Assembly (NCBI GenBank): GCA_002269645.1
Contig: NIVC01000598.1
Coordinates: forward strand, 62,001 to 126,000
Direction of reading: 5' to 3'
Origin: Macrostomum lignano
Taxonomy: Eukaryota
DNA: 64,000 bases
Under the pieces are notes generated by a model. That model was given only the letters and a program-made list of their open reading frames with translations, was not told where the DNA came from and ran no database searches. Position numbers and translations under genes: made by a program. This document shows positions 1 to 64,000 of the stretch, in pieces (position 1 is the stretch's first letter; the number at the start of each line of letters is the position of its first letter).

Positions 1-689
1 ACCCCTAGAGCACCTCCGACCTACAAGCCACGCAGATTCCAAATGCAAATCTTTGATTCGGTCTGTCCGAACTTTGAACAGTGGAGCACCGGCATGCCCG
101 CAGCTTGTGCAGTCAAAGCGAACATTTCCAAGAAAGAGTAATTGGAATTCTGGCTGGCAGAATTCGTTGCTGAAGCTCTTCTTCGTGAATGTTACCCGAG
201 GTGCCAAGCCCCAAGCCCCCAGGCGCGTCTGTGTGTGCTTTGCAAAGTCGAATAAAAGACCTCCTGTCTCAAAGACTTACCAGGAAAGTTTAACCCGTCA
301 AGAATTACGATTTCTTCAGAGCTGCTTGAGAAGACGGGGATCCTGACTCTCGGGATTCTTAGCAAATTCTTCGGAGCAGAAGAGAGAGACAGAAATGCCT
401 CTCAATTTCAGCTTTTATGCGGAATTTTAGAGACGTCAGTCGGCTCCTCTGCTGACCAATCAGAGGCCAGTTGGGTCCGTCGGGTTTTCAGTTTTCCTTC
501 TGCTAAAAATGTGAAGTCGAACTTCGGCGCCACCTAATCTGTCACTGTCGGGTAGGTTTTAGCAGCAAATATTGACTGGGACCGCACCGTTCCAGCCCTC
601 CAGCTGCTCAGCTGATGCGGCTGCTTAGCGAAGGATGAACTGCTGCTCGTCTTGGAGCGAATTATGAGGGCGAAAAATGAGAGGATGAG

Positions 690-1345
690 AATGAAGGGAG
701 GACGGTGAAGAATGAAGGGAGCACAGGGAAGAATGAAGGGAGCACAGAGAAGAATGAAGGAAGCACAGAGAAGAATGAAGGGAGGACAGTGAAGAATGAA
801 GGAAAGACAGGGAAGAATGAAGGAAGGATGGTGAAGAATGAAGGGAGCACAGAGAAGAATGAAGGGAGCACAGGGAAGAATGACGGAAGCACAGGGAAGA
901 ATGAAGGGAGGATGGTGAAGAATGAAGGGAAGATGGTGAAGAATGAAGAGAGGATGGTGAAGAATGAAGGGAGGATGGTGAAGAATGAAGGGAGCACAGA
1001 GAAGAATGAAGGGAGCGCAGGGAAGAATGACGGAAGCACAGGGAAGAATGAAGGGAGGACGGTGAAGAATGAAGGGAGCACAGGGAAGAATGAAGGGAGC
1101 ACAGGGAAGAATGAAGGGAGGACAGTGAAGAATGAAGGAAAGACAGGGAAGAATGAAGGGAGCACAGGGAAGAATGAAGGGAGCACAGAGAAGAATGAAG
1201 GGAGCACAGGGAAGAATGAAGGGAGCACAGGGAAGAATGAAGGGAGCACAGGGAAGAATGAAGGGAGGATGGTGAAGAATGAAGAGAGGATGGTGAAGAA
1301 TGAAGGGAGGATGGTGAAGAATGAAGGGAGGACAGGGAAGAATGA
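690..1345. repeat. 21-bp purine-rich minisatellite (gggaagaatgaagggagcaca), ~31 units
   Basis: Tandem units read directly. The KNEGSTG and LPSFFPV ORFs are its translations; the plus frame starts after TGA 678-680 at a GTG rather than an ATG. Confidence 0.95.
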
Positions 1346-1415
1346 ATGGAGTTCGAATAAGGGAGTCCGGTAAAAAATACTCGCAGGACTTGACTTTCTA
1401 ATCGTCAGGCATGTA

Positions 1416-1417
<2 letters not shown>

Positions 1418-1483
<66 letters not shown>
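1418..1483. repeat. (CT)n microsatellite
   Basis: Perfect CT dinucleotide run. Confidence 0.98.
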
Positions 1484-1485
<2 letters not shown>

Positions 1486-2225
1486 GCGTTTATTGCTGAG
1501 CTGCTAGAACGCGAGAGAATAAAGGGCTGCTGGTTATGATCAGCAGAGTTCTAATCAGGCTGGATTGCCAAAGCCGCTCCATCGAGTTGAGAGGAACTTC
1601 GGCACTCAGCTCGGAATGTCAGGCAGCGCGCATTGTATCATGTCTAAACAGGCCTGGCCTCTCTCTAGGCAAGCAGTGCGGCCGATTCGAAACCAACTGT
1701 TTGCTCTGGCCTCACTATTTCATTTGCTGCCTGAATTGCTGGCTGGCTTTGTCTTCTGCTTCCAGAGAGTCTGGGCCTCAATGATGAAGGAATGAGTGGA
1801 AAGTTTACACTGCCACCCATTTGTCCAATTTGTCCCCATTTGTCCCCCTTGTCCACGAGGCTCTCATTGTCTAGCTCTGCTCCAGCCCGATCCTTCCTTG
1901 GCAACGAGTGGATGAAGAAATTCCCGCCCCAGCAGCCTGAATCGACTTGGCAAACACAGGCCTCATTCTCGCCTGACAATGGGCCCTGCATGTTTTTTTC
2001 TCCATCTCCTGCCGGGCTGCCGTGGCATTTATTGAAATTATCAGGAGGATGCAGCTACATCTTATCAATCGCGCCCAATTAGTGCTGCCCTTGACTGGGC
2101 CGAATCGATAACTTCTGGGTCTCGCGATTTTGTTTAGAGAAGTGACGAGTTTTTGGATGGCTGGCTTGGAAACCCGTGTTCTCAGCGGATCCACAGGGCT
2201 GAATGTAACGATCTTTTTGTGTTGT

Positions 2226-2555
2226 GGGTCTGTGCTTGTGCTGGTTGCAGATCTGTGCTTGTGCTGGTTGCAGATCTGTGCTTGTGCTGGTTGCAGATCT
2301 GTGCTTGTGCTGGTTGCAGATCTGTGCTTGTGCTGGTTGCAGATCTGTGCTTGTGCTGGTTGCAGATCTGTGCTTGTGCTGGTTTCAGATCTGTGCTTGT
2401 GCTCGTTGCAGATCTGTGCTTGTACTGGTTTCAGATCTGTGCTTGTGCTGGTTGCAGATCTGTGCTTGTGCTGGTTGCAGATCTGTGCTTGTGCTGGTTG
2501 CAGATCTGTGCTTTTGCCGCTTGCAGATCTGTGCTTGTGCTGGTTGCAGATTTGC
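2226..2555. repeat. 23-bp minisatellite (cagatctgtgcttgtgctggttg), ~14 units
   Basis: Tandem units read directly; the unit is not a multiple of 3, so the ORFs cycle through three peptides. Confidence 0.95.
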
Positions 2556-2969
2556 GTAGATCTCTGCGAAATGCTTCTCAATTCTATGCTTGAATTGAAC
2601 TAATCGTTACTAAATAAGTAACTTTTGCTTTTGATACTACTCAAGTCCATCAGTAGTATCTAAATACAATTTAGAAACACAGCGGACTATTGGATAAGTG
2701 TGTCGCCTATAACAGGGACAGCGCTGGCCAACCACCGCGGCCGGCCTCAACTGGATAATAGATCGAGGCTCGGCACTTTGCCAGCGGGTCAGCTCTCGGC
2801 TCTCCATACTTCGACAAATTCTGGAATAGTAAGACAATAAAGGTAAGTCGGCGGAGTTGAGTTTTTAGCTATTGCTCTGCTACCTGCTAGTTAAGAGCTG
2901 GATTTTAGAAAGTGAGTTTTCCTTTGTATCTGGGAGGAGTAAGTGATGATAGGGAATACCAGAGAGAGG

Positions 2970-3445
2970 GAGAGGAACGAGAGGCAGAGGAACGAGAGGC
3001 AGAGAAACGAGAGGCAGAGGAACGAGAGGCAGAGAAACGAGAGGCAGAGGAACGAGAGGCAGAGGAACGAGAGGCAGAGGAACGGGAGGCAGAGGAACGA
3101 GAGGCAGAGGAACGAGAGGCAGAGGAAAGAGAGGCAGAGGAACGAGAGGCAGAGGAACGAGAGGCAGAGGAACGAGAGGCAGAGGAACGAGAGGCAGAGG
3201 AACGAGAGGCAGAGGAACGAGAGGCAGAGGAACGAGAGGCAGAGGAACGAGAGGCAGAGGAACGAGAGGCAGAGGAACGAGAGGCAGAGGAACGAGAGGC
3301 AGAGGAACGAGAGGCAGAGGAACGAGAGGCAGAGGAACGAGAGGCAGAGGAACGAGAGGCAGAGGAACGAGAGGCAGAGGAACGAGAGGCAGAGGAACGA
3401 GAGGCAGAGGAACAGAGGAGACAGAGAGGCAGAGGAACGAGAGAG
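2970..3445. repeat. 15-bp purine-rich minisatellite (gaggcagaggaacga), ~31 units
   Basis: Tandem units read directly; gives the EAEER, RQRNE and SASRS ORFs, with no ATG start in the EAEER frame. Confidence 0.93.
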
Positions 3446-3884
3446 AGAGTAAAGAGAGGCACTTGAAGGAGAAGCAGAGAAAGTAAAGGCAAGTTGCATG
3501 AGGACAACACTTCGCTAACGTAAAATGAGCGATGGACGAACAGGCTTGCTGGAGGGGAGTTTATTTTCACATAGATGTACTTTTGTATTGTATTCGGCAC
3601 CGAAAACAAAAAAACAAGAGCACAATTGGATTACGGAAGCTAAAGACTTGCAGCAACGCAGATTTGAGCTGCTATGAAAGCCTCTAAAAGAAGCTTGTTC
3701 CACAAGACAAAGTGAATTTCCATATTTGGCCAGGCGTGCCGCTGCTAATGCGGGGCGCCAATTAGCAGAAAATCTGCGCCGAGTTCTTAGCGGATTAGCA
3801 GCTTTTGTAGTTCGAATAGAAGCAATAAATTTCGCTGCTTTCACCTGGGAATTGACCCATTTTAGCACCAAGCCGGATCAGCCA

Positions 3885-4169
3885 ATGAGAACTCCGTCAA
3901 CCACCGGCCTGATGCTCTGCGCCCTCCTGGCGCTGGCCGCTGCCGCCACGTCCGCCTTGGGCGCGGCTGTCCGAGACGAGGCGGACGGCAGCAAAGCGGC
4001 TCCGAAGGCAGTCGAGGACAAGCGCGGCTACCGCTACCTGAAAGAGGCGATGCTCGGCGGCCAGGACGGTAACTATGACAACGGCTTCCTGGTGAGGAAG
4101 AAGGGCTACGCCTACCTGAACAGCGTGCTGAGGAACTACCGAGACTTCGACTACGCCTACAGGCGGTGA
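3885..4169 (+). CDS. Secreted neuropeptide-type prohormone, 94 aa (signal peptide, KR and RKK cleavage sites, two GYxYL peptides)
   Basis: ATG 3885; hydrophobic signal LMLCALLALAAAATSALG; KR-GYRYLKEAMLGGQDGNYDNGFLV-RKK-GYAYLNSVLRNYRDFDYAY-RR*. GC-rich coding-like codons, TTTAG acceptor-like site 3861-3865, AATAAA 4220-4225. Confidence 0.8.
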   Translation: MRTPSTTGLMLCALLALAAAATSALGAAVRDEADGSKAAPKAVEDKRGYRYLKEAMLGGQDGNYDNGFLVRKKGYAYLNSVLRNYRDFDYAYRR

Positions 4170-4364
4170 CAGGGCGAGGGATGGCTGTTTGCCAGCTGAG
4201 GTCGTTCCTACCCTGCAGCAATAAAATGCACAGCGACTTGACATCTCTGAGTCTGAGAATACCTCTTGGCAATTTGTATTTCTGAGTTTGTTTTAATTAC
4301 TTCGCTATGATCTGCTGATAATCTGATTTCATCTGAATCAGGTTCTTTTTGGCGCTTAAAAACT

Positions 4365-4962
4365 TGAGGCAGTGTGGTGCTAACAGAAACACTGGCTGAT
4401 GCAGGGTGGCGCTAACAGAAACACTGGCTGAGGCAGGGTGGCGCTAACAGAAACACTGGCTGAGGCAGGGTGGCACCAAGTTGAGGCAGTGTGGCGCCAA
4501 GCTGAGGCAGTGTGGCTCCAAGCTGAGGCAGTGTGGCGCCAAGCTGAGGCAGTGTGGCGCCAAGTTGAGGCAGTGTGGCACCAAGTTGAGGCAGTGTGGC
4601 GCCAAGCTGAGGCAGTGTGGCGCCAAGCTGAGGCAGTGTGGCACCAAGCTGAGGCAGTGTCGCGCCAAGTTGAGGCAGTGTGGCGCCAAGCTGAGGCAGT
4701 ATGGCGCCAAGCTGAGGCAGTGTGGCGCCAAGCTGAGGCAGTGTGGCGCCAAGTTGAGGCAGTGTGGCGCCAAGCTGAGGCAGTGTGGCGCCAAGTTGAG
4801 GCAGTGTGGCGCCAAGCTGAGGCAGTGTGGCGCCAAGTTGAGGCAGTGTGGCGCCAAGCTGAGGCAGTGTGGCGCCAAGCTGAGGCAGTGTGGCGCCAAG
4901 CTGAGGCAGTGTGGCACCAAGCTGAGGCAGTGTGGCACCAAGCTGAGGCAGTGTGGCGCCAA
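4365..4962. repeat. 21-bp minisatellite (gccaagctgaggcagtgtggc) preceded by related longer units
   Basis: Tandem units read directly. Confidence 0.95.
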
Positions 4963-5471
4963 AACAAACTAATGCATTCGCTGGGTCAGTGTGGCGCCAG
5001 TCAGAAATTCATGGCATGCGATGTGCAGCCACACAATAAACTCACAGTTTAAACTGGCCCTGCAACTGCAGCAGCATTTATGAAGCAGCTCTTACAAAGT
5101 GCAAATAGGTCTGCAGTATCATTGCTGCTGATCTGTGCAGCTGCCCAGTGAAGTGCGAAAGCATGCAGTTTCAATCCGATGATGATGGGAACAGGAAAAT
5201 TTGTACTCAATCTCCAACTGGACTTTATCCACTCTGATTCTTTCCTATTGATGATAATCCTATGGGACAGACTGGGATTAGCGGGCGCTTAAAACTGAGT
5301 GGCTTGTCAAATTTCCGCTCGAAGTGGCAGAAGGGAGAGCCTGCACAGCCCGCAGTGACAATGCCGCTAGAGTTCAGAGGGAGGGGGCAAAAAGGATGCG
5401 GCGGGCACGGTCTCGAAATTCAATCTCATTTTTCGGGTAGAAATTTTCGCTTGATAAAACTTTTGAAGGTA

Positions 5472-6512
5472 AGAAATCTGACCGCTATGGGGAATCTAAC
5501 CGCTAAGGAGGGTCATCTGACCGCTAAGGAGGGGAATCTGACCCTAAGGAAAATCTGACCGCTAAGGAGGGGAATTTGACCCTAAGGAAAATCTGACCGC
5601 TAAGGAGGGGAATCTGACCCTAAGGAAAATCTGACTGCTAAGGAGGGGAATCTGACCCTAAGGAAAATCTGACCGCTAAGGAGGGGAATTTGACCTCTAA
5701 GGAAGGGAATCTATCCGCTAAGGAGGGGAATCTAACCGCTAAGAAGGGGAATCTGACCGATAAGGAGGGGAATCTGACCGCTAAGGAGGGGAATCTGACC
5801 GCTAAGGAGGGGAATTTGACCGCTAAGGAGGGGAATCTAACCGCTAAGGAGGGGAATCTAACTGGTATGTAGGGGAATCTAACCGCTAAGGAGGGAAATC
5901 TGACCGCTAAGGAGGGGAATCTGACCGCTAAGGAGGGGAATCTGATCGCTAAGGAGGGGAATTTGACCGCTAAGGAGGGGAATCTAACCGCTAAGGAGGG
6001 GAATCTAACTGGTATGTAGGGGAATCTAACCGCTAAGGAGGGAAATCTGACCGCTAAGGAGGGGAATCTGACCGCTAAGGAGGGGAATCTGACCGCTAAG
6101 GAGGGGAATCTGACCGCTAAGGAGGGGAATCTAACCGCTAAGGAGGGGAATCTGACCGCTAAGGAGGGGAATCAAACCGCTAAGAAGGGGAATCTGACCG
6201 CTATGGAGGGGAATCCAACTGGTATGTAGGGGAATCTAACCGCTAAGGAGGGGAATCTGACCGCTATGGAGGGGAATCTAACCGCTAAGGATGGGAATCT
6301 AACTGGTATGTAGGGGAATCTAACCGCTAAGGAGGGGAATCTAACCGCTAAGGAGGGGAATCTGACCGCTAAGGAGGGGAATCTAACTGGTATGTAGGGG
6401 AATCTAACCGCTAAGGTGGGGAATCTAACCGCTAAGGAGGGAATCTAACCGCTAAGGAGGGAATCTAACCGCTAAGGTGGGGAATCTAACTGCTACGGGG
6501 AATCTAACCGCT
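5472..6512. repeat. 21-bp minisatellite (gaatctgaccgctaaggaggg), ~49 units
   Basis: Tandem units with variants (aactggtatgtaggg). Confidence 0.95.
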
Positions 6513-8982
6513 ATGGAGGAGAACCTGATTTCTAAGGAAGTAAATAAACAAGCTCGGAGATCTGAGAGGCCCGGTAAAAAAGATGAACATGAAGGTTTTT
6601 TGCGACTTCTTTTCGTCCTTTTTCCTTTTCTGTGCGACTCGCTTCACCGCTAGGGTCGCGCCTTTTTCGTGTCGCCTCCCACGTTCCCCGTCCACCCATC
6701 TTCATATTAGGAAATCAAATGGCTTGTTGAGTTGGTATACGCTGGGGGCAGTTTGAATCTGCATGACATCAACAGCAATTTTGCTATACGCGATCGTAGT
6801 AATTAGTACATTCTCTACATGAAAAAATCGGTGCGAAGTGGTAAAAAAAGTGTCCACCGTGTGGCGCCAAAGGCATGGCCTCAGTTCACATAAGTATATA
6901 TTCTGAGATTCTCGTAGCCTCAAAACTGAAAATCCGGTCACACCCCGGATTTCACTTAATTTTCTAACCTTAAATGATGGGATCGGAGAAGTTTGGAAAT
7001 CGCTGTGCAAGCAAAGGGGATGCGCGATGGCTATTGGCAAATATCCCGCGGTCACGATGAAAGAACTGCATGCGCAAACAATTCGCCCTTGTGCAAACAA
7101 TGAAAATGCATGCACTGCTGCACTGCACTGCTCATCACGCTAATTGCTTGTGCGTGAAACATGATTCAATGATTAAGCATTCAATGATGGCTATAATCAT
7201 AGCTGCATGGTAGAACACGAATGAGATCGATATTGGTAACATTTAGTTTTTAAAAAATCGTCTGTTGGTTTTATAGTGTCTGGTAAGTACATTTCATCTG
7301 CATACGACGACTGAGTAAAATGTACAACCGTTTCCCTGGGGTCTGCCAAAGCGAAATCGGCCATGCAGTGCCGAATTCAACTATGGCTAGACGCGAGCAA
7401 CATGCAGCCATGGAAGCGGCCATGCAAGCGAATCCAAATTAATTTACATCCGGTTTCTAATGGGGCTACGAGCTATACGATTTGGTTCGAATTAAAGCCT
7501 TTGGCTGTTCGTCGAATTTCTTTGTGATGTAGTTCTGCAATTTCTGCTTCACAGCATAGGCTAATATGCAGTCCTATTTAATATTACGATCGCAGGTATC
7601 GCTCCTTTGTGTCTCGATAGCACTGTTAAAGCCAAAGTACAACGAGCTGAAAGCGCTCCGATTTTAAAGCATGTATGTATGTATACATGATTGCGCAGCT
7701 GTCAGAATCAAACGCCGTGGAGAAGACATCTACGGCCAAGCATTGACCATCCGTGATTTATCTTAAAACCATGCTCGTCCAGTCTTAAATTGGCAACAGA
7801 TTTACTGCATGCAAAATGCTTGTTTGCTTTATAAAAAGTAAAACGCATATTTACGAATAATTAAAATTTCAAGAAATTTAGGCTAAATTTGAATAAGTAG
7901 CCACTATTTAACCTAGTTATAACAACAATACTTCGATAATTGCAACACTTAAAAGGACTAAGTTATGGTCGTAGTAAATAAAGAATTAAGATGCTAATAG
8001 TTTGACTAATCGAGTTAATAAACCTTCCTGAATTTTTCTAACTATTGTTTACACAAGCAACAATTAAATCAACGAGGATATCTTCTTAAAATATTTGAAA
8101 TCAGTACGTCCCTAGTCTACTAAAATAATCATACATTTACTAATTTATTAACATATAAATAATACGGTAATATTTTATATTAAAAAATATATATTAGAAA
8201 ATTCTTTGCTCTAAAACTACACTTACAGTCTTTTTTCAACCCTCATATTAAACAATGCTGTATTTTGCTTCAGCTTCGCACCACCTTCACTGGACTGGCT
8301 TCCCAAAGAAATGTATTGATCAAGCAATCTGTCCAAACTAGACTATACTTTTATTCTTTACAACAGTTATTAAAGTTGAACTATTTTAATGCAGGGCAAC
8401 CTAGCAAATCACATGTAAACTATTTAGATTGTTCAACTATATATGAACTGAATGAAATTTTATGTGTATAATATGCATGCAATAATACAAAAAAACACAA
8501 TAAAAATGTTAATTTTGCAATGCTATTCCGTCATTTATATTCTAGAATGAAATTATTGGTTGTTTTAGGTTTAATCAATATTTATAATATTCATTGATTT
8601 AACTACCTGGACAGTAACTACAGATATAGGTTCCTTAAATACAAGAATCATAGCAATAAGTATTAATAGTAGTAGCAATATAAAATCAACTATTTCAGTT
8701 ATAATTTCAAATTTCACTTTGGAAATGACAGCTACTGCTTTTTCTGAAATTTTCTCTTGCTAATGGTCGAAATAATTTATTACCAATAATTTTTCTATTT
8801 GCCATCAAATTCATATATTTTCATGCTCAATTTTAATGCTTGTCAGTGCTGTAATTTTGATTTTATTTCTCTAAGTTTGAAACTAATCCAGATTATTTTT
8901 ACCGTATCATGAAACAAAATAAATTTAATTAATATCATCTCAACAGAATCGATACAGCATGTGATTTCACTTTTTACCCCAA

Positions 8983-10340
8983 ATGCATCCATTTTTGTGC
9001 ATGTCTTTTTACCGCTGTAATTTTCTGGGTGGGCAGCTGCTGCTGCTGGCCCTGCTGCTCACTCTGCTGGGCCGGCCATCCAGCCAGCTTGAGCTCAACT
9101 GCTCTGGAGGCCACCTACCGCCCGTGGGTCCTGGGGTCGACCATCTCGAAGTGGTGGCTAACGCCGCTTCTGCGCCAGCTTCCTGCCAGCTGAGCGTGAC
9201 TGCCGCTTCGGGCGCCGGGCGCTGGTACCTGTGGCTCGAGTCCAGCAGCGGGGCCGACGGCGATCTTGTTGTCCGCGACGGAGCCGACGTTACCGCCTGG
9301 AGCGGCACCTCCCAGCTCAACAGCGCCATCCTGGAGCGGAAGCTGATCCGGTCGGGCGCCTTCTCGCTGGACTTGACCCTTCGCGTGGGCCACCTGACTT
9401 TGCGGGCCGACCTCGTCGCGCCCAGCGCCTGCCCTCCGGCGTCCGATGGCTGGTCGATGCCATGGCCCGGCGGCTGCCTGATGGTGTCCGCGGGCACCAA
9501 CAATTTCCTGAGCTTTATGGACGCGCAGCACGCCTGTGAGCGAGTCGGCGCCAATCTGTTCACAACGTCAGCCTCGGACCCCACGGCCTGGGCCCTGTCT
9601 TACCTGTTCTTCGGCAACCGGTTGCGCACCGGCTTCGGCTACTGGATTGGCGCCCGCCTCACCGCTGAGGGCAATTGGGCCTACATCAACGGCTCCCGCC
9701 TGCTGGTCGGCAGGTAGGCTGCCACAGAGCTGAATTGCACTGCTTTTCCTACTCTCCGTCTCACTCTATTCTCTCCCAATTACCTGCTATTTGAAATGAA
9801 TTTAAAAAATTGAAATAACGCCGCTCCCTCCGCAGCACCCTTCCGCCTTACAAGTACGACTGCGGCCGGTCCGTGGCGGCCTGCCAGTGCGCTCTGTACC
9901 GAGAGGCGCAGCTCTACCGCAACGATTGCTCGGACAGGCGGCCTTTCATCTGCGCTGCTCCGCCAGGCGGCACCTTCGACTTCTTCTCCGCCCACAGTGC
10001 CAACTGCGTGGACTGCCGAAGCGCCGTGGTCACCGTGTCTGTCAGCGACGAATTCGCCGAGTCGGGGCGTCGGATGTACTTTTACTTGGTCAGCATTTGC
10101 GTCGTGATCCTGGCTGCCATCACAGCCGGGGTCATTGCCTGCTTCGTGCACAGCGTCAGGCGCTGGCGGATCGATGCCAAGCTGGCGGCCCGGCGGCCCC
10201 CGGACTACGAGCTGGACGATGGACCGCCGAATTTCCCCGTGTCGCCCGCCAGCATCGACCTGGAATCCGAGCCGCCCGTCTATGACGGCTTCGTGGAGGC
10301 TGGGCTGCCGGCCAATCAGAATCCGCCAACAGCCTTGTGA
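8983..10340 (+). CDS. Type I membrane protein with N-terminal CUB-like region and a C-type lectin domain; exons 8983-9713 and 9836-10340
   Basis: Signal-like LLLLALLLTLLG; CTLD motifs CPxxxxGW..GGCL, SFMDAQHACERVGANL, YWIGARL, C...DCSDRRPFIC. GT-AG intron 9714-9835 joins the two ORFs in frame (phase 2). TM YLVSICVVILAAITAGVIACFV. The true start codon is uncertain. Confidence 0.8.
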
Positions 10341-10426
10341 TCGGGGCTGCCGGCCAATCAGAATCCGCCAACAGCCTTGTGATCGGGGCTGCCGGCCAAT
10401 CAGAATCCGCCAACAGCCTTGTGATC
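10302..10426. repeat. 42-bp x3 tandem duplication of the lectin gene's last codons and stop
   Basis: gggctgccggccaatcagaatccgccaacagccttgtgatc recurs with a 42-bp period (gccaat at 10311, 10353, 10395). Confidence 0.95.
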
Positions 10427-11203
10427 GAAAGTCAGAAAGAAAACTAATTGTCTGTTTGCTTTTTATAGAGATTTACTGTCTGTGGCTTCAAGCTCCCGTT
10501 TTCCCCAATCGCTGTCAGCAGCTGCAGGTTAAGCAGAGTTTGGGCGCGGTTAGTACACAGCTGGTTAGGCTTGTCTCACAAGTCAATGTATGATCATTTC
10601 AAAGAATTTCAAATAAAAGAAGTTATATATTCAATTGTCGTTTTTCATGACGCACATGTAAGCTTGGAAAAAAATCAATATTTTTGTACATAGCAAACCC
10701 AAGTACAAAGAATTGTTTTATATAAGCAAAACCTATTTGTATCGCTGGTGCACTAATCTCAACTCATCCTGTGTCTTCCATTTTTTCACTGAATCTGACC
10801 CAGTTTCCTGTCGGTGCTGTGAGATTTTTTTCAATCGAATTTCCGCTTTTGTCTTCCGTTTATAGATTTTTCAGTTAAAAATATACAAATTTCGCTGAGC
10901 AGATTGCTATTTTACGATAGAATTCATAAATAATGAACGCCCGGTTCACCTTTCTGAACAGCAATTAGCGATACTTTCATAACGAGCGCTGCAACAGCAC
11001 AGGCTCAAAAAAAGAGTTTCCCAACTCAATGAGCAACACTCACTTGTATCCGCTTCAAAGGCTTAGGGCTGACGGTAATTGGACTGGCTGGGCTAATAGA
11101 ACAGGTGCCCATAGAGACAAAGCTGGCTGTCGGCTTGCTCAAATCCGCTTTGACCAGCTCGATAAAACTGCCCGGCAATGCGAGCGGGGCTGACTGCAGC
11201 GCA

Positions 11204-11773
11204 ATGGCCGCAGCACCTGATGAGGCCGCCAACGCAACCAGCCCGCAGGCTTTGCTGCAGACGTCCTCGGAGGCAGGCGGCCTCACCGTGCCGGGCATCG
11301 CCCTCATCTTCGTCTGCGCCTTCCTGCTGGCTGCGGCCGCTGTCGGCCTGGTGCTGTGGCTGCTGGTGAAGAAGGGCGTCATCTGGCGAAGCACCGAGGC
11401 TGACCGCTCCGAGATCAACGCCATGTGGTCGTCGGCGTCCCGGCCGGGCAGCCGGTGGACCAGGATGTCCTCGTCGATGTCCTCTTCGTCACGACCTGGC
11501 GGCGGTCCGCGGAGGGACAGCAGCCGGCAGTCGAATATCACGGCTGGCGGCGCTGGAGACGCCAGCACCAGCGGCTGCAGCAGCGGAGGCGGCCAGCGCA
11601 GCGACTCCTCGCCAGCCTGCGAGTCTTCGCCGAGTTGCCGCATCGCGGCCGACGACTGCAGCAGCCGCCGCAACAGTGAGGCGCAACACCAGAGACTGCG
11701 GATAGCGACTGCTTCAGGGAGTGAACAACTGGGTGTTGACAGTTCAAGGCAGTTGACTGTTGTGGAAACCTGA
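11204..11773 (+). CDS. Single-pass membrane protein with a Ser/Gly-rich cytoplasmic tail (possibly a 3' exon of a larger gene)
   Basis: GC-rich ORF; TM GIALIFVCAFLLAAAAVGLVLWLLV followed by KK. First ATG 11204; the frame is open from ~11033. Confidence 0.6.
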   Translation: MAAAPDEAANATSPQALLQTSSEAGGLTVPGIALIFVCAFLLAAAAVGLVLWLLVKKGVIWRSTEADRSEINAMWSSASRPGSRWTRMSSSMSSSSRPGGGPRRDSSRQSNITAGGAGDASTSGCSSGGGQRSDSSPACESSPSCRIAADDCSSRRNSEAQHQRLRIATASGSEQLGVDSSRQLTVVET

Positions 11774-11874
11774 GCCGCATAACAGCTTTAGTGCATTCAA
11801 TCATACGGTGTAAATCTAAGAATTGAGGCTGGATGCTTCCATAGATTTCTCAATCCCTATGTTATAACATGCAG

Positions 11875-12612
11875 TTCGGCTATGAGCATCTGGAGCTGGC
11901 ATGCAGTTGCTAGGCTATACGCTGGGTTATGAACTGGGCTATGAGCATCTGACACTGGCAATAGCTGGCCTATGAGCTGGGTTCTGAGCTGGGATATGAG
12001 CTGGGCTATGAGCACCTGACACAGGCAGTAGCTGGGCTATGAGCTGGGAAATGATTATCTGACACTGGCAGTAGGTGGGCTATGAGTTGGGCTATGAGCT
12101 GGGCTATGAGCATCTGGCACTGGCATTAGCTGGGTTATGGGCATCTGACACAGGCAGTAGCAGACCTATGAGCTGGGCTATGAGCATCTGGCACTGGCAT
12201 TAGCTGGGTTATGGGCATCTGACACAGGCAGTAGCAGACCTATGAGCTGGGCTATGAGCATCTGGCACCGGCATTAGCTGGGTTATGGGCATCTGACACA
12301 GGCAGTAGCAGACCTATGAGCTGGGCTATGAGCATCTGACACAGGCAGTAGCTGGGCTATGAGCTGGGCTATGAGCATCTGTCACAGGCAGTATCAGACG
12401 TATGAGCTGGTCTATGAGCATCTGGCACTGGCAAAGCTGGGTTATGGGCATCTGACACAGGCAGTAGCAGGCCTATGAGCTTTGCTATGAGCATCTGACA
12501 CAGGCAGTAGCAGGCCTATGAGCTTTGCTATGGGCATCTGACACAGGCAGTAGCAGGCCTATGAGCTTTGATATGAGGCATCTGTCACAGGCAGTAGCAG
12601 GCCTATGAGCAT
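11875..12612. repeat. Compound minisatellite built from gagctgggctat and gagcatctgacacaggcagta modules
   Basis: Tandem modules read directly. Confidence 0.9.
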
Positions 12613-12956
12613 ACTATTCAATTATTCAATCTGTTTATCAGCAAGCAGAAGTCTCGAAGTCTCGTGAACAGCAAACACACGATGTGTAGTTGAATCGAAA
12701 GTGCAGCAAAATGAACAAATTTCTGCTTGGCACACCTCAAGTCATGCCAGTTGGCAATAGAAATGCTTCCCAAACGGCCATGCTCTTTGACCCCATTTCT
12801 GGGAAATCAGCTCAATTCCAACAGAGACAATTTTGACGGCTAGGCCCCATTTCTGGGAACCAACATCCAAAGGTGTGAAGTGTTTCCCAGAAACACATGC
12901 ATGGCTCACATTAATTGTGAAGCCTCTATGGAAAGCTGGGAGACAAATGCACTGAA

Positions 12957-13104
12957 TGCGCTCCCATTAATGTGAGTCCGGGCTCCTTTAGGGTTCGCGG
13001 CGTAGCAGCGCATTCGTGCGGGTCACGTGGACAAAACCTGACGAAAAGTTGCGCAGAAAGAAACATTATCGCTGCGACACACCTAGGCGGGTGGCCTATA
13101 AATA
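12957..13104 (+). promoter_or_regulatory. Pol II promoter of the Cys-rich gene: MRE-core match TGCGCTC (12957-12963), E-box GTCACGTG (13022-13029), GC-box-like 13086-13094, TATAAATA (13097-13104)
   Basis: Motifs read directly; TATA lies ~100 nt upstream of an ATG in good context (acaATGg). The MRE core consensus TGCRCNC is established knowledge; function here is inferred. Confidence 0.6.
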
Positions 13105-13200
13105 ACCCCCCAGCTGGGCTGGCGGAGAAGCCCGAAGCGATAGGAAAAAGAGGATTCTCCGATCTGAGCTCTGCGACCCTTATTGTTTAACCTTTTAACA

Positions 13201-14493
13201 ATGGACAAGCCAAGTTGCCCCACATGCAAGTGCGAGAACTGCAAATGCGAGAACTGCAAGTGTGAGAACTGCAAGTGCGAAAACTGCAAGTGCAAGAACT
13301 GCAAGTGCGAGAACTGCAAATGCGAGAACTGCAAGTGCGAGAACTGCAAGTGCGAGAACTGCAAGTGCGAGAACTGCAAGTGCAAAGACTGCAAATGCGA
13401 GAACTGCAAGTGCGAGAACTGCAAGTGTAAAGACTGCAAGTGCAAAGACTGCAAGTGCGAGAACTGCAAGTGTAAAGACTGCAAGTGTAAAGATTGCAAG
13501 TGCGAGAACTGCAAGTGCAAAGACTGCAAATGCGAGAACTGCAAGTGCGAGAACTGCAAGTGCAAAGACTGCAAGTGCGAGAACTGCAAGTGCAAAGACT
13601 GCAAGTGTAAAGATTGCAAGTGCGAGAACTGCAAGTGCAAAGACTGCAAATGCGAGAACTGCAAGTGCGAGAACTGCAAGTGCAAAGACTGCAAGTGCGA
13701 GAACTGCAAGTGCAAAGACTGCAAGTGTAAAGACTGCAAATGCGAGAACTGCAAATGCGAGAACTGCAAATGCGAGAACTGCAAATGCGAGAACTGCAAG
13801 TGCAAAGACTGCAAATGCGAGAACTGCAAATGCAAGAACTGCAAATGCGAGAACTGCAAGTGCGAGAACTGCAAGTGCAAAGACTGCAAATGCGAGAACT
13901 GCAAATGCGAGAACTGCAAGTGCGAGAACTGCAAGTGCGAGAACTGCAAGTGCAAAGACTGCAAGTGCAAAGACTGCAAATGCGAGAACTGCAAGTACAA
14001 AGACTGCAAGTGCAAAGACTGCAAATGCGAGAACTGCAAGTACAAAGACTGCAAGTACAAAGACTGCAAGTGCAAAGACTGCAAATGCGAGAACTGCAAG
14101 TACAAAGACTGCAAGTACAAAGACTGCAAGTGCAAAGACTGCAAGTGCAAAGACTGCAAGTGCAAAGACTGCAAGTGCAAAGACTGCAAGTGCAAAGACT
14201 GCAAGTGCGAGAACTGCAAGTGCAAAGACTGCAAGTGCAAAGACTGCAAGTGCAAAGACTGCAAATGCGAGAACTGCAAATGCGAGAACTGAAAATGCGA
14301 GAACTGCAAGTGCAAAGACTGCAAATGCGAGAACTGCAAGTGTAAAGACTGCAAGTGCAAAGACTGCAAATGCGAGAACTGCAAGTGTAAAGACTGCAAG
14401 TGCAAAGACTGCAAGTGCAAAGACTGCAAATGCGAGAACTGCAAGTGCGAGAACTGCAAGTGCGAGAATTGCAACAGCGCGTCCTGCAACTAG
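13201..14493 (+). CDS. Giant tandem-repeat metallothionein-like Cys-rich protein: MDKPSCPT-(CKC[EN/KD])x83-CNSASCN*. An in-frame TGA at 14290-14292 gives 363 aa, or 430 aa if read through or corrected.
   Basis: 83 x 15-bp units 13225-14469 with no indels; unique in-frame Cys-containing N- and C-caps; synonymous variants aag/aaa, tgc/tgt, gag/gaa, gac/gat, aac/aat; no signal peptide; TATA upstream; AATAAA 14621-14626. Confidence 0.75.
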
Positions 14494-16191
14494 CAGCCGC
14501 AGTTTTCCTGCAGTTTGAGCTGAGGAAGTTGCCGGAACATTGAGGCATAACTAGCGTAACTAAAGTTTGATAAATGTGTATCCCAACCCTAAAGCAATTT
14601 TTTTATCGTGAATTGTTTTAAATAAATAACTGCATGCTATGAAATCTGTTTGCATGAATCACAAACTTGATTGCTCAATTTTATTGATTTTTCGCGCGAG
14701 GTTTATGGCACTCATTCTAATAGAACTCTCGAGATTTGTAATTAATTTTGCACGAACAATAAACGCGTATGATTAAAGCCAGATGTAAAAGAAAACAAGA
14801 TTCTTTCATTTTATGATCAGTAATTGAAGAATTTTCGGTAATGTTAACTATGATCGAAAGTTTCATTGGAAGAGCAGACCAAGCAGAATAGTGGTTGTTT
14901 TGTACGCTCGATCGTAGCTATACAAAAATTGAGTTTAGTACTGTAGATTAACCTCGACCTTATACTTTCGTCCAGTTCGCATTAGATTCTACGACAACGC
15001 ATTCAATGAGTGGCATAGATCAAGTAGTATGAAAAATATGAAATCTGCATGTATGTTCTTCGGCCTTATTAGCTTATAGTGTAAGCTTACATAAGCTTGT
15101 AAGTTCGGCCTTATATTATAAACGCGAAACGAAAATCAGTGCATATAAATATGCTTTATATACAGTCATCAAAACTCAGTTCAGGGGCGTAAATTTACTT
15201 TAAAAGGCTGGAAATTTAGGATTCTACATATAGGATATCCAACTAAAAGTTACCGTTTCAGGACGCAACACTCGGCGATGCAGTATGCAACGAAGCAACG
15301 AAGCACCGATGCAACGAAGATGCAGTAGTCATAGGAAATGAAATCGTTTGTCCACAAACTATTGTGTATTTTGTGCCCGTGTTTGTGTCATTGTTACAGT
15401 GGTGTCTGCTGTAAAACAAATGACAAAGTGAGTTCATAAATGGTTCATGATGTAGCTTAAATTGAGTATACTCAACGTAGAGAACGACCATTAAGTTATT
15501 CGTTCAGTCATTTACTTAAGACATCAAAAAAGAAGTTCTTTACACCCATAAAAGCTGTTTATTTTAATTCCTTTTCTTCTGCTAGTTCATCTAGTTCTAG
15601 TTTCATAATTGCTTTTTCGTTATTTTGTAGGTTATCGTGTTTATTAAAAATAAAAGCATTATAACAAAATATTTAATCATTCAGAGAGAAAATAATCACT
15701 TATGAAAGATCCGAAAAACTTCATTTATCTGCTTACGGTACTTGTTTAAACCGTTATTATTCGATATTCAAACTGGAAAAGAAGCGTACGAGCTATATAG
15801 CAAGAAAGCAACAATGGGGAAGCTCTCTCTCGCGCCATAATTATCACAGAACCTGCACTAATATGATTCTGGCTATGCTACTCATGCTAGAGCATATATA
15901 GTTTGCTTCTACTCTAGGCCCTTAATTTATCTGTCTAATGTTCAGGACTTAATTCTATTTTATTAGTCCCATGACTCGCATCCATGATCCATCTCATTCT
16001 AGGCTAGGGCATAATATCTTAATCTCCATGATATAATTTTCTTTTGAGTTGTTTTTTTCTGGCAGAAATGGGCCTAGCACTATAGCAGCCTAAGATAAAG
16101 GAAACCAAAATGTAAACATTAATTTAGTCATCAATTGACATTAGTCTATAGGCAAGCCAGGCCACAAACAATGTGGTGTGGCTGGTGCACA

Positions 16192-16238
16192 GTCATTTTG
16201 TCTGCTACCTTTTCGTCTGCCAGCAGACAAAACAACTT
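16192..16238. repeat. Imperfect palindrome of the gtcattttgtctgct family (DNA-transposon terminal or subterminal motif)
   Basis: gtcattttgtctgct...agcagacaaaacaac (13/15 complementary); same motif family at 40532-40576 and 41140-41166. Confidence 0.5.
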
Positions 16239-19200
16239 CTAAAAAAGAAAAAGAAAAATATAGGGCAATTTTCCTCTTTCATTTGTTAAATTAATTTTTC
16301 ATTTTAACATGAACAATACTGACTTAAAATGACAAAAAACGATAACAATATGATCCCTGGCCCCACCTCCATCCAATGATGATAATGCATTTGTTTTCCT
16401 GTTGCAGAGCTTATTCATAATAAACAAAAAGGTCAAGTTAAATTTTTTGGGTCTTTTGGGTAATATTTTGAATTTTAGATATACTTGACATTGACACTTG
16501 TACTTTTAAAAACTGATTCAATATCTTTACTTTAAATATTTTTAAGAATAAGATATACAGTCCAGATATTTCCTTTTAATATTAACATTGTATTTAATAT
16601 TTAACATATTTTTATAATTATATATTAATTACATATATATTATTTGAAATTATATATTACGTTACAGGGCTGATTGTTTTCTCTTGAATGAAAATTTCAC
16701 CATTAAGCCACCAAGTTGTTACAGGCATGTTTCCTACATGCTAGGAAATCTCATAAACTGCCATCAAAGTTGTGATAGGCTTTATTTCTGTCTCTTAAAT
16801 GTTTTATTGTTGCCGCCAAGACTATTCTATTATGAATTTATTTTCCTAGAATAAGTCTAGGAAAATTAAAGTTTTTAGTATAAGTCTAAGTATTTGTCTA
16901 AGTGTATTTATCTAATAATCTAAGCATAGGTCAGAGTATTAGTCTGCAAATTATTCTGAGTATCATTCTTGGTATATGTTCTCACAGGTAACATTCTTAC
17001 TGTTATTCTGGTAGTGTTCTTATTGTTATTCTAGTATTCGTAGTGTTCTTACTATTATTCTTGTAGCATTCTTATTGTTATTCTGGCCTAAGTAGTATAT
17101 AGGCCTAGTCTACTGATATATATACTGGATGTATGTTCTCTCCAGTCCTGAGCGTTACTGGGATCAGAGGGTCATGGCCCTTTATATGTTTTGAGATCTA
17201 CTTTGTATTTCTTCTCTTTCCAACATTCTATTTCTTAGTAGTATATACTGTATGCTCTTCCTTCTATTTCACTTCACTTAGAAAATGAATTAGGCCTAAC
17301 ATGGAAAAACATTTCTTGAAATATTTCTTTGGAATTCACTAAAAAATTTCTCAACTAACCATTAAGTTGAAGGCTGATTCAAAGATCCAACAAACATGCC
17401 TCTCCTCGCCCAAAATTCATGTCTATTTATACTAAAATTTCAGTTCATTTATAACAAAAAATAAATTTCAAAAATATTTTGAGAAATGAGTATTAAAACA
17501 AATTGTTTTCTTAAAAACATACAGATTTTAAAATGGCATAGAAAGTTAGATTTTGTGTACAAATAAAGAAAAAGAGACCTATATATATTTATAATTTTAC
17601 ATTATAATTTTTTTTATAATTAAACATAACATAAAAACCAACAATGGTTTCAAATGAAAGAAATCAAAAGATGGCAAACTAACTTTGTTTATTTCAAAGG
17701 ATGGTAAGATTATTGTAGGTTATAATATCTATCACTTTTGGTTTGCAATCAGCCAAATTTGTTGCCCATTAAAATGATTATAAACCAAAGCTGGCTATAA
17801 GAAGGTGTGTCAAATATGACAAATAGTCACATGCAAAAAACTGCTACTCATTCTAGATTAAGGGTATCAAAATCTTTTCTTACCTTTGCACCCTTTCTCA
17901 TCTTCAGTTTACAATCATTTCCACACATGCACTCTGCTAAAATGATCCTAAACCAAAGCTGGCAATATTACTTTTACCCTAAATGCATGTGCATTATATA
18001 CAGTATTGATTTAACCCAGCTTTGGTTCATAATTGTTTCTATATGCATTACATATTCAAATGATTGTATATCAAAGCTGATATATAAGCATCATCCAACA
18101 AATCACACTTTCAATTTTGCATTTTTTGTTAGCCAGTTTTGAACACACCATTTTCGCGCTACAATGAGCAAAATATAAGGTGATTATAAACTGAAACTGG
18201 CCAAATAGAAAGTGTAAACCAAAGGATTGCCCTTTTTATTTATTACTATAAAGAGACCTAGGCTTAAGAATTAGAAATAGACTAATGGAAATATCAAATC
18301 ATTAGGAAAAAAAAGAAAATTTTTATTAAAAATAAAAACTAAAAGAAAAATATTTTTGTTATTTTTAGCAAAAATGCTAAGCATTCATTTTTAGATTAAT
18401 ATCTACTTTCTAATTTTTATATATATATTTAGTTTATAATTAAGGTATTGAAAAGCAAATGAGTACCAAAATGCTAGGTACCAAAAAGCGTAGGCATTGA
18501 AAAGCACAGATATCCTCTGAGTTTATAGAAATAAATGTCCCCCCAAATCTATGTTATATAAACTTGATTATTAATACTCCATTTCTCCTAAAGCCTCAAA
18601 TATAAGTATATAATATGTTCACGATTGCTTAAGCACCCTTGCTTTTCCTTAAGACTATGTTGTCCCATCCTTAATTCCCTCCCCTTACATATAACCATAA
18701 GCCTATAATCCCTAACACTTGACTTTTTAAACAAGGTTCTTAGGCTTCCATTCTTTCTAAAGGCTTTTCAAGTCTTAACATAAACATATTCAATTTGTTA
18801 TACCTTTAATCCCTTTACCTTTCCTTAAAATACAACTATCCTTTTTTTTCTCTTCATTTATGAGCCACAATACCAACACTTGATCTAAACCTTTGCTCTA
18901 TATCAAAGTGACTATTTGGTATTTGGATAATTAATTTTGCAATTGAAATTCAAACTAAATATTTGGTTGATTTGATTTTATTCTGCTTTAGGATATTGAC
19001 TTATAGTTACAAGCTTAAACTAATTACACTAAACTAATTAGACTAACTATAACTAATCATTAATTATAAATTTTGCCTTGAAACTTCAACAAGAGAATAA
19101 TAGTTTTACTTCTATAAAATTACATAAAGGAAATCATAATCATTCAAAATAGCTCACATTTTTTCAGTGGCACAACCAGGGTAGATGGGGAAGTGGTTTC

Positions 19201-19880
19201 TCCTCTCTTAGGCAGAGACTAGAAAAAGTCGAAGGGGAGACCAAGCAGATTTTTTGCCAAAATGTAGAGCCCCTCCCCAAGGTCTTTACCCTCCAAAATC
19301 TGCTCCCCCTTCTACAAATTGTACTGAATTTTTACAAACTATGTTACAGCTATAATTTTATGATTATAAGATCATAAAAACAAGGAAGATTCTGTAGTAG
19401 CATTGTGCCTATAAAACATTTTTCCAATTAAATTCTGTTAATTTTTATGCCTTTCCTCACTATATGAATATATGCTTTGTAAATATTTATTGCTATAAAT
19501 GTTACAACCATTATTGTATGGAACAATCCAAAGGAGTAAAAAATTATTAATCAAATGATACCTTGAGAAAATTATTTTGCATAGAAATTTATCTGTGCAA
19601 AACTTGTCTAAATTAGTTAGACAGAGGCTACTAGCCAAGGTAAGTAGCAAAATTGATCTCACTCCCAAAAATGCTAAAAAGGAAGACAAATAAACAAGGC
19701 AAGGAGAAAATAAGAGTGAATAGAAAAGAAAAAAACAGAAAGGCAACTATAAAATAGAGAAAAAATAAAGAAAAATTGCAACTAAAGTCAAGTTAGTAGT
19801 AAAATTTTGGTAGAGATGCTTGTTTAATAAATAATAAAGAAATGAAGGCCAACACCAATATATAAGTAAATTATTATTAT

Positions 19881-19919
19881 AGCCAACGCATTTCAACACA
19901 AGCGGTCATCCTCAGGGCT
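19881..19919 (-). ncRNA. Minimal type I hammerhead ribozyme motif (Penelope/retrozyme-like)
   Basis: Minus strand AGCC-CUGAGGA-U-GAC(cgcuugu)GUU-GAAA-UGCGUU^-GGCU: core CUGANGA...GAAA, helix I AGCC/GGCU, 3-bp helix II, tiny helix III. Confidence 0.65.
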
Positions 19920-20664
19920 TGCTCTCATGATTCATAATTTCGTATATTTACATAAATAAAGAAAATCAAAAACTGTACAAGGCAATAGACGAATGGGTTC
20001 AGTCCGGTCAATAGTTGTACATTAAGAGACAATAATAAATTAAATTATTAGGCCATCAAAAAAAACCCAAAAAACACAGAGCAAACATTTTTGTTAAAAC
20101 AAACTCTTCAGTCATATCGCTAGTGTAAATTAGACAACTTATTTATGTATGAAAGTAGCAAGTTTCTTGTTCAATGGCTAAAAACTCACACTAGTAGAAC
20201 AAAAATACTGCATTGAAAAATAAGTATGGTAGAATGTAGTCCTTCAAAAACAATTTAAAATTTAGCTCTTGGCTGTGTAATACACAATTATTGCATGTTT
20301 TTATAATTTTATACTATGGGATGAGCGTTTTTGTTTTCTACATGGTTTCTGGCAACAGAGTGTTCTTGGTAGTTTCTGTGGAAAATGTATCAAAAAAGCA
20401 ACTGAAAAGTATAGACAAAAATGATCTTATAATTAATTGGCTTGGCGCCAAAAGTATCATTTTGTTTTCAGTACTAGGCAGAAATATAAGCATCTACACA
20501 GCACCCGAAGCACTTTTCAATTTTTCATGGCAATAATTATGATTGGGTTGCAGAACAACTGTGTTTGAATGACACAGTTTGAATGATGAAGTAAAATAAC
20601 GCTTAAGTTAATACAAGACATATTGCGCATCCCTTTTCATGCTCGATTGCGCAAGCCCTCAGCC

Positions 20665-21093
20665 ATGTCTTACATGCTGCCCCACCTCACCAATGGCTGG
20701 CAGGTGGACCAGGCCATTCTGTCCGAGGAGGATCGGCTCGTGATTATTCGGTTCGGACACGACTGGGATCCCGCCTGTATGGTCATGGACGAGACTCTGT
20801 TTAAAGTGGCCGAGAAGGTTAAAAACTTTGCCGTCATTTACCTTGTTGACATTCAGAAGGTGCCAAACTTCAACAAGATGTACGAACTGTACGACCCCTG
20901 CACGGTGATGTTCTTCTACAGAAACAAGCACATCATGATCGACCTGGGCACCGGAAATAATAACAAAATCAACTGGGCTGTCGAGGACACTGGCGAGTTT
21001 ATCGACATAGTCGAGACAGTGTTCAGGGGCGCCCGCAAAGGCCGGGGTCTGGTGGTGTCGCCCAAGGATTATTCTACCAAATATCGATACTAA
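20665..21093 (+). CDS. TXNL4A: Dim1 / U5 snRNP 15 kDa thioredoxin-like protein, intronless, 142 aa
   Basis: MSYMLPHLTNGWQVDQAILSEEDRLVIIRFGHDWDP...SPKDYSTKYRY is the hallmark Dim1 sequence; cag directly before ccATG; AATAAA 21210-21215. Confidence 0.98.
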   Translation: MSYMLPHLTNGWQVDQAILSEEDRLVIIRFGHDWDPACMVMDETLFKVAEKVKNFAVIYLVDIQKVPNFNKMYELYDPCTVMFFYRNKHIMIDLGTGNNNKINWAVEDTGEFIDIVETVFRGARKGRGLVVSPKDYSTKYRY

Positions 21094-21424
21094 ATTAACT
21101 GCTAGTGCTTTTGACTGCTAGTGCGTGTCTAAACTCTCTGATCTGTACATGGCTGTTCGGCTACTGTTTAACTATGATGTGTTGTGCCCTGCTCATGCGC
21201 TATTCTCCTAATAAATGCTTTTAATAAGATTGTACCCAGCAAATGTGTCTTCTGCATTCATTTATTATATCGTAGCTCGCCTCAGTTTGGCAGTTTAACC
21301 TTTTAGGAAAATAGAATGTATTGTAGACAATGTGTGTTCTTAATGCATGCTGGCTCAGCGCTGCTTCACCTGAGCATCTCGGCCAGTCACTCTCGATAAT
21401 CCAGTCAGCCTAGCAACAGTTGCC

Positions 21425-21775
21425 ATGGACGCCAAGGACGGCAAGGAGGAGCTGCAGTCGGCGCAGGTTCACCGGATCCGCATCACGCTGACGTCAAAGA
21501 ATGTCTGCAGCTTGGAGAAGGTGTGCGCCGACCTGATCAAGGGCGCCAAAGACAAGAACCTGCCAGTGAAGGGGCCGGTGCGGATGCCGACGAAGGTGCT
21601 GAGCCTCACGACCCGCAAGACTCCGTGCGGTGAGGGCTCGAAGACGTGGGACCGGTACCGCCTGCGGCTGCACAAGCGGCTCATCGACCTGCAGTCGCCC
21701 GCCGAGACCGTCAAGCAGATCACCAGCATCAGCATCGAGCCGGAGGTCGAGGTCGAGGTCACGGTGGCCAAGTGA
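21425..21775 (+). CDS. RPS20: 40S ribosomal protein S20 (uS10), intronless, somewhat divergent
   Basis: [54 protein letters not shown]; AATAAA 21853-21858. Confidence 0.97.
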
Positions 21776-22157
21776 AGAGGCGATGTGTGTGTTCCAGGTT
21801 TTGCGCTGACTGCTTCCGCTGGTCTGCTTGTGTCCGCGGCCTACGGGCTGTGAATAAATCAGAGGGCTGAGTCAGTTTCGACTTGCTTGGAGTTGATTTC
21901 TCGTTGCCTTTCTTTTTTCTCTAATGTCTGCGCAAATACTTAGTTATAGTTTTTTAAGCTTTTAGTGTGTAGGCTTTTATTTTAGTAGTCTACTACTCTG
22001 TCAGTAGTAATATGTGTAGCAGAAATAAAATTTGCATCCGCATCGATTCTAGGTATTGCAGGATGTGAAACGCGACCCAGGCGGCACCAATAGCAGCCAG
22101 AGGCGCAAGCAACAGAAACAGCAACAGAAGCAGCAGCAGCAACAGCAAGAAGTCGCT

Positions 22158-24534
22158 ATGCGCGAATGCAAGGTCTTCGACGTCGTCGATGAGTTGAACA
22201 ACGGACTCGAAGACCTGCCGGTGGTCTGCTTAAAGTCCCTGCCGCAGTCGCACCCGTTCTCAGAGCGCCGGGTGCCGTTGGGCCAGGAGGCGGTGAAGAT
22301 CGGCCGGTCCGTGGCCAAGTCCAAGCCCGCCATCGACAATGCCATATTCGACTGCAAGGTGCTCAGCCGGAACCACGCCTTGCTGTGGTACGAGTCCGGC
22401 CAGTTCTGGCTGAAGGACACAAAAAGCAGCAATGGAACTTACGTTAACAATCAGCGGCTTGGCAAAGGCAACGAGGAGAGCCCGCCTCGCCGACTGCTTA
22501 GCGGCGACATCGTCCAGTTCGGCGTTGAAGTGGTGGAAAATTCCAAGAAGGTCACCCACGGCTGCGTCATAGCCTCCGTGTTTCTGTACCACGCAGACTG
22601 CAGCGAGGACAAGCAGCCAGACTCCGCTTCGTTGAGCTCCGCTGCCTCCGCGTCGGTGCCGCCCGGTTCCGAAGCAGACGCCGAGGCGGTGGCAGCCGCG
22701 GCAGCAGCAGCGGCGGCCGCCAACACGGTGAGCCAGGAGCAGGTGCACCAGCTCAGCCAGTACCTGCAAGAGGCGCTGCACAGGGAGCGTCTGCTCACCG
22801 TTAAGCTGGACAAATTCCGCGAACTTCTTGACTCCATAGCTGGCGTTAGCGCGGGCGCCTGGACAACCGTGCTGGATCAGGAGCAGCTGGCGCAGCGGCT
22901 TGAGCTACTTGAAGCCCAGGTAGCCGCTGCCGGTGTCAACTCTGACAGCGATGCTGACGACCGCGACGGAGCCGCTGCTGGCGACTCGCTGTCGGCTGCG
23001 GTTCGTGCCGGTGCCGCTGCCGAGGAGACGCTGAAGCGGCGCCTACAAACGGCGCTAGTCGAGTGCGGCGCCGCCGTCCATAGAGCCGGCGAGCTTGAGC
23101 GGGCCTGGCGCGACAGCCAAGACGAGTGCCAGCACCTGCGGGCGGAGCGCGACCGCACCGAGGACCGGCTGCGCGAGCTCGGCGAGCGGCTGGCGCAGGA
23201 GTTAGATGAGCTGAGCTCCCAGCTGGCCAAAGAGATGGAGCGCAATTCCTCTCTTAAGTCACGAATTAAAGAACTGGGCGAGGCTCTGAACGACGGTCAG
23301 CGGTACCGGGCGGAGCGGGAGCCGCAGTCGGGGCCGAGTGGAGCCGTCGAACGAGCGGATGCCGAAGCGCAAACTGTGGCAGACTCGGGTGCCCCAGCGC
23401 CGCAAACAGGGCCGCAGGCGGACTTGTTGAAGGCGCAACTGCAGGTCGGTTCTAAACTCAGATTATTGTTAATAATTCATGTGACAGTTAATAGACAGGC
23501 GATCTGCCGAAAGTCACACCCATGAGGGCCAACGCCAATGCACAAAATGTGCATGACTGTCAGGGCCGCTGTACACCCACCGTCTGTGAGCGTGTATGTG
23601 AGTGCGTGTCTTTGTACAGTGTTGGCGCGCTTGTACTCGTATGTGCTTAGGAGTAAGCTGGTTGGTCCTCATTTTGAGCGTAAATCGCACAAGCCCTCGC
23701 CTCTGAATGAAACTGTGAATGTTAATTCCATGTTTTGACCCATGGCATAGATATTGAACAGTTTTAGTGCAGTGTACAAGTTCTCAGTACCTATTTACTC
23801 AATATCACCTTTCTTAATGATGCAGTGATTATCAGTATGTGAGCAGCTAGTGTAACACCGCAAATACATTTAACCCTCAGGCGTGCAAGACTCAGCTGCG
23901 CGACCAACAGGCGTCTCTGGACGCCTCCTCGGCCAAAGTCGACGACCTCCACACCCGGCTGGAGTCGGCTCTGTCCTGCCTCAACCAGCTGGAGACTCGA
24001 ATGCTCGAGCTGGAGGCCCAGAAGCAGCTCCGCCAGCAGCGGCCGCGCCAGCAGCTGCCTCGGCCGCCATCGCCCGGCTCGAATGGCCAGCAGAACGCTG
24101 CCTGGCTGCTCGACCTCCTTCGCTGCCTTCGAGCCGATCCGATCGCCGTAGAGAAAGTAGAGCGCCAGCTGCTGCAGCCGCTGCTAAAGTCGTCGCCGAC
24201 GCTACAGGCCGCTTTGCAGGAAGTCGACGCCGAAACTGCGCACCTTCGAGCCAACCTGGACTCCGAGGCCGACAGGCGGCGCCAGCTTCTGGCCGACTGC
24301 GACAGCTTAGCGGCGCGGATTACCGACGCCGAGCTGACTGCCCTCGCCGGCCGTGACGAGCGCGCTAGCCTAGAGCAGCGGCGTCGCGACCTCCAGGCCG
24401 CCTGCGACCGCCAGCTGGCCGACTGCCGCGCCGAGGCCCGGGCCGCCGCCAACCGCAGCCGCCTGCTGCTCGCCGCCGGGGTCCTGCCGTTGCTGCTAGC
24501 CCTGCTGGCCGGCGTTTTCTGGATCGCCTCGTAG
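22158..24534 (+). CDS. SLMAP: SLMAP orthologue (FHA domain, coiled coils, C-terminal tail anchor); exons 22158-23444 and 23881-24534
   Basis: FHA segment SHPFSERRV..KIGRSVA...NAIFDCKVLSRNHALLW...DTKSSNGTYVNNQRL...GDIVQFGVEVVEN; phase-0 GT-AG intron 23445-23880; terminal TM LLLAAGVLPLLLALLAGVFWIAS*. Confidence 0.92.
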
Positions 24535-25699
24535 CTTCCGCGGCCCGTCAGTCAGTCAGAAATGTGTAGCACCTGCTAGCCCGCTGTGTCTCGCATTTCC
24601 CGTATGGACCCCGCAATGCCCCCCTCCCCGTTTCTTTTCTCTTGAGTATTGAGCACTGTACACACATGTACCGCAGATTCTGCGTCAATGCATTAGCGCA
24701 TGAATAGAATAGCCACAGAGCCTGTGCATGACCTGACCTCGCCTGTTCATAAGCAGTCCCGGCCACTCCTTCTCAGTGAAATGAGCGCCGATTTTTAGCA
24801 CCGACTGCAATCCTCCGAGATCTGTTTTTTAAAGTCAGCACAGCGCCTGTCCGCACCAAAATTTCGTTGTTAATATCGTATTTCCATATAGAATTGCTCC
24901 TTGTTGTACCTGTGTTTTCTTGTAAAACTTGATTGCTGAAATTGGCTATCTGAACTGCTGTTTGGCCAGCGGTTTCTCCGAGCTTGAATTGACTGCTTTT
25001 TGAAGCAAGTTTTTGTTTGCTTTTTTTCATTTGATCATCGTTTTACGGCAATTCTTCTCGTTTGGCAGCTGGCAGGGGATGATAAATATGATTATAGTGT
25101 ACTTTTGGCGGCCTCTCTAATGACCTGTCCTGCGTGTATTCAGTCTGTCTCGATCATCATTATTCACTGTTTCAGGACTTGCTCGACTCGGCTTACCTGT
25201 ATTGCGGTCTGTACTATGAAAGACTATGTGACTTTTTATCCAATTTGTATGTTATAAAATTGATTTTTAGTGCCCAGAAGTTCACCTATTGAGGTGTTTC
25301 ATTCGACCTGCTGTACTGCATTACCTCGCTGCGTGATACCCAGTGTCCTTGATTTCTTAAGCCCTGTAAATCTCCATCAGTCTGTCTCTTGCGCAGTAGG
25401 CAATTAGCATTAAATGTGAAATAGCAGAGTACGTTTCACACCCAAATACCCCCCAGTGCAACCCCACAGAAACCCCACATTTATTGTCCACATTGCTCTT
25501 CTACGACTAATAAAGTTGATGCGTTATCGTGTATGAAAAAGGCACTTTGGAGCGCTCTTAAAAACTTATCCAGTTACAAAAGACCAATATCAGTCCTGAG
25601 CATGCTGTCACACCTGTGCCCTGGGCTTAGGTCTGTCCGCACAGGCCAGTCGAGTTCTCTACCAGTATTTGAGTGGTCGCTGAAAAGAATTTGACTGAA

Positions 25700-25874
<175 letters not shown>

Positions 25875-26320
25875 AGCTGCAGTCGTGAGAGGCGCGCGCG
25901 CATCTTTGATTAAGTAGAGGTTTTTTTCCTCTCTCTTTTTTGTTTTACCGTTTTACTCTCCTTTGTTTCGTTCAGCGCTGCCGGTCTTTCTTCTGTCGCG
26001 ACCCCGACCCCTTCTTCCCTTGCCTACCCTGCGGCTTGTGTACCCTGCCGTTTTTGGACAAGTTTTTTTTTCATATTTTTCTACGTGACATAATTGCTTT
26101 AAATTTAGTTCTCACCTTCGATGTTGTATTGTATTGATTGCGATTTTTTTATTTAAAGCACAAGTAAAGATGACCGAAAGAATGCGCTCTGTTGCTTGGC
26201 AGTTATCGTTATTATTACTGAGCTGTGCGAATTCGGGGTTTGTCAATTTTTAACAGGTGCAGAACTTTGCCATACGGATCCGGCACCTGGGGAATCAGGA
26301 TAAAGGCCAGCATAATTAGG

Positions 26321-26936
26321 AATCAGGATTGGGATCAGGATATTTGGGAATCAGGATTGGGATCAGGATATTTGGGGACCGGGATTGGGATCAGGAGACT
26401 TGGGGATCGGGATTAAGATCAGGATATTTGGGAATCGGGATTGGGATCAGGATATTTGGGAATCGGGATTGGGATATTTGGGGACCGGGATTGGGATCAG
26501 GATATTTGGGAATCGGGATTGGGATCAGGATATTTGGGGACCGGGATTGGGATCAGGATATTTGGGAATCGGGATTGGGATCAGGATATTTGGGGACCGG
26601 GATTGGGATCAGGATATTTGGGAATCGGGATTGGGATCAGGATACTTGGGGATCGGGATTGATATCAGGATACTTGGGGATCGAGATTGATATCAGGATA
26701 CTTGGGAATCGGGATTAATATCAGGATACTTGGGAATCACTGTTGGGATCAGGATATTTGGGAATCGGGATTGGGATCAGAGTATTTACGAATCGGGATT
26801 GGGATCAGGATACTTGGGGATCGGGATTGATATCAGGATACTTGGGGATCGGGATTGATATCAGGATACTTGGGGATCGGGATTGATATCAGGATACTTG
26901 GGAATCACTGTTGGCATCAGGATATTTGGGAATCGG
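26321..26936. repeat. ~28-bp minisatellite (gggattgggatcaggatatttggggacc)
   Basis: Tandem units read directly. Confidence 0.93.
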
Positions 26937-27152
26937 ATAATTCAGAAACAGGCTTGGGATAAAAAGCTTCCTTAAGGCTAAAATCATGGAGCTCGGTACT
27001 ACCGGGATGAGGATCTCATGTTTAGTAGTTTTGTGACCTGGGTCTCAAGGACTCCCTAGAGTACATTCCCGCAACTCAAAGCGGTCTGTGCAAAGCTATA
27101 AAAGTGATACAAAAGCATGAAAACAAACATCTCCCCCCATGCTCCAGCAGCC

Positions 27153-28406
27153 ATGGCAGGCAGGCTTCCAGCGGTTGTCATTGACAACGGCACCGGCTAC
27201 TCCAAGATGGGCTACGCTGGCAACAGCGAGCCTCAGTTCATTATGCCCAGCTGCATCGGCATCAAGGAGGCTGCCAAAGTTGGCACCAAGGAGTCCAGGC
27301 GCCTCGGCACCGGCCTGGATGATTTGAATTTCTACATCGGCGACGAGGCGCTGACGGTGGCCAGCAGCTACGCCACCAAGTGGCCGATCCGGCACGGCCA
27401 GGTGGACGACTGGGACCTGATGGAGCGCTTCTACGAGCAGGCCATCTTCAAGTACCTGCGCGCCGAGCCAGAAGATCACTACTTCCTGCTGACTGAGCCG
27501 CCATTGAACACCCCGGAGAACCGGGAGTACACCGCCGAGATCATGTTCGAGACGTTCAACGTCCCTGGACTGTACATCGCTGTGCAGGCGGTGCTGGCCC
27601 TGGCCGCCAGCTGGACCACCAGGCCGGAGGGCGAGCGAACCCTCACTGGGGTTGTCATCGACTCCGGCGACGGCGTCACCCACGTCATCCCGGTGGCCGA
27701 CGGCTACGTCATTGGCAGCTGCATCCAGCATATTCCCATTGCTGGCCGCGACATAACCTTCTTCATTCAGCAGCTGCTGCGCGAGCGCGAGGTGGGCATC
27801 CCGCCAGACATGAGCATGGACACCGCCAAGGCCATCAAGGAGCGCTACTGCTACGTGTGCCCGGACATCGCCAAGGAGTTCAACAAGTACGACGCGGAGA
27901 GCTCCAAGTGGATTAAGACGTACACGAGCATTAATCCCATCAACAATGTCCCGTTCACTGTGGATGTCGGCTACGAGCGATTCCTGGCCCCCGAGATCTT
28001 CTTCCACCCGGAGTTCGCCAACCCGGACTTCCAGACTCCGCTGTCCGAAGCCGTGGACAACGTGATCCAGGCCTGCCCCATCGACAACCGGCGCGGCCTG
28101 TACAAGAACATCGTGCTGAGCGGCGGCTCCAGCATGTTCAAAGACCTCGGCAAACGGCTGCAGCGCGACATCAAGCGAGCATCGGACAGCCGCCTGAAGG
28201 CTGTGGAGGCGTTCAGCGGCCAGAAGCCGACGCCAATCGAAGTGAACGTTTTCTCCCACGCCAAGCAGCGCTACGCTGTCTGGTTCGGCGGCTCCCTGGT
28301 GGCCTCCACCAACGAGTTCTACTCGGTGTCGCACACCAAGGAGCAGTACCTGGAGTACGGAGCCAGCATCTGCCGGCACAACCCGGTGTTCGGCGCCATG
28401 ACCTGA
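27153..28406 (+). CDS. ACTR3: Actin-related protein 3 (Arp2/3 complex), intronless
   Basis: [30 protein letters not shown]...[11 protein letters not shown]...[45 protein letters not shown]...[12 protein letters not shown]; cagcag directly before ccATG. Confidence 0.98.
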
Positions 28407-29100
28407 ACTGGCTGGCCGAACTTGGCTCATCGAATCACTGTGTCTCTCTGTGTACTCCTGCTTTCCATTTTTAATGACAATAACCTTTGAATCCTACCTG
28501 TACTCGGCCTACGATTTCTTAATTGGAATGACTGATCACTAGGCACTGTTGAAATTGTTTAAATGCCTTTTTAAAGGCCGATTTTTATGTAAAATTATGT
28601 TTTTTTTAATATAGAGGCGGTTCCGCGTCTTTCTAATTCAGAACTGTTTGCTTGGACTTGGCAAGCAGCTTTCAATAGAGTTTTGTCAGCAAATTCGGAT
28701 CTACTACTAGTAGTAATAATGAAATGGTTATACAGTATATATGTTTGCACCGCCGATTACAATAGTTCAGTGCAGATCCGCCCCCCCAAATATTCAGCCG
28801 CTATATTCAAGTTTACATTCTCCTGCCACACATTCGGAGCTGGTTCAAGTTCCTGGCGGCGGGGTTGTGTGTTTTTAATTAGTTATATTATATTCATGGT
28901 TCAACTCATTATATCGGTACTCGAGTTTGCATGCATATCATGATGCGTATATACATTTCTGTTTTCAAGCCATGCATCTGCCATCTCAACGTGCGGTAGT
29001 TTCCCTAACTACGAACCTTTGCCCCAAAAGGATGGATTGCCCTCCCTTACCTACATTCCACCTCTAGAAAATCCCATTTAGAAGCCTAACTAAATAGGAG

Positions 29101-31390
29101 TTCACATTCTAGACTCCCTTTCTAGGAATGTACCTTAAGCTTCTCATTCTAGACTCCCTTTTTAGGAATGTACCTTATGCTTCTCATTCTAGACTCCCTT
29201 TCTAGGAATGTACCTTATGCTTCTCATTCTAGACTCCCTTTCTAGGAATGTACCTTAAGCTTCTCATTCTAGACTCCCTTTTTAGGAATGTACCTTATGC
29301 TTCTCATTCTAGACTCCCTTTCTAGGAATGTACCTTAAGCTTCTCATTCTAGACTCCCTTTCTAGGAATGTACCTTAAGCTTCTCATTCTAGACTCCCTT
29401 TCTAGGAATGTACCTTAAGCTTCTCATTCTAGACTCCCTTTTTAGGAATGTATCTTTTAGATTCCCATTCTAGACTGCCTTTCTAGGAATGTACCTTAAG
29501 CTTCTCATTCTAGACTCCCTTTCTAGGAATGTACCTTAAGCTTCTCATTCTAGACTCCCTTTTTAGGAATGTACCTTATGCTTCTCATTCTAGACTCCCT
29601 TTCTAGGAATGTACCTTAAGCTTCTCATTCTAGACTCCCTTTTTAGGAATGTACCTTATGCTTCTCATTCTAGACTCCCTTTCTAGGAATGTACCTTAAG
29701 CTTCTCATTCCAGACTCCCTTTCTAGGAATGTACCTTAAGCTTCTCATTCTAGACTCCCTTTCTAGGAATGTACCTTAAGCTTCTCATTCTAGACTCCCT
29801 TTTTAGGAATGTATCTTTTAGATTCCCATTCTAGACTGCCTTTCTAGGAATTTACCTTAAGCTTCTCATTCTAGACTCCCTTTCTAGGAATTTACCTTAA
29901 GCTTCTCATTCTAGACTCCCTTTCTAGGAATGTACCTTAAGCTTCTCATTCTAGACTCCCTTTTTAGGAATGTATCTTTTAGATTCCCATTCTAGACTGC
30001 CTTTCTAGGAATTTACCTTAAGCTTCTCATTCTAGACTCCCTTTCTAGGAATTTACCTTAAGCTTCTCATTCTAGACTCCCTTTCTAGGAATTTACCTTA
30101 AGCTTCTCATTCTAGACTCCCTTTCTAGGAATGTACCTTAAGCTTCTCATTCTAGACTCCCTTTCTAGGAATGTACCTTAAGCTTCTCATTCTAGACTCC
30201 CTTTCTAGGAATTTACCTTAAGCTTCTCATTCTAGACTCCCTTTCTAGGAATGTACCTTAAGCTTCTCATTCTAGACTCCCTTTCTAGGAATTTACCTTA
30301 AGCTTCTCATTCTAGACTCCCTTTCTAGGAATTTACCTTAAGCTTCTCATTCTAGACTCCCTTTCTAGGAATGTACCTTAAGCTTCTCATTCTAGACTCC
30401 CTTTCTAGGAATGTACCTTAAGCTTCTCATTCTAGACTCCCTTTCTAGGAATTTACCTTAAGCTTCTCATTCTAGACTCCCTTTCTAGGAATTTACCTTA
30501 AGCTTCTCATTCTAGACTCCCTTTCTAGGAATGTACCTTAAGCTTCTCATTCTAGACTCCCTTTCTAGGAATTTACCTTAAGCTTCTCATTCTAGACTCC
30601 CTTTCTAGGAATGTACCTTAAGCTTCTCATTCTAGACTCCCTTTCTAGGAATGTACCTTAAGCTTCTCATTCTAGACTCCCTTTCTAGGAATTTACCTTA
30701 AGCTTCTCATTCTAGACTCCCTTTCTAGGAATTTACCTTAAGCTTCTCATTCTAGACTCCCTTTCTAGGAATGTACCTTAAGCTTCTCATTCTAGACTCC
30801 CTTTCTAGGAATGTACCTTAAGCTTCTCATTCTAGACTCCCTTTCTAGGAATGTACCTTAAGCTTCTCATTCTAGACTCCCTTTCTAGGAATTTACCTTA
30901 AGCTTCTCATTCTAGACTCCCTTTCTAGGAATTTACCTTAAGCTTCTCATTCTAGACTCCCTTTCTAGGAATGTACCTTAAGCTTCTCATTCTAGACTCC
31001 CTTTCTAGGAATTTACCTTAAGCTTCTCATTCTAGACTCCCTTTCTAGGAATGTACCTTAAGCTTCTCATTCTAGACTCCCTTTCTAGGAATGTACCTTA
31101 AGCTTCTCATTCTAGACTCCCTTTCTAGGAATGTACCTTAAGCTTCTCATTCTAGACTCCCTTTTTAGGAATGTGTACCTTTAGACTCCCATTCCAGACT
31201 CCCTTTCTAGGAATGTACCTTTAGATTCCCTTTCTAAACTCCCTTTCTAGGAATGTACCCTTAGATTCCCATTCTAGACTCCCTTTCTAGAAATGTACCC
31301 TTAGATTCCCATTCTAAACTCCATTTCTAGGAATGTACCTTTAGACTCCCATTCCAGACTCCCTTTCTAGGAATGTACCTTTAGATTCCC
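29101..31390. repeat. 40-bp satellite array (ttctcattctagactccctttctaggaatgtaccttaagc), ~57 highly homogeneous units
   Basis: Tandem units read directly; variants tatgc/taagc and atgta/attta. Confidence 0.97.
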
Positions 31391-31780
31391 TATTTAGAGA
31401 AAATGATTCTGAATTCTGTTCCTTCTTAAGAATTTCCTTTTAGGAATACCGTTTAGGTATATTTTCTAAGATAAGTGTCTGAAGATAAGTAATAAAATGA
31501 AGACAACATTCAAATCCTGTTTTTTAGACTTGTTCAATTAGACAAACTTCTTATGCAGATAGTGATGGAATGATCCACGGTCGCGTCCCACGGTCGCGTC
31601 CCACGGTCGCGTCCCTGTTTAAGCTTCGGCTTATAAGATATAAATATAGCTTTTCTTGTTATTGTATTGTGCTTTTTTACCTGCCGCCGCTGTCAATACT
31701 TGATTCAGTTTATGATTCTGACTGAGTTAATTGCTTCCCAAGAGCGACCGCGTTTTGATCGAATGATTATCCTTGCCGCC

Positions 31781-31852
31781 TATATAAAAATCTATATCGT
31801 GTCTATTCAGTTCTCCCAATGAAGTGCTATCCCCGCATCGGTGATGACGTCA
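31781..31852 (+). promoter_or_regulatory. Possible promoter upstream of POLR1E: TATATAAA 31781-31788 and CRE TGACGTCA 31845-31852
   Basis: Motifs read directly; function inferred only. Confidence 0.3.
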
Positions 31853-31980
31853 CTTACTGATAATACACGCCCGACAGCCAATAATAGCCATCGCGTTGCA
31901 AACTAACGTCTGTTCTGATTGTTAAATTTCTGTTAACTGTTGGCTGGCTGACTTGTTTTTTTCAACCAGGATATCCAGGA

Positions 31981-32046
31981 TGTCTGTTTCTGTCTGTCTG
32001 TCTGTCTGCCTGTCCGTCTGTCTGTCTGTCTGTCTGTCTGCCTGCC

Positions 32047-32081
<35 letters not shown>

Positions 32082-32082
32082 G

Positions 32083-32115
<33 letters not shown>

Positions 32116-32201
32116 GTCTGTCTGTTTCTGTCTGCCTGTCTGTCTGTCTGTCTGTCTGTCGGTCTGTCTATCCGTCCGTCCGTCTGTCTGTCTGTCTGTC
32201 C

Positions 32202-32249
<48 letters not shown>

Positions 32250-32265
32250 GGCTGTCTGTCTGTCT
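31981..32265. repeat. (TCTG)n microsatellite
   Basis: Read directly. Confidence 0.97.
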
Positions 32266-32488
32266 ATTAGGTTGTTATTACTTCTTACAAGTGACATTCA
32301 AGTGCAGAATTCTCTGCTCCCCATAGTACCCCATAGCTACGTAGACATCTAGTCTAACTGAAGTTCTTATCACGAATTCACATCATATGCGAGCACCCGA
32401 TAAGCTACTCAATTTGTTTGCCCTTCTGCAGCCCGCTCCGATGCCGGCTCCAATCCATACCCGATAGCTATCGCCGATTCGAGCAGCA

Positions 32489-35008
32489 ATGGTCAAGGCG
32501 GACAAGGCCAAGACTAAATACGCTGTTGGTAAGCCTTTGCTGGTCTGTGCAATCTTAGCAACTCAGAAATTAATTTGGTACCCAAGCACAGCTAAATTCC
32601 CACCCTCTCCCCCATCGCAGCGTACTTCTCGTCGCAGATCAACGCGGATGAAAACAAAGACCTGCAGATCTGTGTTCACCGCGACGCGGACAACACGGAG
32701 AAGAGCTACGTGAGAATGCTTTTAAATTGTCTTTTTTCCGCATCTTCCACTTTTGGAGTCTTCAGAATCACAACAGCCTCCATTATTTATAGATTCTCAA
32801 AACTGATACCAGTCGCAATGTCTCAGACCTTCGTTACCCAAACTGCCCTCTGACAGTGCAAATTCATCAGTATTCGCTAACCGGCCCCCTCTTCATCAAT
32901 TCTTCAGTCGTGCCGCACCTCTGGCGGCCTGCAGTGGACAGGACGTGACGACTCCCGTCTGACCTTCGCCACCCGCCTGGTGCTGCTGGCCCGCGACCGC
33001 GGCACCGGCCACGTCTCCATCCTGTCGCCCTCGGTTGACGCCGTCCGCTTCCTGCCGCAGTGCGTCGTTGACGCTCCCGAGGCCGCCGGCGACGATGCCG
33101 CAGCCAGCGGCCGGAAGCGCACGGCGCAGCAGGCCGCCACCGCTATGTACGAGGAGTTCGGCAGCACGGCAAAGAAGCGGCGCATCGCCGAGTCCAAGCG
33201 GCTTAATGCCACCGTGACCTCGCGCGACCTCAAAGCCGCCGTGTCGGCTGCCAACCGCCGGCTGGACGCCGCTGCCACTGCTTCGCCGGGCGGTGCCGCT
33301 GGAGCAACAACAGCGGCCGGCGATGTCGGCGGAGATCCGACAGCCTCGCTGCTGCCGTCCCGCAATCCCTCGGCCACTCAGCCGGCCGGAATCTATGGCC
33401 CGGACGCCGTCTGTCCGGCCAAGCTGCGGGCCGCCCTGCTGCCCGAGGCGGAGCGCCTGGCCGCGTCCGGCCCCGCCGACTGGGCCGCCTGGCGCTCGGA
33501 GGCCGCCTACCCGGACTCGCTGGTGCTGCAGCGGCTGCCCCAGGCGCCAACGGAGCCGTCGGCCAGGCTGAGCCACTGCGTCCGGCTGGCCATGCTGGCC
33601 TGCATGCGCAAGTTCTACGGCTTCTCCTACAAGATGGTGAATCGGAAGGGGCCGCTGCCGGACCTGCCAGAGGAGGTTGGCAGCTACCTACTGGCGAACT
33701 ACACTCTGCTGGTGAGTCCAAAGTACACAGCTACTGTTGCTCATTTTTCCAATAAAACACAAATTCATATTGCCTACTGTCAGTAGGCTGTAGGTCTTTA
33801 ATAATAATGTAAAACGGTCTAAAGATTAATAACAGTATAAACTACGAAATTCACTGTAAGGTGGCCGGTGTCGTGTTGCGGAGATATGCATGCAGTGCAG
33901 AGGCAATGCGAGCTAGCTTCATCAATATTTGCAATTTATTTTCACAGCAGGGTGAACTGCAGCTTAGAGCTGCTGCCCAATCACAGCAGGGTGAGTTGCA
34001 GCTCAGAGCTGGTACCCAATCACAGCAGGGTGAACTGCAGCCCAGAGCTGCTGCCCAATCACAGCAGGGTGAACTGCAGCCCAGAGCTGCTGCCCAATCA
34101 CAGCAGGGTGAGCTGCAGCTCAGAGCTGGCACCCAATCACAGCAGGGTGAACTGCAGCTCAGAGCTGGCACCCAATCACAGCAGGGTGAGCTGCAGCTCA
34201 GAGCTGCTGCCCAATCACAGCAGGGTGAACTGCAGCCCAGAGCTGCTGCCCAATCACAGCAGGGTGAACTGCAGCCCAGAGCTGCTGCCCAATCACAGCA
34301 GGGTGAGCTGCAGCTCAGAGCTGGCACCCAATCACAGCAGGGTGGACTGCAGCTCAGAGCTGGCACCCAATCACAGCAGGGTGAACTGCAGCTCAGAGCT
34401 GGCACCCAATCACAGCAGGGTTAACTGCAGCTCAGAGCTGCTGCCCAATCACAGCAGGGTGAACTGCAGCCCAGAACTGCAGCCCAGAACTACAGCCCAG
34501 AACTGCAGCCTAATCACAGCAGGGTGAACTGCAGCTCAGAGCTGCTGCCCAATCACAGCAGGGTGAACTGCAGCTCAGTCTGATTGACAGCCTAGAGTTA
34601 TCAGCTGCGTACTAACCGCGGCCAACTGTGCCAAGTCTGCTCCAAGAAGATAATCCCTTCGTATTATCATTGATTTCCCCGGTCAATATCGCTTGTCGAA
34701 CTATTTTTCGAAGTCCTTGTTTGTAACCGAGTAGCCGGTCTCCATTCCAGATGACCACCGGCTCGGGACATCAGCAGCGGGCGCTGCCGAAGATCATGAA
34801 GGACAAGCAGCTGATGCACATGATCATCCTCTGCCTTCAGCTGGACGGCTTCGTCACCGAGACCCCCGGCCTGATGTCCGAGTTTCGACTGGCCTCCGAC
34901 AAGCTGCACCGCCTGCTGAAGTCCATCGGCTGCGAGCTGGCCACGGAAAAATTGAGCAGCGGCCAGCAGGGCAAAGTGGCCCGGCTGAAGGCTCCGATCT
35001 CTAAATAG
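32489..35008 (+). CDS. POLR1E: RNA polymerase I subunit RPA49/PAF53; exons 32489-32528, 32621-32709, 32908-33711, 34751-35008
   Basis: Four GT-AG exons join in frame. YEEFGSTAKKRRIAESKRLN, LLPSRNPSATQPAGIY and KDKQLMHMIILCLQLDGF...LKSIGC resemble A49-family motifs (recalled, not searched). Confidence 0.75.
33942..34577. repeat. 39-bp intronic minisatellite (cacagcagggtgaactgcagctcagagctgctgcccaat), ~16 units
   Basis: Tandem units inside POLR1E intron 3. Confidence 0.95.
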
Positions 35009-35899
35009 CCTCTCTTGTTGCTATCATCGCTGTGTACTTTCTGAGTTCTCATTACAGTGCCAAAGCTTCTCAACTTGGCGTCTTTTGATGGCTTTTATGG
35101 CGGCGTGTGAGCCAACCACAGGCTGTTAGCGAGTTCTCTGCTAGTTGCCGCCGAAGTCTTGCTTGGAAACCTGATCTGGCAGTATGCAAAAACATCTATT
35201 ATGTAGCTGGCGTATTCCACGGAGAAATCTTTACTGTGGAACAGTGCGTCGTCCTTCTTGGCTATGGCTTCTCGCATTTTTACAGTGTCGCATTAACAAA
35301 TATAAAATTACTTTGTTGTTGGCGTCTTAACCGATTTGCTTGGACTGAATCGAACGTTTGATCAATTAGAATTTCGTTTTTGCTTATTATTGAAGCCTCA
35401 AGTGTGGCTTAAAATTATGTAGTAAGGATTTATGTGGGGGCGTTTAACTACGAGAGACGGACGGCTGCAAGCAAGGGGAAACCTTTGAATAGAGCGAGGG
35501 AAATGCCCTGCCTTGTATTGATCGGGTTTGAAGAATAAATAATATACACACAATGGCTGCCACCCCCTGCTGGGCCTGGCCGCTCCGGCATTTATAAACA
35601 CCCGCAGTCCCGGTGGCCTGTGGCAAGACGCTCTCCTATTGACAACAGAAGCCAATATCTTCTATGGGGTTACGTAACAGCGCAGCGGAATGCCAGGAAG
35701 ACCCTCCGTTCCTCCCTAGGGGGAAGCCACCCATTCATTTGAAATTTCTTGTGATCGTTAATATCCACTGCAGTTATTGCTGAGCAGCTGTGTGCGCACA
35801 TGTAAATACATTAGTTAGCCGACTCCAAGCATCCACAGGCAGTCCCGTGCTACTCTCGTCTTATGCGTTGAGTCCTTACTTAGGAGCAGTCAGGATGGC

Positions 35900-36250
35900 T
35901 GCTTCTCTCCCCACCGCTCCCTTCAGGGTCAGGTGGTCCCCGAGGAGCGTCGCTCAGGCAGTGAAAACGCTGAGCACTTTATCTGCCATTGCTCGGTTTT
36001 CACCAGGGCCAGGCTCACTCGCCTCGGGCAAGCGGGTTCTCCCAGAGTTTGCAGGCCTGAGAGCATCCCGCTGCTCGCCCTGAGTCCCCCTGAGCGACAT
36101 CACTTACGAGTAGATGGAAATTGTTAGTTGCTAGGGCCTAGCGGAATGGGAGGTCCCTTCTGCCTCCACGCTGCATCCGCCGGTCGATGCCCCTGCAGCC
36201 AAGTCAAAGTACATGTAAGTCGGGTCTCTGGCTAACAACAATTGATTAAC
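35900..36250 (+). mobile_element. 3'-terminal fragment of a non-LTR retrotransposon (C-terminal Cys/His knuckle; I/R1/LOA-like)
   Basis: ENAEHFICHCSVFTRARLTRLG resembles the ETxxHxxCxCxxxxxxRxxxLG motif at LINE ORF2 C-termini, followed by a UTR and an A/T-rich tail. Confidence 0.5.
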
Positions 36251-37057
36251 ATTAATAAATATATAGTGACGATGACTGAAAATCGAAATTTGCTTTGTAA
36301 ATCAAGATGATTTTATTGATGCCGAAAGGACACTTTAAACTAATTTATATAAAAAAACACTTTAAGCGAGACGCGCAGACTGGCGGGAATCAACAACTGC
36401 ACAGGGAATTGGTTAGTTGATGAAGCGGCAAAGCTTCTGGAGAGATAATTTTTTGAAGAAAAAACTGGACCGGCCGGAATAGCAGCTAGATAAAAGTACA
36501 TTGGTACCGCTTGGAATTAGGTCAGTAATAATAATAATAATGCCTGTAAAAATTGCAAGCTGGATATGGCTCGAGTTAAAACATTAAGCCGACAATTAGC
36601 GAACACTGGAGTTGAGCACACAAATAGGTGTGTGGATAAAGTTGCACTCAAATAATTTCATATACACAATAGCAATAACAGAAAATACGACACCTACTGC
36701 AGCGATCAGCATCAGCTCAGACTAGGGCGGCGGCAAAGCCAAGGAAAATTGGTACAAAACCGGAAAAAAACTTTACCATCATCAAAAGCACTATGAATAA
36801 ATATTGCTGAGTTCGTGCAAAAATAACAGAGAAAAAAGCAATGCTGAACATTTACAGGAAAAATAGAAGCAAAGCTAGCTTAGAAATTGCATTATAAAAT
36901 AACAAAAAAGTAAGCCAAAAAAGAAACGCACGAGATTGAGAAGTTCATGCAATAGCAGACACGCCGCGGTAGAGCATTGCAACACTGTAGTAAGCTATAT
37001 GAAATGTACAAATAATACAAGCGAGGCATACACATCAACAGCTCTTTATTGAGAATG

Positions 37058-39473
37058 TCAGCACTGAGAACCGCTGTGCGACTGCAGCGTGCCCGCGGCT
37101 GACGAGCCCCCGGATGAGCAGCCGTTTGACAGCCGGAGAATGTGCATCTCCTTGGTCTCCAGGTCCACAGACAGCTGCTGAGCCTCCGCCTCGAGACGTT
37201 GGGATCGTTTAGTCAGCTGCAGATAATTCATCTGCAGCTGCTTCTGATAGTTCAACACCTGAGACTTCTCCTCCAGCCATTGGGCGCGCTCTTGGTCGAA
37301 CTCGGACTTCTGCGGAATGGGGGCGGGCGGGGAGACTGCAGTCAGCATCAGTGCACACTGGGGAGGCTGCAGTCAGCATCAGTGCACACTGGGGAGGCTG
37401 CAGTCAGCATCAGTGCACACTGGGGAGGCTGCAGTCAGCATCAGTGCACACTGGGGAGGCTGCAGTCAGCATCAGTGCACACTGGGGAGGCTGCAGTCAG
37501 CATCAGTGCACTGGGGAGGCTGCAGTCAGCATCAGTGCATTGGGGAGGCTGCAGTCAGCAAGATAAGCATGACCCAGAGACCCTTACCTGCTCCTCCAGC
37601 TGAGTCCGCAAAGCCGCCAACTCATCCAGCAGCTGCTGTCGCTGTTCTACACCACCGTTGCCGACTGCGCTGTCTTTGGCAGCACCAGAAGTCGCCGTCG
37701 CATCGGTCTGGCATGACCGATCGGCAGTCGATACCGCGCCTCTGTCAGCGTCGTCGTCGGCCGCACCGTTGTCGTCGTTGGCCCGCCGGCTGCGCAGCCG
37801 GCGCAGCTCCCAGGTGGCGGCGTCCAGCGACTCCCGCGACGCGGCCAAGCTGGCCTCGAGCTGCTGCACTCGGCCGGACCGGTCGCGCAGCTCCGCCTCC
37901 GCAGTCCGCAGCTGCGACTTCAACGACTGCAACTCGTCCAGGTGCTGCTGGGCCTGCAGCCGGAGATCGTTGATGGCCTGTTCGGATTGGCGAAGCCGCC
38001 GGTTGCCAAGGGAGACGGCCGGAGTGAGGCGCGCGTTCAGCGCCATCTCGTTGCGCAGCTGTGGCGGGGCGAAGGCGAAAGGGAAATGAAACGAAAATGT
38101 CTCACCAGCAATATGGGAAATGTTTTTTAGACTTCAAACAAAGCTACCCAGAAATCCCAGGTAGATACAGTGGACTCACTCGACTCTCCAGCTCGCCCTG
38201 CCGCTCCTCGAATACTCGCACTAGGGCGGACTCATTCTGCTCCATAGTCCGCCTCAGCTCGGCCAGCTCGTTATCCTTTTCCCGCAGCAGATTCTCATAG
38301 TCAGCCAGCAGCAGGCCGCTGTCGCTTGGCGAGGTGGCCGCGCACGCCGAGCTCCGATCGTCGCCGTCGCCATCGACGTCGAAGTCGAAGTCTACGACGG
38401 CTGCCGATCGTGACAAGGACGGCTCCTGACTGCGACGACCGCAGCCGCCGACGTCGACGAAGCCGCTGTCGCCGCTAGGTGGAGTCACCGGGTGCTGCCG
38501 CTGCTGCTGCTGGAAGGCGCCGCCGCTGCTGCCGCCGTTGCCGATGCGGACGGGCCGGAAGGCGCTGGGCCGCAGGATGAGGCTGCCAAGGTTGGCCGAT
38601 TGGGAATGCGGCATGGCGCAGGCGCCAGACGGCTGAGGGCCAGATGAAGTGTGCAAGGACTTTTAAATTAAATAGCATCTGGAATCGGAGGACTGTTTTG
38701 CAGCTGGGACGATTGTAATTACATTGGCAGGTATTACTAAATTAGTAAAAAAGTTTTCTAAAGTGTATTTTAATACAGTAGTCCATAAACGAAAAGCTCT
38801 AAGTAAGGCTTGAACGGCCAATTAATTAATTAGCCAATACCTGGGAGACTGGCGGCACTCCGCTCGGCAAAAGCCTGGGCGGCGGGTCCGCTTGCACAGA
38901 CCGGAACATCAAGCCGCCGCCGGCCGCCCCGCTCGAGCCGCTGTTGCCAGACGACATTAGAAGCTGTGGAGACGCTTCGCTGAGACTCTCCTGACTGCGC
39001 CAGCGACCGCTGCTGCTGCCGCGACTGCCAGAGCGAGCCTGCTGGCTGCCGCCGCCATTGCCGGCACGCGGGTCGGCATAGACGGGAGTGCGCTGCCCGG
39101 CCCGCCTGCCGGGCGACTGAGCCGACAGGCCTGCCGCATCTCTGTGCTGCAACTGCTGCTGAATGACCTGATGCTGCCGCTGCTGCTGCACGGCTGGGGG
39201 CACTGGCGCAGCGTTTGTCCGCTGCCTGTCCATAGTTGGATACTGCTGGTGCTGATACTGCGGCTGTGGCTGCCTCTGCAGACTGGCCGACCTCTGTCTG
39301 GCACCAAATATTTTGGCCAGCTCGGCTACAGACACCTGGGAGACCGGACTCGCGCCAGGTGCGGAGCGTTGCAAAGATTGTTGAGTCGCCTGCTGCTGCT
39401 TGGGAGCCGGCTGGTACTGATGATACTGATGGGCGCCGTTGGGATTTGGTGCAGCAGTCATTCTGGCCCGCAT
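37058..39473 (-). CDS. LZTS/ProSAPiP (Fez1-domain) leucine-zipper protein; exons 39473-38841, 38659-38180, 38058-37588, 37309-37058
   Basis: All introns GT-AG, phase 0. LREKDNELAELRRTMEQNESALVRVFEER and EFDQERAQWLEEKSQVLNYQKQLQMNYLQL match LZTS-family motifs. Start may be 39473 or 39461. Confidence 0.85.
37335..37560. repeat. 31-bp intronic minisatellite (agtgcacactggggaggctgcagtcagcatc)
   Basis: Tandem units in the last LZTS intron. Confidence 0.93.
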
Positions 39474-40530
39474 TTTGCAATAATATTTTATGCACAAGAA
39501 TTGCTTTACTTTACAAGCCTCTCTACTGGCAGAGCAAGTACGAGTCCCTGCTGATGAATTGATAGGTGCTCATTGGTGCCAAGCTGAAGGCTACAAACAA
39601 AACAGATGGGTAGGTTGGCAACAATTTTAATGAACATGAATGAAAAATGGGTTTGGTATCAGTAACTTTGTAGCTGTTTCAAGTCATTATTTTAGCAACC
39701 TAATGAGCACTCATTTGATAAAAATAAAAATCAGTTCAAAATCCTTTATACACTTAAAAGTCCTTATCATATCATATAAGAAATATTATAGCATCAAAGC
39801 TATAGTTCCTCTAAGGTGAGACTCTAGTCATGTAGACTATACAGATAACCATTAATGGATAAGCCATAAAAACCTCTTAAATACAACATATATACCTTAA
39901 ATATAATTTGCTACTAGGCTATCATAAGAAAACTCTTAATACTATTAGAATTTTAAATATAATTTTACTTTGGTAGTAGCCATTTTGATAACAATAATGT
40001 TGGTGACTAGTCATTTACATTTATATAAAACATACATGCGCAACTGCTGGCCAACCTAGCTGATCTAGCCACTGTAAATTGTGGTGGACCAGGGGTAAGT
40101 CACAAAAATGCCCATCCCAAAGAATATAGACATAGTACTAATTAGATTATGAGGCATTTAGCCCTTATAAGACAGTCATAGTTACTCCTGCTGTTTACCC
40201 AAAGTTGCGTTAATTTTGCTTTAGGACTTTTTTACATGTAAGTCACATTTTTGGCCAAAAACTATATCGCATTTTTGTTAAAACTAAGTTGCACGGCCAA
40301 CCGAATTTTGGAGGTGGCACACATATGATATAAAACTTATTGCTATAAAATATTCATATTTACCTAAGGCCTATGTAATGAAAATCAATGATGCATAGAA
40401 TATTTAGGGGGCTAATTTGAAAAAATTCATATATTCAGGTTGTAGACTGAATATTAAATAGAAAGATCTACGAGACTTATTATATTGTAATTAAGGTAAC
40501 TTTATTGTTATAGCAACCATATAAGGATGT

Positions 40531-41167
40531 GGTCATTTTTTCTGCTGTCAGTTAGTTTGCCAGTAGATAAAATGACTATTTAGTGATAGATATATTAATT
40601 GATTTTTTAGGATAATTAAACAACATTACATACTATATAATTATTTAATTAACTTGTGCATAATTTAGTTGACAATATTAAAAGCAAAGGGAAACAATTT
40701 ATTATAGTTTGTTTACATGCTGTACTAGTAACATAATTTGATTAAGGCAATTCAAGCTGTGTAATTTAGCTTTGACATCATTTTCAACTGCAGATTTTTT
40801 AATTTTAACTGTGATTTTGTATTGTATTTCATATTTTTTTTTATTGCAATCTTTCCATCTCCTATTTTTTTACTTTTATTCTTTATAAGAAACACACAGA
40901 GAAACTATATGAATTTCAAATTTTGTGCAAAATTTCTACCAAAATGTAGGCCTATATTCAAAAGTCCAACTGCTGACCATCCACATTTATCTTAACAAAA
41001 GTAGCACTAAATGGTAAAAAAATATATGCTTATTTCCAGCAAATACTGCTTTCTGCACCAGCACCACTACATTTACATGCTTCACTGCTTCATTGCTGGG
41101 TAGTAGACAAACCATCTACCCTAGCACGGACCTCCAATAGACGAACTGACAGCAGACGAAATGACCC
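40531..41167. mobile_element. Putative MITE-like segment bounded by ~23-28-bp inverted repeats
   Basis: ggtcattttttctgctgtcagtt (40531) versus aactgacagcagacgaaatgacc (~41144-41166); AT-rich interior; no TSD identified. Confidence 0.45.
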
Positions 41168-41479
41168 ATATTCACTAAAAAATAGTGAAATAGGTATTTT
41201 TATAGTCAACAGATAAATAAAACACATATACTCATACCGTACGTAGTTAGATGCATTAATTATTCGAGAGGATATTTCCTAAATAACGACTAAATTAAAA
41301 AGTTTAACTTGGTATAACAAAAAGAAATAAATTTTGCCAACTTCTAAATGTAAAAATATGAAAATGCGGTTTAATTTTTAATTTTTACAATTTTTATAAT
41401 TTAAATTTTAAAACTATCAAAAAGTGTACAACTTTATACTAATAGTTCAATCTATTGTTGCTCTTATTCGCTCTTTCAT

Positions 41480-41900
41480 TGAGCGAAGGACACGAGCAGG
41501 ACACGACCACTTCGGTGATGACGCCAGATGGACTGTCGGACCAGTTTGGCCACGTCGTAAGGCGTGCTGTGCTGCAGCGTGACAATCTGGCGCCTTCCTG
41601 TTTGTGCTGGCACAACTATATATTGGGTGCTGGAGGACAGGCCTGCCCAAACCGGACGACGAGGGCGGCCCGAGCTCGGGAGAACCTCGGGGTGCCGCGC
41701 CGTTTACCGATTAAAAGTTTTAATCAATTAAGCAGAATTTACCTCGTCCGGACCCAGCGCTTTCCCGCCCGGTGACTGTTGGGCGAGTCTCACAACGTCG
41801 GCTGTGATGACTGGTGCTAGGCTGAAGCTCTCCTCTGCGACAACGGCAGAGGACCAACGCGACCTGCGCAGCATGCAGCTGTCTTCAACGCCTCGACGGC
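41480..41900. mobile_element. Degenerate fragments of a second RTE-type LINE (RT piece on +, pre-RT piece on -)
   Basis: + DTTTSVMTPDGLSDQF..VLQRDNLAP matches DTRAAVVTADGLSDLF..VLQGDTLAP of the element at 43-44 kb; - EESFSLAPVITADVV..GGKALGPDEV matches EEDFCTRPVTTEDVV..GGKALGPDEV. Confidence 0.75.
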
Positions 41901-42179
41901 TATAATTAAGCAATGCTTTAAAGCGGCCAATAGAGATTCAGTCGAACAGCCGACAGTTCCAAAAAAGAATCCCAGCTTGGATACCGGTACGAGCTACCAA
42001 TTAGGAAAGCTCATCAGGCGAAATGTATTTTAGAACCATGTACCCCATGCAGTCTGCGATGATCGATATACTCCCGATCTTTCATCCCCGATTAATTGTA
42101 ATTCCTTGCTCGCCGTGCCCTACTACCATTTGTTGTCTACTTGTCGTCTGTCAACCCTATAGTTTTCTAAGCTCCCATA

Positions 42180-45100
42180 TGTTCAGCGTACGTGACTGCA
42201 ACCTGCGAGGGCGACTCCGTGGCGCGGCCAGGCGCCTGTTGTCCCCAGTCCCTGCTATTTCAACTATGGATCCGCCGGGTGGCGCCGGGGACCATGAGGC
42301 CAACCTTCATCTGGCCCCAGCTGCACCAGGTGGCCGCCTCAGGCTCGGCACGATGAACTGCCGAACTCTGAAGGCCCCTGGCGTCGCACCATCCTTGTCC
42401 AGCTGGCCCACGATCTACAGCTGGACCTCATCTCACTGCAGGAGGTTTCTATCGTGGCTGAGCCGGGGCTCCCTCCTGTACACGTCGGCAGACAACCGCG
42501 GCCGGGGCGGTGTCGGCGTGCTGATCGGACCGCGCCTCCAGCAGAGCGTGCACTGCATCTCGCTGTCCCGCGACTGATGCGGGTCGACCTGCGACTGCGC
42601 GCCCGCTGCATCCGGCTGTTCTGCGCGTAATGCACCCACCGCTGCTCACCCCGAGGAGGCTCGTGCCTTCTTCGACTTCCTGGCTGGGCAGCTGGAAGAG
42701 GTGCCAAACCGCGACACGCTGGCAGTGCTCGGAGACCTGAACGCAGTCCCGCGGAGGTCCGAGCGCTTGCCCTTTGTCGGGGGACGCGAGAACGCCAACA
42801 CCGACGCACTGGAGGACCTGCTTGACCGGCTGGACCTGGTGTCCGCGAACACCCAGTTCCGCAAGCCCCCTGCTCGCCTGGTCACCTTTGCGGGCTGCAA
42901 GAGAAGGCGGCGGAACGCACGCGGGCGGAAGCCACGAGGAGACTGGCGCAACTCGATCATGCGCTGGTTCGCACTCGCGAGCGCCGCCGCGTCACCAACT
43001 GCGACACCATGGCTCCGCTGGCTCTCCGGTCAGACCACCGACTCCTGATCTGCGACTTGCGGCTCCGCAACCAGCTCTACCGACCGCCAAAGCAGCGGCC
43101 ACGGCGCTACTATCGCGCACTGTTGGACACCCGCGTGAAGCGTCAATTCGCGGGTGCCTTCGTCGGCGCGCTTGGAGACCAGCGCGAGGCGGAGTATTCC
43201 GACATCAGCACCGCCGTTAGAGCCGCTGCAGAGCAGACGGTCCCGCTGATGCGGCCAGCGCAGAAATCTCTGCCTGTCTGGCAGAGCGACCCCATCATCA
43301 GGCAGGCGCGACTCAACATCGAGCGACTCCGCAGAAACCGGAGGCCCACAGGCGACGCTGAAGACGCGTTTGAGCGCCTTCTTGACGAGCGGCAGCAGGC
43401 CGCTGTCGACGACGCCGTCAGGTCCATCACTGCAGCCGGCCCCGACGTGAAGAGCCGCGCAGTGTGGACGGCCGTCCGGACTCTGACGGGGCGTAAAAAG
43501 CGCGTGGCGCTGAACCTGGCCGGCAACACCCCGGAGGAGCGCAGGAATGAATTGCGCGACTTCTTCGCCGGCATCGTAAACGTGCCCGCGTCGCCGCTGC
43601 CCGCCAGCTTTGCGCTCCCACTGGACACGCCGCTCCCAGCTGAGGAGGACTTCTGCACCAGACCAGTCACCACGGAGGACGTTGTGCTGTACGCTCGGAA
43701 AACATCAGGCGGCAAGGCGCTCGGCCCCGACGAAGTCCCAGTCGAAGCGCTGCGGCTCCGCTGTGTGGCCTCCCAGGTCACAGGCGTCATGAACCGCGTG
43801 CTCGCCGGCGCTCCTGCGCCTACCGAGTGGACCGTCGCGCACATCGTGCCGATCCCGAAGAAGGCAGGGACAACACGGAAAGAAGACCACCGCGGGGTCT
43901 CGCTGATTTCCTGCACCGCGAAGCTCTTCAACCGGCTGCTGCTCGATCGTCTGCAGTTGGTGCTGGACCCGTACCTACGGTACGAGCAGAACGGATTCCG
44001 GCCGCAACGCGGTACAGTGACACAGATCCTCGCACTCCGCCGTGTCATCGAGGAGGCGCGCATCCGCCAGTCTACGCTGATCATTGTCTTCGTTGACTTT
44101 CGAAAGGCGTTTGACTCGGTGTTGAGAGCCGCGCTTCCCTTTGTCCTTCGCGCCTACCGGGTACCCCAGCAGCTAATCGACGCTGTCATGGCGCTGTATT
44201 GCGATACTCGAGCTGCTGTGGTGACGGCGGACGGCCTGTCTGACCTGTTCGATACTTCATCAGGAGTTCTGCAGGGCGACACGCTAGCGCCGTTCCTCTT
44301 CGTGCTGCTGCTGGACTGGGTGCTTCGGACCGCACTCCCCTCGGCTAATGACGGGCTTCCTGCTGCGCAGACGCATCGGTCGCCGCCACGGCGAAAAGCG
44401 CCTGAGCGTACTTGGCTACGCTGACGACCTCGCCTTCCTGTCCTCGTCCGTTGAAGGCGCCCAGCGCCAGATCGACAGGCTGGTCGAGGTGGCATCGAGC
44501 GTCGGTCTGATCGTCAACACGCTGAAGACCGAGGTGCTGACTGTGCCGGCCGACATCCCAGCGGACCTGACGTGCCGCGGCGCAGACGGGCAGACGACCA
44601 GGCTCGCACGCTGCCAGCGGTTCACCTACCTCGGCGGTCTGGTGCCCCACGTGGAAGAAGACCTCCGGCGGCGCAGAGGACTTGCCTGGGCGGCCTTTCG
44701 TTCGATCCGAGCCATCCTCCAGTCCGAAGCGCTGCCCGACCGCCAGAGGGCTCGGGTGTGGCAGGCGGTGGTCGAAACCGTCCTGCTATACAACGTCGAG
44801 ACGTGGACGCTGACGGCTACGCTGGAGCGGCAGCTGGACTCGGCGAACTCAGGGCTGCTCCGTGCGGCCTTTCGAGCTGACGAGAGCGTCGGGACCGAGG
44901 TCCTGTACGATCGGGCCAAGCTGCAGCGCCCGTCCACCATCCTGCACCGGCGGCGACTTCAACTGGCGGGCCATGTGATCCGGGCCGAGGGCTACTGCCC
45001 CCAACCCGTTCCGGACGTCCTGCTGCTCACCTTGCAGGGTCCGTTCAGGCGTGGTCAGGCCCGAACCCGTCGATACGTGGACTGCCTGCTGTGCGACGCT

Positions 45101-45235
45101 GGGGCGCCGACACTGCCAACGGAGCGGACTTTGTTCGCTCCCAGGCCCTGCGGCGCGCCATCTGACGCGCCCTGCTCTAACTGTGACTGTGCATGCGGGG
45201 TCGCGTATTTTGTTGCTGTTGTTGTTGTTGTTGTA
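42180..45235 (+). mobile_element. RTE-type non-LTR retrotransposon (APE endonuclease + RT), frameshifted, (GTT)n tail
   Basis: EN motifs LGTMNCRTL, GVGVLI, LGDLNA, SDHRLL; RT motifs QNGFRP, FVDFRKAFDSV, GVLQGDTLAP, YADDL, FTYLGG; several frameshifts; (TTG)n at ~45210-45232. Confidence 0.92.
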
Positions 45236-45600
45236 CAACGCCGAGACCTGCTGGACCCTGACGGACACCTTGTTGGAGAGGCAACTGGAGGCTGAGCATG
45301 TGGCCATGCTGCGTGCGGCGTTCGGAGTGAGCAGCAGTCCAGGCAGCAATTAAGACCAATATGCCACGCTCTACACAAGGGCGCGCCTGATGCGGCACGC
45401 CAGTCGAAGTCGTCGCAGGTCAGAATTGGTCGGTGGCCCGCTGCCCTGAGACGCTGCACGAAGTGCTGCGCTCAAACTGCAGGGACCGCGCAGCGAGGCC
45501 AAGGGCGAACGGCGAGATACCCTGACAGGCTTTTGCTGACGCTGATGCCCCCGGACCAAGCTGGCCGGATATGGGGTGTGACCCATATTATTAAGCAATA
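45230..45600 (+). mobile_element. 3' fragment of a related RTE-type element
   Basis: LLYNAETCWTLTDTLLERQLEAEHVAMLRAAFG parallels LLYNVETWTLTATLERQLDSANSGLLRAAFR. Confidence 0.75.
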
Positions 45601-46155
45601 ATAAGTTGTTATTATTGAGGAAACATTAAAACGCACTATCAAGTGGATCATTACTGCTTATCTGTCATCATGCAGTCACCAATGACTAGATGTAGAGTAT
45701 AGTGATGGCTAGTGATGGAATTCGTAGTGATGGCTTCGACTGTTAAGCAAAAGTGCCATCAAATGTATTTGACTTTGTGCCGATGCTGACCCAAAACTCT
45801 TTCTGTCCCAATTTGTTGAATCTACATAAGCTCTGCTGTGCTTCTCTTTAATTATTCAGTTTTAAAATGATTATGAAAAAAAATTCATAAATTAACTCAT
45901 AATCAATTGATATCATATCGCTAGTAAAATGGACTCTTAAAAGGTACACAATTACAAGTACATGCATGCCAACTATAGTATGTATGCGAGCGGATCCTAG
46001 AAAAGTTAAGCAATTCGAAACTGTGATTAAAGAAGGAAGAAAAAGTCGTCATGAAAATTCGCCCATCGAAACCGTTTAAATTTACTGCACATATGTGCCC
46101 CAATTTAATCACAATTTAACTACATATTGACAAGGAAAGTTTGCTCAAAACGTCA

Positions 46156-47499
46156 TTAATGGTACTCATAATACCCAGAGATTCGAGCCGGAGTCACTCC
46201 CTCAGAATCGCTAATCAACAGGCATTGATGCCCCAGCTTTCGAACGATCCAGCTAATGAGCTCTTTTTTCTGATCATTCTCCGCCGCGTAGTGCACCATT
46301 GTGCGGCTGTTTTGGCCCTCCAGTTTGAAGGCGGTGGCACCCAGGCAGTCCCAAATCAAAGCCATCGACTCCAGGCCTTGATATTGAGCAGCCAAATGTA
46401 AGCACATGCTGCCATCAGCGTCCTTCTGCTTGAGGCACTCGGGCCCCAGCTGAGCAACGATTTGGCGCAGGGCGGCGGTGCTCCGCCTATTCATGGCAGC
46501 GTAATGTACAACAGTTCGCCGCCTTCTATCCGCTTGCATGACGCACGACAGTCCAAGAGACCTTCGCGCGACATCAATCGGCCTTTCTCCCTGATGCTGA
46601 GCAGCCAGATGAAGTGGCGTCTGGTCGAGCGCCGTACCTTTCTCAAGAAGGCAGCTGGAGCCAAGCTCCTTGACGAACCACAGCAACGACGCGTCCCCAT
46701 TAACGTTCATCGCAGCGTAATGCACGGTGGTAAATCCATGACGGCCCCTGACCATGAAGACTAGACAGCCGAGACAGTCCTTGATTAGCTTCAGCGAGTC
46801 TTCGTCCTGCTTGCAAGAGGCCAGGTGCACTGCCGTGTTGCCGTGCTCGTCCGTCACTTTCAAGGCTTCGGATCCGCATTCGTTGATCAGCCATCTCAAG
46901 GCCTCTTTGCTCGTCCTGTTGGTGGCTGCTTGATGAACGGGAGTTCTCTTGAAGCGGCCCTGCTGCTGGAAGCAGAAGGTTCCAAGTTCATTCTTAAACA
47001 GCTGCATGGAGTCTGCGCCCTGCCGCCAAGCTGCCAGATGCAACGGCGTGTTGCCTTCTTCATCCAAGCCTCTGAGGCATCGCTGACCAAGGTTTCTCGC
47101 CAGCCACTTCAGTGCCGAATTGCCGCGCAGGTTTAGTGCGCCGAAATGGGCCGCTGTTCGATTGTGCTTGCCTCCGACTTCGAAGCAGTCGGAGCCGAGG
47201 GTCTTGTGAAGATAGATCATCCACGTATCGTCTTGAAACATGGCTGCCAGGTGCACCGGAGTGTTGCCGTTCTGATTGCGGTCAGACAGGCATTCCGCGC
47301 CAGCTTGGTTCACAATGGTTTTGAGGCACTCGAGCCCATTGGACAGCTCACCGATGGCGACGTGATGGGCGAGCGTCATCTCGTAGCCGCCCGCTGTCAC
47401 GACGAGGTTTCGAGTGAGGCGTCGGCACAGGCGCATGAGTCGCCTGCCGTCTTGCGCGTCCAGCGCCTCTTGCAGCTCCAACTGCTCCGCTGTCAGCAT
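46156..47499 (-). CDS. Intronless ankyrin-repeat-only protein, 447 aa, ~11-12 repeats
   Basis: Repeated GNTPxHLAA and RTxxHYAA motifs spaced 35-36 aa apart; uninterrupted ORF. Confidence 0.85.
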   Translation of the reverse strand: MLTAEQLELQEALDAQDGRRLMRLCRRLTRNLVVTAGGYEMTLAHHVAIGELSNGLECLKTIVNQAGAECLSDRNQNGNTPVHLAAMFQDDTWMIYLHKTLGSDCFEVGGKHNRTAAHFGALNLRGNSALKWLARNLGQRCLRGLDEEGNTPLHLAAWRQGADSMQLFKNELGTFCFQQQGRFKRTPVHQAATNRTSKEALRWLINECGSEALKVTDEHGNTAVHLASCKQDEDSLKLIKDCLGCLVFMVRGRHGFTTVHYAAMNVNGDASLLWFVKELGSSCLLEKGTALDQTPLHLAAQHQGERPIDVARRSLGLSCVMQADRRRRTVVHYAAMNRRSTAALRQIVAQLGPECLKQKDADGSMCLHLAAQYQGLESMALIWDCLGATAFKLEGQNSRTMVHYAAENDQKKELISWIVRKLGHQCLLISDSEGVTPARISGYYEYH

Positions 47500-48148
47500 T
47501 AGTGCTCACTGTCAACTCGTGCGGCATGCATGAAGTTGCACTGCCTCTTCTTCTGCATCAGAATTTATGTGCGCAATTTCATCCAAACTCTCAAGGGGCT
47601 GCTCAGAGTACCTGAGATGTGGGTTGCGAACTCGCACTTCATAAGACAATAACGTGCGCCGATTAGCGAAGTGTGTTGAGCCTTCAATGTGGAATGAGGG
47701 GTTGATGCAGCTTCCCCAGCTCAGTAAGTGAGCCATGACGCTCAAGCAGAATTTTGAAAAAAAATTGTTCGTCTACTACCAAGAGATACTCGGTGGTTGC
47801 ATGGATCAGTTGAGAGCTACTCAGCAATTATATCAGCCTTCGCTAGAGCTAAACTGTGCTCGCCTATAATTTGTGTAGAAGTACAAGGCAGTGAAATGGA
47901 CAGGAGAAATAAACACTGCTCAACACAATTGAATAATCTTTGAGTCCTTAAACCCTTAGGCAGAAAGAAACTCAGAGACATCAGAGAATATTACGATTTC
48001 ACTTGAATGGAATGTGGTGTAAATTTTGTAGGACAGGTGAAAAACTCAAAATACACTCGTAGATTAAAGTATATTTGGTCTTGCCCATAGACATAGACAT
48101 ATACGGAAAAAATCGTTCATTACCTGATACTCCATCAAAAATTTTCAG

Positions 48149-48290
48149 TCACTGATACTCCAGGAGCAATGCTCACTCACTGATACTCCAGGAGCAATGC
48201 TCACTCACTGACACTCCAGGAGCAATGCTCACTCACTGACACTCCAGGAGCAATGCTCACTCACTGACACTCCAGAGGTAATGCTCACTC
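48149..48290. repeat. 28-bp minisatellite (actgatactccaggagcaatgctcactc), ~5 units
   Basis: Read directly. Confidence 0.9.
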
Positions 48291-49034
48291 AAGTTGATAT
48301 TCCAGAAGGAACGCTTACTCCCAGGTACTTCAGGGTGATTTGTAGTACTCTTTTTATAAAACCTGTCTGCTTTAAGGGGCGCTTATCTCTTAGCTCAGCC
48401 TTTTTCAGGAAGAGAGTTCAAAAAGGCCCGCCTCTCAACACTGCACTCATTGAGCCCCAGCGTTGCCGTCATATTCTATCGTACAGCCGAACTAAAGTCA
48501 TCTCAAGTCGGCCGTTGATACTGACAAAGGCAGACTGAAATTAGTGCAAGGAAACTTCTATACGCTCCCAGACAAATATTGCAGTTGCATCTCTAAAAAC
48601 CTCGAATTCAACTGTCTGCCCGGCTCCACCCAGCTCCATTTCATTACTGGCGATACCAGTCCAAAATGAAGTTTACTACTAGCGAGACAATTTTGTTAGC
48701 AAAAAATTGTCAGCAAGGCTAATAATAGACTGACTGAGCCAGGAGGAGAGACCGAAGAATGCGCCTGAGGCCCACGCAGACGCCCTGTCCCATTGTACTC
48801 GGCTGCACCCGTCTAGCGCCAGCATCGCGAGGCCCAATGAGAGCCGGCGCAGGGCTCGGGCCTGCGGGCGAGCAGAACAACAGAAGCAAAAACCTTCGGC
48901 TGCGTACGACTAAACTCCAACAGCTTCATCAGCAGCAGCGTGAGTCAGCGGTTTATGCACAGTAGGTTTAGAGCCCCATCAGAATCGATTCGGGAAGCCA
49001 GGCGACCTCCTTCGGAATCTGAAAGTCTTCCGCC

Positions 49035-52000
49035 ATGAAGGCCGCTTCAGCAGCCGAAGCTCCGGTAGACCCCAGCATTGACCGGGGCTGGGCCTGGGTC
49101 ATCGCGGTCGGTGAGTTCCTCAGCCTTCCATGAGAGGTCAGCTAACCAGCCACCTGGCATTGAGTTCCAATCGCCCTCTCCTTTACTCCGCGCAGCTGTG
49201 TGCATCATCAACATCGTCACCCTCGGCTCGATCCGCTGCCTCGGCATTCTCGTCAACAGTGCGTCGCTTGAGTTCTCGTTGAAGAAGCGCGACTCGTCAG
49301 TCATATTTAGCGTCACCTACGTCACATTCACGGTGTTCAGTGAGTGCTTTTAAGACCGTGGTTTACCCGATGGGTTGATAATAGCATTCTGTAGTCTTTA
49401 GAGTTCTTTTGAATTATCGGTAGGGAACGTCTTCTACTCGTATATTATTTCTAGGTTGGGAAGCTCTAAGACTATCTGTCCTTTACTTGCCAATGATAGC
49501 GTATTCATCGGCTCTGTTAGACCCGACAAACCACAGGGGCAAGAGTTCACCTGCCGGGAACACCTGACCTAGAGCTAAGCATTGCTCATACATGTAGGCG
49601 CAGATGCACCCTGGTAACAACAGTCGTGAAGAAACTAAAAACAGGCTTCTGAGAAGCAGAAAGGATCTGTAACCTCAAGCTAGACGTTGAATTTCTGCAA
49701 TCTCGTATTTAAAAGTCCATAAATTTTGCTGATAATCACACCACGTTCAGATGGTCACAAGGGTCAGGGTTAAACAACCTTGTCTTTTAAAGCAGGCAGA
49801 GAAAAGCTTTACACTAAACCGCTCTCACCACAAAGAGCTTCTCAAACTCTCCTACATCCGGCTATTCAGATGACAAACTTATCCTTTACCTGGTTCACCT
49901 TTCCTTGTGTCCCCGTTGCACTCTAGGCATGGTCTTCATCGTCATGACTCGGCTGGTCAGCTGCCGGATTCTCATCTTTATCGGCGGCCTCCTCACCAGC
50001 GGCGGTCTCTGCCTGGCCTATTTCCTGCCTACTCCGGCCGCGCTGTCCTCCGGCACCGCCGTGCTGCTCGGCCTGGGCCTCTCGGCCAGCCAGAACCCGG
50101 CCATCCTGCTGCTCAATCAGTACTTCGACCGGTACCGCAGCAGGGCGAACGGCATCGCCTTCGCTGGCGGACCAATCGGCTCCTTCCTGATGCCGCCGCT
50201 GCTGACTCACTTGATGACCGCTTACACATTCCGAGGCGCCATGCTGCTCTGGGGCGGCATCACGCTGCACACTTGCGCAGCGGCCTGCCTCATGCGGCCC
50301 AAGCCGCCTCCGCCCTCCAAGATGCTGTCTGAACAGCTTCGGTCGCAGCCGGAGCCGCAGCGTGAGCCGCAGCGTGAGCCAGAACAGCCGGCTGGTCCCG
50401 CGTTCGGAGCCGGCTTCGAGGACAGCGTCCCGTTTGCCGAGTCTGACGACGAGGAGCAGCAGGACGGCACCAGCCTGGCCTTGCAGCCGCGTCCGGCCCG
50501 CGCCGTTGACGGCTCGACAGGCGCAGATCAGAAACAGCAGGAGGCCGAGGCCATTCAAGGCGTCAAGGGAAATTCAGTTGAAGCTGGCAATGGAGACATC
50601 AGAGACGAGGAGGAGCAGCGACCTCTGACACCAGCATCGACGAAAGATAAACAGACCGCAAATCCGAAAGCGGAACCGTCGATGCTCTCGTCCGCCTGTA
50701 GTCTGTTCCGCCTCCCAGTGTACTACGCAGTCGGTGCAGTGCTCACAATGGGCCTCTGTGGCTTGCTCCTCACCTTCTACATTGTCCCGCTGTACGGCCG
50801 CGAAATCGGCCTGGATGGCCGAACTACAAGCATGCTCCTGCTGCTGCAGGGCATCCCGGATCTGGTGTCCCGCCTGCTCGTGGGGTTCATCACGGACAAG
50901 AAGCTCATGTCGCACGTGCGCATGGTTTGGATCGCTCTGATTTGCCAGAGCACGCTCTGGTTCATTCTTCTCCTGACGCCAAGCTACGCTGGCCTGCTGT
51001 TCTTCACTCTCGCCTGCGGACTCTTCGGCGGAGTGGTGATCGCCGACACGCATCCGCTGGCCATCAGCCAGCTGGGGCTTGAGAACTATCGGGCCGCGTT
51101 CGCCACCTACAGCATCATGCACGGCGGCTGGATGCTCTGCATGCCTGTCCTACTGGGTGAGAAATGAGCATCATGAACAGTGTGCAGGATAGAGCCTGAA
51201 CTAGCAAACCAGTGCATGCGCAGACAGTTGTGATAGTGGCTACGAGCGTTGTTAACTTTACCAATCCAGTTAAACCCAAAAGAAGGAACAAGAGCAGCAT
51301 TGGCACGAAAGAGGATGCGCGGAAGCAACCCCAAACCCAAAAAGGGAAGAAAAAAGAAACACGAAGCATGAAAGGTGAAAGGCGGGAAAAAAAGCAGCAC
51401 GCCTCACTCAGCACTGTTAACGCACTGCCGAAGTTGCTCTTTCAGCTGATCAGCGACGCGGTCGGTAAGGCAACGTTGACGCAGCTTCCCGCAGGCCAAG
51501 GCTGGATGCCCGTAGAACCGCAGCAGGAAGAGCAGCAGATGCCGATGGTGGGTGAGCGCCCGTGGCAGAGGGTCGCTGAGCAGCTGCCAGGCGCCCGGCA
51601 TGTGAAAGGCCCGGAATCTGATGTTGTGCTTGAGCGCTGCTAGAGTGGCAGTTCGCAGCAGGGTCATGATGGCCGCGTTGCCAGATGCAGCCCACCGCCG
51701 CGCTGTTGTCAATGTAGAGGGCGATCCGGCTGTTCTCGAGCTGCTCCTTGAACATGATGATGGCCATCAGCGGCAGCGCTGCTTCCTTCGTGTTGATATT
51801 TTCGTCTGCCAGGCGGCCTCCTGCATCATGATCGAAGTCAACGAACACGAAGTCGCTGCTGGCAGGCGTCCGTTTCCATGGCAACAGCCGGCTCGGTCGC
51901 ACCCACAGCCGGTCACATGGAAAGGCGGGCAGCGCTTGCAGCCACCAGTCCAGCTGCGCACGGAGCTCGCCCGCCACGGGAATCCGACGATGACGCCCGT

Positions 52001-55000
52001 TGATGGCATTAGTGACGTCAATGAGAGTTCGCAGAAAGACTCGAGCGGGACGAGCCACCTTGCAAAACCAGCCGATCTTGCCCACCAGCTTTTGGAGCTG
52101 AAGCTTTGACAAACTCTTAGCGCTCTGACAATCACGTAGCAACATCCGCAGCTCATCGGTCTTGCTCTGCGGAGGGACAGCAGACTGGATGTGCTGTCGA
52201 TTTGCACTCCCAGAAACGTGATGCACGTAGCAGGTGGGCTGGTCTTTTCCCAATTGATGCAGAATCCCAGCGAGGGAAGCAAATCCAACAGCAAGTTGTG
52301 AGCTTCTAAGCAACTCTCAAAGGTCTCGGCAGCAACGCAGAAGTCGTCCAGATAGACAACGACTACCTGCTTGTGCGGGTCGCGCAGCTTCGAACTGATA
52401 TAGCGCCGAACAGCCTGGGTGAGACGGTGAAAAATGTTGACCGACGCTGATGCACCGAACGGCAGTCTGGTGTCCACCAAGTAAGTCGGATGAGGATCAC
52501 CCGCGAAGTGCCACTTGATGCCTCTCAGCTGATAGCAGTCCGGATGAATGCGCACACTACGATAGGCCTGGCTGAGGTCAATTTTGCTCATGAACCAGTT
52601 GCGCTTCAGGCGCCGCGTCAGGTCATCGACGCCTGCAAACCGCATTCTTTGACGCTCTGTGTAGCAGTCGTTGATGCTGTCTCCGGCGGGCACAGACGCA
52701 TCGTGGATTAGGCGGATTCCTCCGTTGCTCTTCTTGATGGCTCCAAGCGGGCTGACTTTGACGGGGACACCTATGCCCAGCTCTGATGCGGGCACATAGC
52801 GGCCAGTCTCAAGTTCCACTCTGATCTGGGACTCAACCAGCTGGTAGGTGTCCTCAGAAAGAGCGGATTCGTAATTGCTGACTTCGGAGGCTGATTTGAG
52901 CTGGCTTGTTGACGATGAGGAATCCATGGCGCAAGCCAAAACGGAGAAACTCCGCATCCGGCTCGTTGGCTAGAATAGGCTCCCAAGCTGATGGCGAAAG
53001 CGACCAGGTCGAGGCCGATGACTGAGCTGGCGGCTGAGCTGGCGGCTGGGCTGGCGGCTGGACTGGCGGCTCGGCTGGCGGCTGGGCTAGCGGCTGGGCT
53101 GGCGGCTGAGCTGGCGGCTGGGCTAGCGGCTGGGCTGGCTGCTGAGCTGGCGGCTGGGCTGGCGGGTTAGGCGATTTGGCGGCCGCTATGGCACCACCAG
53201 GCGCGGCAATAGCCGATGACGGATGAGGCGAGATGGATAAGAATGAAGCTGTAGGCGAGTTGGGAGGCGAGGTTAAAGACGGAGCAGGCAAGGCAGCAGG
53301 CGAGGCGGAGGGCGAGGCGGAGGGCGAGGCGGAGGGCGAGGCAGAGGGCGAGGCGGAGGGCGAGGCGGTGTCAATCAGTTTTTTGGACCCGAGCCATTGT
53401 TGTGCTGGTGCTGATTGGCCGGGTGCGGAGCCTCACAGATGCGGCAGACGTGTGCGAAGTTGCAAGGCTGCTTCTGACAGCCGCGGTTGCTGTTGAAGAG
53501 GCCGCAAATCGTCTGGCCCCATGATGTTGCTTGGCTTCTTCCGGAAGACTTTTTGCTGCCCGTCTTTTGCAGGTTCTTAGGCGCGGTCATGTGTTTTATT
53601 ATGATATTGAGGTCTGGGCTGTCCCAGTCTCTGCCGCTCGTGCTGTAACAGACGCATGTCCTGATCGTATCGTAGGACGACATTCCTATCGTAGTCTGCT
53701 TCCATGAGCTCGCCGATATGTATGTTGAAACTGAGGTATGCCTTCAAGCGCCGCACATCGATGCTTCCATCGCTTCCTTTAGAGACGAACTGGTTGGACT
53801 CAAGCAGCTGCTGCATTATTCTGGCGTTAGCAGCGTTCCATCGCCCTGTGCTGATGCTGTCAAGGCTGGGCGCACCGCCCTTCGCCGCGCCCCGGTCGCG
53901 ATCATGCGTCAGCCAAGCCATCTGCTCCCGTTTACCATCCACGAAGTTCGGGATGAGCAGAAGGCGTCGAGCCGGCCGCGCCTCCGCTGAAAGCGAGCCA
54001 AAAAGTGCCGAAATCGGGTAGACCTCTCCAGCTGTGGCGGCGGCATGCAGACAGATTTCCTGCCGGATTTGCGCCTCTCGCTTCTTCAGTTCTAGCAGCT
54101 CGATCCGCGACCTAGCTTGCTGAATTTCGCTATCAAGTCGGCTCTCTTGGGCGATGTTGGCGGTGTCAATATTCTCCGATTCTTCGCCGTTCAGCAGCTG
54201 ATTTATCGCAGCATTTGCTTCATCTCCTTCTGCATCGTCTGGAACTTCGACGTCGCCTGGCTGTGGTGAAGCAGCTTGAAGCCGCTCAATAAGCTCTTGC
54301 TTGTTTCCCGAAACCGGTAGGCCATTGTCTCTTAGGGCCGCGCGCAGTTGGGCTACTGTTAACCGGTCAAGGTCAGACATGGCGCCAGATGAAAAAACTT
54401 TTTTAAGCTAGAAAAATTTTGAGCTCACGTAGGCAGCCAAAAAACGCAGAGTCAACTGGGCGAGACGCCAATAAAAGGGGCGACGGCGCAGAGGCTTAAA
54501 CCCACCCCACCAAGCCACCACCCCAAGCACGCAGAGCCAAGCACCCCCCCCCACACAGCGCGGACAGAGGGAGAGAGAGAGAATGTACGCAAAGCAAAAC
54601 AAGGCAGGGCAGAGGGGATTTAAAACTGGTTATTGACTAGTCAAGACCAGTCACAAACCAACACAATCATGATGCGAGCTACTAAAACTAGCTGGAATAA
54701 GAAGTGATAAGTTTATTGGGTAGGATTGCAAAATCCCCGTTTTTTGCGATCCCGGGATCCCGAGATTTAATCCCGGAATTTGGCCAATCCCGGGATCAGA
54801 AAAGTACAGATTTTAAGCTTCTGGGTTGAAATTTTAAAGCAAAATGTGCGCTAAATGTTTTTTTGCTTCCATTTTTTATTGTTATAGAGATAATGATCTA
54901 TTTGTAGATGAAAAACAGCATTATCTAGTGACGTATTTAAGTAAGTAGTATAAAATTACTAATTAGTTGTAATGAAGCAAATCATATATCAAAATTTACA

Positions 55001-56192
55001 TTGGAATAAATTTCACATTTAAATCTGTGATGCGGGGTTTAAAAAGGTGCCACGCGACGTGAGGAACTTTAACGGAATTAGCGCAGTATAATAAACTAAT
55101 TGTGGGCCCAATTATGTTCATATTACAACACTTTTTGTAAAAATAATAACAAAAATTAGTCCCGGGATCTGGAACCCCAAATCCCGGGATCCTGCAATCC
55201 CTATTATTGAGGCTTTCCTTTGCGCTGCGGGGAGATTAAGAAGTTCGAGTTGTAGAACACTGGCGCTTAATTTTCATGAAATCAAGCTGGCGGAGTTCGA
55301 TAGGAAACTATTTCACATGGTTTCAAATAACCCATTTTATTAGATACGCTTTGCTCCCTTTTAATTTTTTATTAGAGGCAGAGAATGTGTGCACCATATG
55401 CAACATTATTGTCACACAGCCGGGGCGAGAGGAATTGCTGCCCATTCCGCCGGCTGCAGGCACACAAGCTCGCGGATACGTACACAAACATACGCACAGG
55501 CACACACTTACACAGGAGTGTACAGCAGCTCTAACTTTATTTACCGTTTGACATGTACACTTCACTGTGCCTTGGGGGGCGGGGGATTGCCTCAAGGCCG
55601 TTAATTGCACGAGCAGCAGACCCAAGCCGAGATTCCAATTCACTCCCAAGTTAATGTGACTGCACTTGGAATCGAGCCCGGGCCGCTAGCACGTCAGAGC
55701 GCCGCGCTAATTAACCACAAGGCTTCGGTCCCCTTTGGCCTCAGATCGACTTTTAGATGAAGAAGAAGGTTTTTTCATCCCTCTGTCGATTGAGCCATCA
55801 AATGATACGGCTCGTATGGGAATAAAGTGGTCAGACAAAATATTGGCCTTATTGCAGTTTGAATAAGCCTTATGTATGAAAACATTTAATACTTTTAATA
55901 CTTCAAGTGATAGGTATGAAAACATTTAATAAGATTTACCTGATGCCGTTTGTTAAGTCGGACTCACGATCGTACGTGCCTATAGTACCAACACGTACAC
56001 ATTTATTCAATAATTTTACAAACAACCACCCCTACAGGACACATTTTCGACAAGCTGGATACGTGGCGACCGGCCATCGCTCTGGTGGGAAGCATAGTGG
56101 CAGTGGCCGGCCTCGCTGGCATGCTGCTGGACATGTGCCAGTCTTGCCGACTCCTGACGCACCGGACAGTGCGGCGAATCTGGCGGTCTTGA
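49035..56192 (+). CDS. SLC16/monocarboxylate-transporter-family MFS protein; exons 49035-49110, 49196-49339, 49927-51156, 56038-56192
   Basis: DRGWAWVI motif; YFDRYRSRANGIAFAGGPIG; long acidic central loop. The final exon (GHIFDKLDTWRPAIALVGSIV) joins in phase 1 across the TE-filled intron 51157-56037. Confidence 0.88.
51262..54635 (-). mobile_element. DIRS/Ngaro-type retroelement: SAP-domain Gag with CCCH-type knuckle, RT, RNase H; no tyrosine recombinase ORF; frameshifted
   Basis: Gag 54380-53375 (LTVAQLRAALRDNGLPVSGNKQELIERL; CGLFNSNRGCQKQPCNFAHVCRICEAPH); RT VSPLGAIKK..GIRLIHDAS, KIDLSQAYR, RLPFG, YLDDF, FLGVQIDS; RH INTKE, YIDNSAAV, AFHMPG. Ends are approximate. Confidence 0.85.
54721..55203. 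mobile_element. hAT-like MITE
   Basis: TIR tagg(g)attgca / tgcaatcccta; near-perfect 8-bp TSD ttattggg (54713-54720) / ttattgag (55204-55211); subterminal atcccggga repeats. Confidence 0.75.
55355..55724 (-). mobile_element. tRNA-derived SINE
   Basis: Minus strand A-box-like TGGTTAATTAG near the 5' end and B-box GGCTCGATTCC (55678-55668); T-stem degenerate; A-rich tail ctaataaaaaattaaaa. Confidence 0.55.
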
Positions 56193-57740
56193 TTTAAGAG
56201 GCTTCCACAAACCCGCAAAAAAGCTTGTATAAATCTTTGACTTGTCCTTCAGCCTGGAAACTGATAATATACGGTCGCATTGCCATACAGACGGTCGTAC
56301 ATGTGAAACAAACTTAGGCGCTGCCAGTGCCATGCGATTTTCGATTTTCATACCTTAAATTTTGTTAATTCATTGAAGTTGCGTTACGTTCTGAGAAGCA
56401 AATTTTGATGAGATAGGATCGAGTCAATAACTACATGTACACACCTTTAATTTATTTAATTATATGATGGGTTTCGGCCTTCTCGGCCCCTTTCGGGAAG
56501 CCTTCGGGCCTCAGGTCTCATAAATAAATCAATTAGAGTCCTGGCCCCCCACTCCTCTCAGATGGTCAGCCCCATGGTAGCTTGATCTTGTGGCAAGCAG
56601 TCTAGGTCCTATAGCTAAGAGAGGGACAGCGAGAGACAAGCAGGGAGAGATTAGCTAATCCGCAAATTAACTAACCCGCTGCCACCAGCCCTCTCGAAAT
56701 CGAAGGACTCGAAGGACTCTCGAAATCGGGCTTCCGACTAGAAGGGGCTTTGCACTTACCTGCCAACTAGTGTCTTTTTGCTGTCAATCTCGAAGTCATA
56801 GCCGATGTTAAGGGACACTGCTGGGACTTGATCGCATTGGCCATGCAGGTACAGAGGGGACTTGTGCAGGGGATTCTTGCAGTGGCGAGACTATGGGGTA
56901 GCTACATGTACTATTACATTGCTAAATACGAGGAATTGTACTTTTGGCCTTTAACGCGCCAACTAGCCTCTCGTAGCGCTAATGATAGGCTAGCTCGAAC
57001 ATCGGAGACCGCATGATTCATTACCCGAGCCGCTTGGCAAACCTAGAGTGCACAGAGTACGTCTCTAGCGCCGATTTTGCACTATTGGCAATTTTGTTCA
57101 CTGATTTGATAGATTGATCGACTGAGAACCGCCTTGCCATTGGTCCACTGAGACCGGCGCCTACTAGCTTAGCTATTCATCTGAGCCATCGGCGAACAAA
57201 GAAATAAAACCGATAAAAATAACTGTTAGATTTAACCTTCTCCTTAGTTCACTTCACACTTCAGATTGAATTGGAGTTTCAGACTACTAGCAGTATTATT
57301 AAGTGAATTCTGCCTCGATAACAGCACTGTTGAACAAAATAAGCAAATGTGTGCGCCTAATCCAGCTACTAAAATAGGGGACAGATAAGGAATCACCCAA
57401 TCAAGCAAGTCTAGGCACCCAACCAATCAGAAACTCAACAGCCGGAGACCAGGTAATCCGCAGTGACCGAATCGGCTTAGTGCTTCGCAGCTGTAGACCC
57501 GGGATGATGCTGATGTCACAATCTTCGCAGATAGCTAGCAGGTGCTGATCTTTACTTTGATGTTCGCTGCTGACGACCGGGGGAATTCGTCCTTGATGAT
57601 GACGGGGGGGGTCACGATCCAGGGATCAAGTGACGACGGTCGAGCTCCGGGAACCAGAAGTGGAACCGGGTGGAGAGCAAGGGTCCAGAGAGTGTCCCGA
57701 GAGTGCAACGGTTGGAGTCCAAGCGGGCCAAAAACACCGG

Positions 57741-57874
57741 TTTAAATAGCCGCCAACTGGACCGCAATTTGTTATAATGGAACACCTCGATTCTGATTGG
57801 CTGAGCCGATTTGTTATAACGCACGTCGAATTTTCTGATTGGCTGAGCGCTTGTTGCCACCCAAACTCACGTGA
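57741..57874 (-). promoter_or_regulatory. Leftward Pol II promoter: TATTTAAA (57748-57741), two CCAAT boxes 42 bp apart (57800-57796, 57842-57838), TCACGTGA (57867-57874)
   Basis: Motifs read directly; the TATA and CCAAT elements face the same way. Confidence 0.55.
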
Positions 57875-58609
57875 CCAAAAGATTCTATCAGTTCCCTCGG
57901 GGCCATAAAAATACGACAGGTGCAGTCATAAATCACTCAAAATCGCTACATAATGATTTATGACCTTTCGCGTAGGAATGACAAAAATTAATAAAAAAAT
58001 ATACATTAGAAGGCTCTTATATTATTAAGTAGAAAGTGAAGATAATGAAGAGAAATCGCTAATCGCTAATCCCAACGTACTTTTAAGGGTAAAACACATA
58101 GCTGTCAAAGCTGTCACACGCTTGAGTGAACACGAACAATAGGCCCTGACCTCATAAATCTTGATGGCCTGTCAAAATGATGAGAAAAAAGCTACCGCCC
58201 GCATCCCCTCAGACCATCTGGCGCCAGTCCCAGCACTGAGTGAGGCGCAGGTGGCTGTCAGACCAGCTTCAAAAGCGATGATTTATAACCCAAAAGCCGC
58301 GCCTATGTTATTATAAGTAGTATGGCAAGATCATAAAATTAGTATGAATTCTATGAAAATTTACATAAAAAAGGAGAAAAATGCCCATAGCCTGCTGTTA
58401 GTAGGCTAGCAAGATAGAGCCCATGTGCAAGCGTGGAATTTTGGAAAAACTAAACTATGCGCTAAAATAACTGAAAAGTCATTCAAAAGGACAAAATACA
58501 GTAAATGTACGAGCGTATAATAGCTGTCGCTATGGACTGGCTGACACCAAAATTAGTGTAAAAATGTACACCAGGCGAACCCAATAGGATCACTGTAGAT
58601 ATACAGTAC

Positions 58610-61600
58610 TGAAGAGGCTTGCGAGTGGAAGCTTGAAAAGCAGCAAGCGAGCAAAAGATCTTGTGTATATTTGTTTAAGCATAGTCTTTATACTTGAGAG
58701 AATAGGGAGGTGTGAGTCAGAGCGAACTGGCTGGCTGGGCAAAACTCCCCAGCAGCCAGGCGTGCAGGGGCCTGTGCATAGGCGGACCCCGCTCTCAACC
58801 GTGCACCAGTCTGGCCGCCACAGAGCTCCCCCCAGCACCGAGCTATTCGGCCAAGGCCGCCGGGCTCGGACGGGGTGGCAGTTGGCGGCTGGGGAAAGCA
58901 GCAGTGCGTTGGGCCGCCGGCGGAAATCCGCCAGCTGAAGAGGCGGGGTCGGCGGCAGAGTGCGCTGGGGGCGGCTCAGCGGGCAGCCGCGGCGGGCGGC
59001 CTCTCGGTCGCAGGGCCGGCGTCGGGAACGGGCCGACCGCGTCGATGACGGCTGGCTTCAGTCTCTCCACTGACACTCGGTCGCGTCGAGTGCCCAGGTC
59101 CAGCAGGAAAGCTTTGGCGTCCCGCTCGAGGACCTTAAACGGGCCGTCGTAAGGTCGCTGCAGCGGAGGGCGGTGGCCGTCGCGAACGAACTGGCAGGCG
59201 TCGAGGGCGGCCGGCCAAGCTGTGGGGTGGCTGCCGTGACGGGACGTCGGCGTCGGCCGGAATGCCTGGACGGCGCCGCGGAGCCGGGCGAGGAACTGGT
59301 CGTGGTCGCCGGCCGGCGGGCTGGGCTGCAGGCACTCGCCAGGCACGCAGAGGGGCGCTCCGTAGACCAGCTCGGCCGACGATGCCGGCAGGTCCTCCTT
59401 GGGGGCCGTCCGGATACCGAGCAGCACCCAGGGTAGCTCGCTGACCCAGGCTGGTCCGGCCAGTCGCGCCATGAGGGAGGACTTCAGCTGCCGGTGGAAA
59501 CGCTCGACCAGCCCATTCGCCTGCGGGTGAAAAGCCGTTGTCCGGTGGAGCTGCATTCCGAGGAGCCGTGAGACGTTGGACCACAGCTGCGACGTGAACT
59601 GCGAGCCGCGGTCCGAGGTGATGTCGCTTGGCACTCCAAACCTGGCGATCCAGTGGGCGATGAAGGCGGAGGCGCACGCCACCGCGGAGGTGTCGGTCAT
59701 CGGGATCGCCTCCGGCCACCGGGTGAAACGGTCCAAGATGGTCAGCAAGTGCGTGAAACCTTGCGAAGGCGGCAGCGGCCCCACCAGGTCGACGTGCACG
59801 TGGGCGAAGCGCTGGTCCGGGACGCGGATATTGCCAACCGGGGCGGCGACGTGCCGGTGCACCTTGGCCGTCTGGCAGGCGACACAGGACCGGGTTCACC
59901 GGCTAACGTCCTTGTTCATGCCGGCCCACACGAACTTGGCGGCCACGAGGCGCCGCGTGCTGCGGACGGACGGGTGGGCGAGGCCGTGGATGGCGTCGAA
60001 GACGGGGCGTCTGAAATTCGGCGGCCCCAACGGGCGCGGCCGGCCTGTGGAGATGTCGCAGAGCAGGGCGACACCGGGGCTGAGCTGCAGCGGCTCAAGT
60101 TGGAGGCTGGCGTCCGCCTGACTGGCCGTATCGGCCGCCTGCGCCTGGGCCATGACGCGAAATCCACGCCGGGGAGCACGAAATCCACGTCTGCGACCGA
60201 GTTGTCCTTGCCCGCCACGTGCTGGATGTCCGTGGTGAACTCGGACACGTAGGCCAGGTGGCGCTGCTGTCGGGCGGACCACGGGTCGGACATCTTGGAC
60301 ATGGCGGCGACCAGCGGCTTGTGGTCCGTGAAAGCGGTGAACGCGCGGCCCTCCAGGAAATAGCGGAAGTGCCGGACCGCCAGGTACAGGGCGAGCTGCT
60401 CGCGGTCGAACGCGCTGTACTTCTGCTCGGGCGGGCGCAGCTGCCGGCTGAAGAAGGCGAGCGGCTGCCAGGCGCTGTCAACCCGCTGCTCGAGCGCTGC
60501 CTCGACCGCGGTATCGGAGGCGTCGACGGTGAGGGCGATGGGCGCGTCTGGCCGCGGATGTGCCAGCATGGCGGCGGAGGCCAGCGCCCGCTTCGCTCCG
60601 TCGAAAGCGGCGGTCAGCTCGGGCGTCCACCGGACGAACTTCTCCTTGCCGGCCATGGCCGCATGGATGGGGCGCAGCAGCTGGGCGGCGCGCGGCACGA
60701 AGCGGTGGTAGAAATTCACCATGCCGGCGAACTCCTGCAGGCCCTTGACGGTGGCTGGCGGTGCGAATCTGGCGATGGCGTCGACTTTGGCGGGCAGCGG
60801 CACGGCTCCCTGGGCGCTGATCCGGTGGCCGAGGAAGTCGATCTCGCTGTGGCCGAACTCGCACTTGGCCGGGCTGACGATAAGGCCGTTGTCCATCAGG
60901 CGCTGGAAAAGCGTCCGCAGGTGCTCCAGGTGCTCTTGCGGGCTGTGGCTAGCGACCAGGAAGTCGTCGATGTAGGCGAAGACAAAGTCCAGGTCTTGGC
61001 AGACGGAGTCCACTAACCGCTGGAAGGCCTGGGCGGCGTTCTTGAGACCGAATGGCATTCGAAGGAACTCGAAGAGGCCGAACGGGGTGGTGACGGCGGT
61101 CTTGGGCACGTCGGCTGCGGCCACGGGCACCTGGTGGTAGCCACGAACCAGGTCGATCTTGGAGAAAACCGAGCAGCCAGCTAGGCGCACTGAGAAGTCC
61201 TGGATGTGCGGCACCGGGTAGCGGTCGGGCACCGTGGCGTCGTTTAGCCGCCTGAAATCGCCGCAGGGCCGCCAGCCACCGGAGGCTTTTGGGACCATAT
61301 GCAACGGCGAGGACCAAGGGCTGTTGGACCGGCGAACGATGCCGAGCTGCTCCAGAAGCCGGAACTCCTCCTTGGCCACCGCCAGCTTGTCCGGCGGCAG
61401 GCGGCGAGGGCGGGCATGGACCGGCGGGCCCTGCGTCGGGATGTGGTGCTCCAACCCGTGTCGTGGCTCAGCCCGCTGGAAACTGGGCTCGGTGAGGGCG
61501 GGGAACTCGGCCAACAGCTGGCTGTACGGGTCCGCAGCGGCGGCTGCGGCGAGTTGCAATCCGGGCCCCGCGCCGTCCAGCAGGTGCACGCTGGCGAGCG

Positions 61601-62706
61601 GGCGTCCAGGAGGCGCCGGTGCGGCAGGTCCACCAGCAGGCCGTGGTGCCGCAGAAAGTCGGCGCCGATCAGCGGGCGGGAGACCTCGGCCAGAAGGAAC
61701 GGCCAGGAGCAGCGCCGGATGCCGAGGTCCAACGTGAGCTGGCGGTGCCGAAGGTGCGGATCAGGCTGCCGTTGGCTGCGAAGAGCGGCGGGCCTGGCGA
61801 GTGCAGGCGGGCGTCGGAACCGGCGACGGGGAAAATGCTGACCTCGGCGCCGGTGTCGACCAGGAAACGCCGGCCCGTCTGCACATCCGGGATGAGGAGC
61901 AGGCTGCTGCTGTTGCCGGCCGTCGAGCTGTTCACTGACGGCCGGCCTGCCCGTTTCCCTGGAAGCTGCACGGGAGTTCACAGCGGCGGGCTTTCGCACC
62001 GAAACGACGGTGAAAGAAACACAGGCCGTCGTCCTGGCGGTGCTGCTGGGGCCGTCTCTGTCTGGCGCCCTTGCTGGCCGCAAAGACTGCCGGCTGGGCT
62101 TGCTGGGCCGGCTCTACCGCCGGCTGCTGGACGGAGGCCGCCACCAGCTGCGGCCGGCTGGCCCAGAGCTTGTCTGCCTCCTGCGCTGCTGCCCGGGGGT
62201 CCGCGAAACTGACGGTTGTCATGGCGATGCGTAAGTTCCGGTGGCAACTGCTGGCGGAACAGCTCCTCGAATAGCAGGCAGGGGCGGTGGTTCCCCAGCA
62301 GGGCGAGCAACTCGTCCATCAGCTCGGAAGGCCGCCGGTCGCCGAGGCCGGACATGCTGAGCAGGCGGCTGGCCCGCTGCTGAGGAGTCAAATCGAAAGT
62401 GCTGTTGAGGCGCTCCTTTAGCTGAGCGTACTTGTTCGCCTCCGGATGAGCCTCGAGCACATCGAGCAGGCGCTTTGCTGTCTGCTGGTCAAGAGCTGCG
62501 ACCAGATGGGCTCTTGGTCTCGTCCTGAGTGATGCCTCTCAGGGTAAACTGAGCTTCAGCCGGATGAACCAGGCTCGAGGCTTGGCCGCCCAAAACGTGG
62601 GCAGCTTCAGGGACACAGCAGAGTCGGTTTGTTGGACCATTGCACGAAATGGCTGCGTAGGACTCACCAATGAAGCTCTCAACCGTGCACCAGTCTGGCC
62701 GCCACA
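58610..62706 (-). mobile_element. Ty3/Gypsy LTR retrotransposon (CsRn1/Kabuki-like), frameshifted; 3' LTR 58610-58822, truncated 5' LTR 62671-62706, TSD GTAC
   Basis: TG...CA LTRs; TGGTGA PBS at ~62669; G-rich PPT at 58828-58833; Gag LKLPTFWAAKPRAWF and LGDRRPSELM; PR FLVDTGAEVS; [30 protein letters not shown]; RH TVDASD, FTDHKPL; IN HVDLVGP, SDRGSQF, NGLVERFH; GPY/F region. Confidence 0.95.
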
Positions 62707-63204
62707 GTACATACTACAGTGATCCTGGGGCGAACCCGAGGTCGAGCTGCTGTCCATCATGTGGACTTTATTTGTGTGATTTTAATAGATTTAGCATTTT
62801 TAGTCTAAAAATTTAGTACTAGACACCGAGAAAGCGAATATTATATTGATCTACATTTACAACACACCGAAGTTGGAATCATATGCATAATCTATGAAGT
62901 TACTGCATGGCCCTGCATTCTACATGTGTACTACATAGTGTACAATCATGATCAGCTCCATATCACTATCGGAGAATCTGTAGCAGGCTCTAGCCAAAGT
63001 GGCACAGAAATAGACGACACTAATCCAATACAATGTAATCTGGCATTAGATATAACTAGCAATCTTCGCCCCCCGATGGGGGACATCTGGATAGAATCTC
63101 TGTTCTCTACAATTAACAAAAAGACAGCCAAAAAATCCTTCACAAAAGCAACAGACAAACTGCTAAAATGAAGTGAATTGCAATAAGAAATCTTCCCAAG
63201 ACCA

Positions 63205-63740
63205 CAAGCATCCCCCAGATAGCAAGCATCCTCCAGATAGCAAGCATTCTCCCAGATAGCAAGCATTTCCCAGATAGCAAGCATCCCCAAGATAGCAAGC
63301 ATCCTCCAGATAGCAAGCATCCCCCAGATAGCAAGCATCCCCCAGATAGCAAGCATCCCCCAGATAGCAAACATCCCCCAGATAGCAAGCATTCCCCAGA
63401 TAGCAAGCATTCCGCAGATAGCAAGCATCCCCCAGATAGCAAGCATCCCCAAGATAGCAAGCATCCCTCAGATAGCAAGCATACCCCAAGATAGCAAGCA
63501 TCCCTCAGATAGCAAGCATACCCCAGATAGCAAGCATCCCCCAGATAGCAAGCATCACTCAGATAGCAAGCATCCCTCAGATAGCAAGCATCCCCCAGAT
63601 AGCAAGCATCCCCCAGATAGCAAGCATTCCCCAGATAGCAAGCATTCCCCAGATAGCAAGCATCCCCCAGAAAGCAAGCATCCTCCAAGTAGCAAGCATC
63701 CCCAAGATAGATAGCATCCCCAAATAGCAACCATCCACCA
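63205..63740. repeat. 18-bp minisatellite (agatagcaagcatccccc), ~30 units
   Basis: Read directly. Confidence 0.95.
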
Positions 63741-63839
63741 GACAATAAGTAGCTAGAGCGACAATTTCCTTAGCTTTATAGTGGCTCCTTTAAATTGGCA
63801 TGGCGCTTTATACCTTTACATTTGAAATTGGATATCTTG

Positions 63840-64000
63840 AATGTTTGACATGGTGGCTATTTTATGTTTGACATAGTGGCTCTTCTATGTTTGACATGGT
63901 GGCTCTTTTATGTTTGACATAGTGGCTCTTTTATGTTCGACATGGTGGCTCTTCTATGTTTGACATGGTGGCTTTTTTAGGTTTGACATGGTGGCTCTTT
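63840..64000. repeat. 23-bp minisatellite (atgtttgacatggtggctctttt), runs off the window
   Basis: Read directly. Confidence 0.92.

Follow-up and report, generated by a model that had tools for sequence, protein, structure and literature searches.

Does an array of 15-bp repeats in the flatworm Macrostomum lignano encode a giant metallothionein-like protein, or is it one of the many minisatellites of this genome that happens to read like one? The array lies in the window, i.e. the whole analysed stretch of 64,000 nucleotides, whose position 1 corresponds to position 62001 of contig NIVC01000598.1 of the Mlig_3_7 assembly (GCA_002269645.1). A sequence-only reading had proposed here a gene of 430 codons with 83 indel-free units of 15 bp. 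TRF recovers one array at 13225-14474 with a period of 15, 83.3 copies and 0% indels. The in-register unit list, from which the variant statistics were also derived, places 83 units at 13225-14469 on the forward strand, with the consensus TGCAAGTGCGAGAAC. The number, length and indel-free state of the units are thus confirmed. In the frame of the upstream ATG the array is read as (C-K-C-E-N / C-K-C-K-D)n. With the register set from 13225, 42 of the 83 units are CKCEN, 33 are CKCKD, five are CKYKD and two are CKCKN, the four kinds that had been listed; the remaining one, *KCEN, carries a stop codon that had been missed.

This stop is an in-frame TGA at 14290-14292 of the forward strand, arising by a TGC to TGA change in unit 72 (TGA AAA TGC GAG AAC). 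Because of it, the ORF as assembled extends on the forward strand from the ATG at 13201 to 14292 and comprises 363 aa, so that the 430-codon frame does not hold; the final 11 units and the CNSASCN end are located downstream of the TGA. The count of about 163 Cys is likewise correct for the read-through translation only. The ORF starting from the ATG contains 138 Cys, 106 Lys, 39 Asn, 37 Glu, 33 Asp and 5 Tyr, Cys accounting for about 38% and Lys for about 29% of the 363-aa product. The five Tyr are the sole aromatic residues, Phe and Trp being absent, as is His. No hydrophobic stretch occurs at the N-terminus (MDKPSCPT) and no signal peptide is present, in line with the earlier statement that a signal peptide is missing and that hydrophobic or aromatic residues are almost absent. 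Reading of the TGA as a selenocysteine codon was considered and rejected, since the region 12600-15400 contains neither a SECIS element nor any other Rfam match (E <= 1).

Gene-like signals surround the array on the forward strand. Sequence reading reveals a candidate TATA box, TATAAATA, at 13097-13104, 104 bp upstream of the ATG; TATAAA is infrequent where the GC content of the window is at least 0.45 (44 kb in all), with only six forward-strand occurrences, i.e. about 0.014 per 100 bp. The leader of about 70 nt contains no ATG. The start codon stands in good context (aacaATGg, with A at -3 and G at +4) and opens a run of eight non-repeat codons, MDKPSCPT (13201-13224), which leads into the array in the Cys frame. 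At the other end, a decayed terminal unit followed by the end of the frame, TGCAACAGCGCGTCC TGC AAC TAG (CNSASCN*), occupies 14470-14493, in frame and past the TGA, with the TAG at 14491-14493. A candidate poly(A) signal AATAAA is situated at 14621-14626, 128 nt past the TAG (about 130 had been claimed) and 329 nt past the TGA. The TATA, ATG and poly(A) layout and the start context were therefore described correctly. The 3' cap had been called unique; it is present, but it is apparently a decayed unit behind the TGA, agreeing with the repeat unit at 10 of 15 positions. The 5' cap (13209-13224) agrees at 8 of 15 positions if a 1-nt insertion is allowed. Both caps look like decayed edge repeat units and so provide no independent evidence for a gene. 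Metal-response (MRE) cores are not enriched: a single one, TGCGCTC at 12957, was found upstream, and the whole window contains fewer than its shuffled versions.

A duplicated locus is found on NIVC01000704.1 (L004, cited below in its own coordinates), and a third duplicated block on NIVC01004553.1 (L005). The L004 array consists of 71 copies of the 15-bp unit in an order reshuffled relative to the window. Its ATG is at 1888; L004 1888-1911 is identical to the 24 nt of the window start encoding MDKPSCPT, and L004 2977-3000 is identical to the CNSASCN-TAG end. The TATA box and AATAAA are conserved as well, as is the entire flank: over the 561 bp of the 5' flank the two copies are 98.2% identical and differ by six indel events, the 3' UTR shows 95.9% identity and the sequence beyond it 97.3%. 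With 96-98% identity even in non-coding flanks, the agreement of the gene parts in the two copies is uninformative by itself. The difference between 71 and 83 reshuffled units enclosed by such flanks supports the minisatellite-style growth that had been suggested. Unit variants private to L004 are CKSEN, FKCEN, CKCEK and CKCDN. L004 also has an in-frame TGA at 2593-2595, in the second Cys codon of unit 46, leaving 235 aa. Both copies thus contain premature in-frame TGAs, located in different units (72 in the window and 46 in L004). The Mlig_3_7 assembly was built with Canu from PacBio CLR reads and polished with short reads by Pilon; for this reason, single bases within a 1.2-kb array of 15-mers are its least trustworthy sequence.

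The strongest competing explanation is an ordinary non-coding minisatellite, in which the ATG, the TATA-like octamer and the AATAAA in the flanks are fortuitous and no protein is made. We regard it as a serious though rather unlikely explanation. Repeats occupy more than half of the M. lignano genome, and 15% of the genome consists of simple and tandem repeats (PMC5730564). TRF gave 62 rows over the window, corresponding to about 20 arrays; with this number of arrays in such a genome, one "interesting" frame is unsurprising. Frames +1, -0 and -1 are stop-free in both arrays and frame -2 in the window array. Four other frames are therefore open in the window array and three in both copies, and the proposed Cys frame has one stop in each of the two arrays, so the openness of the ORF is not specific to the proposed frame. 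The lack of indels is not specific either, since other window arrays with periods not divisible by 3 also show 0% indels in TRF (40-bp x57, 23-bp x14 and 31-bp x7.6). The resemblance of both caps to edge units and the abundance of AATAAA, which occurs 46 times on the forward strand of the window and is frequent in the downstream AT-rich DNA, fit the same explanation. The array shares with the non-coding minisatellites of M. lignano its young, indel-free state, higher-order structure and decayed edge units, and the variation of copy number and unit order between duplicated loci.

Substitution patterns point partly in the same direction. Counting synonymous and nonsynonymous changes had been proposed as a check on coding. 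The window array has eight distinct single-base variants, of which four are synonymous, three are nonsynonymous and one is a stop; the antisense frame sharing the wobble positions gives 4/4, and non-coding control arrays show similar ratios in some frame. For both copies together, about 16 events were inferred: six synonymous, about eight nonsynonymous and two stops. The synonymous share of 38% compares with 11-22% expected under neutrality (p between 0.005 and 0.12 under different assumptions on transition bias), and transitions alone give 6/10 synonymous versus 1/3 expected (p = 0.077). The synonymous excess is weak and is not significant under realistic transition bias. Stops make up two of the six transversion events, which is approximately the neutral rate. 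Damaging events at the Cys codons number five (Y, S, F and two stops) over 6 nt, against about 3-5 over 9 nt at the spacer codons. The Cys codons thus show no extra constraint, although a metallothionein needs these residues most. The earlier observation that the variants fall on third codon positions stands insofar as all five third positions are variable against three of the ten other positions (Fisher p = 0.019), but the synonymous signature expected from it is not significant.

The array departs from the non-coding minisatellites of M. lignano in two respects. Gene-like signals stand on both sides of it (a TATA box and an in-frame ATG in good context upstream, a poly(A) signal downstream), and every codon of its consensus unit is the one favoured locally. 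The codons TGC, AAG, GAG, AAC and GAC are those preferred by the neighbouring genes (TGC 10:1, AAG 36:9, GAG 42:4, AAC 21:7 and GAC 33:7; their GC3 is 0.85). Just one further frame shares this set of wobble positions; it is antisense and has no ATG. A minus-strand ORF with an ATG, (SSRTC/SLCTC)n of 453 aa at 14548-13187, was considered less likely because of its non-preferred codons, the lack of promoter or poly(A) features and a stop in L004. Against a fortuitous origin, the combination of a TATA box at a promoter-like distance, an ATG-less leader, an in-frame ATG in good context eight codons before the array and preferred codons at five of five positions would occur by chance at about 1e-4 per array, a rough post-hoc estimate. 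The points in favour of coding were themselves chosen post hoc, but in combination they still make a chance origin improbable.

The transcript-based Mlig_3_7 annotation has no gene at the array locus and none in window positions 10644-20643, which suits a non-coding array. An intact S10-like ORF at 21425-21775 is likewise uncalled in Mlig_3_7, which proves a gap and shows that the nearby annotation is incomplete. Farther along the window, an intronless ARP3 ORF (27153-28406) exactly matches a protein on NIVC01000598.1. Weighing the points in favour of coding together, we consider the locus to be a real gene with somewhat better than even confidence.

The sequence was also said to be previously undescribed, and no counterpart was found in 5.8 and 1.84 billion proteins, in Pfam or in PDB. 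With the 430-aa read-through as query, a word-indexed search of 5.8 billion protein clusters gave 13 candidates with words in common, but none reached E <= 10. Exhaustive comparison with 1.84 billion representatives by phmmer yielded 1403 matches; the 12 of them that were examined, including those of highest identity, were low-complexity proteins with xKxEN pentapeptides and no CKC pattern. No metallothionein family of Pfam was matched significantly, the best being PF12749 with E = 2.5. PF25296 ("Decapeptide") reached 42.8 bits, which is under its cut-off of 45, the score being due to xKxEN periodicity. Exact-product look-up found no database record of the 363-aa ORF or of an approximate 3'-end fragment. 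In the literature searched, the string CKCENCKC was absent. The absence of homologues is weak evidence, since short metallothionein relatives (30-60 aa) are undetectable in those databases and a 15-bp array cannot be held by short-read assemblies.

Composition places the predicted product close to metallothioneins. Its Cys content is high (138/363) and arranged in C-X-C and C-X-X-C motifs, all with the C-K-C-x-x-C spacing; aromatic residues and His are few, and a secretion signal is lacking. Classical metallothioneins have a mass below 10 kDa. The 363-aa product, with an estimated mass of about 40 kDa, exceeds this limit. The claimed metallothionein signature stands for composition and for the CKCXXCKC motif, but not for the Pfam profiles. 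Size by itself has not prevented such an assignment elsewhere: the long modular OdiMT2 of Oikopleura dioica is accepted as a metallothionein despite its 399 aa (PMC8283569).

On sequence grounds, the CKCXXCKC motif of Tetrahymena subfamily 7b is the closest analogue. In these copper thioneins (e.g. MTT2/MTT4) CKCXXCKC is the elementary motif and is reiterated (PMC1808422; PMC4862169); the diagnostic features of the subfamily are this motif, Lys beside Cys in a strong majority of cases and essentially no CC (Table 1 of PMC1808422). In the flatworm array, each adjacent pair of units forms CKCxxCKC, Lys stands beside Cys and CC occurs nowhere. The subfamily 7b proteins, however, come from ciliates, measure about 100 aa and have spacers of irregular length (X2-5), whereas the flatworm array has 71-83 perfectly periodic five-residue units. 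Copper induction was shown for the ciliate genes, and stronger induction by Cu than by Cd characterises the subfamily. No ciliate metallothionein or CKC protein was recovered among the 1.84 or 5.8 billion proteins, and, with homology undetectable at the sequence level, any resemblance would have arisen by convergence.

In overall length and modularity, the flatworm array resembles OdiMT2, Tremella TmMT and the multi-domain snail metallothioneins, which are very long and tandemly repeated with a variable repeat number. OdiMT2 has 123 Cys (31%) in its 399 aa and from 3 to 7 repeat units among populations; the earlier figure of about 400 aa, with longer modules, for an Oikopleura metallothionein was accurate, its modules being of about 65 aa (PMC8283569). 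Units of the OdiMT2 type are pairs of 12-Cys domains of about this size, autonomous and with measured metal binding. In contrast, the predicted unit of the flatworm array comprises 5 aa, and the array evolves in the manner of a minisatellite with a 15-bp unit.

The gene-like signals and the preferred codons at all five positions are tentatively best accommodated by a lineage-specific metallothionein-like gene that may have grown by minisatellite expansion. The gene would be young, intronless and specific to Macrostomum lignano, its coding region having been inflated by unequal exchange of a single 15-bp unit. We infer that it is transcribed and translated and that the product binds metal. This product would be a cytosolic polymer, MDKPSCPT-(C-K-C-[E/K]-[N/D])n, without a signal peptide. 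By analogy with metallothioneins, the reiterated C-K-C-x-x-C-K-C could chelate soft metal ions in thiolate clusters; being a polythiolate with no hydrophobic core, the chain would be disordered when metal-free and fold around the metal-thiolate clusters. The geometry appears closest to that of Cu(I)-thioneins, and Cu(I) is pointed to as the putative preference because CxC motifs with adjacent Lys are typical of these proteins.

The capacity of such a polymer would scale with the number of units, each stretch of a few units working alone. Self-sufficiency of short stretches might explain the variable length (83 and 71 units; 363 and 235 aa). Selection on each unit would be weak, since truncation or gain and loss of units would alter the capacity and not abolish the function. 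Mammalian metallothioneins use about 3 Cys per M(II), and fungal copper metallothioneins about 1 Cys per Cu(I). With these ratios, 138 Cys might accommodate about 45-50 divalent ions or of the order of 100 Cu(I).

An expressed protein could also serve for something other than metal buffering, namely as a disulfide-hardened, intracellular, Cys- and Lys-rich structural protein (of the stylet, sperm or sclerotised structures) or as a pentapeptide-type beta-solenoid; this is an unlikely alternative. Flatworms have intracellular hard structures, for which the missing signal peptide would be suitable. AF2 does predict a beta-solenoid, with pLDDT 87-91 across all five models and pTM 0.79, and the only marginal matches of a PDB sequence search were pentapeptide-repeat proteins (E about 0.013). 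The array has in common with PF00805 proteins (Qnr/MfpA/McbG and the SV2 luminal domain) the five-residue periodicity and this AF2 solenoid. However, AF2 is known to give confident but unrealistic beta-solenoids on perfect repeats (PMC11795689), one of the models of an out-of-frame control had a pLDDT of 85, and structure comparison of the AF2 model found no significant fold match (best E = 0.14, TM <= 0.36). For these reasons, the predicted solenoid was discounted. PF00805 (Pentapeptide) itself gave E = 0.26 and 11.3 bits versus a cut-off of 20.2, and the family's A(D/N)LXX consensus with central Leu or Phe is missing, Cys having to occupy the centre instead of a hydrophobic residue. A literature search for stylet and cysteine yielded nothing.

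Less probable still is a decaying pseudogene, i.e. a once-functional metallothionein-like repeat gene that became redundant after recent genome duplication and drifts in all copies: independent premature TGAs in the two copies, the C>S, C>F and C>Y changes and the neopolyploidy of M. lignano (PMC5730564; PMC10733133), with 180 Mb in duplicated blocks at least 95% identical (PMC5730564), would agree with it. Against it, the protein is modular and the stops affect only its distal 15-35%, the truncated products keeping 90-138 Cys; the stops rest on the least reliable base calls of the assembly; and neither copy has lost its promoter, ATG or poly(A) signal.

If the array is not expressed, it serves as a cautionary case: in a repeat-rich genome, an array free of stops and indels may translate suggestively without this amounting to evidence for a gene. 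If the metallothionein-like gene is real, it would be a candidate metallothionein-like gene in a flatworm; no metallothionein has been described for Macrostomum in the literature searched, where papers naming both proved irrelevant. M. lignano is already used in Cu and Cd toxicology (PMC11641670) and is amenable to transgenesis, which makes the idea directly testable. The locus would also offer a series of copy numbers, with products of 235, 363 and about 430 aa, within one neopolyploid genome. More doubtfully, the ORF, if translated, may have the highest Cys content and the finest modularity of any known metallothionein-like protein, with 138-163 Cys and a five-residue module: an "expressed minisatellite" convergent on the ciliate CKCXXCKC, with a capacity changed by unequal exchange between homeologous copies. 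Metallothioneins are polyphyletic, and the origin of new ones is an open question. The Macrostomum locus, if real, would show that minisatellite dynamics alone can make a metal-binding protein out of a seed of five residues and change its size.

The minisatellite load of the window is extreme, with 62 TRF rows over positions 1-64000. Examples of such arrays are found at 688-1351, 2229-2551, 2964-3479, 4459-4962, 5475-6528, 26308-26936, 29101-31388, 33942-34578 and 63205-63742. The largest array in the window comprises 57 copies of a 40-bp unit (2.3 kb, 95% matches). According to TRF, the period is divisible by 3 in about half of the arrays, and many of the arrays contain no indels irrespective of the period.

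A nested complex repeat of 31/43/74 bp (AGCTGGGCTATGAGCATCTGACACAGGCAGT...) occupies positions 11934-12610 of the window and 643-1291 of L004, the duplicated locus on NIVC01000704.1; in both it lies immediately 5' of the promoter-like region. A 453-aa ORF that begins with an ATG and reads (SSRTC/SLCTC)n spans the entire C-K-C-x-x array in antisense (13187-14548, minus strand). This ORF uses non-preferred codons; the window copy is uninterrupted, but the L004 copy carries one stop.

Reverse-transcriptase and RNase H domains were found in ORFs at 43009-45295 (+), 51767-52957 (-) and 59916-61589 (-); these ORFs are remains of retroelements. Two other ORFs lie between them, one with ankyrin repeats (46156-47499, -) and one for an MFS transporter (49905-51167, +).

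Three duplicated blocks, on NIVC01000598.1, NIVC01000704.1 and NIVC01004553.1 (L005), share the gene order DIM1/TXNL4A, FHA/STRIPAK-type gene, ARP3. In the window, DIM1/TXNL4A (20644-21093) and ARP3 (27153-28406) are single-exon ORFs, between which the FHA/STRIPAK-type gene is located (22056-23525). Within the span of the FHA-domain gene, L004 contains an array of eleven 52-bp units (14778-15350, 98% matches), for which TRF detected no counterpart in the matching part of the window. On either side of the ARP3 region, the window has a long (TGTC)n microsatellite, with 44 copies at 25700-25874 and 72 copies at 31981-32265; (CTGT)134 is present at the corresponding position in L004.

An intact ribosomal S10/rpS20-like ORF of 116 aa (21425-21775, plus strand) is missing from the called genes of NIVC01000598.1. 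L004 and L005 have two called S10 genes each. This points to a difference in copy number between the duplicated blocks and to an annotation with gaps.
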